From Fibrobacteria bacterium (GTDB lineage Bacteria > Fibrobacterota > Fibrobacteria > UBA11236), in NCBI GenBank assembly GCA_043745805.1, contig JAYTSD010000017.1, positions 64,001 through 128,000 on the forward strand: 64,000 bases of DNA. The letters are read 5' to 3'. The stretch's first letter is position 1. Each line of letters starts with the position of its first letter. Below are positions 1 to 64,000 of this stretch, in pieces. A model generated the notes under the pieces. The model made no database searches and was not told the origin of the DNA. It was given only the letters and a program-made list of their open reading frames with translations. The position numbers and the translations under genes were made by a program.

Positions 1-2
1 AC

Positions 3-3000
3 AGTGGCGAAGTATGGGTTAAAGTTCCTGTGATTCATGGAAATAGCAATGCCGATTTTATCACGATGTATTATCAACAAGCTTCAGGCGTTACTGTACC
101 CGATGGACAATGTGCCTCTTGTGTCTTTAGTAGTTATAAAGCAGTATATCATTTAAGCGAAAGTCCTGGCGGTTCGGCACCACAATTTACGGATTTGTCA
201 GGCAATGCCAATCATGGAACGGCACAGGGGGGTGTCTCGGGGGATAAAGTTTCTGCCGATATAGGAACAGGATATCAGCTCAATGGAACTAGTAAATATA
301 TTAGTACAACCACCCAGTTTACAAATATCAATACATTTACCAATGGGCTATGGTTTAAAACGACGTCTACCACAGGAGGTATGTTATTCGGTTGGGACGG
401 TGGTCAGGTTGCTTATTCAGGAAGTCATGATAGACATTTGTGGATGGATAATACAGGTAAATTGAATTTTGGAACTTATAATGGTTCATTTCAAAATATT
501 GCTTCTACGGCTGCCTATAATGATGGCAATTGGCATTATGCCGTAGGTCGCCTCTCTTTAGCGGGTGAATTTCTCTATGTGGATGGCGCTTCGGTTGCTT
601 CTAATACGGCTTATACCATTGGTGAAAATACCAGTGCATACTGGCGTTTTGGATATGGAAATACTGACTGGAGTCCCACGCCCACATCCAAATATATAAA
701 TGGAACGCTAGATGAAATTACGGTTTCACATAATGAGCTGAGTGCTGACTGGATAAAATTGGCTTATCAAAATCAAAGGCGAGATGCAAATTCCTTATTT
801 AATCCCAGCCCAAGCGATTTTCAAAAAACCAAAAAGTTTGTTTTCAATACCACAAAAACAGGTGCCAATATCATGGACAGTGTCACCAACTTTCCTGTGC
901 TGGTAAGATTTACAGATGCGGATGCAGGACTGTTAAGTTTAGTGCAATCGGGTGCGCCCGATATTCGTTTCTTAGATGGGGATGGAAAAACCTGGCTTAA
1001 TTATCAAGTTGAACGATGGAGTACCGCTACGTCACCGGACTCAGCAGAAATCTGGGTGAAGGTTCCGCAAGTCGATGGAAACAGCGATCATGATTTCATC
1101 ACCATGTATTATCAACAGGCCACAGGGGTTACGGTAGCTGATGGGCAATGCGCCTCTTGTGTTTTTGATACCGCCAATGGATATAAAGCTGTTTATCACT
1201 TAGGAGAAGCCGCGAACACAACTGCGGGTGGATATGCCGATGCGACCCTAAACGCCTATAATGGAACCGGTAGTAGTATGAGCAACACTGCTGTTGCAGG
1301 TGTCATTGGTAAAGCCCAAAGTTTAAATGGATCTTCGGATTATATCTCCGCATCAGGAAAAGCCGTTGTATTAGGGGCTGCGGCTCGTACTTTTTCCATT
1401 TGGGCGAATGTTACGGGATTTTCGGGAGTAAATACCAATGATGGAGCATTGTTTCAGGGTGGTAAAACAGGTGCATCCGCTGGGAAAGATTTCACATTTA
1501 GAGTGGCTGGAAATACCGATGATAATTTCCAAATGAATTATTGGACCACCAATGTTCCAGTTACGGTAACTGGTGCAAAAAATAATTGGAAAAATTTTGT
1601 GATGAATTATTCAGGAACGCGTTCCCAGCTTTGGGTAAACGGAGTTTTAACATTGGATACCGCAGTGACTCTGAGTACCGACACCAATACCACAGGCCCG
1701 TCAGCATTTCGCATAGGCTATTGGAGCGGTGGATCGCCGGATTATTTGACCGGTTTAGTCGATGAAATGGTGGTATCTAATGTGTTACGCGATTCCAATT
1801 GGATTAAATTAGCGTATCAAAATCAACGCGCTTCAGGTAATATATTTTGGAATACTCGCACTAGTCCAAATAATAAAGTGACTCTTAGTTCTTCAGTATC
1901 CAGCACAGGAATTAATTTATCCTGGGGATCTTCTGTATCAGATTCTACCAATGCGGATTCAGTTGGCCTTTGGGTGAAGTATACCGCACCTACTACTGCA
2001 TACTCCAAATTAAATTTTCCAGATAGTGCGAATACTGGTTCCTTTGTGGTGCGTTTACCTATTGCAGATACCACTTATAGCTATCCCGATTTTGCTCCGC
2101 AAATGTATTATTTCGCCTTAGCGGTTCGTAACACTTCTGGAGTTTGGAGTCCAATAACCAGTACCTCAAGTGATACGGCTATCATTTATGGAACGGCTAA
2201 ATTAGATACCGTGTATGTAGATTCTGCTGGAAGTAATTCGAATAGTTGTTCTGATGCAAAAGAACCTAGACTTGCCAAAAAAACCTTAACCTCCGCATTA
2301 ACATGTAGCCCTACTAATGACACCCTAGTTATTAAAGTTATGGCGGGACTTTATACCAATGCGGGTGATGCCGACTTGGCACCCACGGGCAGTGCATCCA
2401 AGGCTTATAAAATAATGGCCTTAGATAAAAATTCACGTCCGGTTCTTAATACCAACGGAACTACATATACCACGCAATTGAATAGCCATGTGCATTTGTA
2501 TAATGCGGATATTAAATGTGGAGTTGATGCTAAGCCGGGCGTACTCTTTAAGGCTGCCAATACCGATATGACTTTATATGGTTGTCGTATTTTAAATGCT
2601 TCGTCTAGTGTGCGTAATAGTGTGGGTATAAGCGGCGGTAGTAGTTCCACGGCGAGAATTTTAATTGCCAATAATATTATCGATAGTATGAGCCAAACGG
2701 GTATTCAATTGCCTAATGTAGCAGATGTAAATGTATTTAATAATGTGATATATAATGGTGGGGGAGCCGCCACAGATACTGGAATTACGGTTACCGGGGC
2801 TAATGGTACGGTAAGTAATATTGCTATTAGCAATAATATTATTAACGGAACTTCAGTGGGTACTTATACCGCGGATGCCTCTATCGGACAACTGTCCAAT
2901 AATTTATTTCATCGCGTTCCTACAGGATATGAAAATCGTGGATCACAAACTGATGCTTCCAAAGTGGTTAAAGATCCTTTGTTTGCCTCAACGGCTTGGT

Positions 3001-6000
3001 CTAGTAAATATATGAAGCTCTTACCCAGCTCGCCAGCTATAGATGCGGGAGTGGATACTGTTCCTACTGCCTTTACTTTTACACGCATTCCTTATACGGA
3101 TATTTTTGGAAGCACTCGACCCGTTGGCACTGCACGTGATATAGGTGCTTATGAGGGAACAGGATATGTTCCAGGATTAACCGGTGATTTTGATAGCTTA
3201 ACCACAACTTCTACGGCTACTACCATTACGGTATACAATAACAAATGGAAAATTGTATTTGACAAAGCCAAAGGGGGAGGCATTAGTGAATTTTATGATC
3301 AAACCGCGCCATCGACCAATTTAATGGGTTCCTCAGCGGTTACCTTATTTGATGCGAAAATTGATAGCTACACTGCTTCTTCGCAAACAACCTTGGCAAG
3401 CGCTCCATCTTACCTTATTCAATCACGGGCGCATATGGGTGTGAAACAAGTTTTAAGCGTTTCCGCTAATTTAGTGTTAAATATTTACTATCATATTTAT
3501 CCTTCGGGACATATTTATGTGACCAGTGAAATGATTAATCAAGCGTCTAGCAACACAGCCATTGGAACAGTTGACTATAATTTGCAGGTTGGTACGGCAG
3601 TTACTGCTTTCCATAGTGGTGGTACAAAAAATGGTTATGGCTATTTAACCACCGCAACGCGTGATGCTTATTTAGGGATATTGCAGGACCTCGATGCTGG
3701 AGCAACTTCGGCTGATACCTGGACCGGAACGCCAACTTTAGGTTCGAATAAATTAGTTTATGCGACCACAAATCTGGAAGACTTAACAGGCTACAATACA
3801 CGTCAACAACATTTTCTTTTATACATAGGCGATGGGGCCATAGACGGTACCAAGGCGGCAACCTTAAATGATGATAATTATACTCCCTCACCTGTTACGG
3901 TATCCGAAGGGTCACTTTTACATTTACGCTCTTGGCAAGATGAATTGGTGGGCCATTGGACTTTTGATGACGGCGCCGGAACAGTAGCTAACGACAAATC
4001 GGTGGTGGGGACTAATCATGGAACTATAACCAGTGGAACTTTTGTGGCGGGTAAATGGGCCAGTGCTTTGCGAATGACCACCTCTTCCGTAGTGACCGTG
4101 CCCACTGCGGCATCTTTAGATGCCGGCTTAGGTAAAACTTATATGTTCTGGGTCAAGCCTGATTTTGCAGCCATGGGCGCAACCGCTCGGTATATTAGTA
4201 AAGGGATTACCACAGGTTCTGGTTGGTATGCGCAAAGACCTTCGGGTTTAAGTCAATTGACATTTTATATTGGTGGAACATCGGGTACCGTAACACTTAC
4301 GGGTAGTACATGGAATCACTTAGCTGCTGTTGTTTCTTCTACTGGTGTATTGTCGCTTTATGTAAATGGAGTACTTAAAACATCGGCCACGGGAATTGTT
4401 GCTCCGGTTACGAATAGTACAAGTTTATTATTTGGTTCCGGTGGGGCAGATGCCAATAGCTTTGCGGGAGATTTAGATGATATTCGCATTTATACAGGTA
4501 ATACCGCGGTTATGGGAGAATCAGATATTCAAGCCATTTATAATCAAGGATTTAGTAGTAAATTAGGTCAATATCATTTGCGCAGCAATAATAATAATCG
4601 CATTGTCGCTGTATTAAATGAAGCCAAGGCGCAAACTCGTTTTCAACCCAAGTTTGTAATTGATAATTGGTACGGCCCGCAAACTCCCGTTTATGTTTAT
4701 GTGGATGGAGTAAGACAAAAACCTATTACCGATTTTATAAGTGCCACTGTGAATGATAACTTGGGTGGCTATCACTTAGAAATGCAATTCAATAAAAATT
4801 GGACTAATCAAAATGTGGATTTATTTATTGATGATAATGATTCAACGGGATATTTAGGCACTAGTGCAAAAATGAAATCCTTAACTATGAGTTTTGATGC
4901 CTCCACACGGAATTTTAAAATACGTAACACTAGTGATACGGTATTTGGGGTGTATGGATCTAATCAATGGGAATTAATCCTCCATTTGTCAGGTAGCAAT
5001 GCAACGAGCGATGGGGATGGGGGACTTTCCTCATGGAAAACTTCGGAAACCAGTCCAAGCACCTTAATTGACAGTGCGACTGATTTAACCGGTACCGCGC
5101 AATATACTTTGGACATGATGCAATACGATGGGGCAGGCCATTATACCTCGGGTACGGATTTTACTCCTACCTCTGCAACCAATATCAACTATACTATCCT
5201 CGATAGCTCCTCTACACGTTTGCGTATAAAAGATTCCGTTACCCTTAATGGAAGCACTCCTAATTTAACCCTGGTGCGCGTGTTTACCATATATCCTACG
5301 GGAAGAATTTTTGTTTCTCAGAAATGGACGGCCTTATCCGCCAATGCCACATCCCCTGTGCAATTAGTTTTGCAAGGGATGACTAATATGAGTACCACCA
5401 GTGATCCCTGGGCTACCGCCACCTCACAAACCAATGGCCGTTCTGGCAAAATTGGGGGTAACATTGCTACCGATTTCCATTCTTTTGGGGTAAGTATGTT
5501 AAGTGTGAAGCCTGGTGCTGCTTCGGTAGTTATGGGAGCCTCAGCGATCAATGGAAATGCAATATCCTCTTCGCAAGTACGTTTAAATGTTAATAGCACA
5601 TACTTCACAACGGCTAATGTGGCGGGTAATGGTGTAATCACAAATTATATGGTGGATATTGGTAAAGATTATGCGGATTCTGCTACTTTAGATACCGTTT
5701 TAGCAGATGTACAAACGCCTTCGGCTATCACGGCTATAACCGGTTCAACCAATACAGCCGATACTACCGATTATGATTTTAATAATGATGGCTATTCCGA
5801 AGGCGAAGGCGCCTATATGTACAACGCATCCAGCGGTGTGGCCCAATTTCAATTTGCTGCTACAAAGCCACAAGTAAATCCTACTTTCCGAATTCGTTCT
5901 TGGACTTTGGGAACTTTACCTGAATTTGTAATAATCAATAATCAATTACAAGTTTATGGTTATGATTACAATGCTTATTTGAATACTGCTTCAACTGAAG

Positions 6001-6806
6001 TGATTTTACAATTCAATAAAACCTTAAGTGGTACCAAAAACATTTATATCAGTCATAAATTGGGTTTGGCAGTTACCCTAACGAATTTCCATGCTGTCAG
6101 TGGACAAGGTGAAGACACCTTAATGTGGACTACCGAAAGTGAACATGATAATTTAGGCTATTACATTTATCGTCGCGTTTCGCCGGATTCCATTTTGGCG
6201 GAGCAAATTGAACAAGTACAAAAATCCATGTCTCCTTTGGCTTTAGCGAGTCAAGCGAAAATGGCTCAAAGCGACAGTGTTAAAACTCTATTTGTGGGCG
6301 CTAATTATTCTGCGGATTCTTTGAAAGCCATGGGTTACTTGCGTATTACCCCACAAATTATTGCCGGTCCATCCGGTGGTAATTCGGTGACTACTTTAAA
6401 ATATGCTTTTGTAGATAAGACCGTACCTTATGAACAATGGCAAGATTATTTATTGGAAACAGTGGATATAAATGGCGTTCGAGAACAATTTGGACCGGTG
6501 CGCGCAAAACCACAAAACCCCTTAGAGACGGCTCTCTATGGAAATTACCCTAATCCGTTTAATCCCATTACAATTATTCGCTTTTCCTTAAAAGAAAAAT
6601 TAAAAATCTCTTTGATTATTTATGATGCGAATGGTCGCACGGTGAGAGAATTAATAAAAACGGATAAACCATTAAATCCAGGCAAGTATCGTTTGGTTTG
6701 GGATGCCCGTGATGAGTTTGGTAATGAACTCCCTTCAGGCCAATACTTCTATCGATTTGTGGCTCCGAAATACAAAAAAACCATGAAAATGCTTTATATA
6801 AAATAA
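3..6806 (+). CDS. Giant secreted/surface protein, 5'-truncated: tandem DUF2341+LamG modules, right-handed beta-helix, further LamG, C-terminal FlgD-Ig/T9SS-like sorting domain
   Basis: Frame is open from base 3 (SGEVWVKVPVIHGN..., matching the internal repeat SAEIWVKVPQVDGN...), so the true start is upstream of the window. DIRF..DG..L.Y.VE.W is DUF2341-like; NDGNWHY, LYVDG and G.LDE are LamG-like; NNII/NNVI repeats plus SPAIDAG...DIGAYE; C-terminal NYPNPFNP...IYDANGR...WDARDEFG...SGQYFY. Confidence 0.85.
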   Translation, partial: SGEVWVKVPVIHGNSNADFITMYYQQASGVTVPDGQCASCVFSSYKAVYHLSESPGGSAPQFTDLSGNANHGTAQGGVSGDKVSADIGTGYQLNGTSKYISTTTQFTNINTFTNGLWFKTTSTTGGMLFGWDGGQVAYSGSHDRHLWMDNTGKLNFGTYNGSFQNIASTAAYNDGNWHYAVGRLSLAGEFLYVDGASVASNTAYTIGENTSAYWRFGYGNTDWSPTPTSKYINGTLDEITVSHNELSADWIKLAYQNQRRDANSLFNPSPSDFQKTKKFVFNTTKTGANIMDSVTNFPVLVRFTDADAGLLSLVQSGAPDIRFLDGDGKTWLNYQVERWSTATSPDSAEIWVKVPQVDGNSDHDFITMYYQQATGVTVADGQCASCVFDTANGYKAVYHLGEAANTTAGGYADATLNAYNGTGSSMSNTAVAGVIGKAQSLNGSSDYISASGKAVVLGAAARTFSIWANVTGFSGVNTNDGALFQGGKTGASAGKDFTFRVAGNTDDNFQMNYWTTNVPVTVTGAKNNWKNFVMNYSGTRSQLWVNGVLTLDTAVTLSTDTNTTGPSAFRIGYWSGGSPDYLTGLVDEMVVSNVLRDSNWIKLAYQNQRASGNIFWNTRTSPNNKVTLSSSVSSTGINLSWGSSVSDSTNADSVGLWVKYTAPTTAYSKLNFPDSANTGSFVVRLPIADTTYSYPDFAPQMYYFALAVRNTSGVWSPITSTSSDTAIIYGTAKLDTVYVDSAGSNSNSCSDAKEPRLAKKTLTSALTCSPTNDTLVIKVMAGLYTNAGDADLAPTGSASKAYKIMALDKNSRPVLNTNGTTYTTQLNSHVHLYNADIKCGVDAKPGVLFKAANTDMTLYGCRILNASSSVRNSVGISGGSSSTARILIANNIIDSMSQTGIQLPNVADVNVFNNVIYNGGGAATDTGITVTGANGTVSNIAISNNIINGTSVGTYTADASIGQLSNNLFHRVPTGYENRGSQTDASKVVKDPLFASTAWSSKYMKLLPSSPAIDAGVDTVPTAFTFTRIPYTDIFGSTRPVGTARDIGAYEGTGYVPGLTGDFDSLTTTSTATTITVYNNKWKIVFDKAKGGGISEFYDQTAPSTNLMGSSAVTLFDAKIDSYTASSQTTLASAPSYLIQSRAHMGVKQVLSVSANLVLNIYYHIYPSGHIYVTSEMINQASSNTAIGTVDYNLQVGTAVTAFHSGGTKNGYGYLTTATRDAYLGILQDLDAGATSADTWTGTPTLGSNKLVYATTNLEDLTGYNTRQQHFLLYIGDGAIDGTKAATLNDDNYTPSPVTVSEGSLLHLRSWQDELVGHWTFDDGAGTVANDKSVVGTNHGTITSGTFVAGKWASALRMTTSSVVTVPTAASLDAGLGKTYMFWVKPDFAAMGATARYISKGITTGSGWYAQRPSGLSQLTFYIGGTSGTVTLTGSTWNHLAAVVSSTGVLSLYVNGVLKTSATGIVAPVTNSTSLLFGSGGADANSFAGDLDDIRIYTGNTAVMGESDIQAIYNQGFSSKLGQYHLRSNNNNRIVAVLNEAKAQTRFQPKFVIDNWYGPQTPVYVYVDGVRQKPITDFISATVNDNLGGYHLEMQFNKNWTNQNVDLFIDDNDSTGYLGTSAKMKSLTMSFDASTRNFKIRNTSDTVFGVYGSNQWELILHLSGSNATSDGDGGLSSWKTSETSPSTLIDSATDLTGTAQYTLDMMQYDGAGHYTSGTDFTPTSATNINYTILDSSSTRLRIKDSVTLNGSTPNLTLVRVFTIYPTGRIFVSQKWTALSANATSPVQLVLQGMTNMSTTSDPWATATSQTNGRSGKIGGNIATDFHSFGVSMLSVKPGAASVVMGASAINGNAISSSQVRLNVNSTYFTTANVAGNGVITNYMVDIGKDYADSATLDTVLADVQTPSAITAITGSTNTADTTDYDFNNDGYSEGEGAYMYNASSGVAQFQFAATKPQVNPTFRIRSWTLGTLPEFVIINNQLQVYGYDYNAYLNTASTEVILQFNKTLSGTKNIYISHKLGLAVTLTNFHAVSGQGEDTLMWTTESEHDNLGYYIYRRVSPDSILAEQIEQVQKSMSPLALASQAKMAQSDSVKTLFVGANYSADSLKAMGYLRITPQIIAGPSGGNSVTTLKYAFVDKTVPYEQWQDYLLETVDINGVREQFGPVRAKPQNPLETALYGNYPNPFNPITIIRFSLKEKLKISLIIYDANGRTVRELIKTDKPLNPGKYRLVWDARDEFGNELPSGQYFYRFVAPKYKKTMKMLYIK

Positions 6807-6967
6807 AACCCCAGAGTTGCCTTTTTTGGTACACTTGTAAATATAAAGCTATTGCATAAAATTCAAAAGATTGGAACCCTTATTCCCATTTGGAGCATTA
6901 TTAACAACAAATTTGTGCGCAAGTGCCTTATATTTACTGGGGGAATAAATAAAGTTTAGGGGACAAT

Positions 6968-9025
6968 ATGCAAATTCAGCGAGTTTTAATTTTCATGGCA
7001 TTATTGTCCCATGCGATTTTTGCACAACAAGTTTGTGATTTGACTTTTACCGATTGTCCAAAAACTTTTAATGGAAAAACCTTGGTGGTGGGCAATGATA
7101 TTAAATCCATTGCTGCGAAAATAAGATATTGTACGGAAGGTCAAGTGGTTTCAGGTGGAACAAGTGAGCCAGTTTCCATTGTTTTTATAATTGATAATTC
7201 AGGAAGTATGCGCGGCGGAGATGGCAATGATCCATCAAATGCTCGATTTAATGTTGTTCCTGAATTGATTGATACGCTTTATAAAATTTCACCAGATGTC
7301 GAAGTCGGATTGGTTGTATTTACCAGACGTCTTTTATTTGATGATAGAGTAAATCCTTATTTTAAATCACTATTTAATGATGGTGTTCAACATGACGGTT
7401 ATGTCCCGCTCACTGCACTGAACAAATCATTTGGCAATGGCAAATTAGGTGTAGATACATTAAAAGCATTTTTAAAAATCAATCCCAATGTTGATCTTGT
7501 AAATGGCTTAAATGAGTCCAATAGATATGCATTTACAAATGGACGTAGAACAAATGCGAATGCGAATGACAGTACTAATATTAAAGACGGTACAGATATA
7601 AACCTTGGTTTTGAGGCCGCGAGAGCCGCTATGGCAAGTTCAAAATTTACGGATAAAAATAAACATTTTTTTATTTTCCTATCCGATGGCGAACCTTCTG
7701 GAGTAGATAAAGGCCGACCAGCACAAGATTTGTTTAGATATGGAAGAAATGTACCCACTACTTTCACCATATTTTTTAATAAAGATCCTAAAGCACCTGC
7801 CCCTGGATTAATTACGGAGATGACGGATAGCATTAAAATTAATCACTACTCAACCATCAGCAATCCTAAAAGCAAAGTGACCACTAGTGCTAATCCTAAA
7901 AATGAACTAAAACAAATTCTTTTTCAAAATGTATTCTCTAACATCATTGTAAACAGCAAAGCCAATCAATTTACGCTCAATGATCGCGTATCAACCACTT
8001 CCGACGGTACAGATTTTACCTTTAGCAAGCGCTATCCGTTAAATGCCGACAAAACCGATGTCAAAATGCAAATCAGTTATAACTATAGCGATAATAATGT
8101 GGTTAAGTCAAAAACTGATACCATTAACTTTACCGTGCAGCGCAGTGCCACAGCCACTTTGGCACCAGGATTGGATGCAGTTTGTCATGCTCCCGCCACG
8201 GTAGCGCTTTATTCCAATGGCCAACCCATTACCACGGTTTTGGATGAACAAAAAACTTTGGAAGCGCGTGTTACCTTGCCTACTGGGGAAACTTGCATAG
8301 GTTGCTTTACCACCTTAAGTTCAAGCAATGGAACCGACATTGAAAAATTAAATTTGGCAGCGAACAAAACAATTCTTTCCGGAAACTTTAATCGTTCTAT
8401 TAATTCAAATCCTTCTAAAAATGGTGCGTTAGAGCATGCCGAAACAGATAATATTATTTTAGTTTATCACAATGCCGACGTCCCTTTGGATACGATACGC
8501 GTAAGTTACCCTTTTAAATTTATCCCTCTGATTCCAGGCGATTTAGTAGTGTCAAACCATAATACGGTAGCTAAACCTCAAATCAGTGAAATGTCAAATG
8601 ATTCCCATCAATGGACATTAGTGGGGCCATCTAATTTGCAAGTTGAAAGTAGTGATGCTACTAAGTGCTGTAAAATAATTGATGCCGAGCATGCCAAAAC
8701 AGAATTCTCTTCTTATGTCGGTTTTGTTTTGCAGGCTTCTCGTGCTTTTTCCGTGGATGTAAAAGTCTTCGATCATTTGGGATTGTATATCAATAAATTG
8801 CATTTAAAAGTTTCACAAAATGAATTTGATAAATTGCCTAAAGGCTCAACAAAGGGCACGAGCACTCTAAGTTTATTATGGAATAGTCGCACTGAGGACG
8901 GTGGCTTTGTGGGAACCGGCGTGTATATTTTTAAAACACAGATGCATTTAGAGCCTTTAGCAGGGGCGAAAGATGCGGATAGTAGCTTTGTGCGCACTTA
9001 TGGAGTACTTCGAGCTAGCTATTAA
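6968..9025 (+). CDS. Secreted VWA-domain protein with FlgD-Ig-like C-terminal domain
   Basis: Signal peptide (...HAIFA-QQ); MIDAS motif DNSGSM, GT and FLSDGEP; C-terminal VFDHLG...WNSRTEDGGFVGTGVYI; GGGGA SD. Confidence 0.8.
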   Translation: MQIQRVLIFMALLSHAIFAQQVCDLTFTDCPKTFNGKTLVVGNDIKSIAAKIRYCTEGQVVSGGTSEPVSIVFIIDNSGSMRGGDGNDPSNARFNVVPELIDTLYKISPDVEVGLVVFTRRLLFDDRVNPYFKSLFNDGVQHDGYVPLTALNKSFGNGKLGVDTLKAFLKINPNVDLVNGLNESNRYAFTNGRRTNANANDSTNIKDGTDINLGFEAARAAMASSKFTDKNKHFFIFLSDGEPSGVDKGRPAQDLFRYGRNVPTTFTIFFNKDPKAPAPGLITEMTDSIKINHYSTISNPKSKVTTSANPKNELKQILFQNVFSNIIVNSKANQFTLNDRVSTTSDGTDFTFSKRYPLNADKTDVKMQISYNYSDNNVVKSKTDTINFTVQRSATATLAPGLDAVCHAPATVALYSNGQPITTVLDEQKTLEARVTLPTGETCIGCFTTLSSSNGTDIEKLNLAANKTILSGNFNRSINSNPSKNGALEHAETDNIILVYHNADVPLDTIRVSYPFKFIPLIPGDLVVSNHNTVAKPQISEMSNDSHQWTLVGPSNLQVESSDATKCCKIIDAEHAKTEFSSYVGFVLQASRAFSVDVKVFDHLGLYINKLHLKVSQNEFDKLPKGSTKGTSTLSLLWNSRTEDGGFVGTGVYIFKTQMHLEPLAGAKDADSSFVRTYGVLRASY

Positions 9026-9057
9026 TTTTTAAGAATTTTCAGCATTTATTTTTTACC

Positions 9058-9089
9058 TTTTCTCCGTGGTTTATTAACCAAGGAGAAAA
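9058..9089 (+). promoter_or_regulatory. Hairpin occluding the gcvT Shine-Dalgarno sequence
   Basis: TTTTCTCCGTGGTT-TATT-AACCAAGGAGAAAA pairs 13 of 14 bp; the right arm contains AGGAGA just upstream of ATG 9091. Confidence 0.5.
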
Positions 9090-9090
9090 C

Positions 9091-10209
9091 ATGTCGATTG
9101 ATGTGTCTGCTATTGAGTCACTCGAAAAAAAGACGCCGCTATTTGCGGAACATGTAGCCTTAGGTGGCAAAATGGTTCCTTTTGCTGGTTTTTCTATGCC
9201 CGTACAATATTCCGGAATACGAGTTGAACATGATGCAGTGCGACAAAAACTAGGTCTATTTGATGTTTCACATATGGGCAATATTTTTGTGCAAGGCAAG
9301 GCCGCATTATCTTTTTTACAAATGTTAACTGTAAATAATGTGGAAAAATTGCTCCCCTTTAATGTGCAATATTCTGCTTTTTGTTACTCCAATGGCACCG
9401 TACTCGACGATATTTTAGTCTATAACTTAGGCAATAATACCTATCATATTGTGGTCAATGCTTCGAATATCAGTAAGGCTTGGGCTTGGTTAAACGAGCA
9501 TTTACTTCCTGAAGTATCTTTGCATAATGCCAGTGAAGAGCTGGGTATTTTGTCTTTACAAGGCCCCTTTTCGGAACAAGTGGCACAAAAAATTTGCGCA
9601 TTGAATTTATCGGATGTGAAATATTATTCGGCTTTTAGAACCGAAGTGAATGGTGTGAATATGTTGGTAAGTCGCACGGGATATACCGGAGAAGACGGCT
9701 TTGAATTTTTTCCTGAGAATGTTGACGCACGAAATTTATGGAAAAAATTAATCGAGCTAGGTTCCGAATATGGTATACTGCCCATAGGACTGGGAGCGAG
9801 AGATACCTTGCGATTAGAAGCGGGATATTCTTTATATGGCCATGAACTTTCGGATCAAACGAATTTATTAGAGGCCGGCTTAAGTTGGATTACGGATTTA
9901 AATAAATCTGATTTTATCGGCAAAGCAAGCTTAGTGCAAAAAAAAGCAAGTGGCTTGCAACAGAAAATTGTGGGCTTAGAATTATTAGAAAAAGGCATTC
10001 CTCGTGAGGGTTGCGATGTAGAATATCAAGGCGTGAAGGTCGGGCAATTAACCAGTGGTACAATGTCACCTACGCTTATAAAGGGAATTGGCCTAGCTTA
10101 TCTTCAATCCAATTTAACCGTAATAGGTCAAGAGGTGAATGTGGTGATTCGTGAACAAAGAAAAAAAGCAAAAGTTGTAAGTCGTTATTTTTATAGAAGG
10201 AAGAAGTGA
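9091..10209 (+). CDS. gcvT: Glycine cleavage system aminomethyltransferase T
   Basis: KTPL...GGKMVPFAGFSMPVQY, GLFDVSHMG, SRTGYTGEDGFE, GLGARDTLRLEAG. Confidence 0.97.
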   Translation: MSIDVSAIESLEKKTPLFAEHVALGGKMVPFAGFSMPVQYSGIRVEHDAVRQKLGLFDVSHMGNIFVQGKAALSFLQMLTVNNVEKLLPFNVQYSAFCYSNGTVLDDILVYNLGNNTYHIVVNASNISKAWAWLNEHLLPEVSLHNASEELGILSLQGPFSEQVAQKICALNLSDVKYYSAFRTEVNGVNMLVSRTGYTGEDGFEFFPENVDARNLWKKLIELGSEYGILPIGLGARDTLRLEAGYSLYGHELSDQTNLLEAGLSWITDLNKSDFIGKASLVQKKASGLQQKIVGLELLEKGIPREGCDVEYQGVKVGQLTSGTMSPTLIKGIGLAYLQSNLTVIGQEVNVVIREQRKKAKVVSRYFYRRKK

Positions 10210-10210
10210 A

Positions 10211-12985
10211 TTGGCGGTAAAAACAGCCGGCAAAAGCCCCAAAGAAAAAAAATCATCTATAGCGACAGTGTCTTCCAAAAAGAAAAAAAAGGGAGATACC
10301 AAAGAACAGTCGAAAGAACATGCGCCTACGCGTTTAGAAATTCCCGGACTTTTTTTGCTTTCTATTGCATTAATCTCGGTAATAGCTTTACTTTCCGAGT
10401 TTGTAAAATTCAGTGGAAATAATTTATTAGGTCCTTATTTGGGGGAGTGGTGGGCCTATACTTTAAATGCTACCGTCGGTAGTTTACCTATATTATTCCT
10501 TTTAACGGCTATTAGCATTTTAGGGTTTAAATGGATTTGGCCGCGAGAGGAAAGACATTACAAATTCGTGTATGTTTTTCTGTTATTATTTCTTTCGTCG
10601 GGCCTGTTATTAAGCGTCCATAATATTCCTAAGCCATTGCTCTTGGCCACCGACTATTCACTTTCGGGTGGTTATGTGGGTAATTTTTTAGTGCAAACTT
10701 TTTTTATTCCCTTATTTGGTAAAACTCAATTTGGGCCTTATTTAATAACCTCTCTAGCGATTCTCTTTACCTTGGTTTGGGGCTATAAAGTGAGCGTTGC
10801 CGCAGTGGTGGAAAAAGGTGGCGTCTTGATGGGGAGCTTAGTCTATCCGGTTTTTGACGGTTTAGCGAAGCACAAAAAAGATCGTAATGAGAAAAAATTA
10901 CAAGCGCAAAGCGAAGCGGCTTTGATTGCCTCACTTTCTCCCTTAGAAGCGGCGACTTTACCGACACGAAAGCGCCTTAAAAAAGAAAATATCTTAGCAC
11001 CCGAAAAAGAAAATCCCAATAAAATTAAGGAAACTGGAACGTTACCTACTCTTCTGGCTAGGGATATAGAAATGGAGGACGAAGAAGATTATGCCGAAGA
11101 AGATGATGGTATTGACTACTCCGATCCTTTAGCGGTGCGAAAATCACGCGATTTAAATTTAGAACGTCAACGAGTTACGGAACTTAATGAATGGGAACAA
11201 AAAAGTCGAAGTCCTGAAATTGCCGGTCTTTTACTTAAAGAAAAGCTTAAGGAAAACCTCCATGATAAAGACAGTCATGGCAAAGAAGTAAAAGGTAAAG
11301 AAACGGGTAAAGAAATTAAAAGTGGTAAATCCGAAGCGCCTCATAATGAAAATAATGATTTGCGGGGAGTGGAGAATATTCCAGTCGATGGGGATGCATT
11401 TGGTGAAGAAGCGGATGTAGAGGAAGAAACCTTTGCGCCAATAATACCAATGAAAAAAGCTGCCGCGCGAGGATCTATTCCCAAGCCTGAACAGAATACT
11501 CCGCAGGTTAAATATGATAAATATATGGTTCCAAGTTTGAATACCATGTTTAAAGATCCACCCGTGCAAGCCGTTGAATTTACCGAAGACGAATTGCGTG
11601 AGCAAAGTAAAATGTTAGAAGCGCAATTGCTTAATTTTAAAGTGATGGGCAAGGTCATGCAAATTTGTCCGGGGCCAGTTATTACACGCTATGAATTGGA
11701 ATTAGCTCCTGGTGTAAAAGTTAATCGTATTAGTAGTTTGGCCGATGATTTAGCCTTAGCACTTAAAGCCAAAAGCATTCGCATCCTGGCACCTATACCT
11801 GGTAAATCCTTAGTTGGTGTGGAAGTCCCCAATCGCAAGGCGCAAATTGTTTATATCAAAGATATTCTTCAATGCACAGAGTTTAGTACCGAAGAAGACA
11901 CTTTAAAAATTTGTTTAGGCAAAACCGTTGCGGGTGATCCTTATGTGATGGATTTAACACGTGCGCCACATTTATTAATAGCTGGACAAACGGGATCGGG
12001 AAAATCAGTTTGCATAAATAGTATTATGGCTTCCTTTTTATGTTCTAAAACACCCGATGAATTGCGCATGATATTAGTCGATCCCAAAGTGGTTGAACTT
12101 AAACCTTATGATGAAATTCCACATTTACTTTATCCTGTGATTACTCAGCCTGAAGTGGCGGTACAGGCTTTGAAATGGTCAACCTATGAAATGGATAGAC
12201 GTTATGAAGTTTTAGCGCTTTGTGGGGTGCGTAACATTAAGGGCTTCAATCAAAAATTTCGCGAAGGCAAATTAAGCGAGAAATTAGATGAAGCCGACAG
12301 TAATCTCATGCCCTATATTGTTATTGTGATCGATGAATTAGCAGATCTTATGATGGTAGCAGGCAAAGAAGTGGAAACAAATATCGCGCGCATTGCCCAA
12401 AAGGCACGCGCCGTGGGTATTCATTTGATTTTAGCAACGCAACGCCCATCTACTAATGTTATTACAGGAACGATTAAAGCCAATTTACCGACACGCATTG
12501 CTTTCCAAGTAGCAAGTCAAATCGATGCGCGTACCATTATGGATAAAATGGGTGCGGAAAAACTTTTGGGACGTGGGGATATGCTTTTTCGTCCTATTGA
12601 ATTTCCCGAACCTATGCGTTTACATGGATGTTACCTCGATGATGACCAAGCGCAAGAATTGGCCAAGGCCGCTTCCCAGCAACATGTGAATTATCCGCAA
12701 TTACCAACTTTTAATTTGGACGATGATCCCAGTAGTATGGAAAGTTCAGATGAACCGCGTGATGCTAAATTTCGCGATGCGGCAGAATTAGTGGTTCAGC
12801 TTAAACAAGCCTCCGTGTCCTTATTACAAAGGCGCCTAGGCATAGGTTATGCTCGTTCGGGCCGTTTAGTGGATCAATTGGAGCGTGCAGGCATTGTGGG
12901 TCGTGAACGAGGAAGTAAACCTCGCGAAGTGCTCATGACTGAAGAAGAATTAAATTCATTTTTATCTTCCGGTTTAAACGACTAA
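10211..12985 (+). CDS. ftsK: DNA translocase FtsK
   Basis: N-terminal TM helices, acidic linker, PHLLIAGQTGSGKS, VIDELADLMM, ATQRPS, gamma domain SLLQRRLGIGYARSGRLVDQLE; TTG start. Confidence 0.97.
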   Translation: MAVKTAGKSPKEKKSSIATVSSKKKKKGDTKEQSKEHAPTRLEIPGLFLLSIALISVIALLSEFVKFSGNNLLGPYLGEWWAYTLNATVGSLPILFLLTAISILGFKWIWPREERHYKFVYVFLLLFLSSGLLLSVHNIPKPLLLATDYSLSGGYVGNFLVQTFFIPLFGKTQFGPYLITSLAILFTLVWGYKVSVAAVVEKGGVLMGSLVYPVFDGLAKHKKDRNEKKLQAQSEAALIASLSPLEAATLPTRKRLKKENILAPEKENPNKIKETGTLPTLLARDIEMEDEEDYAEEDDGIDYSDPLAVRKSRDLNLERQRVTELNEWEQKSRSPEIAGLLLKEKLKENLHDKDSHGKEVKGKETGKEIKSGKSEAPHNENNDLRGVENIPVDGDAFGEEADVEEETFAPIIPMKKAAARGSIPKPEQNTPQVKYDKYMVPSLNTMFKDPPVQAVEFTEDELREQSKMLEAQLLNFKVMGKVMQICPGPVITRYELELAPGVKVNRISSLADDLALALKAKSIRILAPIPGKSLVGVEVPNRKAQIVYIKDILQCTEFSTEEDTLKICLGKTVAGDPYVMDLTRAPHLLIAGQTGSGKSVCINSIMASFLCSKTPDELRMILVDPKVVELKPYDEIPHLLYPVITQPEVAVQALKWSTYEMDRRYEVLALCGVRNIKGFNQKFREGKLSEKLDEADSNLMPYIVIVIDELADLMMVAGKEVETNIARIAQKARAVGIHLILATQRPSTNVITGTIKANLPTRIAFQVASQIDARTIMDKMGAEKLLGRGDMLFRPIEFPEPMRLHGCYLDDDQAQELAKAASQQHVNYPQLPTFNLDDDPSSMESSDEPRDAKFRDAAELVVQLKQASVSLLQRRLGIGYARSGRLVDQLERAGIVGRERGSKPREVLMTEEELNSFLSSGLND

Positions 12986-13167
12986 CCTCTACTTAAGCTC
13001 AAACTTCACCAGTAAGATTTTTGACCTTTCAAATTCCCCAAAGTTAAAGTGGCGTATTTAACATAAAATCCGGATTATCAAAAACTGTATTTCAAAGCTA
13101 AAAGGGTTTTGATTATAGTTATAAGAAGTATTTTATGCTTTGGCGATCCTAGTGTACAATAGTTTCG

Positions 13168-13989
13168 ATGGCGCCACTGTTAATCTTAATCGGTAAAATT
13201 TTTCGCAGATCCTATGTTGGGCATATTCTCGAACTAGGAGTGGATGCCTCTTGGTGTTTATTTACCCGCGGCGGCAATCGCAAAAATAATCTCGAACATT
13301 TTCTTTCGCAACTTTACTTTACCGGAGTCGAAGCCTTGCCTTTAATAGCTTTTTTGGCGGTGGTTATTGGGAGCGCAACCATTTTACAAGCGGTAACGGT
13401 AATGCCCAAAATTGGTGCAGGGGATTATTTCGGTAATGTGATGGTGGTGGTGGTGATTCGCGAAGTGGGACCTTTGTTTACCGCCTTTTTGGTGGCCGGA
13501 CGCACAGGATCGGCTTTGTCCACTTATTTAGGTAACATGCAAGTGCAGCAAGAAATTGACGCGCTGCGCACCTTAGGTATCGATCCAGTACGTTATCTAA
13601 TATTTCCTTCCTTTGCAGCGACGGTAATTGCCATGTTTTGTTTAACTGTGTTTTTTAATTTAGTCGCCATTTTCGGTGGTTTTTTTGTGGTCAAAACGTT
13701 AAGTATTTTTCTGCCGAATCTGTCCGGAGTAGAATTGTCACTCTCCATTTTTTTGGATAGAATTTTAGCCTCTATGGGATTAATGGATGGTCTTTTAGGT
13801 ATTGTTAAACCGGTGTTCTTTGGTTTTTTAGTATCGATCATTGCATGTTACCATGGTATGGCCGTAGGAAATGATATTCGTGACGTCCCCAAAGCTACGA
13901 CGCGAGGTGTAGTAAACTCCTTTGTTTTCATTATTTTATTTGATTCTATTTTTGCCATTCCTTTCTTAGCACAGTTGGAGATTTTATGA
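13168..13989 (+). CDS. mlaE: MlaE-family ABC permease
   Basis: IREVGPLFTAFLVAGRTGSA, EIDALRTLGIDPVRYL, VPKATTRGVV. Confidence 0.92.
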   Translation: MAPLLILIGKIFRRSYVGHILELGVDASWCLFTRGGNRKNNLEHFLSQLYFTGVEALPLIAFLAVVIGSATILQAVTVMPKIGAGDYFGNVMVVVVIREVGPLFTAFLVAGRTGSALSTYLGNMQVQQEIDALRTLGIDPVRYLIFPSFAATVIAMFCLTVFFNLVAIFGGFFVVKTLSIFLPNLSGVELSLSIFLDRILASMGLMDGLLGIVKPVFFGFLVSIIACYHGMAVGNDIRDVPKATTRGVVNSFVFIILFDSIFAIPFLAQLEIL

Positions 13990-14747
13990 GTGCTATGATA
14001 TCGGTGCGTAATTTAAAATTTGGATACCCTGATCAAGAACCAATTTTGAAAGGTGTAAATTTTAATTTGTTACCTGGGCAGATATTATTTGTTTGTGGAA
14101 TGAGTGGCCAAGGGAAAAGTACTTTGCTGCGTTTACTAATGGGTCTCGAAAAGCCGAGTGGGGGATTGATTCATATTTTTAATCGTGATATTACCTTATT
14201 AAGCGCTGCGGAATTTAATCAATTAAAAACCCAAGTTGGCTTTGTCTTTCAAAATCCAGCTTTGCTCGCCAATAAAACCGTATGGGAAAATGTGGCTTTG
14301 CCTTTGCAATATCATAATATTGGCGATGAAGATGAAATTCAAAATCGGGTGGATAATGCACTGGAAATGTTACTGATAAAAGAATATCAGCATGAATATC
14401 CTGCAAAATTAAGCCTTGGAATTTTAAAACGTGCTGCGGTGGCGAGAGCCATGATTACCAGACCTAAAGTGGTTTTAATGGATGAACCCACGGCGGGCCT
14501 AGATAGAATTAGTCGATCCGTTTTATTAGCATTAATAGGAAATATTCGTCGGATTAATAATGTAGCGATGATTATCGTGACGCATGATTTAATGGCCGCA
14601 CGAGAATTAGAAGGTGAAATTGGAGTATTACGTGAAGGTGAAATATTGGAGCCTATGGGTTATGAACAATTAAAAACTTGCCAAGATTCTTTTGTGGAAT
14701 ATCTCTTTCGCATTCTTGAAGGGGAATCGATGGAGCGTGCCGTATGA
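13986..14747 (+). CDS. mlaF: MlaF-like ABC ATP-binding protein
   Basis: Walker A GMSGQGKS, signature LSLG, DEPTAGLD, VTHD; ATGA overlap with mlaE. Confidence 0.88.
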   Translation: MSAMISVRNLKFGYPDQEPILKGVNFNLLPGQILFVCGMSGQGKSTLLRLLMGLEKPSGGLIHIFNRDITLLSAAEFNQLKTQVGFVFQNPALLANKTVWENVALPLQYHNIGDEDEIQNRVDNALEMLLIKEYQHEYPAKLSLGILKRAAVARAMITRPKVVLMDEPTAGLDRISRSVLLALIGNIRRINNVAMIIVTHDLMAARELEGEIGVLREGEILEPMGYEQLKTCQDSFVEYLFRILEGESMERAV

Positions 14748-15694
14748 AAATTTATTGGCATCAACATAAAAATCTATTAGTGGGGTTTATGGTCACAGCG
14801 GCTGCGATCACTTTTTTAGTAACCTTACTTTTTCTTTTGCATCGCAAAGGGGTTTTCGAAATTCAATATCGTTTAAATGCGGTATTTGAAAGTGGTGTTG
14901 GACTGCGTGAAGGGGCCGATGTACAATTTAATGGCGTCAAAATTGGGCGTGTAGAAGCCGTACATCTTTTTAAAGGCGATAGCAGTTGGCAGGCGATGGG
15001 CAAAGTGGTTTTACGTTTAGCTATCGATAAAAAATACCAAGGATTTATTACTGATAAATCGGTTGCATTTGCTTTGCGGGACAAAAATTTGGTGAGTGAT
15101 AGGGTAGTGAATATTGAAAATTTAGGTCCCTCGCATGGGCATTTGCAAGATAATGATACAATTGCCGTATCGGATTCACGGGATATTGAATCGGTATTAA
15201 GTGCCTTAACCAAACTGATGAATAAAACCGATCAATTATTGGGACGTATGAATCAGGTGGTACAGATGAGTTTGGATCCACATAGTACTGTAGGTGCCTT
15301 GTTAGGATCGCGTGATTTATACGATAGATTCTCCTTAAGTCTCGATAGAATGGACACTGCAATGGGAGAGGGAAAACATTTGTTTGTACGCTTACAAGGT
15401 TTAGAAGGAAAATTATCTGCAACTTTGCCCAGCGTTTTAAGTCATGTAGACAGCACTGCCTATCATTTGTTACGTACCTCACAAGAAGCGGAAAAATTAA
15501 GTACTCATGCTAATTTATTAGCAGATCAAGGTGAAGGCATTTTGAAAAAAACCGATCATTTGTTGAGCGAAGGCGCTGGAAAATTAGAGCAAGCAGGCGA
15601 TTTAATGGATGCGGTTTCGCAATTTTGGTTTATTCGTCACAAACTAGAACAAAAAGGGGATTACCCTTTACTCTCTAATGAATTAGGGCCTTAG
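14744..15694 (+). CDS. MlaD/MCE-domain protein with helical extension
   Basis: N-terminal TM, GLREGADVQFNGVKIGRV MCE motif, long helical C-terminus; ATGA overlap. Confidence 0.9.
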   Translation: MKIYWHQHKNLLVGFMVTAAAITFLVTLLFLLHRKGVFEIQYRLNAVFESGVGLREGADVQFNGVKIGRVEAVHLFKGDSSWQAMGKVVLRLAIDKKYQGFITDKSVAFALRDKNLVSDRVVNIENLGPSHGHLQDNDTIAVSDSRDIESVLSALTKLMNKTDQLLGRMNQVVQMSLDPHSTVGALLGSRDLYDRFSLSLDRMDTAMGEGKHLFVRLQGLEGKLSATLPSVLSHVDSTAYHLLRTSQEAEKLSTHANLLADQGEGILKKTDHLLSEGAGKLEQAGDLMDAVSQFWFIRHKLEQKGDYPLLSNELGP

Positions 15695-15695
15695 C

Positions 15696-16625
15696 ATGCA
15701 ATACTTAAGCCTATTTTTTTTCATGATTTTCCTGACTCCATTTTGGGCCATGGCTGGAGATACTTCACCAAAACTTTCGGGTCGAGGTTTACAAGCTTAT
15801 CATGCGGGAAAATACGATTTGGCCAAATTATTTTTTAACCAAGCTCTGCAAGATGCCGTATTAAAAGGCCATGAAGAATGGGTGGTTAAAAGCGCTTTAA
15901 ATTTAGTGGATTTGGAATTAGATGCGCAAAATACAGCCGAAGCCGCGAAAATCTTAAAAACCCTGCAACCCTCAGAAAATAAGGCTTTGCAAGGATTTAT
16001 TCTTTGGAAAAAATCGCAATGTAGCTTTTTAGATCATCAATTTGCAATGGCCTTAATGGAAATTGAAAAAGCCATGCCATTATTGCCCAATCATTCTCCA
16101 GAACTTATGGCTTTGCAATTTGATCAGTATAAATATTTATTAAGCGCTAAAAAATTTATTGCTCATAAAGAAGAGTATCAAAAATTTAAGGCGAGTCTTT
16201 CTAAAAAAGATCAGTGGCGAGCCTTACCCTTAGAGGCAAAGATTTTAATGAGTGAAAATAATTTTGGTGATGCAGCAAAAATTTGGAATGAATGTACCGC
16301 GAGTTATCGCGAAAAAGGACAATTACAAAAAACGGCGGCAAGCTTAAATCAATTGGCCATTTGTCAATTCCGCAATGGGCAAAAAGAATTAGCCAAGGAA
16401 GCGAATTCCAAAGCTATTGGCATTTATGGTGAACTAGGATTGCTTATACCAGGATTAAAGGCGCAAGCCTTAAAAATGAGTCTTACGGAAGATAAAACAG
16501 AACTTGCCAAATTACAGCAAGATATGGATCTTGTAGGTCAAAGAGTTTCTCAATTTGATTTACAAGAGGTCTTACATGAATATGCCCAGGTTTTGGCTAT
16601 TACTCAACCTACTCTTATGCAGTAG
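15696..16625 (+). CDS. Exported TPR-like helical repeat protein
   Basis: Signal peptide (FWAMA); TPR-like patterns (GKYDLAKLFFNQAL; SLNQLAICQFRNGQKELA). Confidence 0.7.
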   Translation: MQYLSLFFFMIFLTPFWAMAGDTSPKLSGRGLQAYHAGKYDLAKLFFNQALQDAVLKGHEEWVVKSALNLVDLELDAQNTAEAAKILKTLQPSENKALQGFILWKKSQCSFLDHQFAMALMEIEKAMPLLPNHSPELMALQFDQYKYLLSAKKFIAHKEEYQKFKASLSKKDQWRALPLEAKILMSENNFGDAAKIWNECTASYREKGQLQKTAASLNQLAICQFRNGQKELAKEANSKAIGIYGELGLLIPGLKAQALKMSLTEDKTELAKLQQDMDLVGQRVSQFDLQEVLHEYAQVLAITQPTLMQ

Positions 16626-17997
16626 CTTTGCGGTTAACCTACAGCCCGCCGATTATTTATTTTTTTCTACCCATAAAAATCCCACTCAAGTAGTGTCCGA
16701 TAGTAAATACGCCTATATCCTCACTGAAGGAGGCATTTTGGTTTATGATTATCGCCGGCAAAATTGGATCGATAATATTATTCTCACAGTCCCCGTCAGT
16801 CGCATTAAAATTTCTAAGGAGCGAGGAACTTTATTAGTCGATATTGCTGGTAAAACTTTAGAGTATAATTCCACCTTTCATCGCTTAACGGATGCCTTTA
16901 GTAATGTTACTGAAGACGATGCGACGCTAGGAAAAACGGCCGATCTTAATGGCTTAATGCTCAATAATAATTATGTGTATTTGGGCGACGCTATTCGAGA
17001 TAAATATATGCGTCGCTCACCCGTAGTACAAGCGCGAGTATTTGATTATGATAATTTATGGATGCTCACACAAGGCATGGGATTATTTCAAGGATCGGCG
17101 CGTCGCAAAGAAGCCAATAGTATGTGGTTTGGATTAGATCAAAATGCCACGTTTAGTATTTATGCGGACGATAAAAACTTTTGGTTTGGCTCCAGCAAAG
17201 ATGATGGCGCATTAGTGCGCGCCTCACAAGATTTAAATAACTGGTCCTATTATCCTTCAACTTATGAATCGGGTTTTCCTAATGGATGTGTCAGAGATAT
17301 TATTCGTTGGAAAGATTATCTCTGGTTGGCTACTAATCGCGGCGTAGTACGTATGGAACCTAAAACCAATCAGTATAAGTTCTATTCGCATTTTCAAGGA
17401 GGGACAGAATTGAAAATTTTGTCTTTGCATGTGCATGAGGATCAATTATATGCAGGCACGGAACAAGGGCTTTCTAAAATAGCAGGACCGCAAGAGGATT
17501 TTCAAAATGTGCCCATGCCGCGAGGCGATATAGCTATTGCCGTATTAGGTATGGCTTCCAAGGATAAAGATTTATGGGTAGGCACACAGTATGGACTTTA
17601 TATGTTACATGATCAATGGAAGTCATTAGATGAACTTTCCAAAACCTCCGTAAAAAACAGTATCAATGTACCCGTCCCTGCGGTGAAATATCAGGATACA
17701 ACTTTATATTGGTTAGCCTTGGATAAAATTATGGCAAAACCGAAAAAAGTAGCCGCTAAAATTCTCTTGGAAAGAGAATCGCCCTTTAAACTTTTTGTGG
17801 ACGATAAATTTTTATTTGTGGCTTATAAAACGGGAGTAACGGTTTACAATTTAAAAACTAATTTGTGGACCGATTTTACCCTTTCCGATGGAATCCCCGG
17901 AAATCAAGTTTTAAGCCTTGCCGTACAGGCTGATAAGCTATGGATAGGAACGGATTTAGGTATAATGCGCATTAATGCGCGTCAATATTATCCCTAA
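16576..17997 (+). CDS. Exported beta-propeller protein (regulator-propeller-like repeats)
   Basis: Signal peptide; repeats LWLATNRGV, LYAGTEQGL, LWVGTQYGL, LWIGTDLG and SDGIPGNQV; in-frame ATG at 16576 or 16582 preferred over TTG 16555. Confidence 0.75.
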   Translation: MNMPRFWLLLNLLLCSSFAVNLQPADYLFFSTHKNPTQVVSDSKYAYILTEGGILVYDYRRQNWIDNIILTVPVSRIKISKERGTLLVDIAGKTLEYNSTFHRLTDAFSNVTEDDATLGKTADLNGLMLNNNYVYLGDAIRDKYMRRSPVVQARVFDYDNLWMLTQGMGLFQGSARRKEANSMWFGLDQNATFSIYADDKNFWFGSSKDDGALVRASQDLNNWSYYPSTYESGFPNGCVRDIIRWKDYLWLATNRGVVRMEPKTNQYKFYSHFQGGTELKILSLHVHEDQLYAGTEQGLSKIAGPQEDFQNVPMPRGDIAIAVLGMASKDKDLWVGTQYGLYMLHDQWKSLDELSKTSVKNSINVPVPAVKYQDTTLYWLALDKIMAKPKKVAAKILLERESPFKLFVDDKFLFVAYKTGVTVYNLKTNLWTDFTLSDGIPGNQVLSLAVQADKLWIGTDLGIMRINARQYYP

Positions 17998-18145
17998 ATA
18001 TATCCCTAAACGTCCTTTAAGTTTTTTTAGTCTTTCATGACATTATAATTTCTTGTGATTTGCCTAAAAATTAACCCTTTCGGCTTTTTTTTACTTGTTG
18101 AATTCTTTCACCATCCCGTAATGTGTGAATAGAGAAGTAGAAAAT

Positions 18146-19204
18146 ATGAAGAAAAAATTTAAATTTCCTGTATCGCAACAAGCCAATTTACTGGGTTTAG
18201 AATGGAAAAAACTGGGTGTTTTTGCTCATTCGAATGCGCAACGATTTGAAGAAAAAAAACATCGCTCGGTATTTTTTGGATCGAATCATTTTAAAGGGTA
18301 TCATTGGACATACCCTACCTTAGATTTTGGCGCAACGCTCGGTCGTTTTGATGTGTATTATATTCATGAGGCGCAGCAAATCGATGGAAGTATTTTTGAA
18401 ATTTATTTGCAAGAAAGTGAATTTCAAACTCAACTCGAAGAAGTATTAACCTTACGTTTAGGTGAAGCCGAAATTGCTTTAGTTGAATTTTTGGGAATGC
18501 ATGAAGATCAACATCGCTTTTATGCACGAGACTTAAATAGTGGGCGAGAAATATTGTACAGCCCTAATGATTATTTAGACGCATGGGTTTCTCCCTTACG
18601 TCCCCAGAAAGATACCTGTTACATACAGGTTTATCGCGTTCCCTTACATTCGGTGAATTTAAATATGACCGAAGCGGTATTGTTAACGGCTCCCACTTAT
18701 TTTACTGGCAATGAATTACGCAGTCGTGCTTTAACCTGTTTGCGTTTGAATCCAGGAGGACTCACAGCGCATAAACTCGAACAAAAAGTTTGGGCGCATG
18801 CGAATTGGATGGATTTTTGCGTTGACATGCCTATTCCTTCGGAAGGCTATTTGCAAGCCTTGGTACGTTGGGAAGAGTATGTGGGCGTGGAGTTAGAAAA
18901 CTGTCCGTCCTTCCCTTGTTTTTTGCATGAATTAGAATTTAACCCTTATGCACGTTGTAAAATTGTAGCAGATTTAGGTAAGGCCGTTATTGCAATTCCC
19001 GAGTTTGAATGGGTATTAGAAACCTTGTGGAATGAGCAACCTCGATTGGGTCTTTGGGGTAAAACGCCTCGTCAACTCGAAAGATTTCTCTGCACACAAA
19101 CTATGTTAGATGAGGTATTAGAAGGCCTGAAAAATCGAGGGAAGGCTAAAATTTTACCCGCCCATGTACTGATGGCTCGTTCTTTAGAGCTTACTTTAAA
19201 GTAA
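18146..19204 (+). CDS. Hypothetical cytoplasmic protein
   Basis: About 350-codon ORF filling the gap between flanking genes; no family recognised except a C-terminal W..QPRLGLWGKTPRQ motif. Confidence 0.6.
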   Translation: MKKKFKFPVSQQANLLGLEWKKLGVFAHSNAQRFEEKKHRSVFFGSNHFKGYHWTYPTLDFGATLGRFDVYYIHEAQQIDGSIFEIYLQESEFQTQLEEVLTLRLGEAEIALVEFLGMHEDQHRFYARDLNSGREILYSPNDYLDAWVSPLRPQKDTCYIQVYRVPLHSVNLNMTEAVLLTAPTYFTGNELRSRALTCLRLNPGGLTAHKLEQKVWAHANWMDFCVDMPIPSEGYLQALVRWEEYVGVELENCPSFPCFLHELEFNPYARCKIVADLGKAVIAIPEFEWVLETLWNEQPRLGLWGKTPRQLERFLCTQTMLDEVLEGLKNRGKAKILPAHVLMARSLELTLK

Positions 19205-19217
19205 GCTTAAACTTTGT

Positions 19218-20768
19218 TTAAGGCTGTTTTTTCTTTCTATTTACAAATGCTTTTATTATCAAAGCAAAAAATCCAACTAAAAATAAAGCCATAAATAAGT
19301 TTTCAACTTGCGCACCTATTTTTTGATAAAGGGTGTTATAAGTTGTAAGTGGTAATTTGCGGCGTAAAACTCTTTGTTCAAAAAGTTTAGTTTTGCCGAG
19401 TATACGTCCTTGCGCATCATAAAACAAACTAATCCCCGAATTAGCACAGCGCGCAAGGGGCAGGCCCGATTCAACACCTCTAAAGCGGGATATATTCGCA
19501 TGTTGATAGGGTGCATTGCTTAAGCCAAACCATCCATCATTAGTGATATTCACTAATAATTTTGCACCATGTCGTTTGGCTTCACGGACATAATCCGAAT
19601 AAATGATTTCATAGCAAATGGACGGGCTATATGCTTTTTCATTTCCCCAAAGGGCATAATCTTTGCCAGGGCAAAAATCCCCTTCTCCTAAATTCACATA
19701 ATTCAGTAAAGGAAAAATATCGTCGAAGGGTAGGCGTTCGCTAAAAGGGACTAAGCGTAATTTGGAATATTGCTGAGTTTCGGTATTGGAATCGGGAGAA
19801 AATAAAAAGGCCGAATTATAAAAGTAATAAGGCCTTTCTGGTAAATGACTATCAGTATAGTCTAATGCACCTGCTAATATGGGCGCATGGTAGGCCGCTG
19901 CACGGCGTTTACATTCTAAAAATATATCGGGCCGTGTTTTGATAAAGTCGGGAATAGCGGTTTCGGGTAATAGGATTAATTCACTACCGGTTACCGTATC
20001 TCCAAAATGACCATCCATGGTATTCCAAGTTTTTTGCATAACTTCTTGAAAATAACCTTCATTCCATTTTTTAATTTGGGGAATTGACGGCTGTACCATG
20101 CTTATATCCATGCTAGGCTGAGTCGGAACTGGAGTAGCTAGGCGAATGCCACCAAGAATTAACATGAAAGTAGGAATGGATAAAGCTAAAGTTATTTTGC
20201 CGGCACGTTTTTTTTTATTAGTCCATGCGGAATAAATAAATAAGTTTGTGCATACTAATAAAAACGATATGCCTATTGCGCCCACCCAAGCCGCACTTTG
20301 TAAAAAAATCAAATAATGTCCCAAGGTATAGCCAAAATTGTTCCACGGAAAAGACATTTCTCCCTTGGCACGTAAGACTTCGAGTCCCGTCCAAAGAAAA
20401 GGATAAAGGCACAAACCAAAACGAAAGTTTAAGCATTGGCGAAATAACCAACCCAAGCAAGCATTGAATAGCGAGAGAAAAAGAATAAGTAGAATTAAAC
20501 CCATGAAAATGACTAAGGCTGGACCCACCTTCATCACATTATAAATCCACCAATACATGACCAAGTTATAAGCAATGCCGCCGGTAAAATTATAGAGAAA
20601 AGCTTGTTTACTATTAAGGCGAGTGGTGGCTAAAAATGCAGGGACTAAAATTACAAAGCTAAGAAAACCTAAAGGAAAGGGAGGATAGCAAAAGGCCCAT
20701 AAAATATTGGAAAGTAAAATGAGAAAAAATGCTTTTCTCTGCTCAATTTTAGGTAAGGAAAATTTCAA
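19218..20768 (-). CDS. lnt: Apolipoprotein N-acyltransferase
   Basis: FPWNNFGY, QPSI, LPETA, YSKLRLVPFSE, ICYE, NITNDGWF, ANSGIS. Confidence 0.96.
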   Translation of the reverse strand: MKFSLPKIEQRKAFFLILLSNILWAFCYPPFPLGFLSFVILVPAFLATTRLNSKQAFLYNFTGGIAYNLVMYWWIYNVMKVGPALVIFMGLILLILFLSLFNACLGWLFRQCLNFRFGLCLYPFLWTGLEVLRAKGEMSFPWNNFGYTLGHYLIFLQSAAWVGAIGISFLLVCTNLFIYSAWTNKKKRAGKITLALSIPTFMLILGGIRLATPVPTQPSMDISMVQPSIPQIKKWNEGYFQEVMQKTWNTMDGHFGDTVTGSELILLPETAIPDFIKTRPDIFLECKRRAAAYHAPILAGALDYTDSHLPERPYYFYNSAFLFSPDSNTETQQYSKLRLVPFSERLPFDDIFPLLNYVNLGEGDFCPGKDYALWGNEKAYSPSICYEIIYSDYVREAKRHGAKLLVNITNDGWFGLSNAPYQHANISRFRGVESGLPLARCANSGISLFYDAQGRILGKTKLFEQRVLRRKLPLTTYNTLYQKIGAQVENLFMALFLVGFFALIIKAFVNRKKKQP

Positions 20769-20771
20769 AAC

Positions 20772-21503
20772 TTAACGCTTATTTTGAGGATGAAAAAGTA
20801 AAACATATTCCCCACGCGGTGTTCTCTCTTTATAGTAAAGCAAAAGCTCGGAAGGCTTGCCATTTAAAAATTCTTCAAATTTTTTCGTAAGTTCACGCGC
20901 CAAAACTAAATACATTTCATCGCCAAATACGGTTTGAATTTCTCCTAAAAAATTTACGATTTGATGAGGAGATACATAAAACGTTAGGGTAGGGGCATGG
21001 GCTTGACCTTCGGGATAACGTAACTTCAAAGTTTCTAATAAGCGTAAGCGTTGGGCACTTTTTTTAGGCGGAAAATTTTCAAATGAAAAATGATCGGTGG
21101 GTAATCCTGAGCAAACCAAGGCGGCGATTAAAGCACAAGGCCCGGGAATAGGAATAACCCGAATGCCTGCTTCTTTGGCTGCACGAATCAAATTATAAGC
21201 GGGGTCAGCAATACCTGGAGTTCCGGCATCACAAATCATGGCAATGCTATTTCCTTTTTGCAGGTATTCCAAATAGACGGGAGTTTTTTTCTCTTTATTA
21301 AAATCGTGATAGGCTTCACTGGGCGTGTTCAAACCAAAATGTTGTAAGAGTACACGAGAATGTCGGGTGTCTTCAGCAAGAATTAAATTCGCGCTGCGCA
21401 AAGCTTTTACGGCTCGAAAAGTAATATCGTCTAAGTTTCCAATTGGTGTAGCCACCACATAGAGGCAAGGTTTTTCGTCATTTAATATGTCACTTTCAAG
21501 CAA
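20772..21503 (-). CDS. rsmI: 16S rRNA C1402 2'-O-methyltransferase
   Basis: LYVVATPIGNLDDIT, AEDTR, DAGTPGIADP, RELTKKFEE. Confidence 0.96.
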   Translation of the reverse strand: MLESDILNDEKPCLYVVATPIGNLDDITFRAVKALRSANLILAEDTRHSRVLLQHFGLNTPSEAYHDFNKEKKTPVYLEYLQKGNSIAMICDAGTPGIADPAYNLIRAAKEAGIRVIPIPGPCALIAALVCSGLPTDHFSFENFPPKKSAQRLRLLETLKLRYPEGQAHAPTLTFYVSPHQIVNFLGEIQTVFGDEMYLVLARELTKKFEEFLNGKPSELLLYYKERTPRGEYVLLFHPQNKR

Positions 21504-21626
21504 AAATGCCTCCCTATTCTTGCGAGGAAAGATAGAAAAGGGAGAGAGTGATGAACTAAAAAATAGTGGTTAATTAGCGTTCATTTATATTGAAATAGCC
21601 AAAGCGGCGGCATCATGCGGGGGTAA

Positions 21627-24600
21627 TTATTTACGCTGTTTTTTGAATAGTTTAAAAATCCGACTTACTTCTTTGTCACTATTATAGGCCGTTACTTTTA
21701 AGTAATAAAGTCCATTGGCAATATTATGACCAGAACCATCTCGTCCATCCCATACCACTTCCCGATATCCTACTACATTATGTTCTTCTAAGGCTTTTAC
21801 TAAACGCCCTGCACGCGAATAAATTTTGAGGTCCACTTTATCACAAAAATCTGTTAAGCTATATACAAAGGTAGCGGAATCTGCAAAGGGATTAGGGTAA
21901 CTGCCAAGATTTTGCAGAGTTAAGGCATCGCCCAGTCGATAAGTAATGGATTTTTTTGTGATATTTCCACTGATATCAAAAATGGTAAAGGTAAGGGTAT
22001 CGACGGCTATTTTTTGTTTAGGTAAAAATCGTAAATGCAATAAGGGCGTCATCGCTTTATCCGTTTCAAAAACGGCAGAAGTAGAATCGATTTTTTGCTT
22101 GGCACTTATTAAAATTGGCTTGTGTAAAATATTGTCTATGCCATAATTGTCTTGTAAAACAATATCAATCGGGGTATTGCGCGGAACATAATCATCGGGT
22201 AATAAAACTTGTCCATGGGAACTTAATTGAATACCTGGGACTTGTATATCTTGATTTAATAATAAGGCATATATTCCGTTTCGAAAAAAACTAGCGCTCG
22301 CAATGCCTACGCTGGCTAGCGAATCCAATTTTAACCAAGTATTATCTGCAAAGGTTCTAAAATGCCAATCCGGCCTTTGGGCATTATTAAAGGTTTTACT
22401 TTGCACATTCAATTTATTTAAAAGTAAGGGTGTCCAGAATTCAGATAATTTTAAAAGCGCAGAATCATTAGTCAAATTTTGTGATGACATTTGTATGGAC
22501 CAAGCTGTTAATGGGTTATCCCAGGGTTTTAAATAAGCGGGAAGGCTAAGATTATACATAGGCTGGATAAATATTCGTAATGGATTTGAGGGAACATAAT
22601 TTAGACTAAGGAATATCGGATTATTAGGTAGGCTGAAGGGCAGTTTTAGGGTATCGTTCAGGTTACTAAATAAAAATGTTTGTATAGTAAAAATGGTATC
22701 ACTACTATTATTTCCCAAATTGACTTCTTGATCATGAAGTGATTTTAATTCAGCATGTATAGGCATGCGGAGTGCGCTATCCGTTAATGGGAAAAACAAA
22801 GAATCACTTTGCCCTAAGTTTAATTTCTTTGCATATATTAAAGTATCCTTGGTTTTGGCAGACGATCCAGAAGTTAAAATGGCTTGGAAATCAGAGTCAT
22901 GGCCAAAGCCCATATTTTTAAAATGCAACCATATGCCTAATGTATTTTGAATGGGCAAAGAAATAGCTGGATGCAAAAATGCTAAATCAGGAGGTAATTG
23001 AATGGGTAAGGCATAAACTCGAGAGTCTAAATTATTAATCGGTTGTGCCACACTATTCGAGTCCATACTTCCCGCAAGAGCCATACGAAATTTAAGGATT
23101 AATTGCGGCGTTAATAAATCACTGCGGGAGGTTTGTAAAAATATTTTTTGGAAAGAGGTATAAATTTTTTGATCGTCGCTTTGTAAAGTAATGTCTGTCG
23201 AATTTTTTAAATCGTTTTTATTATCAATGGCAAAAGTAATAATGCCACTTTTAAAAGTGATTTGCGAATAGGCTGTTTTTAAACGAAACCCAACGGTTAC
23301 GGAGTCTCCCATTTTGGGATTATTTGGAATGGTGAAAACAGAATCAATCAGCCAATCTAAAGTGGAGAATAGCGCAGAAGTAGTTACGGTGCGGGTATTA
23401 TTCCAAGTGACCAAAACAACTTTTCCCTTGCGAAATCCCTGCGGAAAATTGGTTAAGCTATGTTCCAAGGAAAAGGCATTATTTTTAAGGGTAACCTGGG
23501 TATTACTTTCCAATGAGTCATCTAAATAAATCGAAACCAAGCCTTGTCCATCCGCAAAGGCCAGATTTTGTCCTTGTATAGAGAGCGTATTTTTTCCATT
23601 TAGCGCTTGGGGCTTTAAGATTAATTCTCCTTCTGCTTTGGCCGTTTGTAAGGTTAAAGCCGGATCGCCTAAAAGGTTAAATTCTTCCAATATGGGGGTA
23701 AAGTTTCCTCCGAAAGGTAATTGCACCATGGCTTCGGCTTGTTGCACAATACTTCCTACACTATGCGTTCCCGACGCGAAAGCAGCTTCTAATATTTCTT
23801 GAGAAAGAGCTTCACCCGCTTTACTGGAAATATAACCTGAAGCACCATAAAAGGAAGCGGCGCCACCTTTAGGGTAACGTAGCAGTTCCTCACCCAATGA
23901 GCGTGCGGAAACATCTTCAAAATAACCCGTTAAACATGTGATAGACGAAACAAAGGAAATTGGATAATTACCCTTTAAGCTATCGCCAACTAAGGCTTCG
24001 ATATTAAGTAAACCCGCATCAGACCAAACAGAGCCGCCACCATGACCATAAAAATTTACCCAAGCAAATCCGGAATCCATTTGCTGATAAAAATTTTGCC
24101 TAGCTGTATTGGATTTATAATAAGGCGATTGCGGATAAAGATCAATGCGTGAAAATTCGCGGTCATGATCTACCGCTAAAGTTTGCAACACATAATTTGT
24201 TTGGGCGAAGCCGGCTTCATAACCGGAAATGAGTAAACTTTTATTTTGCCATGAACCAGAATTGCGTTTTTCCAAAGTTAAAATTTTGCGAATGACATGC
24301 GATAAATCCAATTTATTGGCGACCGGAATACGGCCAATTAATAGATCGGGTAAATCATCGTCACCGGAAACTTTGGCAAAGTAATCATCATTTGCCGCAA
24401 TGCCCCAACCTTGAATATTCACTAAATGAGTAGGCACTAAATTTTGTTGAAAGGCTCCCGAAATTTTATCATACCATTGCGAGGTTTCTCCCAAGAGCAA
24501 TACATAAGTAGGAGCTGGCCTAGGCCAATTTTGAAAAGCATATTCTAAAAACCGGCGTAATGCGGCGGGATCCGTTTCTCCATTTCCAAAACTTTGATAA

Positions 24601-26453
24601 ATATGTTGCATGGTTACAACTTGGCAACGTAGGCCTTGGGCGGTGCGTATTGCTAGGAGGGAGTCGAGGGCGTTTCCAAATAAGCGTTTATCCGTAATCA
24701 CAATATAATCGGCACCTTGGGTGGGATGTAATAGATTGGGTAGAGTGTCTAAATGTATTAAGGGCTTTTCGCGATTTTCCCATGCAGATAAAATAAATTT
24801 TGTGGCATGGAATAAGCTGTCTTTAAAAGAAAGCGTTCCTCCTTTAGCGTTAGCTAAAATATTGTAACCTGTGAGTTTCCGTCCCTGTGTATCCCACAGT
24901 GAAATTTTGTCCGCCGTAATATTTTGCAAGGTGAAGCGCGTGAGTCCTAGGCTATCATGAAAGTCATTACTGAAATGCAATTGGTTTTGGGAGGCCGAAA
25001 AAGTAGCGGGAAAATCGAATTCCATATAATTTAAATAGGCGTCTTGTAATTCAATCAATTGTCCTTCATTAGTGCGTATATCATTAATTTTTTGAATGGT
25101 TAAAATATTTTTGCCTTCTTTTAAAAAAGTGGGACTGAGTTTTTGGGATTTCCACACATAAGCGGCTTGCCCTTCCCAGCGGGCTTCATTGCTTCCCACA
25201 TTGGCCACGGTAATATCATGGCTATTGAGTAAAAATTTTAAATGATGATCCGGATCGGCTTTAAAATTATTGGTAATGCCTTTTAAAGCTATGGTGACAT
25301 ATAAGTTACTGTTATCATTGGTCGGTAAACCGTCTTTGTAAGGCGCATAAGGACAATTAAACTCAATATCTATAGCATCTTTGTCCACGCCTTGATTTTT
25401 CCAAAACCAAAAATCACTCAATGCTTCTTCTTTTACTTGATTGCCCAAGTCTTGAATGTCTTGAATAGCTGTACTTCCGGTGCGTAAAATTTCATTGTCT
25501 TCTTCCACATGTAAATGTACGGTATGCTGGGTAGGGATAGCTTTCGATCCAGGCTGGAGAATTTCATTGGCGTCTGAAGCCACAGGAGTTGCTGGCGCTC
25601 GCAAACCCAATCCATTGCCCCAGGTTAACAGGAATGTTGCGTGGTTGGTATAAGGTGATAAATAAGTTGAATTGGTTGTTGCAGCCCCTAAGCCTTGTGC
25701 TCTAGCACCGATGAATTCTAAATAATCGCCTTCATTCCATTGCCCATCGTCTTCCCCTTGTATGTACAACGGGATTTCCAAGCCATTGCGCGTTAAACGC
25801 ATGGATCGCGGATCAATTTTATTGAGAGGCAAGCCTTTACTTTTTAAATCGGCATAAGTGATCACTTCAATATTTTCATCTTGCGTTTCCACTATTAATC
25901 GCTCAGTAGGTAAGGCTAATGTGGAACTGAAACCCTGTCCCGAGCCTGTCGATTTTTTGGCAAGCATATTATTTGCCACGGATCTAAAATTTCGGCTTTG
26001 TGCATAATTCATAATCCAATTCTGTAAAAATATTTCGGCTGGATTATCTGCGGGTGCTGCAAATACAGAACGGAATTTGCCATTCGGTAAAAATTGTAAA
26101 TGAATGCGCGCCTTTAATAGCAAAACTATTTTTTCCCCTTGCTTAACTTTTCGATGCAAAGTCAATGAAGAAACTTGCAAGTCACGGTATTGCTGCGGGG
26201 GCGATAAGGTTAATAAAGGTTCTTCAGAGGTTGTTTTTTGTTGAGGAAGGTTAACCGTTTCAAGCACATCGACTGTACCATTCACACTGCCACCTGGCAG
26301 GGCAAAAGCCTTATGCATATCGCTAGTGGACTCATTTGTTTCAGCGGTCCACAATAATGTTAAAGCATTGGCATCGCTTTGCTCAATGCTCCACGAGGCA
26401 AAAGTAAGGTGGCCCAAAACGAATAAGATTAGGAGAAATATTTTTTTTATCAT
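21627..26453 (-). CDS. C25 (gingipain/PorU-like) cysteine peptidase with FlgD-Ig/T9SS-like CTD
   Basis: Signal peptide from ATG 26453 (ATGA overlap with the upstream gene); ADYIVIT, YVLLLG, NDDYF, IGRIP, catalytic FYGHG and ITC; C-terminal SYPNPF...WDGRDGSG..IANGLYY. Confidence 0.88.
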   Translation of the reverse strand: MIKKIFLLILFVLGHLTFASWSIEQSDANALTLLWTAETNESTSDMHKAFALPGGSVNGTVDVLETVNLPQQKTTSEEPLLTLSPPQQYRDLQVSSLTLHRKVKQGEKIVLLLKARIHLQFLPNGKFRSVFAAPADNPAEIFLQNWIMNYAQSRNFRSVANNMLAKKSTGSGQGFSSTLALPTERLIVETQDENIEVITYADLKSKGLPLNKIDPRSMRLTRNGLEIPLYIQGEDDGQWNEGDYLEFIGARAQGLGAATTNSTYLSPYTNHATFLLTWGNGLGLRAPATPVASDANEILQPGSKAIPTQHTVHLHVEEDNEILRTGSTAIQDIQDLGNQVKEEALSDFWFWKNQGVDKDAIDIEFNCPYAPYKDGLPTNDNSNLYVTIALKGITNNFKADPDHHLKFLLNSHDITVANVGSNEARWEGQAAYVWKSQKLSPTFLKEGKNILTIQKINDIRTNEGQLIELQDAYLNYMEFDFPATFSASQNQLHFSNDFHDSLGLTRFTLQNITADKISLWDTQGRKLTGYNILANAKGGTLSFKDSLFHATKFILSAWENREKPLIHLDTLPNLLHPTQGADYIVITDKRLFGNALDSLLAIRTAQGLRCQVVTMQHIYQSFGNGETDPAALRRFLEYAFQNWPRPAPTYVLLLGETSQWYDKISGAFQQNLVPTHLVNIQGWGIAANDDYFAKVSGDDDLPDLLIGRIPVANKLDLSHVIRKILTLEKRNSGSWQNKSLLISGYEAGFAQTNYVLQTLAVDHDREFSRIDLYPQSPYYKSNTARQNFYQQMDSGFAWVNFYGHGGGSVWSDAGLLNIEALVGDSLKGNYPISFVSSITCLTGYFEDVSARSLGEELLRYPKGGAASFYGASGYISSKAGEALSQEILEAAFASGTHSVGSIVQQAEAMVQLPFGGNFTPILEEFNLLGDPALTLQTAKAEGELILKPQALNGKNTLSIQGQNLAFADGQGLVSIYLDDSLESNTQVTLKNNAFSLEHSLTNFPQGFRKGKVVLVTWNNTRTVTTSALFSTLDWLIDSVFTIPNNPKMGDSVTVGFRLKTAYSQITFKSGIITFAIDNKNDLKNSTDITLQSDDQKIYTSFQKIFLQTSRSDLLTPQLILKFRMALAGSMDSNSVAQPINNLDSRVYALPIQLPPDLAFLHPAISLPIQNTLGIWLHFKNMGFGHDSDFQAILTSGSSAKTKDTLIYAKKLNLGQSDSLFFPLTDSALRMPIHAELKSLHDQEVNLGNNSSDTIFTIQTFLFSNLNDTLKLPFSLPNNPIFLSLNYVPSNPLRIFIQPMYNLSLPAYLKPWDNPLTAWSIQMSSQNLTNDSALLKLSEFWTPLLLNKLNVQSKTFNNAQRPDWHFRTFADNTWLKLDSLASVGIASASFFRNGIYALLLNQDIQVPGIQLSSHGQVLLPDDYVPRNTPIDIVLQDNYGIDNILHKPILISAKQKIDSTSAVFETDKAMTPLLHLRFLPKQKIAVDTLTFTIFDISGNITKKSITYRLGDALTLQNLGSYPNPFADSATFVYSLTDFCDKVDLKIYSRAGRLVKALEEHNVVGYREVVWDGRDGSGHNIANGLYYLKVTAYNSDKEVSRIFKLFKKQRK

Positions 26454-27253
26454 AAAGGGGGATAGCGATAGAAAAATGTGCAATGCAAGCTTTGCGAAAG
26501 TCCTACGGTTTTATTTTGAAAGCTTTCGGTACTTAAAAAACAAGCCTGAATGGGTAATGAATCTTGTGCCGTATAGTTCAATTGTAAGCTGTCTTTTTGT
26601 AAAGTATGTCCATAGATAGGCACATTGCAAGCTGCGGTGGGAAAGCATGTATCCAAAGTACGCTCCCAATTTTTTAATAGCGCGGGTGATTTTTCAAAAA
26701 CCCATAAGCGAATCATTTGACCATTATCGCCTTCTGTACTTAACTCAAAGGTTACCTGCCGATTTTTTTCTTGACTGCGTGGGAGGGGATTATATATTTC
26801 AAATCCTTTTAACACACTAAGCGATTGATATAATAAAGAATCACCCATAATTTTTTGTCCGGTATTTTCCACATAAATGGGTTTAATCGCATACTGAATC
26901 CGATAAGGTGGGGAAGAGTCGGGAAGACTAACTGTCCATGTTCTTGCTGAGGCGGGAATATTAGTAAGAATCCTATTAGGAACGGAGTCAGGATTAAAAG
27001 TGGCATAGGCTTCAAAATAACTCACCTTTTTATCCACACCATAAGTCCAAGTGATTTTTGCACCAATAATTCCTTTTGTCGTGTCCAGTAAATCCAATTG
27101 CAAGGCCGTAACCTGCGCATTCACTAACACTGGTAAAGTTGTTTTGTCGTCGACGCAAAAGAATCCGAGCGACATCCATAAAAGAGCATAAAGGGGGAGT
27201 TGGAATTTTAATTTTTTCACTTTCTCGATTATATCAAGAAACGCAAGCGGCAT
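26450..27253 (-). CDS. Hypothetical exported protein or lipoprotein (start uncertain, probably downstream of 27253)
   Basis: Hydrophobic stretch ending in Cys (LLWMSLGFFC-VDDK); stop overlaps the C25 peptidase ATG. Confidence 0.6.
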   Translation of the reverse strand: MPLAFLDIIEKVKKLKFQLPLYALLWMSLGFFCVDDKTTLPVLVNAQVTALQLDLLDTTKGIIGAKITWTYGVDKKVSYFEAYATFNPDSVPNRILTNIPASARTWTVSLPDSSPPYRIQYAIKPIYVENTGQKIMGDSLLYQSLSVLKGFEIYNPLPRSQEKNRQVTFELSTEGDNGQMIRLWVFEKSPALLKNWERTLDTCFPTAACNVPIYGHTLQKDSLQLNYTAQDSLPIQACFLSTESFQNKTVGLSQSLHCTFFYRYPPL

Positions 27254-27343
27254 TCCAGCACTCTCTTATTGCAAATCAACATCTTTAAAGTGAATCTTAA
27301 TTTTCCCCACATCATCTTTCCTAAAATTCCTAACTTTACCCGC

Positions 27344-28015
27344 ATGACAACTTCATTTATAGTAGCCCTCGATGGCGTTAGTGGTTCCGGCAAAAGCAGT
27401 ACGGCCCGTGCTGTGGCGGAACAATTGCATATATTCCACTTGGACACTGGGGCCATGTATCGTGCGATAACTTATTTAGCAATGCAAGCGAATTTACCTG
27501 TTGAAGCTACGGAAACCATTGCCAAATTGACTTCCCAAATAAAAATTACCGTTTCCGCTGAAGGGAAATTGCTTTTTGATGGACAGAGTTTCAGCACGGA
27601 AATTCGCAAACCCGAGGTAAGCGCTATGGTTTCCGATTACTGCAAAATCCCCAAAGTACGGGAAATTTTGGTGCATAAACAAAGAGAAATTGGTGCCATG
27701 CAGTCGACGGTGATGGAAGGCCGTGATATTGGCACGGTGGTTTTTCCTAAAGCTCAATTCAAGTTTTTTATGTGGGCCAGCCCTGAGGTGCGGGCTAAAA
27801 GACGGCAACAGGAATTAGCGGAGAAGAATATTTTTCAACCCTACGATGAGGTTTTACATAATTTGGTGGAGCGCGATGAAAAAGATTCTACACGCGATCA
27901 TAGTCCTTTGCTTAAAGCCCCCGATGCCGTAGAAATAGATACTAGCGGCTTAACATTTCCCCAACAAGTTGCTATGATTACCGAGCTTGTTTTAAAAAAC
28001 AAGCCTTCCGCTTAA
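27344..28015 (+). CDS. cmk: Cytidylate kinase
   Basis: ALDGVSGSGKS, LDTGAMYRA, MEGRDIGTVVFP; upstream of rpsA. Confidence 0.97.
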   Translation: MTTSFIVALDGVSGSGKSSTARAVAEQLHIFHLDTGAMYRAITYLAMQANLPVEATETIAKLTSQIKITVSAEGKLLFDGQSFSTEIRKPEVSAMVSDYCKIPKVREILVHKQREIGAMQSTVMEGRDIGTVVFPKAQFKFFMWASPEVRAKRRQQELAEKNIFQPYDEVLHNLVERDEKDSTRDHSPLLKAPDAVEIDTSGLTFPQQVAMITELVLKNKPSA

Positions 28016-28134
28016 GCGTATGAGCCCATCCTAAATGGGGTCATAGGTTTTGATTTTACAGGGGAAGAGATTGGGAAACCGTTTCTTGTTTCAGATGTTT
28101 GGAACTCAACCCGGCGGCCCAGGAGAATAAACGC

Positions 28135-29865
28135 ATGTCAACCAAATTATTATACGGCAGTGCTGAGGATCTTTTAGACTTTGAAGAAGAGTCAAGTTCC
28201 GTTGCAGCTGTTGAAAGCAAAGCTGCTCAATTAGCGCTTTATGACGCAACTCTTAAAGGGTATGCCGAAGGCAGTATCGTTAAAGGTACCATCGTACGTA
28301 TTACGGCGAATGATATTTTTGTCGATATCAACTTCAAATCCGAGGGTGTTATTCCTCGTAATGAATTTAAAGATGAGAGCGAATTAGTTACTGGTAAAGT
28401 TATTGACGTGTTCTTGGAACAAGTTGAAAATGCCGATGGCCAAATCATTTTATCTAAACAACGCGCTGACTTCATGCGCGTATGGGAACGTATTCGCGAA
28501 GCCTATGAACGTGAAGAAATTATCACCGGCACCATTATGCGTCGCATTAAAGGTGGCGTGGTTGTGGACTTGTTTGGTATCGAAGCTTTCTTGCCAGGTT
28601 CGCAAATTGACTTGCGGCAAGTGCCTGATCTCGACGCTTTGATCAATACCAAAATGGATTTCAAAGTTATTAAAGTCAATAAAATGCGCCGTAACATTGT
28701 GGTTTCCCGCCGCGTGGTACTGGAACAAGAACGTTCCAAAATGCGCGATGAAATTATCGACAATTTGGAAAAGGGTCAAATCCGTGAAGGTATTGTCAAA
28801 AACATTACTGATTTCGGTGCCTTTATCGATCTAGGCGGTGTGGACGGCTTATTGCATATCACTGATATGTCTTGGGGTCGCGTCAATCATCCTTCTGAAG
28901 TGGTATCGCTCGGCGACCGCGTCAAAGTGGTGGTTTTGGATTACAATGACAAAAAAGAACGCATTTCATTGGGCATGAAACAATTGACCAAGCATCCATG
29001 GGAAGATGTAGCTGCCAAGTATCCTGAAGCAACTCGCGTTAAAGGTAAAGTTGTTTCGATCACCGATTACGGTGTATTCGTAGAACTTGATCAAGGCGTA
29101 GAAGGTCTTATTCACATTTCTGAAATGTCTTGGACACAACACATTAAACATCCTTCACAAATTGTCACGGTTGGACAAGATGTGGAAGCGATTGTGTTGA
29201 AACTCGATGCAGAAAACGAAAAAATTTCTCTCGGTTTAAAACAAATCACTCCTGATCCATGGCAAAGTATTGATGACGAAATCCCAGTTGGTTCTAAGGT
29301 AACTGGCGAAATACGTAACTTGGCTGCTTTCGGTGCTTTTATCGAAATTAAAGAAGGCGTAGATGGATTAATTCACGTTTCCGATATGTCTTGGACCAAA
29401 AAAATCAATCATCCTTCCGAAGTCTTGAAAAAAGGCGACAAAGTAGAATGTATTGTAATGGCTATCGACAAAGAAAAACGTCGCATTTCTCTTTCCATGA
29501 AACATTTGGAAGAAGACCCATGGGATGCCGTAGCGACTAATTATCCAATGGGTAAAGAAGCTAAGGTGACTATTGCACGTTTGCTTGATCGTGGCGTTAT
29601 CGTAGAAACTACTGACGGCCTCGAAGGTTTTATTCCTACCACTAAGTTAACCTCCGACTCTATCAAGAGCCCAGGCGAAGCTTTCAAAGTAGGCGATGAA
29701 GTTCCTGGCGTAGTAATTGAAATGGATGCTAGCAATCGCAAACTAACCTTTAGCGTAGTTGATTATTTCAAAAATAAAGAAGATGCAGAATGGCGTACTT
29801 ATTTAAATGCGCATAAACCTTCGGCAACTACTATTGGTGATGTAATCCAAATCGAAGGCGAATAG
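28135..29865 (+). CDS. rpsA: 30S ribosomal protein S1
   Basis: Six S1 repeats (FGAFIDLGGVDGLLHITDMSW etc.); AGGAGA SD before ATG 28135. Confidence 0.98.
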   Translation: MSTKLLYGSAEDLLDFEEESSSVAAVESKAAQLALYDATLKGYAEGSIVKGTIVRITANDIFVDINFKSEGVIPRNEFKDESELVTGKVIDVFLEQVENADGQIILSKQRADFMRVWERIREAYEREEIITGTIMRRIKGGVVVDLFGIEAFLPGSQIDLRQVPDLDALINTKMDFKVIKVNKMRRNIVVSRRVVLEQERSKMRDEIIDNLEKGQIREGIVKNITDFGAFIDLGGVDGLLHITDMSWGRVNHPSEVVSLGDRVKVVVLDYNDKKERISLGMKQLTKHPWEDVAAKYPEATRVKGKVVSITDYGVFVELDQGVEGLIHISEMSWTQHIKHPSQIVTVGQDVEAIVLKLDAENEKISLGLKQITPDPWQSIDDEIPVGSKVTGEIRNLAAFGAFIEIKEGVDGLIHVSDMSWTKKINHPSEVLKKGDKVECIVMAIDKEKRRISLSMKHLEEDPWDAVATNYPMGKEAKVTIARLLDRGVIVETTDGLEGFIPTTKLTSDSIKSPGEAFKVGDEVPGVVIEMDASNRKLTFSVVDYFKNKEDAEWRTYLNAHKPSATTIGDVIQIEGE

Positions 29866-29890
29866 CCTTTTATTTAACTAAATCTGATTA

Positions 29891-29925
29891 AAATCCCGTA
29901 ACTTCACTGTTGCGGGATTTTTTTT
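29891..29925 (+). terminator. Rho-independent terminator after rpsA
   Basis: AAATCCCGTAAC-TTCACT-GTTGCGGGATTT followed by a T-tract. Confidence 0.85.
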
Positions 29926-29972
29926 GCGTAAAATATTACCTTTGTAGTATAAACTCATCACGAGAACATATT

Positions 29973-30752
29973 ATGTCTGAATTTTCCAAACTCCCAACAC
30001 TTTTTATTTCTCATGGCGCACCGACCTTAGCCATGGAAAATAATGCAACCACCCAGTTTTTGGCGAACTTGGGAAAAAGTTTGCCCAAGCCTGAAGCCAT
30101 CGTTTGCATTTCCGCGCATTGGGAAACCGAAGCAACGGCTGTTACGGCTTGGAAAAGATCGGATTTGATTTATGATTTTTATGGATTTCCGGAAGCGCTT
30201 TATACCATTGAATACCCCGCATTAGGTAGTCCTGCTATTGCAACACGCCTACAAAGTTTACTCCTTAAAAGTGAAAAAAAATGCAGCTTAGAGCTGCGTA
30301 GAGGTTTAGATCATGGGGCATGGATTCCTTTACGCATTATGTTTCCCGATGCGGATATTCCGGTATTGCAACTTTCATTACAAACGCGTTATTCCACCCA
30401 ACATCATTTTGAATTAGGTAAAGCGATTGCGGCTTTGCGTGACGAAGGGGTGTTAATTATGGGTAGCGGAGGAGCTACGCATAATTTAGGAACATTAGAT
30501 TTCTCCTCTGAAGCATCAGCTCCTTGGGCAGTGGAATTTATGCATTGGCTCGATAGCGCCATTGTAAGTCGCGATGAAGAGTCACTTCTCGATTACCGTA
30601 ACCGACAACGCTTTGCTGCGCGCTGCCATCCTCGCGAAGAGCATTTTCTTCCGCTATTTGTAGCCCTAGGCGCATCCGAAGGAAAAGGCCGTATTTTACA
30701 TCAGGAAATGGCCTTTGGCTCTTTAAGCCTTTCGGCCTATGCCTTTGATTAA
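29973..30752 (+). CDS. DODA/LigB-type extradiol ring-cleavage dioxygenase (YgiD-like)
   Basis: LFISHGAP, ISAHW, YDFYGFPEALY, RGLDHGAW, GSGGATHNL, HPREEHFLPL. Confidence 0.92.
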   Translation: MSEFSKLPTLFISHGAPTLAMENNATTQFLANLGKSLPKPEAIVCISAHWETEATAVTAWKRSDLIYDFYGFPEALYTIEYPALGSPAIATRLQSLLLKSEKKCSLELRRGLDHGAWIPLRIMFPDADIPVLQLSLQTRYSTQHHFELGKAIAALRDEGVLIMGSGGATHNLGTLDFSSEASAPWAVEFMHWLDSAIVSRDEESLLDYRNRQRFAARCHPREEHFLPLFVALGASEGKGRILHQEMAFGSLSLSAYAFD

Positions 30753-30907
30753 GAATAAATAAAAACCTGCAAATCCCTTTAATTCAGGGGTTTCAGTGAT
30801 TGAGAGAATTGAGGGCCTTTGCTTTTTTAAGCATTGGCTCTTTTTTTATGTACTAAGATAGAGGTTTACTCTCGACCTCAAGCGACGCCTCCTGCTATGC
30901 TGCTAAG

Positions 30908-31687
30908 ATGAGTTTTACGGCCCGCATCGTTCAATGCATTTTATTCATTTTACTGCTACCCTTAGGGGCGCAAACGATATTCTATTCTAAGACACCCATA
31001 GATTCACAAACTTTAGCTCGAAAAAAGCATGCTTTTCCAGAAATGGATATGCAAGAAAAAATGGCTTTAAACACTCGTTTTGAATTGGGTAATTATTTAG
31101 TTGAAATGCAAAACTATGCACAAGCCGAAATGGAATTCAATAAATTGTTACCCTATTTTCCCGAAGACAGAAAATTGCTTTCCATATTGGGTGCTTGTCA
31201 ATTAATGCTTGAAAAAATGGATTCGGCAGAAATAAATTTATTGCATGCTCTACAATTAGACTCTAACAATACTATGATCCTAAATCTTCTGAGTCGCGTT
31301 TATCTCTCTCAGCACCGTGAGGGTCTGGCGATTCAAATGTTAGAGCAATCCTTAAATTATGAACCGTCACAAATATCCTTGCGATTATTGTTATGTCAGT
31401 TATTAGTGAATAGCAATGATTTTTCCAAGGCAGAGCCACAAGTGAAATTATTGTTTCAAGCGAATGACCATCCCATTAATGCGGAAGCTCATTATTTATG
31501 GGGAAATATTTATACCAAACGGGGCCAACTGCCAGAAGCTCTTTTGCAGTATCAAAAAGCCTATGTGCAACAACCGCATTCCGATATTTTTCTTTTGGCT
31601 CTCGCATCGGCGTATCAACGTGTACATCAGTATAAAGCGGCACTACCGCTTTGGCAAAAAAAAATGGAACTCGAAGCACAGAAATGA
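30908..31687 (+). CDS. Exported TPR-repeat protein
   Basis: Signal peptide; several TPR motifs (AEAHYLWGNIYTKRGQLPEALLQYQKA). Confidence 0.8.
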   Translation: MSFTARIVQCILFILLLPLGAQTIFYSKTPIDSQTLARKKHAFPEMDMQEKMALNTRFELGNYLVEMQNYAQAEMEFNKLLPYFPEDRKLLSILGACQLMLEKMDSAEINLLHALQLDSNNTMILNLLSRVYLSQHREGLAIQMLEQSLNYEPSQISLRLLLCQLLVNSNDFSKAEPQVKLLFQANDHPINAEAHYLWGNIYTKRGQLPEALLQYQKAYVQQPHSDIFLLALASAYQRVHQYKAALPLWQKKMELEAQK

Positions 31688-31702
31688 ACTTCGAGTTCCA
31701 TT
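31663..31702. terminator. Perfect 14-bp inverted repeat between convergent genes, probable bidirectional terminator
   Basis: AATGGAACTCGAAG-N12-CTTCGAGTTCCATT spanning the TPR gene stop. Confidence 0.55.
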
Positions 31703-31711
31703 AAAGGGATA

Positions 31712-32449
31712 TTATTCTATATCCTCAGCATCAGTATCCTCAACACCTTCTTCTTCGGTATCTTCACCACCTTCAGGAGCTGTAGTCGCCTCTAAGTCAA
31801 AGAGTCGTTTGAGGGGAATTATTTTCAAACCCTTTTTAGGATCTACTGCATCCGACATTTTATCGGCGGCAAAACCTATTAATAAAGGATGTTCAGGATG
31901 ATTAATTACGGCTTTTACAAAAGGAGAACTGCTGAAACCTGGCATTAAAAAATTGACTACATAAGTATCAAAGTCAACTTCTTCCATCATTTCATGAGCT
32001 TCTTCTGGGTCATCCGCTTCTTCAATTTCAGCATTAGGCAAAATTTGGCGAATGATGGTAACCGTTTCTTTACGGCGTGGGCATTCTTCATCAACAACCA
32101 AAATGGTTCTATCAGAAGTATCAGTGGGTATTAGATTAGTTTCTAGAGACATATCCTCAAGATCGAGGTCCTCCTCGCCAAACAGTTCTTTTTCGTTCGG
32201 CATTTTTATATCGTCTTCAATTTCTTTTTTACGCGTATCGAATTTTTCGATTAAGATGTCCGCGCTTATCTTTTGAATGTCGATGGAGTCTTCAAATTCC
32301 AAAGGAACAGGTTTTTTAGCATTCTTGCTTTCTTTATTTTCTTTTAGTGGCTTGGCATTTTTTCCATCCCCAGCATCGGCACTATTGGCTTTTGCTTTGG
32401 ATTTGGAGGAAGGTTCTTTTGAATCATTATTAGCTTTGGACTTATCCAT
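31712..32449 (-). CDS. Atypical receiver-like domain protein with charged disordered tails
   Basis: TILVVDEE...DPEEAHEMM..VDFDTYVVNFLMPG follows the REC pattern with N at the phospho-Asp position; Lys-rich N-terminus and acidic C-terminus. Confidence 0.6.
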   Translation of the reverse strand: MDKSKANNDSKEPSSKSKAKANSADAGDGKNAKPLKENKESKNAKKPVPLEFEDSIDIQKISADILIEKFDTRKKEIEDDIKMPNEKELFGEEDLDLEDMSLETNLIPTDTSDRTILVVDEECPRRKETVTIIRQILPNAEIEEADDPEEAHEMMEEVDFDTYVVNFLMPGFSSSPFVKAVINHPEHPLLIGFAADKMSDAVDPKKGLKIIPLKRLFDLEATTAPEGGEDTEEEGVEDTDAEDIE

Positions 32450-32536
32450 GCTTAGGCTCCAGCAAGTTTGGGGTATAAATATGCAAAAAAGATAGGGGAG
32501 AGAGCGGTTAAATTTTAAGGGATATTTTTAATCGTC

Positions 32537-34051
32537 TCATTTTGACATGAGTGCTTCTATTTCTAGGACTTCTTTAGGAATATGAGCCGACATATTGCGG
32601 CAGCCTTTGGTGGTAATCAGTAAATTGTCTTCAATACGAATGCCAATCCACTCCGAATATTTAACACCGGCTATAATCATTTCAAAATAACCATACAAAC
32701 CTGGTTCACTGGATATCATCCACCCTATCTGTAAGGGATAATCTTGATAGAGGCGATGCGGATCTCCATCATGTTCTTGCTCACCCATCAAATGCGAAAC
32801 ACCATGCGGTTGAAGGTTATAGGAGCGCTTTGCTTTCCCACCTTTCTCGAAAAAATCACTTTGGAGTTTCTCTTCAAGGAATAGCCATACCTTTTTATTT
32901 AGTTCGCGTATGGTTGCATTGGGACAAACATTTTTTTGATTTTCAAGTTGCGCGGCCAAGACCACATTATAAAGCAATTTTTGCAAAGGATTATAGCGAC
33001 CCGAAGCGGGAATAGTACGGGAAATATCGGCATGCATGGTTCCAAAGCGTACGCCAAAATCCAGCAATATCAGGCCTTTAGGGTCCAGTGCTTCATCATT
33101 TTTTAAATAATGCAAAACCGTTGCGTTTTTTCCGGAAGCGATAATACTGGGGAAACTTAATCCAAAGGGACTACGTTTTTTCATTGCATATTCAATGTAA
33201 CAAGCCACTTCATTTTCATTATGGCAATTTTTTATTTCTTGTAAGGTGTCGCGAAAAGCCTGATGCGTGTGCTCCGTAGCCCATTCCACATCTTTAACTT
33301 GGAATTTTTCCAAAGGCAATCGTAAAGCAAAATGTGGCTCTATCCAAGTATTTATAGCAAATTTTTTGGTTGAAGCAAGGCGACTTAATTTTTCCAAGTA
33401 TTCTTTAAATACCCAATTATAATCGGATTTTGTTTCCAAAATTTTGGGTGGTTTTTTTTCGGTCTTGGGTTTTTGTTTTGAATCGCTTTTCGAGTTTGTT
33501 TTAGATTCCGATTTCGGTTCAAATTTTTGACTGGTATTGGGATAAGAATGAAATAGAGTATAGGCAAAACCTTTTTTATTCGCCTTCACTAACTTTTGAA
33601 AATAGGCGACAAAGTCCTGTATAGGTTTTACACAAGTTATTCCAGTTAAGGTGGTTATAGCAGATTTATCTTCGGCATAACTGTCGGAATTAGCCTTGGC
33701 TAATCCTAAACGTACGCCATCCCAAAATTCTTTTTTGGGATCTTTTTGCGGTACAAAGAGAATTTCTTTTTCATCTTTGCTAAATGGGTTCAAAATCAAA
33801 ATGATTTGGGTTTGGTTGATGCCGGTAAGATGCATGAGCGCAGGCTCTTGGAAAATACGTAGGCCGCTCATTACCCATAAATGTTCGGCTCCTGGTTCAC
33901 GAGGTAACCCAGAAAATACTGCAAAGCTATCTAGTTTAGCTAAGTGCGCTTTACGTCTTTGGATTAAAATTTGTGGCATGGTACTTCCCGCCGTGCCTAT
34001 TGGAAAAACTTGGGAATATTTTTTCAGTAAGGCAGGGGAAGGTTTAAGCAT
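32537..34051 (-). CDS. pepP: Xaa-Pro aminopeptidase (M24B)
   Basis: ATVLHY, LLDFG...ADISRT, HGVSHLMG..EHD, SEPGLY, GIRIEDN. Confidence 0.9.
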   Translation of the reverse strand: MLKPSPALLKKYSQVFPIGTAGSTMPQILIQRRKAHLAKLDSFAVFSGLPREPGAEHLWVMSGLRIFQEPALMHLTGINQTQIILILNPFSKDEKEILFVPQKDPKKEFWDGVRLGLAKANSDSYAEDKSAITTLTGITCVKPIQDFVAYFQKLVKANKKGFAYTLFHSYPNTSQKFEPKSESKTNSKSDSKQKPKTEKKPPKILETKSDYNWVFKEYLEKLSRLASTKKFAINTWIEPHFALRLPLEKFQVKDVEWATEHTHQAFRDTLQEIKNCHNENEVACYIEYAMKKRSPFGLSFPSIIASGKNATVLHYLKNDEALDPKGLILLDFGVRFGTMHADISRTIPASGRYNPLQKLLYNVVLAAQLENQKNVCPNATIRELNKKVWLFLEEKLQSDFFEKGGKAKRSYNLQPHGVSHLMGEQEHDGDPHRLYQDYPLQIGWMISSEPGLYGYFEMIIAGVKYSEWIGIRIEDNLLITTKGCRNMSAHIPKEVLEIEALMSK

Positions 34052-34059
34052 GGAATTAA

Positions 34060-34665
34060 TTACCAACCTGAGACATACGGTAAGCCCTGGGCGACCAATT
34101 CAATTTCATTCTGAGCAAGTAACAATTCATTCAAAGCGTTCCAACGCCCAGTGAGAAATTGCGTTTTCACTCCCAAGGGAATTTCGCATGGTTCGCTGAT
34201 AGGGCCTTTGACTGTGGAGGTGATTAAATCAACTTCCCAATTTGCTGCAGGATTTTGGCTTAAAGCGGCCACCAATTTATCTATAGACTCTTCGGTTACG
34301 GTAACGCATGGGATACCTAAGGAAACACAATTGCCATAAAATATTTCGGCAAAGGATTCACCCACAATGGCTTTGATTCCCCAACGCATAAGGGCTTGAG
34401 GGGCATGTTCACGCGACGATCCGCAGCCAAAATTTTTGTTCACAAAAAGAATCGAAGCCCCTTGATTTTGAGGTTTATCAAAGGCATGCAAATCGCCTTT
34501 CACTTTTAATTGGGCGCGATCATCTTCAAATGCATGTTCCCCAAGGCCATCGAATACTACGCAGCGTAAAAAACGTGCAGGGATAATGCGGTCGGTGTCT
34601 ATATCATTACCATTTACGGCAACGGCTTTTCCAGTAACTTTATTGACTATAGCTTGTGCTGTCAT
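34060..34665 (-). CDS. leuD: 3-isopropylmalate dehydratase small subunit
   Basis: DIDTDRIIPARFL, NFGCGSSREHAP, SFAEIFYGN. Confidence 0.97.
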   Translation of the reverse strand: MTAQAIVNKVTGKAVAVNGNDIDTDRIIPARFLRCVVFDGLGEHAFEDDRAQLKVKGDLHAFDKPQNQGASILFVNKNFGCGSSREHAPQALMRWGIKAIVGESFAEIFYGNCVSLGIPCVTVTEESIDKLVAALSQNPAANWEVDLITSTVKGPISEPCEIPLGVKTQFLTGRWNALNELLLAQNEIELVAQGLPYVSGW

Positions 34666-34696
34666 AATTTTATCCTTTTATTTCCCTAAACTTTAG

Positions 34697-36139
34697 TTAA
34701 ACTACCGATGCATAGGCGGGTTCAAAAACAACACGTGAATCCGCTACACTACCCGAAATAGCAGCCGCCGCAGCCATAGCTGGGCTCATTAATAAGGTTC
34801 TGCCTAAGGATGAGCCTTGACGACCTTTAAAGTTGCGATTGGAGGTGGAAGCGCAAAGCTGACGACCGGATAATTTATCAGGGTTCATCGCTAAGCACAT
34901 AGAACAGCCCGGTTCGCGCCATTCAAAACCAGCCTCTAAAAATATTTCTTTCAAGCCAATTGCTTCAGCCGCTTTTTGCACGGCTTCGGATCCAGGAACT
35001 ATTAAAGCTTGCACATTAGGGGCTACATGATGGCCTTTGACTAAGCGTGCGGCTTCTTGTAAATCGGATAAGCGTCCATTGGTACAGGAACCAATGAATA
35101 CCACATCCACTGGAAGTCCGAGTAAACTTTGACCTTCGGAAACTGACATATATTCAAAAGCTTCTTTAACCAAGCTTTGTTCGGAAATAGGGAATGCCGA
35201 GAGAGCTGGGATAGTCTGACTGATACCTACACTTTGACTAGGCGTGATACCCCAAGTTACAAAGGGTTCGATGTCTTCACCTTTGAGAACCACTATATCA
35301 TCATATTCCGCATCGGGATCCGAAGCAGTGGATTTCCAATAGGCCAAGGCTTTGTCCCATTCGCTATCCTTTGGCGCATAGGGGCGACCTTTTAAATAAG
35401 CATAAGTTTTCTCATCGGGGTTCACATAACCGGCGCGTGCACCACCTTCAATGGACATATTGCACAAAGTCATGCGCTCTTCCATCGAAAAATTTTCAAT
35501 TACCGAACCAGCATATTCGTAAGCGTGACCTACGCCACCATTTACTCCTAGTTTATGAATAATAGCCAAGATCACATCTTTGGCATATACACCTTTACGT
35601 AACTTACCCGTTACTTCGATTTTACGAACTTTTAATTTGCCCATGCTCATGGTTTGTGTGGCTAAAATATCGGCCACTTGACTGGTTCCAATCCCAAAAG
35701 CTAAGGCGCCAAAAGCACCATGCGTAGAGGTATGGCTATCCCCACAAGCGATGGTTTGTCCAGGTTGGGTTAAACCTAATTCTGGACCAATCACATGGAC
35801 CACGCCTTGTTTACCCGAATCGGGTCCAAAAAAAGGAATGTCTTGCGCCTTGGTGTTTTGTTCAATAGCCACGAACATTTCTTCCGCTAAAGCGTCTTTA
35901 AGCGGCCTTTGTCTGTCCTTGATGCCAGTGGGAATAATATGATCCACAGTGGCGAAAGTACGCAAAGGATATTTGACTTTTATGCCTCGGTCTTTAAGAA
36001 TTGAAAAGGCTTGGGGAGAGGTGACTTCATGAATTAAATGCAAGCCAATAAAAAGTTGATATTGTCCCGAAGGCAACTTTTGTACGGTATGTTTATCGAA
36101 AACTTTATGGTAAAGACTTTTACCCATTGTTTGTCCCAT
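34697..36139 (-). CDS. leuC: 3-isopropylmalate dehydratase large subunit
   Basis: [51 protein letters not shown]. Confidence 0.98.
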
Positions 36140-36161
36140 GGTTAATGATTTTTAAAATGTA

Positions 36162-36659
36162 TTAAATCGAATCGTGGAGCGCGCTTAGGATTTTCTCTTC
36201 GAGCTCTTCTTCGGGGTGTAATCCCACAATTTTTGCCTTAAACTTTTGATCTTTCCCAACTAAAAAGGAAGTCGGCAAACCTTCAATGCCACCAAATTGC
36301 TTGGTCAATTCTTCCGAACCAATGAGCAACGGATAGTTTATACCCATTTCTTGCGCTATCGCTTTCACTTTTGCGCCTTCAGGATCATCGACATTAATGG
36401 CTAATACCGAAAAATTTTGGGCTTTAAATTTCTCATGAAGTTTAATCAAGCTAGGAATTTCCATTTGACAAGGTCCACACCATGTGGCCCAGAAAACGAT
36501 TAGGCTTACGCGACTTTCCTTGCTCTTAAGAGAAACACTTTCGCCATTATACGTTTGCAGAATTAAATCCGGTACTTCACCGGAGATTGCATTTTTGCTA
36601 ACCTGGCAATTCCAAAAGCAAGTACAAAGAATTAGTAAAAAGGAGAGACGATAAAACAA
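36162..36659 (-). CDS. TlpA/ResA-like thiol-disulfide oxidoreductase (exported or lipoprotein)
   Basis: FWATWCGPC, GLPTSF; N-terminal hydrophobic segment with Cys. Confidence 0.9.
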   Translation of the reverse strand: MFYRLSFLLILCTCFWNCQVSKNAISGEVPDLILQTYNGESVSLKSKESRVSLIVFWATWCGPCQMEIPSLIKLHEKFKAQNFSVLAINVDDPEGAKVKAIAQEMGINYPLLIGSEELTKQFGGIEGLPTSFLVGKDQKFKAKIVGLHPEEELEEKILSALHDSI

Positions 36660-36780
36660 AAGACTCCTGAAAGTGGCATATCCTGTGGATGTGTTTTACA
36701 ATATATAAAAATATAAAAGCTCTGAAACAAAAAGGCAGAGTTAAAAGTTCGCATGAATTTCGGACTTTGAGGAAAAACAG

Positions 36781-38484
36781 TTGGCAGAAAAACTTGGTGA
36801 AATTTTATTACGTGATGGCATTGTTGCTCCCGAGCAATTAGATAAAGCCTTAAAGGCCCAAGCAGCACATGGCGGAAGTTTAGGCGAACATTTGGTAAGT
36901 GTGGGTGCGATTGCTACGGTAGACGATATAGTTTGGCAGCTTGCTGAGCAACTGAATACCAAAGTGGTGAATGTCGCTGAAATAGATATTCCTGCCTCGG
37001 TCATTTCCTTAGTTCCCGAAGAAATGGTTATGAAATACGGTGTTATACCGGTTCAACGGGAAGATAAGCTTATTCATATTGTAATTGCCGACCCCAAAAA
37101 TGTGTTCGTCAGCGAGGCCATTAAGTTTTTAACGGGCTGCCAAGTGCGGGTATGGTTGACTCCCGAAAGTCAGCTCAAAAAGGCCATGGAAAAATATTAT
37201 TTGTCCAATGTGAATTCGGGCGAAATGAAAAATATTTTGCAGGATGTAGAAGAGAGTTCCATTGAAGTCGATCAAAATACCGAGGATTTAGACGAGGCTG
37301 GTAGCGAATACCAAGTTATGGAAGCCCCACTTGTCCGCTTGGTAAATAAATTTATTTCGGATGCTATTAAATTAAGAGCTTCAGATATTCATGTAGAGAC
37401 CTATGAAAAATCAGTGCGCGTGCGCTATCGTATTGATGGTAATTTAAACGAATCCACTAATTTGCCTTACAAATTAAAAGGGGCCGTAGTTTCGCGTTTA
37501 AAAATTATGGCCAATCTCGATATTTCCGAACGACGCCTGCCTCAAGATGGGCGTATAAAAATTCATATTGGCAAAAAAAAATATGATTTGCGCGTAAGCA
37601 CATTGCCCACTATTTATGGTGAAAAAGTTGTAATGCGTATTTTGGATCAAGACAATTTAAACTTGGATTTAGCCAAAATTGGTTTTTCGGAAAAAAGCTT
37701 GCGTGATTTTAATGATGCTTTAGGCTCTCCCTTTGGAATGATTTTAGTAACGGGACCAACCGGATCTGGTAAATCCACTACGCTTTATTCGGCCTTACAA
37801 TCGGTCAATAAACCGGATATAAATATTATGACTGCAGAAGATCCCGTGGAATACAATTTGGAGGGCATTAATCAAGTGCAAGTCAATGGAGATATTGGAC
37901 TTACTTTTGCCTCGGCTTTAAAATCCTTTTTACGGCAAGATCCCGATGTTATCATGGTTGGTGAAATACGTGATTTGGAAACGGCGCAAATAGCTACCAA
38001 GGCTGCATTAACAGGACATTTAGTTTTAAGCACCTTACATACTAACGATGCGCCCAGCACGGTGACACGCATGTGCGATATGGGCATTGAACCTTTTTTA
38101 ATTGCAACTTCGGTGCGTATAGTAGTGGCGCAAAGATTAATGCGGAAAATTTGTGTCAATTGCAAAACCTTAGATCCCAATCCCAATCCCGAATTTATTC
38201 GCTTGCTGGAAATAACTGATGAAGAAGCAAAAAATATTCAGTTCTTTCATGGCAAAGGCTGTAGTACATGCTCAGGCTTAGGGACTAAGGGGCGTTTAGC
38301 CATTCATCAAGTGATGCCCATATCCAATGCTATTCGCCAGCTTATTGTGGACCGAGCTACTGCGGATGAAATTGAAAAAGTTTCCATTGGCGAAGGGGTA
38401 TTTAATTTACGTATGTCGGCTATCGAGCAATTTAAAAAGGGGATAGTTAGTGCACAAGAAGTGATAAAAACTACCAAAACATAA
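36781..38484 (+). CDS. pilB: Type IV pilus assembly ATPase
   Basis: ASDIH, ERRLPQDGR, GPTGSGKSTT, LRQDPD, GHLVLSTLHTN, CxxC...CxxC; N-terminal MshEN-like motifs. Confidence 0.95.
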   Translation: MAEKLGEILLRDGIVAPEQLDKALKAQAAHGGSLGEHLVSVGAIATVDDIVWQLAEQLNTKVVNVAEIDIPASVISLVPEEMVMKYGVIPVQREDKLIHIVIADPKNVFVSEAIKFLTGCQVRVWLTPESQLKKAMEKYYLSNVNSGEMKNILQDVEESSIEVDQNTEDLDEAGSEYQVMEAPLVRLVNKFISDAIKLRASDIHVETYEKSVRVRYRIDGNLNESTNLPYKLKGAVVSRLKIMANLDISERRLPQDGRIKIHIGKKKYDLRVSTLPTIYGEKVVMRILDQDNLNLDLAKIGFSEKSLRDFNDALGSPFGMILVTGPTGSGKSTTLYSALQSVNKPDINIMTAEDPVEYNLEGINQVQVNGDIGLTFASALKSFLRQDPDVIMVGEIRDLETAQIATKAALTGHLVLSTLHTNDAPSTVTRMCDMGIEPFLIATSVRIVVAQRLMRKICVNCKTLDPNPNPEFIRLLEITDEEAKNIQFFHGKGCSTCSGLGTKGRLAIHQVMPISNAIRQLIVDRATADEIEKVSIGEGVFNLRMSAIEQFKKGIVSAQEVIKTTKT

Positions 38485-38527
38485 TTTTTTCACTATATAT
38501 TTGTGTGTTCGATTATAGGCAGGTTAA

Positions 38528-39592
38528 ATGGTAAATATTCAAGAACTCCTCAATAAAATGATAGAGCTCGGGGCTTCCGATTTACATATTACACAAGGTA
38601 AACCTCCATTATTTCGGGTGCATGGAAATTTACGTGCTGCGATGCAAGACGCCTTAAATGCTGAGGATTGTATACGTATTTCGTATAGCGTTATGAATGA
38701 AGCGCAACGCAAAAATTTTGAACATAAAAAGGAATATGATTTTTCTTTTGGCATTAATAGCTTAGCCCGTTTTCGCGCTAATGTTTTTATGCAACGTGGC
38801 ACGGTGGCGATGGCCATACGTTTAATCCCCTTTGATATTCTAACCATGGATCAACTAGGCTTGCCAAAAGCGATGGGCGAATTTACCGATAGGCCTACTG
38901 GACTGGTTTTAGTGACTGGACCAACAGGTTCTGGCAAAAGTACCACTTTGGCTGCAATGATTGATAAAATCAATACGGAAATGGAAGGCCATATTTTAAC
39001 CGTAGAAGATCCAATTGAATTTGTCCATAAACATAAGCGTTGCATTATTAATCAAAGAGAAGTTCGTTCCGATACAGAAAGCTTTAGTTCGGCTTTAAGA
39101 GTGGCTTTACGTCAAGATCCTGATGTAGTTTTGATTGGAGAAATGCGCGATACTGAAACGATGGCTGCGGCATTATCGATTGCTGAAACCGGACATTTAA
39201 CTTTAGCTACTTTACATACTAATTCCTGCGCACAAACAATTAATCGTATTGTAGATGCTTTTCCGGCGGGAGAAAAATCACAAATTCGTACCCAACTCTC
39301 TTTTGTATTACAAGGTGTCATAAGCCAAAATTTGATTCCTAAAATTGGTGGTGGGCGGGTTTTGGCTTATGAAATAATGACCATAACTCCAGCGATACGC
39401 TCTATGATTCGCGATGATAAAATTCATCAAATCCAAAGTTCTATTGAAGCGGGTCAAAAATTTGGAATGAATACTATGAATGCTAAATTGGTTGAGTTGG
39501 TGCAAACTCGTAAAGTAGAACGCAATGAAGCGCTTAGCCGTTCTCCCGATCCTGAACATTTTGAGCGTTTATTAGCAGGTAATTTTCGTTAG
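38528..39592 (+). CDS. pilT: Type IV pilus retraction ATPase
   Basis: ASDLH, GPTGSGKSTT, EDPIEF, LRQDPD, AIRSMIRD (AIRNLIRE-like). Confidence 0.96.
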   Translation: MVNIQELLNKMIELGASDLHITQGKPPLFRVHGNLRAAMQDALNAEDCIRISYSVMNEAQRKNFEHKKEYDFSFGINSLARFRANVFMQRGTVAMAIRLIPFDILTMDQLGLPKAMGEFTDRPTGLVLVTGPTGSGKSTTLAAMIDKINTEMEGHILTVEDPIEFVHKHKRCIINQREVRSDTESFSSALRVALRQDPDVVLIGEMRDTETMAAALSIAETGHLTLATLHTNSCAQTINRIVDAFPAGEKSQIRTQLSFVLQGVISQNLIPKIGGGRVLAYEIMTITPAIRSMIRDDKIHQIQSSIEAGQKFGMNTMNAKLVELVQTRKVERNEALSRSPDPEHFERLLAGNFR

Positions 39593-39638
39593 TGAGAGCT
39601 AATGCTTAAGCAAGTTAGGTATGAATTAAAGGAATACA

Positions 39639-40838
39639 ATGGCAAAGTGGTTATATAAAGGCCGAACGGCAAATGGTAAAGAAGTCAGTGGTGAATTTGA
39701 AGCCAATAGTAAAGAAGATGCAGAAAATCTTTTAAGAAAAAAACGCGTTCGGGTTAGTCAAATCAAAAAGAAGCCGATGGCTATGAATTTTAATATGAAC
39801 AAAGGTGTTCCGCTTAAAATTTTAGCCCGTTTCACCCGTCAATTTTCGGCTATGACTTCAGCCGGCTTACCTTTAATTCAATGCTTAGATATTCTACAAG
39901 AACAAACCGAAAATGAAAATTTAAAAGTTGCGGTAAAACAAGTAGCATCGGATATTCAAGGAGGTGGCACATTAGCCGATTCTTTAAATAAACATCGCGC
40001 CATCTTCTCAGAGCTTTATTGTCAAATGATAGCAGCCGGTGAAGCCGGTGGTATTTTGGATACCATTCTTTTAAGGCTTGCAGAATATCAAGAAAAAGCC
40101 GAAGCTTTGCGACGTAAAATTAAAGGCGCTATGACCTATCCTATTATTGTAGGTGTAGTGGCTATGGCTGCCGTGGCTATTTTAATGATTTTTGTGGTAC
40201 CCATTTTTACCGGGATGTTTTCCGAAAGTGGTGCAAAGTTACCGTTACCCACACGTATCGTTGTGGGGATCAGTGATTTTATACGCCATTGGATTTTAGG
40301 TATTGGCGCGGGCATAGGTTTGGGTATTGTGGCATTTAAAAAATATGTAAAGACAGATGCCGGCGCTTTGAGATTCGATAAAATTTTATTGAATGCGCCG
40401 GTATTTGGGGATTTGGAAAGAAAATCTTGCATATCACGCTTTACGCGTACCTTAGGAACGCTGTTAAATTCGGGAGTAAGTATTATAGATGCTTTACAAG
40501 TTACGGCTAAAACTGCGGGTAATAAGGTTTTAGAAATGGGTATTTATAAAACCTTAGAGAGTATATCTGGAGGCCAAACCATTGCCGATCCTTTGAAAGC
40601 GACTGGGGTTTTCCCTCCCATGGTGATTCAGATGATTGCGGTGGGTGAACGTACCGGTGGATTATCCGATATGCTTGTGAAAATTTCAGGATTCTATGAT
40701 GATGAAGTGGATGCTGCGGTTGATAACTTAACGGCGATGTTAGAACCTTTGGTGATTGTGGTTTTAGGTAGCATTATTGGTGGCGTACTTGTGGCTATGT
40801 ATTTACCAATGTTTGAAATGGCAGGTACGGTTGGTTAA
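39639..40838 (+). CDS. pilC: Type IV pilus platform protein (T2SSF family)
   Basis: FTRQFSAM..AGLPL, AGEAGGILD, KIKGAMTYP, GERTGGL, EPLVIV..G. Confidence 0.95.
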   Translation: MAKWLYKGRTANGKEVSGEFEANSKEDAENLLRKKRVRVSQIKKKPMAMNFNMNKGVPLKILARFTRQFSAMTSAGLPLIQCLDILQEQTENENLKVAVKQVASDIQGGGTLADSLNKHRAIFSELYCQMIAAGEAGGILDTILLRLAEYQEKAEALRRKIKGAMTYPIIVGVVAMAAVAILMIFVVPIFTGMFSESGAKLPLPTRIVVGISDFIRHWILGIGAGIGLGIVAFKKYVKTDAGALRFDKILLNAPVFGDLERKSCISRFTRTLGTLLNSGVSIIDALQVTAKTAGNKVLEMGIYKTLESISGGQTIADPLKATGVFPPMVIQMIAVGERTGGLSDMLVKISGFYDDEVDAAVDNLTAMLEPLVIVVLGSIIGGVLVAMYLPMFEMAGTVG

Positions 40839-40882
40839 GCATAAGTTTTGATGGCTAATTTTAAGGAATATTTTAATTAGTC

Positions 40883-42598
40883 ATGCTTAAGAACTTTTTT
40901 AGACAAATAGGAAAATTGATTTTTCCTAATACCGAAAGCACTTCGCCTTGGCAAGGGCAATTTCATAAGTTGGATATACTCAGTGTGGTTATTTCACGAG
41001 CCACCTTATTTGGCATATTATTTTGGGTAGCCATATCTTTTGATCACGAAAATATTTTACGCACTTTACTTTTTGTTTATGGTTTATCCACGGTACTTTA
41101 TTTATCGGTATGGATATGGTCCTATCGTACCAAGCGATCTTCGCCCATAGGTGTTCTCCTTTATTTCCAATTTTTCATAGAACTATCCGTTGAAACCACT
41201 ATCTTTTTTTCGGGCGGAGGATTTACTTCCGATTATGGCTTACTTTTTTTACTTACCATTTTAAGTGCGGGTTTGTTTTTCCAATTTTGGGGATCACTTA
41301 TCATTGCGACTTTAGCAGTAGGATTATTAGGCTATTCAGGACTTTTGCATTTAGGGTTGGCAAATCCGTTAGGCATATATTTGCCGAGTTTATCGGTGGA
41401 AACTGTGCAAGTTCGATTTTTTCTATACACAAGTTTATTTTACTTAAGCGCATTACTCTCCTCTCATTTATCTGCGCGACTGATGGCGGCTACCAAAGAA
41501 TTAGCAGGGACTCATGAGGCATTAGATTTATATCAATTTAGTGCCGAAAATATGATGAGCAATTTGCCCAATGGCCTAATATTTTTCGATGCTGCAAATC
41601 TTTTGAAATACACAAATAATCGTAGTGAAGAATTGTTAGGGTTAAAATTAATTGCTGGCATGAGCATACAAGAAGTCTTTAGTGGCATACCTTTTCCTTC
41701 AGAAATAATAGATAGCGTGGAAAAGGAAAAAAGTGATTTCCCATTTACCGAAGTGGAAATATGGCTTTCGGAGGACAGGCCCTTACACGTGCAGCTTAAG
41801 GCTTTAGTGCGCAAAGAAAAGTTTTTGGGAATGATCATTACCTTGATGGATTTTACCCAAGAAAAGCAAATGGAAAAAGCTTTGCTAAAATCGGCGCGTA
41901 TGGCGGCAATTGGGGAAATGTCTGCAAAGATGGCGCATGAAATTCGTAATCCATTAGCCAGTATCAGCGGTTCTGCGCAAATGCTAGAGGACTCTACGGG
42001 TTTGGCAGGTAGTGATGCAAAATTATTGAGTTTAATTATTACGCAATCACAGCGTTTGGATAGAACTTTAACCGGTTTACTTAATTATGCAAAAGATAAA
42101 ACGCCATCTTATAGAAAAGTTTCGGCATTGGCTTTGTTTCGTGAAGTAGAGTCGGTATTGGAAAAAAATCCAAGTTTCAATAAAGATCTTGTTTCTATCA
42201 CACAATTTATAGAAAATGGAGATATTGAGTTTACTAGCGATAAGGATTTAATATTTCAAGTTCTATTGAATATCGCCTTGAATGGATTACAAGCTTTGCT
42301 CGAGGGGAATGGTGTTTTGGAGTTTAGTGCAAAACATTATGAAAAGGGAATTTGTTTTCAACTACGTGATAATGGAATAGGATTGACTCCATTGGAATTA
42401 TCGCGGGCATTTGAGCCTTTTTTTACAACTAAATCTTTTGGAACAGGGTTAGGTTTAGCAACTTGTTTTCATTATGTGCAAAAGCTGGATGGAAATATTA
42501 ACTTAAACTCCACCAAAGGTATCGGAACGGTGGTGACGGTCACATTGCCGAAGAACATTTCTAAAATGGGAATTGTACAGAATGGATATCAAGCATAG
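40883..42598 (+). CDS. pilS: PilS-like membrane sensor histidine kinase (TM, PAS, HisKA, HATPase)
   Basis: Multi-TM N-terminus; AHEIRNPL, QVLLNIALN, DNGIG, FEPFFTTK, GTGLGL; follows pilBTC. Confidence 0.8.
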   Translation: MLKNFFRQIGKLIFPNTESTSPWQGQFHKLDILSVVISRATLFGILFWVAISFDHENILRTLLFVYGLSTVLYLSVWIWSYRTKRSSPIGVLLYFQFFIELSVETTIFFSGGGFTSDYGLLFLLTILSAGLFFQFWGSLIIATLAVGLLGYSGLLHLGLANPLGIYLPSLSVETVQVRFFLYTSLFYLSALLSSHLSARLMAATKELAGTHEALDLYQFSAENMMSNLPNGLIFFDAANLLKYTNNRSEELLGLKLIAGMSIQEVFSGIPFPSEIIDSVEKEKSDFPFTEVEIWLSEDRPLHVQLKALVRKEKFLGMIITLMDFTQEKQMEKALLKSARMAAIGEMSAKMAHEIRNPLASISGSAQMLEDSTGLAGSDAKLLSLIITQSQRLDRTLTGLLNYAKDKTPSYRKVSALALFREVESVLEKNPSFNKDLVSITQFIENGDIEFTSDKDLIFQVLLNIALNGLQALLEGNGVLEFSAKHYEKGICFQLRDNGIGLTPLELSRAFEPFFTTKSFGTGLGLATCFHYVQKLDGNINLNSTKGIGTVVTVTLPKNISKMGIVQNGYQA

Positions 42599-42914
42599 AA
42601 CTTTAGGCAAGTGGAATATCTTGGATATTAGCGGCCATATTAAGGGAAATGAAGTTTCTCATTTTCGTGCAGCAATTCAAAAATCCATTAGTGAAAGTAA
42701 AAATTTTCTAGTGGCAAATATGGCTGAGGTCGGCTTTATTGATAGCTCAGGCGTGGGGATGTTAATTACCTGTCATCAAGATTTAAAATCTGTGGGCGGG
42801 CAATTAGTACTTATGCGTTTATCGGATGACATTTATGATTTATTTGAAATGACATCCATAGATAGGCTTTTTGAAATTGTGGATTCTGAGGAAGATTTAG
42901 CCTCCAAGGGATAA
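42582..42914 (+). CDS. STAS anti-sigma-factor antagonist
   Basis: VGFIDSSGVGML with the phosphorylatable Ser; overlaps the end of pilS. Confidence 0.9.
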   Translation: MDIKHRTLGKWNILDISGHIKGNEVSHFRAAIQKSISESKNFLVANMAEVGFIDSSGVGMLITCHQDLKSVGGQLVLMRLSDDIYDLFEMTSIDRLFEIVDSEEDLASKG

Positions 42915-42940
42915 ATTCAATAATTTTTATTAAAAACCCT

Positions 42941-42967
42941 TTAAGCTTCGGGATAATTATCCGATAC
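42941..42967 (+). promoter_or_regulatory. sigma28 (FliA)-type promoter of flgM
   Basis: TTAAGCTT-N11-TCCGATAC versus consensus TAAAGTTT-N11-GCCGATAA. Confidence 0.7.
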
Positions 42968-42986
42968 TACTAGTAGGGAAGTAACC

Positions 42987-43295
42987 ATGAAAATCGATCC
43001 AATATATCAAGCGCTCGGTGTTGAAATCCAAAAGGTTTCGGGACAGGCCAAAAATGTAGAGAAAGCGGAGAAAGGCAATAAGCTTGATTCTGTTACCCTC
43101 TCCAAAAAAGCCCAAGAGTTAAGTCGCGCTTCAGATATCGATGCTGTATCACGTCAAATTGCAAATATTCCTGATATTCGTACTGAAAAAGTGCAAACGG
43201 TAAAGGCTAGAGTTGCTGCCGGATATTATGAAACGCCTCAATTTATGGATCAATTAGCAGAAAAGCTTATCAAGGATTTTGGACTTTCCGCTTAA
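42987..43295 (+). CDS. flgM: Anti-sigma28 factor FlgM
   Basis: DSVTLSKKAQEL...PDIRTEKV..VKARVAAGYY...LAEKL, about 100 aa, sigma28-like promoter upstream. Confidence 0.85.
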   Translation: MKIDPIYQALGVEIQKVSGQAKNVEKAEKGNKLDSVTLSKKAQELSRASDIDAVSRQIANIPDIRTEKVQTVKARVAAGYYETPQFMDQLAEKLIKDFGLSA

Positions 43296-43310
43296 ACTCA
43301 CTGTAACGAC

Positions 43311-44150
43311 ATGCGTTCAGTTTTTCTCCTCTTAATTAGCCTTACGTTTCTTTACTCCGAAAAGAATATTGTTTTCGAAAAAGCAAATTCACCGCTTCCT
43401 GAAACCAAAATTAATTTTTTAAATGCTGCGGATTGGAATGATGGGAAAGCCGAAATTTTGAGTTATAGTGTGGAAAAATCCTATCGAGGTGAGGAATTAC
43501 TTTTTAATAGCGATGTGCTTACCGAAAGAGAGTATCTCAATACGAAGTCCGGTATTTGCGCACATAAGGCTGGTGAAGAGGATATAGGGGTATTTGCCAT
43601 GACCTTACAATACCAATTTATCAGTGATACATTAATTACTCAATTTAGTACTTCCCTTAAAACCAATATGGAATGGCCGTTGCATATTATAAGGCAAGAA
43701 ACTGCCATACAAAGTTGGTTGGGATTAAGCTGGAGATCAATCAAACAAAATGAAAATGGTATCCGTCTCTCGCTTTTAAGTAGTGGCCTAGAAGCCAATA
43801 GGGAAAGTGATTTAAATAAAACCGATATTCTTAGCGAAGAATTGCTTTTTTTGTATTTGCGTAACCTTCCATTTGCTTCTGGATATAGCGAAGAAATTTG
43901 GTTACTGGACAGCCAATTTAATGAAAAAGCTCCTACTAATGTGCAGTATGCTAAAATTAAAGTGGAATCTAAAACGGTTAGCGTACAAGAAAGAGTTACT
44001 TGGCCTGTTACCGTAACAAAAGCAGATGGTCAAAAATTATTTTTTTGGATTAGCGTCGATGGTCTGCATCCTATTGTTAAAGCTATTTTAGCGGATAAGA
44101 GTATTTGGAACCTAGAAAAAATTCAGCGCAAAAAATATTGGACTTGGTAA
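43311..44150 (+). CDS. Hypothetical exported protein
   Basis: Signal peptide (TFLYS-EK); no function assigned. Confidence 0.65.
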   Translation: MRSVFLLLISLTFLYSEKNIVFEKANSPLPETKINFLNAADWNDGKAEILSYSVEKSYRGEELLFNSDVLTEREYLNTKSGICAHKAGEEDIGVFAMTLQYQFISDTLITQFSTSLKTNMEWPLHIIRQETAIQSWLGLSWRSIKQNENGIRLSLLSSGLEANRESDLNKTDILSEELLFLYLRNLPFASGYSEEIWLLDSQFNEKAPTNVQYAKIKVESKTVSVQERVTWPVTVTKADGQKLFFWISVDGLHPIVKAILADKSIWNLEKIQRKKYWTW

Positions 44151-44170
44151 AATCAAAACTATTGACAAGC

Positions 44171-44230
44171 TATTCACTAACCTTCACCGCATTGCATTAA
44201 TCTTCACCTCACTTCACATCCCTTCACTAT
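44171..44230. repeat. Array of six 10-bp units with a phased TTCAC core
   Basis: TTCAC at 44173, 44183, 44203, 44213 and 44223, with degenerate TGCAT at 44193. Confidence 0.8.
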
Positions 44231-44279
44231 AAAATAATCCTTACCTTGAATTTTAAAGCGAAAATCACGTTTTTTTAAA

Positions 44280-44296
44280 TTGGCATCGGGTTTGCA
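44280..44296 (+). promoter_or_regulatory. sigma54 (-24/-12) promoter upstream of spoVG
   Basis: TTGGCATCGGGTTTGCA has GG-N10-GC and matches YTGGCACG-N4-TTGCW. Confidence 0.7.
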
Positions 44297-44350
44297 TTAG
44301 AGATAAATTATCGGGGCAAGAGTGCTTCGAGTTAACTCAATGGAGAATAT

Positions 44351-44644
44351 ATGTCTTTACAAGGATTAGAAATTACCAATGTCAATGTTCACCCTATCAA
44401 AGAAAAAAAGCCCGATAGCCAAATCGAAGCAATGGCCAAAGTGGTTTTTAATAATCACTTCGCAGTGAATAGCATAAAAATTGTGCAAGGAAAATTTGGT
44501 TTATTCCTTTCCTTCCCTCGTCAATTTAGTCGTGATGAAAATAAAGGTTATAACCTATGCGCTCCGGTAACACGAGAAATGCGGGAGTATATTTCTGAAA
44601 TTGTTCTGGATCAATATCATATGCAATTAGCGGCATTATCCTAA
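44351..44644 (+). CDS. spoVG: SpoVG-family nucleic-acid-binding protein
   Basis: EITNVNVHPI...AMAKVVFNNHFAVNSIKIVQGKFGLFLSFP...CAPVTREMR; GGAGA SD. Confidence 0.85.
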   Translation: MSLQGLEITNVNVHPIKEKKPDSQIEAMAKVVFNNHFAVNSIKIVQGKFGLFLSFPRQFSRDENKGYNLCAPVTREMREYISEIVLDQYHMQLAALS

Positions 44645-44725
44645 AACTCAAATAATAATTAATCTCTAAAAATGTGATTGCATTTAGAAAAACATTTGCC
44701 TAGATGTAATCACAGGAAAAAATAT

Positions 44726-46270
44726 ATGCTCGCAATTATACATTCGGCTGCTTTACTTGGTATTAATGCCATACCGGTTATTATCGAAGTTGACATTAGT
44801 TTAGGCTTACCCGGTTTTAATTTGGTGGGCCTACCTGATTCCGCCGTGCGCGAAAGTCGGGAAAGAGTTTTTTCAGCTATTAAAAATGCTGGCTATCAAG
44901 TTCCTAGTCGCCGTATTACTATCAATTTAGCACCCGCGGATATACGCAAAGAAGGTACTGCATTCGATTTGCCTTTGGCCATAGGGATTCTCATGGCCTC
45001 GGAACAAATTGAAGCTTTGCCAGTAGGAAAAGTGATCATCTTAGGAGAACTGTCCTTGGATGGTGGTATTCGTCCGGTGCATGGTGCGCTCTCAATTGCT
45101 GCTTTTGGGCAACAGATGCAAGCAGCGGGTTTAATTTTGCCTTATGCAAATTCTGCGGAAGCCTCTTTGGTTTCTCGAGTAAAAATTTTTGGTGTGGAAA
45201 GTTTATCGGAAGCGATTCAAGTTTTACAAAACCCTCAGTATACAGCTCGTCCACCATTACCATTCATCGAAAAACAAGCTGAACCTACCTTAGACTTCAC
45301 GGAAGTAAAAGGCCAAGAACAAGCTCGCCGAGGGTTAGAAATTGCAGCAGCGGGCGCACATAATTTTTTAATGATCGGTAGTCCGGGGTGTGGGAAATCT
45401 TTAATGGCCAATTGTTTGCCTTCGATATTACCCCTTATGACAGAAACCGAAAGCCTAGAATGCACCAAAATTTATAGTGTATCAGGATTGTTATTACCCG
45501 GCGAAGGGCTTTTACGCAATCGACCTTTTCGCGCACCGCATCACACGATTAGCTCGCATGCTTTGGTAGGTGGAGGAACTTATCCTAAGCCTGGGCAAGT
45601 TAGCTTGGCGCATCATGGGGTTTTGTTTTTGGATGAAATGCCAGAATTTAACAAAGGGGTATTAGAGGTGTTACGGCAACCTTTAGAAGAGGGAAAAGTA
45701 ACCTTGTCGCGTACTCAGCAAACATTAACCTATCCATGTCGTTTCATGTTAGGAGCGGCATTAAATCCATGTCCTTGTGGTTATGCGATGGATTCAAGGC
45801 ATACTTGTACTTGCCGACCCGAAGAAATCGCCCGTTACCGGCAACGCTTGTCCGGTCCTTTGCTCGACAGAATAGATTTACATATGGAAATACCAAGTTT
45901 GAATTATGACCAATTGAGTGGAACGGAACCAGGTGAATCGTCTGCAGCCATTCGGCAAAGGGTGGAAAAGGCGAGGGCTATCCAACGCGAACGTTTTGCC
46001 GGTAAAGTGGGCTTATATTGTAATGCGCAAATGACGGGAAAAGAAATTCGGGAATTTTGCAAACTTCAGGAGGATGCTCAAGGTTTATTACGTGAAGCCG
46101 TTGAGACTTTGGGTTTATCGGCGCGTGCTTATGATCGGTTATTAAAGGTGTCGCGCACGATTGCCGATTTAGAAAATGTCGAAAATATTTTGGATTCTCA
46201 TTTAGCCGAAGCTATTCATTATCGTAGTTTGGATAGGCGAGAAAACCAGGTAGGAGTTATGCCTGCATAA
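44726..46270 (+). CDS. comM: YifB/ComM Mg-chelatase-like AAA+ ATPase
   Basis: VGLPDSAVRESRERV, NLAPADIRKEG..FDL, GSPGCGKS, RPFRAPHHT, LFLDE, SGPLLDRID. Confidence 0.94.
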   Translation: MLAIIHSAALLGINAIPVIIEVDISLGLPGFNLVGLPDSAVRESRERVFSAIKNAGYQVPSRRITINLAPADIRKEGTAFDLPLAIGILMASEQIEALPVGKVIILGELSLDGGIRPVHGALSIAAFGQQMQAAGLILPYANSAEASLVSRVKIFGVESLSEAIQVLQNPQYTARPPLPFIEKQAEPTLDFTEVKGQEQARRGLEIAAAGAHNFLMIGSPGCGKSLMANCLPSILPLMTETESLECTKIYSVSGLLLPGEGLLRNRPFRAPHHTISSHALVGGGTYPKPGQVSLAHHGVLFLDEMPEFNKGVLEVLRQPLEEGKVTLSRTQQTLTYPCRFMLGAALNPCPCGYAMDSRHTCTCRPEEIARYRQRLSGPLLDRIDLHMEIPSLNYDQLSGTEPGESSAAIRQRVEKARAIQRERFAGKVGLYCNAQMTGKEIREFCKLQEDAQGLLREAVETLGLSARAYDRLLKVSRTIADLENVENILDSHLAEAIHYRSLDRRENQVGVMPA

Positions 46271-46319
46271 AGCTACTAAAGCCACTCTAAACAATATATT
46301 TTGCTGTGAGTGGTAATTT

Positions 46320-47957
46320 TTAAAAAGTTAAAATGCTTTGGTCCCACATGGCAGGCGCTTCATAGCCCAATAAATTAACCGTAGTAGCTGCGATATTCGA
46401 AAGTCTAAATTCCGAATTAGCAATTTTGTATTTGCCGACATTTTGATTATCATAAAAAATGCAAGGCACTGGATTTAAAGTATGGCTAGTTTTGGGTTTG
46501 AAATTTCCATCTACCGATTTAACTGGCTGTCCGGTTTTTTTATTCAGCTCATACATTTCATCGGCATTGCCATGATCTGCTGTAATAATCGCCATGCCAC
46601 CTAATAAATCGATAACCGGTAATAGGCGACTTAAAGCCAAATCTACTGTTTCAATTGCTAAAACGGTGGGAAAAAAATTGCCTGTATGTCCTACCATATC
46701 GCCATTAGCATAATTCACTCGTGCGGTGCGAAAATTTCCAGTTTTTAATTCTTTAATTAAAGCATCGGTAATTTCGGCGGACTTCATCCAAGGTCTTTCA
46801 TCAAAAGATACGCGGTCGGAAGGCACCTCAATATAGGTTTCTAGCTTTTCATCAAATTTACCGCTGCGATTTCCATTCCAAAAATAAGTGACATGCCCAA
46901 ATTTTTGTGTTTCAGAAATAGCTAATTGCGAAATACCGCTTCCCGCCAAATATTCGCCCATAGTATTTTTGATTTCAGGGGGCGTAACGAGGTAATGTTT
47001 AGGTAACATCAAGTCGCCATCATATTGCAACATTCCGGCATAACAGACTTTTGGGACGCGCATGCGAGGGAAAAAATTAAATTCAGCGTCTTCAAAAGCG
47101 CGGGTAATTTCAATGGCACGGTCGCCGCGGAAATTAAAAAACACCACACTATCATGGTCTACAATGCGTCCAACAGGCTGACCATCTTCTGCAATGATAA
47201 AAGCGGGTAAGTTTTGATCAATGACTTTTGCTTCGCCGCGATAAGTATTAATCGCCTCTTCCGCACTTGCAAATTGCCGACCTTCGCCAAGTACATGGGT
47301 TTTCCAACCTAATTCTACCATGGCCCAATCGGCTTCATAGCGATCCATAGTAACTTGCATGCGGCCACCGCCACTGGCAATTTTTACATCAAAATTAGTT
47401 TCACGAATTTCTTCTAAAAACCTCTCGAAGGGTAATACATAATCCAAGGCCGAGGTTTCGCCCACATCGCGCCCATCAAGTAAAATATGGACGCGAACTT
47501 TTTGTTGCCCTTCTTTTTTGGCACGCACAATCATTGCTTTCAAATGATTAATATGTGCATGCACATTGCCATCGGAAAATAAACCCAGAAAATGCAAGGT
47601 GCTTTGATGATCCTTCACATTTTTTAAAATTTCTTTCCAAGCATCGCGTTCAAAAATTTTACCCGAAGCTAAGGCTTCACTTACTAAGGAAGCGCCTTGA
47701 TTAAATATTTGACCTGCACCAATAGCATTGTGTCCCACTTCGGAATTACCCATATCTTCATCACTGGGCATACCAACTGCTTTGCCATGTGCTTGCAATA
47801 AAGTGTTGGGATATTTTGCAAACAGATTTTTGAGAATAGGCGAATTCGCCTGGGCAATGGCATTCCCTTCCGTATTTTGACTAATGCCAAAACCATCCAT
47901 TACAATGGTAACAATGGGGCCACGGTAACTTGGGAGATGCGAATTGCGCTGTAGCAT
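46320..47957 (-). CDS. gpmI: 2,3-bisphosphoglycerate-independent phosphoglycerate mutase
   Basis: MGNSEVGH, LDGRD, NFRGDR, ETQKFGHVTYF, NGDMVGHTG, TADHGNA. Confidence 0.97.
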   Translation of the reverse strand: MLQRNSHLPSYRGPIVTIVMDGFGISQNTEGNAIAQANSPILKNLFAKYPNTLLQAHGKAVGMPSDEDMGNSEVGHNAIGAGQIFNQGASLVSEALASGKIFERDAWKEILKNVKDHQSTLHFLGLFSDGNVHAHINHLKAMIVRAKKEGQQKVRVHILLDGRDVGETSALDYVLPFERFLEEIRETNFDVKIASGGGRMQVTMDRYEADWAMVELGWKTHVLGEGRQFASAEEAINTYRGEAKVIDQNLPAFIIAEDGQPVGRIVDHDSVVFFNFRGDRAIEITRAFEDAEFNFFPRMRVPKVCYAGMLQYDGDLMLPKHYLVTPPEIKNTMGEYLAGSGISQLAISETQKFGHVTYFWNGNRSGKFDEKLETYIEVPSDRVSFDERPWMKSAEITDALIKELKTGNFRTARVNYANGDMVGHTGNFFPTVLAIETVDLALSRLLPVIDLLGGMAIITADHGNADEMYELNKKTGQPVKSVDGNFKPKTSHTLNPVPCIFYDNQNVGKYKIANSEFRLSNIAATTVNLLGYEAPAMWDQSILTF

Positions 47958-47958
47958 A

Positions 47959-49368
47959 TTAGCGTCCTTTAGGTTTAAAGCGAGTAGATGCTTTGGGTTT
48001 TTTTAAGAAAGAAGATTTGGAAGGATATTTGGCTTCGGCTTTAGTAGCGAATTTTAAAGATTCCAAAGCTGAAACCTTTCCCGTTTTAGGGTTGATTTTC
48101 GCTGCGCCTTTAATTTCACGCGCTTCAGCCTCATGGCTAGGCGGAGGGATACGATTTAATAAACCGAAGCTATCGGGAATTAACAATAACATGACTTCCA
48201 ATTTATCCGTACCAGGAAACATATCCAAAGGAATAATTTTGGAAACCATATAGCCGCTTTTACGCCAAGCATTTAGCTCTTCAGGAATAATATCGGTATT
48301 ACAAAAAATATGCACAATGCGTTGTGCGCCACGTTCGGCTAGTTTTTTAATCACGCCCGCTTCGGTGCCTTGGCGAGGAGGATCCAATAAAATGGCTTCC
48401 GGCTTGTCGCCATACTTGGGTAAAAGTTTTTCTAAAGTTTTTCGCTCGATTTTACCTGCGCGATACTGCACATGCCGTTTTATTTTTCCGCCGGTATTGT
48501 GAGCTTTAGCGGACTCAATGGATTCCCCAAAAGTTTCAATACCAAAAACTTCCGCAAATTGTGGTGCAAAATGATGGCTGAATAAACCATAACCGCAATA
48601 CAAATCGAGCAAGCGATTTTCGGCTTTGGGCTTGAGTAGTTGATTGGCTTTGTCTAATAATTCGGGAAGTATGGACACATTGATTTGCGAAAAGCAAATG
48701 GGATTATATAAATATTTGGTTTCGCCAACCTTAAGGAATAATTTTTCCGGCCCAAAAATATTTTTTAATTTCCAAATGCCTTCCGGCTTACGCTGGTCAA
48801 GATAAAAAGGACTTTCTTCGGGATCGTAAAAAATGAAAGCGGAAACAACTTTGGGTCCAATTTTCTTTAAATGTTCACCTAAAAGTTTTGCTTTGCGCAC
48901 CACTTCACCGCTTAAGTGACGCAAATTAAAAATTACACAAAACTCATCATAACTTCCACGTATCACCAAATAGTTAATGCGCTTGGCGATATAAGCATAG
49001 GCCGGTGAATTTAATTTTTGGGAAAGGAAGGCGTAAATCTCAGCATGGGCTTGTGGTTCGAGCGGAGAAGTAATTTGATTTTTTCTTTCCTTGCTATAAC
49101 CAATGCCTAATAAAAATTGGCCGCCACTCTCAAATACTTTGCGTTTGGAGGTGGTGCGATAATGCCGCGGTAATGGAGAGGGTATGACTTTATTTGGTTT
49201 ATCGGGTAAATGATGGGCTTTCCAGAAATCTTGCAAAGCCTCATTTTTGATTTTTAATTCCACTTCATAATCTAAAAAAGCCATCGGTTCAATATCGGAA
49301 CCTGCTTGGCGTGCTGGAGTATGAGGTCTTAATTTTTCGTGCAGAATTTCAGTAAAAGTCTTTTCCAT
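47959..49368 (-). CDS. TrmA/RlmD-family m5U RNA methyltransferase
   Basis: FSQIN, LDLYCGYG, LDPPRQG, FCN, DMFPGT..LE. Confidence 0.85.
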   Translation of the reverse strand: MEKTFTEILHEKLRPHTPARQAGSDIEPMAFLDYEVELKIKNEALQDFWKAHHLPDKPNKVIPSPLPRHYRTTSKRKVFESGGQFLLGIGYSKERKNQITSPLEPQAHAEIYAFLSQKLNSPAYAYIAKRINYLVIRGSYDEFCVIFNLRHLSGEVVRKAKLLGEHLKKIGPKVVSAFIFYDPEESPFYLDQRKPEGIWKLKNIFGPEKLFLKVGETKYLYNPICFSQINVSILPELLDKANQLLKPKAENRLLDLYCGYGLFSHHFAPQFAEVFGIETFGESIESAKAHNTGGKIKRHVQYRAGKIERKTLEKLLPKYGDKPEAILLDPPRQGTEAGVIKKLAERGAQRIVHIFCNTDIIPEELNAWRKSGYMVSKIIPLDMFPGTDKLEVMLLLIPDSFGLLNRIPPPSHEAEAREIKGAAKINPKTGKVSALESLKFATKAEAKYPSKSSFLKKPKASTRFKPKGR

Positions 49369-49378
49369 GGGGCACAAG

Positions 49379-49798
49379 TTAAGAAATTTTTTGGGCAATG
49401 AGCTCAACAAAATCAGGATGAGAGCCAATATGGGGAAAAAGCGTGAGTTCCAGTGTTGGAAATTGAATTATTGCCTTTTCTAGAGCTTGAGGAATGTCGT
49501 GAATAACATGCATTCCCGAAAAAAGGAATAGGGGCAAGACACCCACTTGATAATGCCCAGCTTTAACCAAAAGGGTTAATGCTTCCACTAAATTGGGGGT
49601 TTGCAGAGTTAAAAAAGCAAAATGCACGACGGTATAATTTTGGGACTTCGCTACCGCTTTACTTAAGGCTTGTATTTCTGCTAATGTTTCGGGAGTTTTA
49701 CTCCCATGGGCCAAAAGTAAAAGTGCCTTTTTCCTTTTAGATTTCGCTAATTGCAGGGTGGGTTTTTTCATTGGTTTCTTTACAATAGACTTCGCCAT
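49379..49798 (-). CDS. CbiX/SirB-type sirohydrochlorin chelatase (short form)
   Basis: LLAHGS, FAFL..P, PLFLFSGMHVIHDIP, HIGSHP. Confidence 0.85.
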   Translation of the reverse strand: MAKSIVKKPMKKPTLQLAKSKRKKALLLLAHGSKTPETLAEIQALSKAVAKSQNYTVVHFAFLTLQTPNLVEALTLLVKAGHYQVGVLPLFLFSGMHVIHDIPQALEKAIIQFPTLELTLFPHIGSHPDFVELIAQKIS

Positions 49799-49839
49799 AT
49801 GCTAAAGTTAAAAATAACTTTCACTTCTCGGATTATTTC

Positions 49840-50151
49840 ATGAGCGCTTTAAATTTAAAAACAGTTTTATTTGCTGAGGAGCCTTGCATTGAGCTTAAAG
49901 GCGCATGCGATCAAAGAAGTTTAGATGTGCTTATTAAAGCTTTTCAAAAGGCTGTTCCTAAAGCCAAAGAATCCCTTTATCTACGACTGACGGAATTAGA
50001 GTATCTCGATAGTTCCGCCTTGGGAGTGATAATGTTTAATTATCATGAGCTTAAAAATAAAAGCGCCAAGCTTATTGTGCTCGAACCCTCCGATGAAATG
50101 CGCGAACTGTTTCATTCTACTTCATTGGATAAAATCATTATTATCCAATAA
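49840..50151 (+). CDS. STAS anti-sigma-factor antagonist
   Basis: LEYLDSSALGVI, 103 aa. Confidence 0.85.
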   Translation: MSALNLKTVLFAEEPCIELKGACDQRSLDVLIKAFQKAVPKAKESLYLRLTELEYLDSSALGVIMFNYHELKNKSAKLIVLEPSDEMRELFHSTSLDKIIIIQ

Positions 50152-50241
50152 AATCAGTTTTTTTTCTGCGCGAATTAATTCTCAATAATTAGCAATCATA
50201 CTTAAATTTATCCTTTGATTAATTGATAAGGAACTCCTCTA

Positions 50242-50997
50242 TTGTCCTTTGCCATTGTATTAGTTGCCCCGGAACAGCCCGAGAATATTGGCTTTGTGGC
50301 TCGATCTATGAAATGCTTTGGACTGACTGAGTTGATTATTGTCGGGCATAAAAGTGCAGGCGACGCTGCTTACAGAACAGGTGTTGCGGCGCAAGAAATT
50401 TTAAACCAAGTAACTTTCTACGAGGATTCATCCAAGGCTTTGGAGAAAGCCTTGAACCCCTTTCAGGAAGCTTGGGGTTTTACGCGTCGGCCAAAAAATC
50501 CAGGTCAACTATGCGAGGACTGGTGGTCTTTTTTATCTCAGAACTTTGCGTCAAGTGAAGCGAGTCTAAGTGCGCTTTCCAATAAGCGTATCGCTTTAGT
50601 ATTTGGCAGAGAATCGGTAGGATTGCATAAGGAGGAAACCTTGTTGTTAACGCATTTGTTACGCATTGAATCCGCTTCGAAAACTATGAGTTTAAATCTC
50701 TCGCATGCCATAACTATAGTGCTAGCTGATTTACAAAGAAGTAAATTATTGGGACATGCAAAACAAGTTGCGCAACCCAAATCAAATGCGAATGCCTTTA
50801 CAAATGGCTTTACATTAGAAGAACGCCATAAAATATTACAACAATGGAAAAGGCTGTTGCAAAGCAAAGGATTTATGCATCCTGAAAAGGAAGCCGCGAC
50901 CACGGAATATTTACAACAGCTTTGGCAAAGATTAAATCCGCAAAAGCAAGAATTAGATTTTTTACAAGGTTTGCTGCGTAAAAGTTTAGGGGATTAA
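50242..50997 (+). CDS. trmJ: SPOUT tRNA methyltransferase, TrmJ/LasT family
   Basis: PENIGFVARSMKCFG, ALVFGRESVGL, SLNLSHA; TTG start. Confidence 0.85.
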   Translation: MSFAIVLVAPEQPENIGFVARSMKCFGLTELIIVGHKSAGDAAYRTGVAAQEILNQVTFYEDSSKALEKALNPFQEAWGFTRRPKNPGQLCEDWWSFLSQNFASSEASLSALSNKRIALVFGRESVGLHKEETLLLTHLLRIESASKTMSLNLSHAITIVLADLQRSKLLGHAKQVAQPKSNANAFTNGFTLEERHKILQQWKRLLQSKGFMHPEKEAATTEYLQQLWQRLNPQKQELDFLQGLLRKSLGD

Positions 50998-51080
50998 AGT
51001 AAATTACAGTGACAAGTTTTATCTTTAATTTGATGGAAAAATCAAGTACCACTTTATTCCCTAGCATTTAACTGAAAACT

Positions 51081-51932
51081 ATGCGGATTTTAAAAAATAC
51101 TCAATTGAAAATTGAAATCATTGATCCCGTAACCGATAGGGAACGGCTTGGTTCGAGGTATTGCCATGGCGGTTATATTTGGCAAGTGCACGATCTTAAA
51201 TTAGGGCCTTTGCTTTCAGGACCAGAATACCCTTTAGCCAATCCCACTCCATTTAGTGGACAAGGTTTACCCGAAGTCTTTGAAATTACCTTAGGCCAAA
51301 ATACGGTACAAATAGGGGAAGATGTGGCGGCCATTGGAGTCGGCTTGGTGACTCGCCAAAGTGAAGTCAAGCCTTTTCATGTACGCGATAATTTATTTGC
51401 TAAATCGGTTTTGGATTGGTCAATAGAAGAATTTTCTGATCGTATATGCATGACTACGACACAACAATTTGGCAAGTACAGTTTACTCTTGCAAAAAACC
51501 GTGAGTATTGATAACCGCAAAGTTACCTCTACCACCCAAATTAAAAACACCGGATCAATTGATTTACCCATTCGTTGGTTTGCACATCCCTTTTTTCCAA
51601 AATGTAAAGATGAGGTATACACAAAATTTTCAGTGGAAGCATTCATGCCGGAAAATAAAGGTTTTGCATGGAATGATCAAAAGCAAATTGTCATGCAGCA
51701 AAAACTGGATTGGAGCAAAGGTTGTTTTCAGCTTTTAGCCTTACCGTTTGGTTATCCGATAACAATTACACAAAATCATCCATTGCTTTCGCAAGTTTTA
51801 ATTGAATGCAATTTTGCATTGGCATGGATGCCAATTTGGGCAAATGATCGCACCTTTTCTTTTGAACCTTATTTCCATACTGTTTTAGCGCCGAATCAAA
51901 ATGTGGAGTGGTCTATAGCTTATGGTTTTTAA
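51081..51932 (+). CDS. Galactose mutarotase/aldose 1-epimerase-like protein
   Basis: IKNTG...WFAHPFF and FSFEPY...W motifs. Confidence 0.6.
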   Translation: MRILKNTQLKIEIIDPVTDRERLGSRYCHGGYIWQVHDLKLGPLLSGPEYPLANPTPFSGQGLPEVFEITLGQNTVQIGEDVAAIGVGLVTRQSEVKPFHVRDNLFAKSVLDWSIEEFSDRICMTTTQQFGKYSLLLQKTVSIDNRKVTSTTQIKNTGSIDLPIRWFAHPFFPKCKDEVYTKFSVEAFMPENKGFAWNDQKQIVMQQKLDWSKGCFQLLALPFGYPITITQNHPLLSQVLIECNFALAWMPIWANDRTFSFEPYFHTVLAPNQNVEWSIAYGF

Positions 51933-51979
51933 AAGTGTTTGGGTGACAATTATTCTGAACCATTTTATTTGCGAGTGAA

Positions 51980-52744
51980 ATGAGTTTAATCAAATCTCCT
52001 GGATTTATTCTGCATAAAATTTCATTTTCGGAATCAAGTTTAATTCTCAAAGTTTATACCAAGCAATCAGGATTAATCAGCATGATTGCTAAAGGTGCCA
52101 AAGGCCCTAAGTCAAAATTTAAAGGTTTGCTCGATTCTTTTCACGAGTTGCAATTTCTGTACCCCGAAAAAAGCAAAAGCGAAATTTTAACCCTCACGGA
52201 AATTACCTTACTCAAAGATTTCCCCCAAATCAAAACGGATATTATGCGGCAGGCCATTGTGCATGTCTTATTCGAAACTTATTTGCGCTATTTGCATGGG
52301 CCTATGGCGCATGATGAGCTATACACTTTACTGGGAAATTTTTTATTTGCAATAGAAGCGGAAAGTGATTCTACCTGTTATGGTAAAATTTTATGTGAAT
52401 TTTTATTGCAATTTTGTTTAGGATTAGGATTTAGTCCACAATTCAATCGCTGTGTGCATTGTGAAGGACCGCTTAAGGAATTTAAAGTAAATATGCATAT
52501 CGATTTGGGTGGTCCCATTTGCGGAAATTGCAAAGTCCAACAATATGTGGCTTTGCAGCCCATGCGCATAAATATTTTACGATGGTTACATCAATTACAA
52601 AAAAAAATAGAAGCAGTAAATTCTATTACTTTATCCGAAGCGCGCGAAGCGGAAACATTTTTGTTTTCTTTTTTAGGAAAACATTCGGGTGGAGAGAAAA
52701 AATTAAAAGCTTTAGAATTTTATCGACACTTACAACATGAATGA
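51980..52744 (+). CDS. recO: DNA repair protein RecO
   Basis: ESSLILKVYTKQSGLISMIAKGA, CVHC...CGNC zinc finger. Confidence 0.92.
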   Translation: MSLIKSPGFILHKISFSESSLILKVYTKQSGLISMIAKGAKGPKSKFKGLLDSFHELQFLYPEKSKSEILTLTEITLLKDFPQIKTDIMRQAIVHVLFETYLRYLHGPMAHDELYTLLGNFLFAIEAESDSTCYGKILCEFLLQFCLGLGFSPQFNRCVHCEGPLKEFKVNMHIDLGGPICGNCKVQQYVALQPMRINILRWLHQLQKKIEAVNSITLSEAREAETFLFSFLGKHSGGEKKLKALEFYRHLQHE

Positions 52745-53691
52745 AAGAAGATATTTTGAAAACACGCATCGCACCGACACCTAGTGGCTATTTACATATG
52801 GGAAATATTTGGTCCTTCGTTTTAACTTGGCTGATTGTTAAGCAAAACAAAGGTAATATTCGCTTACGCATCGACGATATGGATACGCCACGATTTCGCG
52901 AAGCTTATTTAGAGGATATTTTTGCTTCTTTAAAATGGATGGGCCTCACATTTGACGAAGGCCCCAAAGATTGTGGAGAATTTCATACTAGTTTTTCGCA
53001 AAAAATTCGTTTGGATCAATATCAAGAAGCCTTATTGCATTTATGTTCTTTGCAGGTGAATGGCCAGCCTTTGGTATATGCTTGCTCCTGTAGCCGCGAA
53101 AAAATCCGTCTTGCCGCCATAGCTTCAGGTAACCCCAAGGTTTATCCTGGCACTTGTCGCGATAAAGGGCATGATATACTTAACCCCAGTCATATCTTGC
53201 GAGTGAATGTACAAGGCATTGCTATTTTTAAAATCAAGGATAAATTACTCGGCGAAATTGATTTTAATCCGCAACAAGATATGGGTGATTTTGTGATTAG
53301 GCAAAAAGATGGATCACCAGCTTATCAACTCACTTCCTTAATCGATGATCAACTTTATGCCACAGATTTTATTGTACGGGGACGGGATTTACTTTTGTCA
53401 ACAGGAGCGCAATTATTATTAGCCCAGCAGTTAAAAATCGATTCCTTTTTAAACTGTGAATTTGTGCATCACGGTTTATTAACCGATGCTAAAGGGCATA
53501 AGCTTTCTAAATCCGAAGACGCGAAATCCTTAAATAATATTCGCCGCACCAAACCTACACCAGAATTTTTAATTCGGTATCTCGCCAAATTTGTGGGAGT
53601 GAATGAAGTGAAAACATTAGCCGATTTACTATTACAATTTGATTTTAAAAAAATTCCCAGTGAAGATCATATTTTGGAATTTAATGCCTAG
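52741..53691 (+). CDS. gluQ: Glutamyl-Q tRNA(Asp) synthetase-like protein
   Basis: RIAPTPSGYLHMGN, LRIDDMD, CSCSR...YPGTC, GDFVIR, RGRDL, KLSKS; no anticodon-binding domain. Confidence 0.85.
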   Translation: MKEDILKTRIAPTPSGYLHMGNIWSFVLTWLIVKQNKGNIRLRIDDMDTPRFREAYLEDIFASLKWMGLTFDEGPKDCGEFHTSFSQKIRLDQYQEALLHLCSLQVNGQPLVYACSCSREKIRLAAIASGNPKVYPGTCRDKGHDILNPSHILRVNVQGIAIFKIKDKLLGEIDFNPQQDMGDFVIRQKDGSPAYQLTSLIDDQLYATDFIVRGRDLLLSTGAQLLLAQQLKIDSFLNCEFVHHGLLTDAKGHKLSKSEDAKSLNNIRRTKPTPEFLIRYLAKFVGVNEVKTLADLLLQFDFKKIPSEDHILEFNA

Positions 53692-53702
53692 GTATCTTGT
53701 AT

Positions 53703-53838
53703 AGAGTCACGGAATGATTAAACCTAAATTTTCAAGCAGGATCATATCGGTTTAACGCATTACTAGGTCTTAATGTGGCCGGTGCATATGCTTTGAAAAC
53801 TATGGATTAGGGTGAGGCTTTTGCTTCACCCTTTTTTT
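53703..53838 (+). ncRNA. Candidate structured small RNA (long irregular hairpin plus terminator)
   Basis: Nested helices 53729-38/53789-99, 53745-51/53778-84 and 53756-62/53771-77 with several G-U pairs that work only on the + strand; 5' end is a guess. Confidence 0.45.
53810..53838 (+). terminator. Rho-independent terminator
   Basis: GGGTGAGGC-TTTT-GCTTCACCC-TTTTTTT. Confidence 0.9.
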
Positions 53839-54207
53839 GTCAAATTTTTACCTTAGATTTTGACATTAGCGGGACAAATTTTCCCAAAAAACATGGATTC
53901 CATAGATAGAGATAAAGAAAGGAATTAGCTTTTCTCATCGATCATTTTTAAAATAGCATTGGGGAATGTGATACAAAATATCCATTATAATCATCTAAAC
54001 TTTGAAGAACGCTTGCTAAGCCCAAATTTGGGGTTTGGTTTAAAGTTGATATCGATATTAAAAAATCATTGCAAATCCATTGCAAATCAAGGTTTATTAA
54101 AAATTTCAGGAGTATTAAGCCCATGGTTGTCCAACCCTTGGTTTTACCAAATTCAAAGGGACTTAAATTCGGTTCTAACAACAAAATCGACTTCTGTGTC
54201 CAGCTCC

Positions 54208-54708
54208 ATGGTAATGGAAACGGAAAGTCCAAATACTCTTTCTTTGGAAGAGTTGTACAAAAAATACAGTGCTGCGCTTTATTGGGTTTGTTCTCGCTAT
54301 ACACGCAATCGCGAAGATGCTGAGGACATGGTTCATCAAGTTTTTATGAAGGTTCATCTCAATCGCCATCAATTTCAGGGTGGCAGTAGTATTTATACTT
54401 GGATTTATCGCATTGCGGTCAATGAATGCTTGCAAATGCTACGCAAGAAAAAATTTGAAAAAGAGGGAGAATTATTTCCTGGTTTAGAAAATAAGTTGGT
54501 TTATTTTCCTGAACGAACTATGGATGCCAAATTAATTTTGGAAAAAATCACTAAAACGGTTGATATTAAAACTATGGAAATATTATTTCTGCTTTATCTC
54601 GAAGATCATAAACAAGAAGATGTTGCAGAAATGTTGAATATTTCGCGTGCCACGGTTAATCGTAAAATTGCCCACTTTAAAATTTTAATGACACGCTTCA
54701 AATGGTAA
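54208..54708 (+). CDS. ECF sigma-70 factor
   Basis: DAEDMVHQVF, F...SSIYTWIYRIAVNEC, region 4 QEDVAEMLNISRATVNR; ATG 54208 or 54214 gives a typical ECF length. Confidence 0.92.
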   Translation: MVMETESPNTLSLEELYKKYSAALYWVCSRYTRNREDAEDMVHQVFMKVHLNRHQFQGGSSIYTWIYRIAVNECLQMLRKKKFEKEGELFPGLENKLVYFPERTMDAKLILEKITKTVDIKTMEILFLLYLEDHKQEDVAEMLNISRATVNRKIAHFKILMTRFKW

Positions 54709-55553
54709 GGCCAACTCTCGAATCCGGAAGTGCAGAGATGCCCTCCGAAAAAAACATTCATCCTTCTAGGCTTATTTTAACAAACTTTCTCAATGGGGAT
54801 TTAAACTCTGAGCAACAAAAGGAATTTAATCACCATGTGCTTGGTTGTCTTCAATGCTCACAAATCATATCTGAGGCGCGACAAGTAACCTCCGAGTTCA
54901 CTCAAAAATTTCCAACTTTTGCTTCTCTAGATAGCAAATTTGGAATAAAATATTCATCCCGCTTAAGACCAACCTTTGTAGAAAGGCTGAAGGGGTTATG
55001 GCAAATTTTTGAAAGTAATATTTGCTATGCCATTTCGCCAAAAATCGCGTGGGCCCTTGTGTTGTTTTTTGTTGTAGGCGTAACTTGGATATTCAATTTA
55101 AAGTCTTTAAATACACAAGGTCAATCTTATAAAGGGCAAACTCGCTTCACACTTTTTCGAAACGGACATCAAGTATTGAAAGATACTTTTTTTGCCGAAC
55201 CACTGGATACCTTACAATTAATAATTACTAGTCCTGAACCCGTTTATTATGCAGTGCTATATCAAGATGATACTGCCGCTTTAGAAATTTATTTGCCCGA
55301 GCTGGGAAAAGAAAATTTATCACTGGGTAATGCCCATGGCGAACCCTTGCCGCATAGTTTGATTTTAGATGCAAGTTGGAAAAACGAAATTTTATATTGC
55401 TTATGGGGAAGCAAACCGATTTCCTTGTCTGAAATGACTTTAAATAAACTTTCAAATAGGATAATTAAAATTGATCCAAAAGATTTACGCAATTGGATGG
55501 ACAAGAAAAATATTCACTATCAAGTTTATTACTTAAATAATAGTTTACCATGA
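54702..55553 (+). CDS. Zinc anti-sigma factor (HxxxCxxC), single TM, periplasmic DUF4384-like domain
   Basis: HVLGCLQC; TM IAWALVLFFVVGVTWIF; then KG...YYAVLYQDD...YLP...LPHSLILD..E; start could be 54738. Confidence 0.8.
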   Translation: MVRPTLESGSAEMPSEKNIHPSRLILTNFLNGDLNSEQQKEFNHHVLGCLQCSQIISEARQVTSEFTQKFPTFASLDSKFGIKYSSRLRPTFVERLKGLWQIFESNICYAISPKIAWALVLFFVVGVTWIFNLKSLNTQGQSYKGQTRFTLFRNGHQVLKDTFFAEPLDTLQLIITSPEPVYYAVLYQDDTAALEIYLPELGKENLSLGNAHGEPLPHSLILDASWKNEILYCLWGSKPISLSEMTLNKLSNRIIKIDPKDLRNWMDKKNIHYQVYYLNNSLP

Positions 55554-57130
55554 AATGGCCACACTATAAATTATTGCTGGCTTTGCTTTTTTGTTTTCAT
55601 CCCAGTTATGCATTAATAAAAATGGCCTTGGTAATAGGTAATAATACCGGAATGGATGATGAAAAGCCCTTGCAGTATGCCACGCGCGATGCCAAGCAAA
55701 TTTATGAGACCTTAGGTCAATTAGGAGGAATGGATAAAGGCAAAAGCTATTTATTGTTAGATTTATCCGTTGCCAAAGTAATGACGGCATTACGTGAGGC
55801 CAGTAATCGCATACAAACTTTGCATAAAGAAAAACAAAAAGTACAGCTGCTGATATATTTTTCGGGTCATGGCAGTGAGGATGCTTTGCATTTAAATGGT
55901 GAGAAATTGCCCATTGCACAAATCCGTGAATATTTTACCAGTATGGACGCGGATTTAAAAATTTTAATTGCGGATGCTTGTTATAGTGGGTCATTAATTC
56001 AAGCCAAAGGGGCTAAATTAGGGGCGGTCATTCCCGTTAAATACTCTGATGAATTAAAGGTAAATGGATCTGCTATTTTAACGTCTAGTTCCGCAGGAGA
56101 ATTGTCACAGGAATCTCAAGATTTTCACGGTTCAATTTTTACGCATTATTTTTTAACTGCCATGCGTGGAGCGGCGGATTTTGATCGCGATGGACAAATT
56201 ACTTTATGGGAAGCCTATAACTATACGCAATTGAATCTTCGACGAAAATCTATGACAAATAAAGGTTTTGTACAAAATCCAGGATTCGATATTGATGTAA
56301 ATGGTTCGGATAATGTGATTTTGACACACTTAGATTTAGGTCAAGCTCTGCTAAGTTTCAAGGGCTTTACCGAGGGGCAATATCAGATTTTAGAAGCGAA
56401 TAGCACATTGCAAGTTGCCGAAATAGATTTATCAGGTGGGGAAGGGGTAACTTTAGCATTACCTAAAGCCAATTATTTAGTGTATCGCTCTTCTCAAGGT
56501 AAGGCTTGGGCGGTATGGGCGGATTTGCGGCAAAACAAAATTACAGAAATAAATCCGTCCCTGTTATATCCGATTTCCATGGGCGCTTTAGCCGCAAAAG
56601 GCGGCGATGGAGGCTTAGAAGCTAAAGGCTTGCTAATACCTAGAGAAATAAACTCTTATCACTTAGCCTTGCATTCACGTTTATACCCTTATTTTCCAGG
56701 GCGAAAAGAAACGGCAACGAGTTGGATGCTATCTGCCGAGAGTCAATGGGAAACATGGAGTTTTTTACTCTCAGGAAGTTTTTTACCCACCTTACAAACT
56801 TTAGTAAAGGGTAACCGTTTTACTCAAACTGGATATAGTATTGGCGGAGAATTACGCTATTATTTTTATCCTACGCATAATAGTACTTGGCATTTGGGAC
56901 CGCATTGGGAAAGCTGGTTTTTGCAACAAAATTTAAATGGAAAAACCCTTGGCCAAGGAAATTTACTTGGCACTATGGGAAGCTTGGGTGCAGACTGGAT
57001 AATATTTCATCGATTCACTCTTGGCTTTAACTGGGAGCCTGGTATTTTTTTGCATTATGATAAGGCTGCTATATTACAAAAAGATTTCGCATCTCCAATT
57101 TCAATAGGCGTAACAATGGGTTTATGGTAA
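55550..57130 (+). CDS. Exported caspase-family (C14, clan CD) protease with putative C-terminal outer-membrane beta-barrel
   Basis: Signal peptide (HPSYA); ALVIGNN, YFSGHG (His 55868), IADACYSG (Cys 55979), FTHYFL..MRGAADFDRDGQITL; amphipathic strands ending ISIGVTMGLW. Confidence 0.88.
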   Translation: MKWPHYKLLLALLFCFHPSYALIKMALVIGNNTGMDDEKPLQYATRDAKQIYETLGQLGGMDKGKSYLLLDLSVAKVMTALREASNRIQTLHKEKQKVQLLIYFSGHGSEDALHLNGEKLPIAQIREYFTSMDADLKILIADACYSGSLIQAKGAKLGAVIPVKYSDELKVNGSAILTSSSAGELSQESQDFHGSIFTHYFLTAMRGAADFDRDGQITLWEAYNYTQLNLRRKSMTNKGFVQNPGFDIDVNGSDNVILTHLDLGQALLSFKGFTEGQYQILEANSTLQVAEIDLSGGEGVTLALPKANYLVYRSSQGKAWAVWADLRQNKITEINPSLLYPISMGALAAKGGDGGLEAKGLLIPREINSYHLALHSRLYPYFPGRKETATSWMLSAESQWETWSFLLSGSFLPTLQTLVKGNRFTQTGYSIGGELRYYFYPTHNSTWHLGPHWESWFLQQNLNGKTLGQGNLLGTMGSLGADWIIFHRFTLGFNWEPGIFLHYDKAAILQKDFASPISIGVTMGLW

Positions 57131-59064
57131 TCGCAACCAAGAGCATTAGGTTTCCGTTACTTATAGGTTACTTTTACCTATTAATCACCGGTATTTTTGT
57201 GTGTTCTTGTCTAAAAGAGAATCCAGTAATTTTACCGGAAACAATTTATGATGCCAAAACTTTTTTGCCGCTCGATTCACTTTATCGTTTTGATTCCGTG
57301 ACCATTACCATAATGAATGAAAAGGATATTACGCAACATAAAACTATATGGTTAGCTCCGGTTAAATATTCCTCAGAATTTCCGGTATTCATTTCTGGAG
57401 AACAAGAAAATCTATATCTCGATATTAAAGGTTATAAAAAAATTAAAGGATCATTGCCTTGCTACAAAGCAACAAGTAAACAGGGTAATTATTGGGTAAA
57501 TATTGATACATGTGATATTATTAACAGTATTTTGATTATCGATTCCATAGCATGGTCCGATTCCATTGTAGATTTTGATAGCCTAGATACAGAAAAAAAA
57601 ATCATATTTAATTTAGTTGGAAATAAAATTCATTCCTTAAACCTGACTCCGACTTCGAATTACCTACTCTTATTACCACCCTTTCAATTGGATTCTAATC
57701 ATAAACAAATAGAAATTCGTATTAAAATTATCCGTGATAGTTTGAGCAAGAGCTTGTATTCTACGGCTTATTCCATTACAGATAATGGCCTTAAGGTGGG
57801 GGAAATAAAAATCAAATTCAAAGTTGCAGAAAAGCTACCAGTCATAATATCTCACAAGGACAGTTCAGTAGTAAAATTGAAGGTACTTAATAAAATAGAT
57901 TCACTTCCGGTGTCAGGTGCTAAAATAAATCTGGATGGTAAAGATTTATTGGCGTTAACGGATTTAACGGGAAAAATAAAATTAGATTCGCTGGCCCTTG
58001 GTCAGCATAAGTTTTTTGTCACAATAGCAGATAGATTGGGAATTATTGATTCGATGAATATCACATACTTTGATACTGTGGTTTCATTCTATTTACCTCC
58101 TAAAACCGTATTGCAGAATTTAGCGGTGGGATGGAGCGCACCTAGTTTAGCGAACTTTACAACTTTTCAAAATCAGGCCATCTTTTTAAGTCAAGATATT
58201 CAAAGTTCGGGATTAGTTTTGAAATTTCCACTTAACAATTTGGACCCGCGACTACAAAGCACGATCGAACAAGGAAATAAAACTTTAGCAAATCCACCTG
58301 AAATTTTTGATGCCATTAATTCTGTTGCGGATGCCACTAATCTTTATATTACTTATCCAGATGTAAATAGAATTGGAAAAATAAGTGATTGGCAGAATAC
58401 TAGTGCGGCGAGCAACACCTTACTTGCATTTTCACCTTACGGTTTATTATTGGAAGGAAATAGTCTTTTTAGTATTGGACGTAATCAAAAAGAACAATTG
58501 ACACTAGCGGAATTCAATACAACCGATTTTTCCATTATTAAAATGGATACACTAGGTAACTTTAAATGGGATGAATTAGATATTTCTAATCGTGGACCTA
58601 AAATGGTCTCAACTCCAGATGCGTTTTATGTGGTCGATGGAAATGGACCACAGCAAATTGGGAATCTTATTAAGGTCAGCAAAACTTCACGGAATATTCT
58701 TGTTAGTCAACAAACAAAATCCGCACAAATTTCCGATATTTGTATTTATAAGGACCGAATTTATATCACTTCTCATGGTTCAAGTATTGTGGAAATTTAC
58801 GATTTTAATTTAGTGCCCAGTGGAATAATCAATATTGGAAAATCAGTAGAAAAAATTTCCATTGTGCAGAGTGGCTATTTGCAGGGGACCGGATTTTTGA
58901 CCACCAATGATAATTCAGTGCAGGTGATAAATACAGAAGCTAAATTAGTTATTGGCTCTTTAAGCTTACCCGTTGGGGAGCGATCCAAAAACATTATTTT
59001 CAATGCGGCCATAGCAAAATTAATCGTCACAACGGTTAATAAAATTTATATCGCAGAATTTTAG
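57124..59064 (+). CDS. Putative lipoprotein with carboxypeptidase-regulatory-like Ig domain and C-terminal beta-propeller
   Basis: Lipobox-like FVCSC-LKE; PVSGAKINL....TDLTG....LALGQH; YncE-like repeats (LYITYP..NRI, IYITSHGSSIVEIYD, DNSVQVIN). Confidence 0.65.
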   Translation: MVIATKSIRFPLLIGYFYLLITGIFVCSCLKENPVILPETIYDAKTFLPLDSLYRFDSVTITIMNEKDITQHKTIWLAPVKYSSEFPVFISGEQENLYLDIKGYKKIKGSLPCYKATSKQGNYWVNIDTCDIINSILIIDSIAWSDSIVDFDSLDTEKKIIFNLVGNKIHSLNLTPTSNYLLLLPPFQLDSNHKQIEIRIKIIRDSLSKSLYSTAYSITDNGLKVGEIKIKFKVAEKLPVIISHKDSSVVKLKVLNKIDSLPVSGAKINLDGKDLLALTDLTGKIKLDSLALGQHKFFVTIADRLGIIDSMNITYFDTVVSFYLPPKTVLQNLAVGWSAPSLANFTTFQNQAIFLSQDIQSSGLVLKFPLNNLDPRLQSTIEQGNKTLANPPEIFDAINSVADATNLYITYPDVNRIGKISDWQNTSAASNTLLAFSPYGLLLEGNSLFSIGRNQKEQLTLAEFNTTDFSIIKMDTLGNFKWDELDISNRGPKMVSTPDAFYVVDGNGPQQIGNLIKVSKTSRNILVSQQTKSAQISDICIYKDRIYITSHGSSIVEIYDFNLVPSGIINIGKSVEKISIVQSGYLQGTGFLTTNDNSVQVINTEAKLVIGSLSLPVGERSKNIIFNAAIAKLIVTTVNKIYIAEF

Positions 59065-59108
59065 CAGAGAATATTTTCAAATCATTTTAAAAATAATGAG
59101 GGTTTTTT

Positions 59109-62100
59109 ATGGTAAAAATGCCGGTTGGTTTTTTTTCTAAGGCTTTATCGAAGATCGTTTTCATAAGCGTGATTACACACTGTGCATCGATATATGCGCA
59201 AGAGTTTATAGTACTAAAAGACAATATTCGTAGTTTACAAGATCGTTCTTATAACTCGGCTGAAGTGGGAGAAATGAAAGGGCAAGTATCCTTTTTAGAT
59301 TTCAATTCCGATGGAAATAAAGATTTAGTGTTTTCGGGAAATTGTTGGCCTTCACCTGGGTGCATAGAATTATATCAAAATACAAATGGTGTATTTTCTA
59401 ACACCCATGCCTTTGATAGTCTCGAAAATTATCATTTGCAGGCCGGCGCTTGGGCAGATATTAACCATGATGGTAGCTTAGATTTTGTGACCTATGAGGA
59501 AAGAAATAATATTCGCTTGGCAAAATTTTATACTTACAATGTAACACAAAAAAAAATATTGCCTTTGAATATAAGTTTACCCACGGGTAAATGGACAAAT
59601 TTAAGCTTTAGTTTTTGTGACATTGACAATGATAGCTTTCCTGATTTACTAGTGAGTGGTCTGGTAGATTCTTCGCTTTTTTGGCCGCCATTCACTGAAG
59701 TTTATCATAATGAAAATGGCAAAAGTTTTAAAAGTATGAATATGGGCTTGTTACCTATGTGGAATGCGAATATGGCTTGGGCCGATTTTGATAAGGATGG
59801 ATATTCCGATTTATATATCACCGGAAACACAGGGGTTAAAAATTTTTCTGCGATTTATCCTACCTCCATGGCCACAAGGGTTTATCGTAATAATATCGGC
59901 AAATTAAATTTATACGCAACCTTGCCCAGTTTGGTTTATGGAGGTGCGGCGTGGGGAGATTATGATGGCGATGGAAAATTAGATTTAGTCGTTTCTGGAA
60001 CCCGTATGCCAGGCAATACTCTTCCTGCAACGCTTTTATATAAAAACAATGGTACGGGTTTTGATCTGCAAACGAATACGCCCTTTGATTCCTTATGCTT
60101 TGGATCGGTTTCTTTTGCGGATATGGACAAGGATGGTGATCCCGATCTTTTGTTAACCGGAGAAATTTCCGAAAGTGCACCGCTCACCAAAATCTTTCGC
60201 AATGATAAAAGTGTGTTTGTAGATATGCAATCCAATTTACCTTCCCTCACTCATGGTGTTTCATCGTGGGGCGATTTTGATGGGGACGGAAATATGGATA
60301 TCTTTTTAAGCGGAATAAATGCCAATAAAGAATCCAGCGCACATTTATTTCATAATATTCGTGGTGATTTTGAGCCCTTAAATAGTTTTTCCTCACCTAT
60401 TATTGCCTCAACACTACATTGGATAGATTATGATAATGATAAAAAGTTAGACTTTTTTATTAGCGATAATTCTGAAAGCAAGCTTTATCGGAATATCGGT
60501 AATGGGCAATTTTTAGCAGAGAATACAAATCTTCCTATAGGTTCTACGCAATCCGATTTAGGTGATTTTGATAATGATGGTAAAGTTGATATTGTGATGG
60601 TTGGCACAAACACTGCTACAAATGATGCCGTAACTATTCTTCAAAATAAAGGGGATGGAAATTTTTTAGATACCAAAATAAAAATTTTAGGCACAACTAA
60701 TCCGGGGCTTATAACCATTGACGGCGCTAAATGGGGGGATTATGATAATGATGGAAAATTGGATTTGGTGGTTTGGGGACATGATTATAAAATTGGAAAT
60801 AACCCTTTTACTAAAGTTTTTCATAATGAGGGGGACTGGACTTTTTCTGAATTAACAAAAATTTTTACCGGCATTACTCGCGGTCAAATTTCATGGGGTG
60901 ATTTTAATCGAGATGGTCGATTAGATTTAGCCTTAGCAGGGGATAGTCTTGAGAGCTCTTATACTCCCTTTGTTAAAATTTATCGTAATGAAAATGGAGT
61001 ATTAAATACCACTAATGATAATATTAGTCCATTATCGCATACTTCTTTTGCATGGGGTGATTTTGATAATGATGGGGATCTTGATTTTGCCCTTTCTGGA
61101 GAATACCGTGTAGGATCAGCTTTTGATTCAACCATAACCCGTATTTTTAGGAATAATGGAGGGGTTTTTGAACAATTTGGACAAAGTTTGATCGGTGTTT
61201 TTAATGGCCAAATCTTATGGATAGATGCGGATAATGATGGTGATCTAGATCTAATTATGAATGGGGGTTATCTAGATTCTCCTTATAAAAATGCCCGAAT
61301 TCTACGCAATGAAGGAAATCGTTTTACTGCAATTCCTCCGGTTTTCCCGAATTATTCCCCAACAGTTATGGATGTGGGTGATTTTGATGGCGATGGAAAA
61401 GTTGATTTACTGGTTTCGGGATCAAGTTGGAGTGTTCCCTCAGGAACTTTTATTTATAAAAACACAGTACTCACAGCTAATACTTTGCCTTCAGTTCCCC
61501 CAAATGCCAATGCGACTTTAGGTTTTTCGTCCGTTACTTTAGCCTGGGATAATTCCACCGATAACGAAACTTCTTCTTCCGGTTTGCAGTATAATGTGCA
61601 AGTCGGTAAAGCGAGCGGAGGGTTTGAAATATTATCGAGTGCGTCCCATTCCGATGGAATTCTCAGGGCCAATCAAATGGGTAATGCTTCACATGCAAAT
61701 TTTAAAAATCTTATTGGACTTGCTCCAGGAAAATATTTTTGGAAAGTACAAGCCATAGATAATGCCTTAGGAGGCTCTTCATTTTCGCCGGAAGGGAAGT
61801 TTACCATTGGCATTACTACACCAACTTTGTTGGAAACCGGTGCAGGTAATTCACAAGTGACTTTGAAATGGAAGAAATTGACTGATTCTAATTTCCAGAG
61901 ATATTATCTCTATTACGGCTTAATCACTAATCCTAGCAATAAAATGGATTCTGTATCACTCGCTAATGATACGGTTAAAGTTATTTCGGAATTACAAAAT
62001 GGACAGCTTTATTATTTTCGAGTTTCAGCTATTGATCAAGGGGGAAATCCTAGTGGTTACTCTAATGAATTAACTGCCATACCCGATGGAACGCCTCCCG

Positions 62101-64000
62101 CTATTCCCAGTGGATTGGTCGCAGTGGGTAATGATCGAACGGTTACTTTAAGCTGGAAAGCCAATACCGAAAATGATTTTCTCTGCTATTTCATTTATCA
62201 GCGAGCGTCCAATGGAGCATTATTCCTTATTGATTCTATTGCGAATATTAATCAAGTTTCAAAAACAGTTACGGGATTAAAAAATGGATCGGCTTATGCT
62301 TTTGTAATGTCTGCGGCGGATAAAGTTTTAAATCATAGTGGATTCTCCCAAGAGGTTCTAGCTTCTCCCTTTTATTTAGTGAGTAGCTCATTGAATAATT
62401 TAAACTTTGGAAAAACTCATATTAGTATTTATAAAGATTCGGTATTAATGCTTAATAATTCGAGTTCCTTGCCTGTAACCTTAGATTCAATAGTAATTTC
62501 AAATAGTAATTTTGCTATAACTAGTCCAATAAAGCTGATTCCTGCTAGTGGGCAGCTAATTTTGTCTATAAGGTTCAATTGTCTTCAGTCAATGGGAGGT
62601 GATTTTAATTCTACGTTAAAAATTTATTTTGGAAATTCTACCATCGAAATATCTTTATTGGCAAAAGCTGTGGCTAATCCGTATAGTACAATTGAACAGG
62701 CAAATCCCTCACCTGCAATATGGGATACTACATCCAATATTGCTTTTTTAGCGAGTGCCGATGATTCGGATATTGCTGGCACTGGGGATAAAATTGCATC
62801 CTATTTATGGTCCTCGAATCTTAATGGTATTTTACCAAGTACTAAAAACAGTTTTTTAATACACCCGTCGGGGTTCAAAATCGGTAATCACAAAATCTCT
62901 TTAAGGGTTGTGGATAATGATGGGGATACCTCAGCGATAGTGGAAAAACTTTTAACGATTAAGGGGCGAAAACCTTTTGCCAAAATCGATTCTATAACTC
63001 CCAAGAACCTTATCCTCCGAGGATCAGATAAACCTCATTTTTCATTTACCTCGTATGACCTCGATGAATTAGCAAATTCGGATCATGATAGTTTAGTTAA
63101 TTTTGGAATTTACTCCACTTTACAAGGCAAAATTAGCAGTAATAAAGATACTACCTTGGATTCCATCTCTCTGCAATTAGGTTTACATGGTTTTTATGCA
63201 CGTGCCATTGATAATGAAGGGGATACGGTATTTTCAGATACCCAATGGATTCCTGTTCAAACAGGGGTGGGATTAGCAGTATTAGTTGCGGGCTCACCTT
63301 TTGGTGATTATCGATACCTTTTTGAAAATATCTCCCCCAATTGTAATTGGGCTTATGCCAAATTACGTGAACGAGGATTTACCGATGAATTAATTCAATA
63401 TTTTAATCCAGTGGGTTGGCAAAGTATTGGCGATTCTTTTAGCAATAGTGGTATTGTAGACGTTACCGATATGACGGTAAAAAATTTACGCAAAGCTATA
63501 TTGGATTTGAAGCCTAAGGTTGAAAATGGTGTGCCTTTACTTATATCCTTTTTGGGTCATGGGACCAACAATACTCAATTAGGTAAGTTTTATTTAACTC
63601 CTACTGAGTTTATTACTCCTGATACTTTGAATGCTTGGTTAAATACTTTTACCATTTCTAAATCCATGAATTCTCCTATAGTTATATTATTAGACTTTTG
63701 TTATGCGGGTACTTTTCTCAATAAGTTAAAATCATCTACGCAAAATCGTATTGTAATAGCTTCAGCAGCAGCGGATAGAGTGGCTTATTTTGATGGGGGC
63801 CGATCATTTAGCTATAATATTTTTAAGCAAATTTCCAAAGGCAATAATTTGGCTCAAGCATGGAATACAGCCAATATTTGGTCTGCAAATCTTGGACAAA
63901 ATGCAAGCATCTCATCTAATCCCCAAATGAATGCGAATAGTGATAATAATTACAATGATCTATTAGATATAAATGTATTACAAAACATTTATGTTGGAGG
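59109..64000 (+). CDS. Large exported protein, 3'-truncated: 14 FG-GAP/VCBS repeats, Fn3-like, Ig/PKD-like domains and a C13/legumain-like clan CD peptidase
   Basis: Absent from the ORF track, consistent with no stop before the window end. GAGGG SD, ATG 59109, signal peptide (SIYA-QE); DxDxDGxxD repeats 59298-61410; LAVLVAG, FLGHG (His 63558), ILDFCYAG (Cys 63699). Confidence 0.88.
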   Translation, partial: MVKMPVGFFSKALSKIVFISVITHCASIYAQEFIVLKDNIRSLQDRSYNSAEVGEMKGQVSFLDFNSDGNKDLVFSGNCWPSPGCIELYQNTNGVFSNTHAFDSLENYHLQAGAWADINHDGSLDFVTYEERNNIRLAKFYTYNVTQKKILPLNISLPTGKWTNLSFSFCDIDNDSFPDLLVSGLVDSSLFWPPFTEVYHNENGKSFKSMNMGLLPMWNANMAWADFDKDGYSDLYITGNTGVKNFSAIYPTSMATRVYRNNIGKLNLYATLPSLVYGGAAWGDYDGDGKLDLVVSGTRMPGNTLPATLLYKNNGTGFDLQTNTPFDSLCFGSVSFADMDKDGDPDLLLTGEISESAPLTKIFRNDKSVFVDMQSNLPSLTHGVSSWGDFDGDGNMDIFLSGINANKESSAHLFHNIRGDFEPLNSFSSPIIASTLHWIDYDNDKKLDFFISDNSESKLYRNIGNGQFLAENTNLPIGSTQSDLGDFDNDGKVDIVMVGTNTATNDAVTILQNKGDGNFLDTKIKILGTTNPGLITIDGAKWGDYDNDGKLDLVVWGHDYKIGNNPFTKVFHNEGDWTFSELTKIFTGITRGQISWGDFNRDGRLDLALAGDSLESSYTPFVKIYRNENGVLNTTNDNISPLSHTSFAWGDFDNDGDLDFALSGEYRVGSAFDSTITRIFRNNGGVFEQFGQSLIGVFNGQILWIDADNDGDLDLIMNGGYLDSPYKNARILRNEGNRFTAIPPVFPNYSPTVMDVGDFDGDGKVDLLVSGSSWSVPSGTFIYKNTVLTANTLPSVPPNANATLGFSSVTLAWDNSTDNETSSSGLQYNVQVGKASGGFEILSSASHSDGILRANQMGNASHANFKNLIGLAPGKYFWKVQAIDNALGGSSFSPEGKFTIGITTPTLLETGAGNSQVTLKWKKLTDSNFQRYYLYYGLITNPSNKMDSVSLANDTVKVISELQNGQLYYFRVSAIDQGGNPSGYSNELTAIPDGTPPAIPSGLVAVGNDRTVTLSWKANTENDFLCYFIYQRASNGALFLIDSIANINQVSKTVTGLKNGSAYAFVMSAADKVLNHSGFSQEVLASPFYLVSSSLNNLNFGKTHISIYKDSVLMLNNSSSLPVTLDSIVISNSNFAITSPIKLIPASGQLILSIRFNCLQSMGGDFNSTLKIYFGNSTIEISLLAKAVANPYSTIEQANPSPAIWDTTSNIAFLASADDSDIAGTGDKIASYLWSSNLNGILPSTKNSFLIHPSGFKIGNHKISLRVVDNDGDTSAIVEKLLTIKGRKPFAKIDSITPKNLILRGSDKPHFSFTSYDLDELANSDHDSLVNFGIYSTLQGKISSNKDTTLDSISLQLGLHGFYARAIDNEGDTVFSDTQWIPVQTGVGLAVLVAGSPFGDYRYLFENISPNCNWAYAKLRERGFTDELIQYFNPVGWQSIGDSFSNSGIVDVTDMTVKNLRKAILDLKPKVENGVPLLISFLGHGTNNTQLGKFYLTPTEFITPDTLNAWLNTFTISKSMNSPIVILLDFCYAGTFLNKLKSSTQNRIVIASAAADRVAYFDGGRSFSYNIFKQISKGNNLAQAWNTANIWSANLGQNASISSNPQMNANSDNNYNDLLDINVLQNIYVG

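What the first reader, a model, noticed from the sequence alone, without database searches (positions are those of the whole stretch)
54208..64000. ECF sigma / anti-sigma / exported caspase-barrel / lipoprotein / FG-GAP-C13 protease locus: candidate envelope-spanning proteolytic signalling system
Seen: four genes joined by start/stop overlaps (ATGGTAA at 54702, ATGA at 55550, ATGGTAA at 57124), then a fifth gene 44 bp later. They encode an ECF sigma, a HxxxCxxC anti-sigma with one TM and a periplasmic domain, a signal-peptide caspase-like protease, a lipoprotein and a giant repeat protein with a second His-Cys protease. Known: ZAS anti-sigmas are often inactivated by regulated proteolysis, and DUF4384 often co-occurs with bacterial caspase-like domains. 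Inference: an outer-membrane or periplasmic caspase, rather than a DegS/Prc-type site-1 protease, processes or binds the anti-sigma to release the ECF, with the last two genes as variable sensor or cargo. I recall similar sigma/anti-sigma/caspase triplets in myxobacterial genomes, but I know of no mechanistic description.
Basis: partly seen in the sequence, partly recalled or inferred. Interest (0 to 1): 0.85.

Follow-up and report, generated by a model that had tools for sequence, protein, structure and literature searches.

The report
Sigma factor operon with outer-membrane caspase
A stress sigma factor, its membrane inhibitor and a caspase-like protease anchored under the outer membrane form a gene trio found in many bacteria, and a shared lysine-glycine motif suggests that the protease turns the sigma factor on by cutting the inhibitor.

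Summary
The five genes are real and tightly packed. They encode an ECF sigma, a one-pass HxxxCxxC anti-sigma, an exported C14 caspase-like protease (caspase, Ig-like sandwich, 8-stranded OmpA-like barrel), a probable lipoprotein, and an 1841-aa FG-GAP/fn3 protein with a second His-Cys domain and a T9SS sorting tail that ends 634 nt past the window.

The order ECF > anti-sigma > caspase held in 20 of 20 Fibrobacterota loci and 58 of 80 loci from other genomes, mostly Myxococcota.

The caspase keeps its His-Cys dyad and the two acidic pocket residues that give metacaspases Lys/Arg specificity (80 of 80). A [K/R]-G dipeptide is near-invariant at three linker positions:
- about 10 residues beyond the anti-sigma membrane helix (K 149 and G 150 of 150 library representatives);
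- in the loop after the catalytic Cys;
- at the start of the tether to the barrel.

Best reading (about 50%): the caspase is the dedicated site-1 protease of the anti-sigma. This is inferred; cleavage was not shown.

The operon type was listed in 2012 without a mechanism. The closest studied system is DdvA/DdvS, where the caspase-like domain is fused to the anti-sigma. This scan had already noted the same module on other DNA.

The parts
53809..53832 (+). Terminator-like hairpin after the upstream gene. It marks the 5' boundary of the operon region.
   Evidence: 10-pair stem followed by a T run. The same call found 0 sigma-70-like promoter sites in 53600-54300, against 2.9 expected in shuffles.
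54208..54708 (+). g1, ECF (group IV) sigma factor, 166 aa
   Evidence: Closest solved sequences are SigR, SigW, AlgU-type, SigH and RpoE.
54702..55553 (+). g2, single-pass anti-sigma factor, 283 aa. Cytoplasmic helical anti-sigma domain 23-69, membrane helix 113-135, periplasmic Ig-like sandwich 148-279.
54834..54857 (+). H45-x3-C49-x2-C52 (ZAS-type motif) of g2
   Evidence: Read from the sequence. The motif is kept in the six closest orthologues but in only 23-24 of 150 family representatives.
55131..55136 (+). K144-G145 of g2, the candidate site-1 cleavage site. It lies 10 residues after the membrane helix and 3 residues before the first strand.
   Evidence: Invariant in 21 of 21. G invariant and K at 90% or more in 75 sequences. 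K 149 of 150 and G 150 of 150 in library representatives. Gap from membrane helix to K: median 16 residues.
55550..57130 (+). g3, exported C14 caspase-like protease, 526 aa. Signal peptide 1-21, caspase 22-250, Ig-like sandwich 245-342, disordered tether 351-364, 8-stranded barrel 370-525.
55868..55981 (+). Catalytic dyad of g3: H107 (55868-55870) and C144 (55979-55981), with D142 two residues before the Cys
   Evidence: Invariant in 58 of 58 and 80 of 80.
56006..56011 (+). K153-G154 of g3, at the start of the low-confidence loop after the catalytic Cys. Candidate autoprocessing site.
   Evidence: K 77 plus R 3 of 80, G 80 of 80. pLDDT below 50 for residues 153-166.
56597..56602 (+). K350-G351 of g3, at the start of the disordered tether to the barrel. 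Candidate release site.
   Evidence: K 52 plus R 25 of 80, G 76 of 80. pLDDT below 50 for residues 351-364.
57124..59064 (+). g4, probable lipoprotein, 646 aa. Ig-like/CarboxypepD_reg-like middle part and propeller-like C-terminal half; both are leads only.
   Evidence: Orthologues in L025, L029 and L030. Weak CarboxypepD_reg and NHL hits in orthologues. Atlas scores of 0.84 or less.
59109..64000 (+). g5, 1841-aa T9SS cargo that runs 634 nt past the window end. FG-GAP propellers, fn3 domains, and a CD-clan His-Cys domain (H1484 at 63558-63560, C1531 at 63699-63701). The C-terminal sorting domain lies outside the window.

Best explanation
This is one operon for signalling across the cell envelope.

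Shown: the ECF sigma (g1) is encoded with a single-pass anti-sigma (g2), whose cytoplasmic helical domain is of the class that sequesters ECF sigmas. g3 is a Lys/Arg-type C14 protease. It is exported and held on the periplasmic face of the outer membrane by a C-terminal 8-stranded barrel.

Inferred: on an unknown envelope signal the protease activates itself by cutting after K153, in the loop after the catalytic Cys. It may also free itself from its anchor by cutting after K350. It then cuts the anti-sigma after K144. That leaves a stub of about 10 residues, which the genome's RseP-type site-2 protease can clear, releasing the sigma factor.

The sigma factor then transcribes its own operon. 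The downstream genes are the output: here a lipoprotein (g4) and a T9SS-secreted surface protein with propellers and a second cysteine-protease domain (g5).
For: Operon structure: 7-, 4- and 7-nt overlaps and a 44-bp gap, with a terminator-like hairpin upstream.

Linkage:
- The trio is present in 20 of 20 Fibrobacterota loci.
- It is present in 58 of 80 other loci. A further 13 have anti-sigma > caspase without an ECF found, 6 of them cut by a contig end. Five of the remaining 9 have the pair adjacent in another arrangement.
- Genomes carry up to 12 copies, each with its own trio. This fits cognate partners.

Enzyme:
- H107, C144, D47 and D142 are kept in 80 of 80.
- By sequence profile only metacaspases are found among solved structures (7 of 7). 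D47 aligns with the metacaspase CxxD Asp and D142 with the DxC Asp.
- These two Asp make the basic-P1 pocket of TbMC2 (PMC6426788, passages).

Substrate motif: [K/R]-G is found at three linker positions. In the anti-sigma it is almost the only conserved sequence, at 15-20% identity, while the zinc motif is kept in only 23-24 of 150.

Geometry:
- The K lies a median of 16 residues after the membrane helix.
- The barrel is OmpA/NspA-like with an even strand count, so the caspase faces the periplasm.
- An M50 site-2 protease is present (213 bits).

Precedent: DdvA carries a periplasmic caspase-like CHAT domain, and self-cleavage before RseP is proposed for it (PMC11506125, passages).
Against: Nothing here shows cleavage, binding or expression.

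The K-G is fixed relative to the first strand of the periplasmic domain (3 residues before it), not relative to the membrane. The gap ranges from 8 to 80 residues. It could therefore be a structural or docking motif that pairs with the equally conserved D169, L222 and E229.

A protease tethered to the outer membrane must reach a site about 10 residues from the inner membrane. That needs either release or a long reach.

Nine of 80 loci lack the pair upstream on the same strand.

No shared ECF-type promoter motif was found above shuffled controls, so autoregulation and the output assignment are assumed by analogy.

The HxxxCxxC motif of this sub-clade leaves room for zinc or redox control as well.
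Confidence: 0.5

Rival explanations
1. The caspase is an output of the sigma factor, not its activator. The anti-sigma senses its signal through its own Ig-like domain and is cut by a general protease or released without proteolysis. The caspase, lipoprotein and T9SS protein are envelope effectors that the sigma factor switches on.
For: ECF operons often carry their regulon genes directly downstream. The downstream genes vary between copies. The K-G is positioned relative to the domain rather than the membrane, and other residues of the domain are equally conserved, as expected for a fold or ligand motif.
Against: It does not explain why the same [K/R]-G dipeptide is conserved at two flexible linkers of a Lys/Arg-type protease. 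It does not explain why the caspase, unlike every other downstream gene, is kept next to the pair across phyla.
Confidence: 0.25
2. Signal flow is reversed or parallel. The anti-sigma's periplasmic domain binds and restrains the caspase. The caspase's real substrates are the co-encoded lipoprotein or surface protein, which it matures or sheds, or other envelope proteins.
For: g5 and the T9SS protein of the genome's second module are large surface proteins that may need processing. Many downstream lipoproteins in myxobacterial loci begin with R-G and K-G containing motifs (read by eye).
Against: g4 and g5 are confined to one sub-clade, while the trio is general. T9SS cargo is outside the cell after secretion, whereas the caspase faces the periplasm.
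Confidence: 0.12
3. It is a cell-death or anti-phage module, in which the caspase is a self-harming effector held in check until infection.
For: The best NCBIfam match of g3 is the 'caspase, EACC1-associated type', a conflict-system family, but at 67 bits against a cut-off of 140. Caspase-like proteases act on anti-sigma-like proteins in type III CRISPR systems (PMC10028731, abstract in search listings only).
Against: The flanks are housekeeping genes (recO, gluQ-RS, trmB, gatB, rho by ORF reading). There are no NTPase, EACC1 or CRISPR genes beside it. The protease is exported and barrel-anchored, unlike the cytoplasmic conflict-system caspases. PADLOC was not searched.
Confidence: 0.05

Closest known systems
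Sigma factor / metacaspase operons catalogued by Asplund-Samuelsson et al. 2012 (PMC3501461; passages read)
   Same: Same gene association. That paper lists sigma-70-family factors in operons with metacaspases in Myxococcus xanthus (4 of its 5 metacaspases), Anaeromyxobacter, Haliangium, Sorangium, Ralstonia and Fibrobacter.
   Different: In the passages read, that paper gives only the co-occurrence. It does not mention an anti-sigma, a barrel anchor, a cleavage motif or a mechanism.
DdvS/DdvA of Myxococcus xanthus (PMC11506125; abstract and passages read)
   Same: An ECF sigma held by a single-pass zinc-type anti-sigma. A periplasmic caspase-fold His-Cys domain is proposed to make the first cut before RseP.
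   Different: In DdvA the protease-like TPR-CHAT domain (about 900 residues) is part of the anti-sigma and would act on the partner in a dimer. Here the anti-sigma has only a periplasmic domain of about 140 residues, and the protease is a separate C14 protein anchored in the outer membrane. DdvA controls a CBASS/CRISPR island; this operon carries envelope and surface proteins.
RseA/DegS/RseP regulated intramembrane proteolysis of sigma-E (established knowledge, recalled)
   Same: A membrane anti-sigma is cut first in the periplasm close to the membrane, then by an M50 site-2 protease. An M50 gene is present in this genome.
   Different: The proposed site-1 enzyme is a dedicated, co-encoded Cys protease of the caspase family on the outer membrane. 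In the sigma-E system it is a shared inner-membrane PDZ serine protease.
FecI/FecR/FecA cell-surface signalling (established knowledge, recalled)
   Same: Same gene order: ECF sigma, anti-sigma, outer-membrane barrel protein whose periplasmic N-terminal part faces the anti-sigma.
   Different: g3 has a small 8-stranded barrel and a protease, not a 22-stranded TonB-dependent transporter with a signalling domain. g2 has no FecR-family hit.
MALT1 paracaspase and type I/II metacaspases (solved structures)
   Same: The caspase domain followed by an Ig-like domain matches the MALT1 caspase-Ig3 arrangement. The DxC motif and the second acidic pocket residue match Arg/Lys-specific C14B enzymes.
   Different: This protein is exported, bacterial and barrel-anchored. 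Sequence identity to the solved structures is 12-18%.

Membership tests
ECF (group IV) sigma factors | [quoted passage not shown] | tested here: met
   Sigma70_r2 at 58.7 bits (cut-off 24) and Sigma70_r4_2 at 28.9 bits (cut-off 25.7). TIGR02937 at 80 bits (cut-off 42.9).
ECF (group IV) sigma factors | Assignment to a numbered ECF group (ECF Hub classification) | not testable with these tools
   No ECF-group models are on hand. The main text of PMC7826278 has no mention of C14, peptidase, DUF4384 or CHAT. Its supplements, which hold the group neighbourhoods, are closed.
Zinc-binding anti-sigma factors (ZAS, zf-HC2 PF13490) | HxxxCxxC motif in the N-terminal anti-sigma domain | tested here: met
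   H45, C49 and C52 are read in the sequence and kept in the six closest orthologues.
Zinc-binding anti-sigma factors (ZAS, zf-HC2 PF13490) | Match to the Pfam model | tested here: not met
   The window protein has no zf-HC2 hit at E up to 10. Six of 21 homologues hit, best 4.8e-10. Only 23-24 of 150 family representatives keep the H/C/C residues.
DUF4384 (PF14326) | Match to the Pfam model in the periplasmic domain | tested here: inconclusive
   No hit for g2. The anti-sigma of the genome's second module scores 21.3 bits, below the cut-off of 27, over profile positions 3-79. Two further homologues are weaker.
Peptidase C14 (caspase/metacaspase/orthocaspase) | Pfam model above cut-off, with the His-Cys dyad | tested here: met
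   62.6 bits against a cut-off of 21.4. H107 and C144 are invariant in 58 of 58 and 80 of 80.
Peptidase C14B (basic-P1 metacaspase type) | Two acidic S1-pocket residues (TbMC2 Asp95 and Asp211 equivalents) | tested here: met
   D47 and D142 are kept in 80 of 80 and align with the CxxD and DxC Asp residues of solved metacaspases. Pocket residues are taken from PMC6426788. The numbering of the TbMC2 dyad is recalled.
Peptidase C14B (basic-P1 metacaspase type) | Cleavage after Arg/Lys | not testable with these tools
   Needs an enzyme assay.
DdvA-type anti-sigma (periplasmic TPR-CHAT) | TPR-CHAT domain fused to the anti-sigma | tested here: not met
   The g2 periplasmic part is a sandwich of about 140 residues with no CHAT or TPR hit. 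It shows no homology to the caspase protein (hhalign probability 0.3%).
OmpA-like 8-stranded outer-membrane barrels | Barrel fold with an even strand number and a C-terminal aromatic residue | tested here: met
   AF2 strands at 370-525, mostly pLDDT above 90. Foldseek hits OmpA (9fzc, TMt 0.69) and NspA (1p4t, TMt 0.67). The protein ends in G-L-W. No Pfam barrel model hits g3 itself, but one homologue carries PF13505.
T9SS type A cargo (g5) | C-terminal sorting domain above cut-off, and a T9SS in the genome | tested here: met
   TIGR04183 at 24.4 bits against a cut-off of 23, and 28.9 bits in the genome scan. SprA_N at 110 bits, and 50 sorting domains over cut-off in the genome. Only SprA was searched among the machinery genes.
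Peptidase C13 (legumain), for the g5 domain | Pfam model above cut-off | tested here: not met
   16.3-18.7 bits against a cut-off of 22.8. The GHG and DFC..G dyad motifs are invariant in 17 of 17. It is therefore a CD-clan-like domain with no family assigned.

The most novel reading that the evidence does not exclude
The module is an envelope tripwire built on distance. The protease is parked on the outer membrane and its substrate on the inner membrane. Only when the protease cuts its own tether after K350 (for example when the barrel or outer membrane is disturbed) does it reach and cut the anti-sigma. Bacteria such as myxobacteria and Fibrobacterota keep many such orthogonal protease/anti-sigma/sigma trios, each switching on a different surface protein. 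That would be a caspase-based counterpart of two-component systems for the cell surface.
Probability: 0.15. Interest if true: 0.85.

Novelty: new variant of a known kind. Interest (0 to 1): 0.6.

Why it matters
ECF sigma factors are one of the three main ways bacteria sense the outside, and for most groups the activating step is unknown.

This anti-sigma family has 4,853 clusters (at 50% identity) at E up to 1e-30 in a library of 1.84 billion representatives. In the 100 loci read here it is nearly always next to a caspase-family protease.

If the protease is the site-1 enzyme, this would be a widespread activation route that has not been studied. It would also give bacterial caspase homologues a defined, non-lethal job. 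The trio would supply a set of protease/substrate/sigma parts that are likely to be orthogonal.

The K-G site makes the idea directly testable with three point mutants.

Tried and rejected
- **Predicted complex.** g3 residues 22-352 with g2 residues 130-283 scored 0.04 and 0.03 against a mark of 0.32. The tool gives no verdict either way.
- **RNA evidence.** No RNA holder is listed. The four runs that hold the stretch are sediment-metagenome DNA from one study, and two of them may be the source.
- **ECF promoter.** Paired k-mer counts on 67 upstream regions, and on subsets of 5 and 16, did not exceed shuffles. A CCAAA-N17/18-TCGG pair shared by 3 of 5 orthologues is not significant.
- **Common origin of the two sandwiches.** Homology between the g2 periplasmic domain and the g3 sandwich is rejected (hhalign probability 0.3%).
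- **Fold of the g2 domain.** There is no PDB match at E up to 0.001, only generic Ig-like sandwiches.
- **Word-index search with g2.** It found only g2 itself. Homologues were taken from neighbouring-gene loci instead.
- **T9SS cargo as the general output.** Both modules of this genome end in a sorting-domain protein. In five relatives only 2 of 33 caspase copies have a same-strand TIGR04183 hit within 10 kb downstream, cross-matched by eye. That search also missed the g5 orthologue of G011, so the count is a lower bound.
- **g4.** It has no family hit. Atlas hits are 0.84 or lower and count as leads only.
- **Two calls failed on form.** One search gave two arguments together and was resent. 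In one search the alignment was too diverse; it was resent with 12 sequences.

Full report
**1. Observation**

The window is G000:C17:64001-128000. Record titles of the closest protein relatives name Fibrobacterota.

Five same-strand ORFs lie at the stated coordinates. The junctions are ATGGTAA at 54702, ATGA at 55550, ATGGTAA at 57124, and a 44-bp gap before 59109.

The boundaries of the operon region are these:
- A terminator-like hairpin at 53809-53832 follows the upstream gene. No sigma-70-like promoter was found in 53600-54300.
- Downstream, g5 runs 634 nt past the window (1841 aa, L004 6110-11635). It meets a convergent gene 48 bp later.
- By ORF reading, the flanks look like housekeeping genes: recO-like and gluQ-RS-like upstream, trmB-like, gatB and rho downstream. 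Only the ORF translations were seen. No family search was run on them.

**2. The five proteins**

g1 is an ECF sigma factor. Its closest solved sequences are SigR, SigW, AlgU-type, SigH and RpoE.

g2 (283 aa) has H45-x3-C49-x2-C52. In the AF2 model (pLDDT 81.5, 75-sequence alignment) it has a confident helical N-terminal domain, a membrane helix at 113-135 and a beta-sandwich at 148-236, followed by two helices and a strand. It has no Pfam hit of its own. No solved fold matches at E up to 0.001.

g3 (526 aa) has several parts:
- A signal peptide, read by eye.
- A Peptidase_C14 domain.
- In the AF2 model (pLDDT 88.4), a caspase domain at 22-250, an Ig-like sandwich at 245-342, a disordered stretch at 351-364, and a barrel at 370-525.

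Foldseek matches the barrel to OmpA and NspA. It matches the caspase-plus-sandwich part to MALT1 caspase-Ig3, caspases, legumain and metacaspases. With an even number of strands, the N-terminal domains face the periplasm.

g4 (646 aa) begins with a lipobox-like VCSC. It has only weak leads to Ig-like and NHL-propeller folds.

g5 has at least 10 FG-GAP repeats, fn3 domains and a His-Cys domain. The His-Cys domain scores below the Peptidase_C13 cut-off, but its GHG and DFC..G motifs are invariant in 17 of 17 relatives. It ends in a T9SS type A sorting domain (TIGR04183 24.4 bits, cut-off 23; FlgD_ig 1.2e-8). The genome has a SprA-like gene and 50 sorting domains above cut-off.

**3. Conservation**

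The g3 protein found matches in 31 of 41 genomes of the same class, counting G000 and the unpublished G021. One genome has up to 12 copies. The tally in this paragraph is the only claim that rests on G021.

I fetched 20 of the matched places:
- the six full-length hits outside G000 and G021;
- thirteen of the better partial hits;
- the second copy in G000.

In 20 of 20 an ECF gene lies upstream on the same strand. Between the ECF gene and the caspase gene lies a 227-333-aa ORF, with a membrane-type hydrophobic segment in 19 of 20. phmmer with g2 recognised that ORF in 13 of 20. An alignment of all of them is coherent.

The 80 best come mostly from Myxococcota. Eight come from Fibrobacterota. 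One each is labelled Thermoanaerobaculia and Rickettsiales. Six of the 80 are the same DNA as six of the 20.

The 80 loci divide as follows:
- 58 have ECF > anti-sigma > caspase on one strand.
- 13 have anti-sigma > caspase without an ECF found. In 6 of these the contig ends there.
- 9 have neither upstream. Five of these carry the pair adjacent in another arrangement.

g4 and g5 are conserved only in the nearest sub-clade:
- Both are present in L025 and L030.
- g4 alone is present in L029.
- Only N-terminal g4 similarity is seen in L026-L028.
- Fourteen full-length g5 orthologues exist. Seven share a contig length with a g3 orthologue, which is suggestive only.

A same-strand ORF follows the caspase in 65 of 80 loci. 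By a crude rule, 31 of these look like lipoproteins.

**4. The enzyme and the motif**

H107 and C144 are invariant in 58 of 58 and 80 of 80 sequences. D47, D142, E188 and D210 are also kept in 80 of 80.

A profile of the family finds only metacaspases among solved sequences (7 of 7). D47 aligns with the Asp of the metacaspase CxxD motif, and D142 with the Asp of DxC. In TbMC2 these two Asp hold the basic P1 residue, and C14B enzymes cut after Arg or Lys (PMC6426788, passages).

Against this background three [K/R]-G dipeptides stand out.

(a) g2 K144-G145:
- Invariant in 21 of 21.
- K/R in 65 of 67 and G in 67 of 67 in the second set, which includes the six duplicates.
- G invariant in a 75-sequence non-redundant alignment.
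- K in 149 of 150 and G in 150 of 150 among the best library representatives.

(b) g3 K153-G154: K/R and G both in 80 of 80. It lies at the start of the low-confidence loop 153-166, nine residues after the catalytic Cys. From recall, caspase-3 and caspase-7 are cut 12 residues after theirs.

(c) g3 K350-G351: K/R in 77 of 80 and G in 76 of 80. It opens the disordered tether to the barrel.

In the anti-sigma, the K lies a median of 16 residues (range 8-80; 10 in the window) after the hydrophobic helix. The zinc motif, by contrast, is kept in only 23-24 of the 150 representatives. An M50 site-2 protease is encoded elsewhere in the genome.

**5. Mechanism**

Shown:
- the operon;
- the domain architecture;
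- the periplasmic orientation implied by the barrel;
- the conserved linkage;
- the active-site and pocket residues;
- the motif.

Inferred: the caspase is the cognate site-1 protease of the anti-sigma. It cuts after K144. It activates itself at K153 and perhaps releases itself at K350. RseP then finishes the job, and the sigma factor drives the operon with g4 and g5 as output. I put this at about 0.5.

The main rival, at 0.25, is that the caspase is simply regulon cargo and the K-G is a structural or docking motif. The K-G keeps its place relative to the domain rather than the membrane, and D169, L222 and E229 are equally conserved. I could not measure distances in the model.

**6. Comparison with what is known**

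The association was printed in 2012: sigma factors in metacaspase operons of M. xanthus, other myxobacteria, Ralstonia and Fibrobacter (PMC3501461, passages).

DdvA/DdvS is the nearest studied system. There a caspase-like CHAT domain is fused to a ZAS anti-sigma, and self-cleavage before RseP is proposed (PMC11506125, abstract and passages).

ECF54 has been linked to CHAT-domain neighbours (PMC8999054, one passage).

CRISPR-associated Csx29 cuts a sigma-binding protein (PMC10028731, abstract in listings only).

Seven full-text searches found no paper that describes a mechanism for the separate C14/anti-sigma/ECF trio. The main text of the ECF re-classification paper does not mention C14, peptidase, DUF4384 or CHAT. 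Its supplements, which list group neighbourhoods, could not be read and may name this group.

**7. Earlier notes of this scan**

After I had the motif, a word look-up showed that the scan had already reported the same module on other DNA:
- e1-4060292: same trio, with the shared cleavage-type motif;
- e1-2168635: barrel-anchored caspase in a sigma operon;
- e1-1412989: a four-gene version with a propeller lipoprotein.

It had also reported related CHAT or caspase cassettes. These notes agree with my reading and are not independent evidence.

**8. What is particular here**

This is a five-gene version whose last gene is a T9SS-sorted giant protein with its own His-Cys domain.

The genome's second module (G000:C44, L042) has the order ECF, anti-sigma, 691-aa caspase, two unknown genes, and a 748-aa protein with Por_Secre_tail at 1.4e-8. 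In this genome, therefore, 2 of 2 modules end in T9SS cargo.

In five relatives this was rare: 2 of 33 caspase copies, cross-matched by eye. This is a lower bound.

**9. Verdict**

This is a new variant of a known kind, regulated proteolysis of an anti-sigma, here with a dedicated caspase-family protease acting in trans. It is widespread, uncharacterised and directly testable.

Noticed in passing
window 1-6791 (G000:C17 up to 70791): A T9SS sorting-domain match at G000:C17:70546-70791 closes an open frame of 6712 aa. A giant secreted protein therefore enters the window from upstream and ends near window position 6791.
   Followed up: no
L042 (G000:C44:26800-43700), minus strand, 2764-10467: The same genome has a second ECF/anti-sigma/caspase module. 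Its caspase is 691 aa, followed by two unknown genes (281 and 296 aa) and a 748-aa T9SS-sorted protein. Its anti-sigma gives the best DUF4384 score, though below the cut-off.
   Followed up: partly
L037 / L052 (G011:C320): Modules stand in tandem. An ECF, anti-sigma and 178-aa caspase remnant are followed directly by a complete ECF, anti-sigma and caspase, and a third caspase lies about 10 kb further on. This suggests expansion by local duplication.
   Followed up: no
L061, L064, L068, L077, L079, L098, L106, L111, L116, L119 (gene after the caspase): Many myxobacterial downstream lipoproteins start, after the lipobox Cys, with a shared stretch of the type Y-[RK]-G-x-P-L-x-[TS]-[VL]-[KR]-G. 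It again contains basic-Gly dipeptides. Read by eye.
   Followed up: no
L035 6378-7090: In one relative the ECF gene of the module is split into two ORFs of 127 and 117 aa. This may be a frameshift or an assembly error.
   Followed up: no
window 53959-54207: The open frame of g1 extends upstream to a TTG at 53959 (249 aa). The extra 83 residues match no sigma domain, and orthologues are 165-210 aa, so ATG 54208 (or 54214) is the likelier start.
   Followed up: partly
P0178 (library representative): The top hit of the anti-sigma profile is a 758-aa protein with five matched stretches. It may be a fused or repeated form of the family.
   Followed up: no
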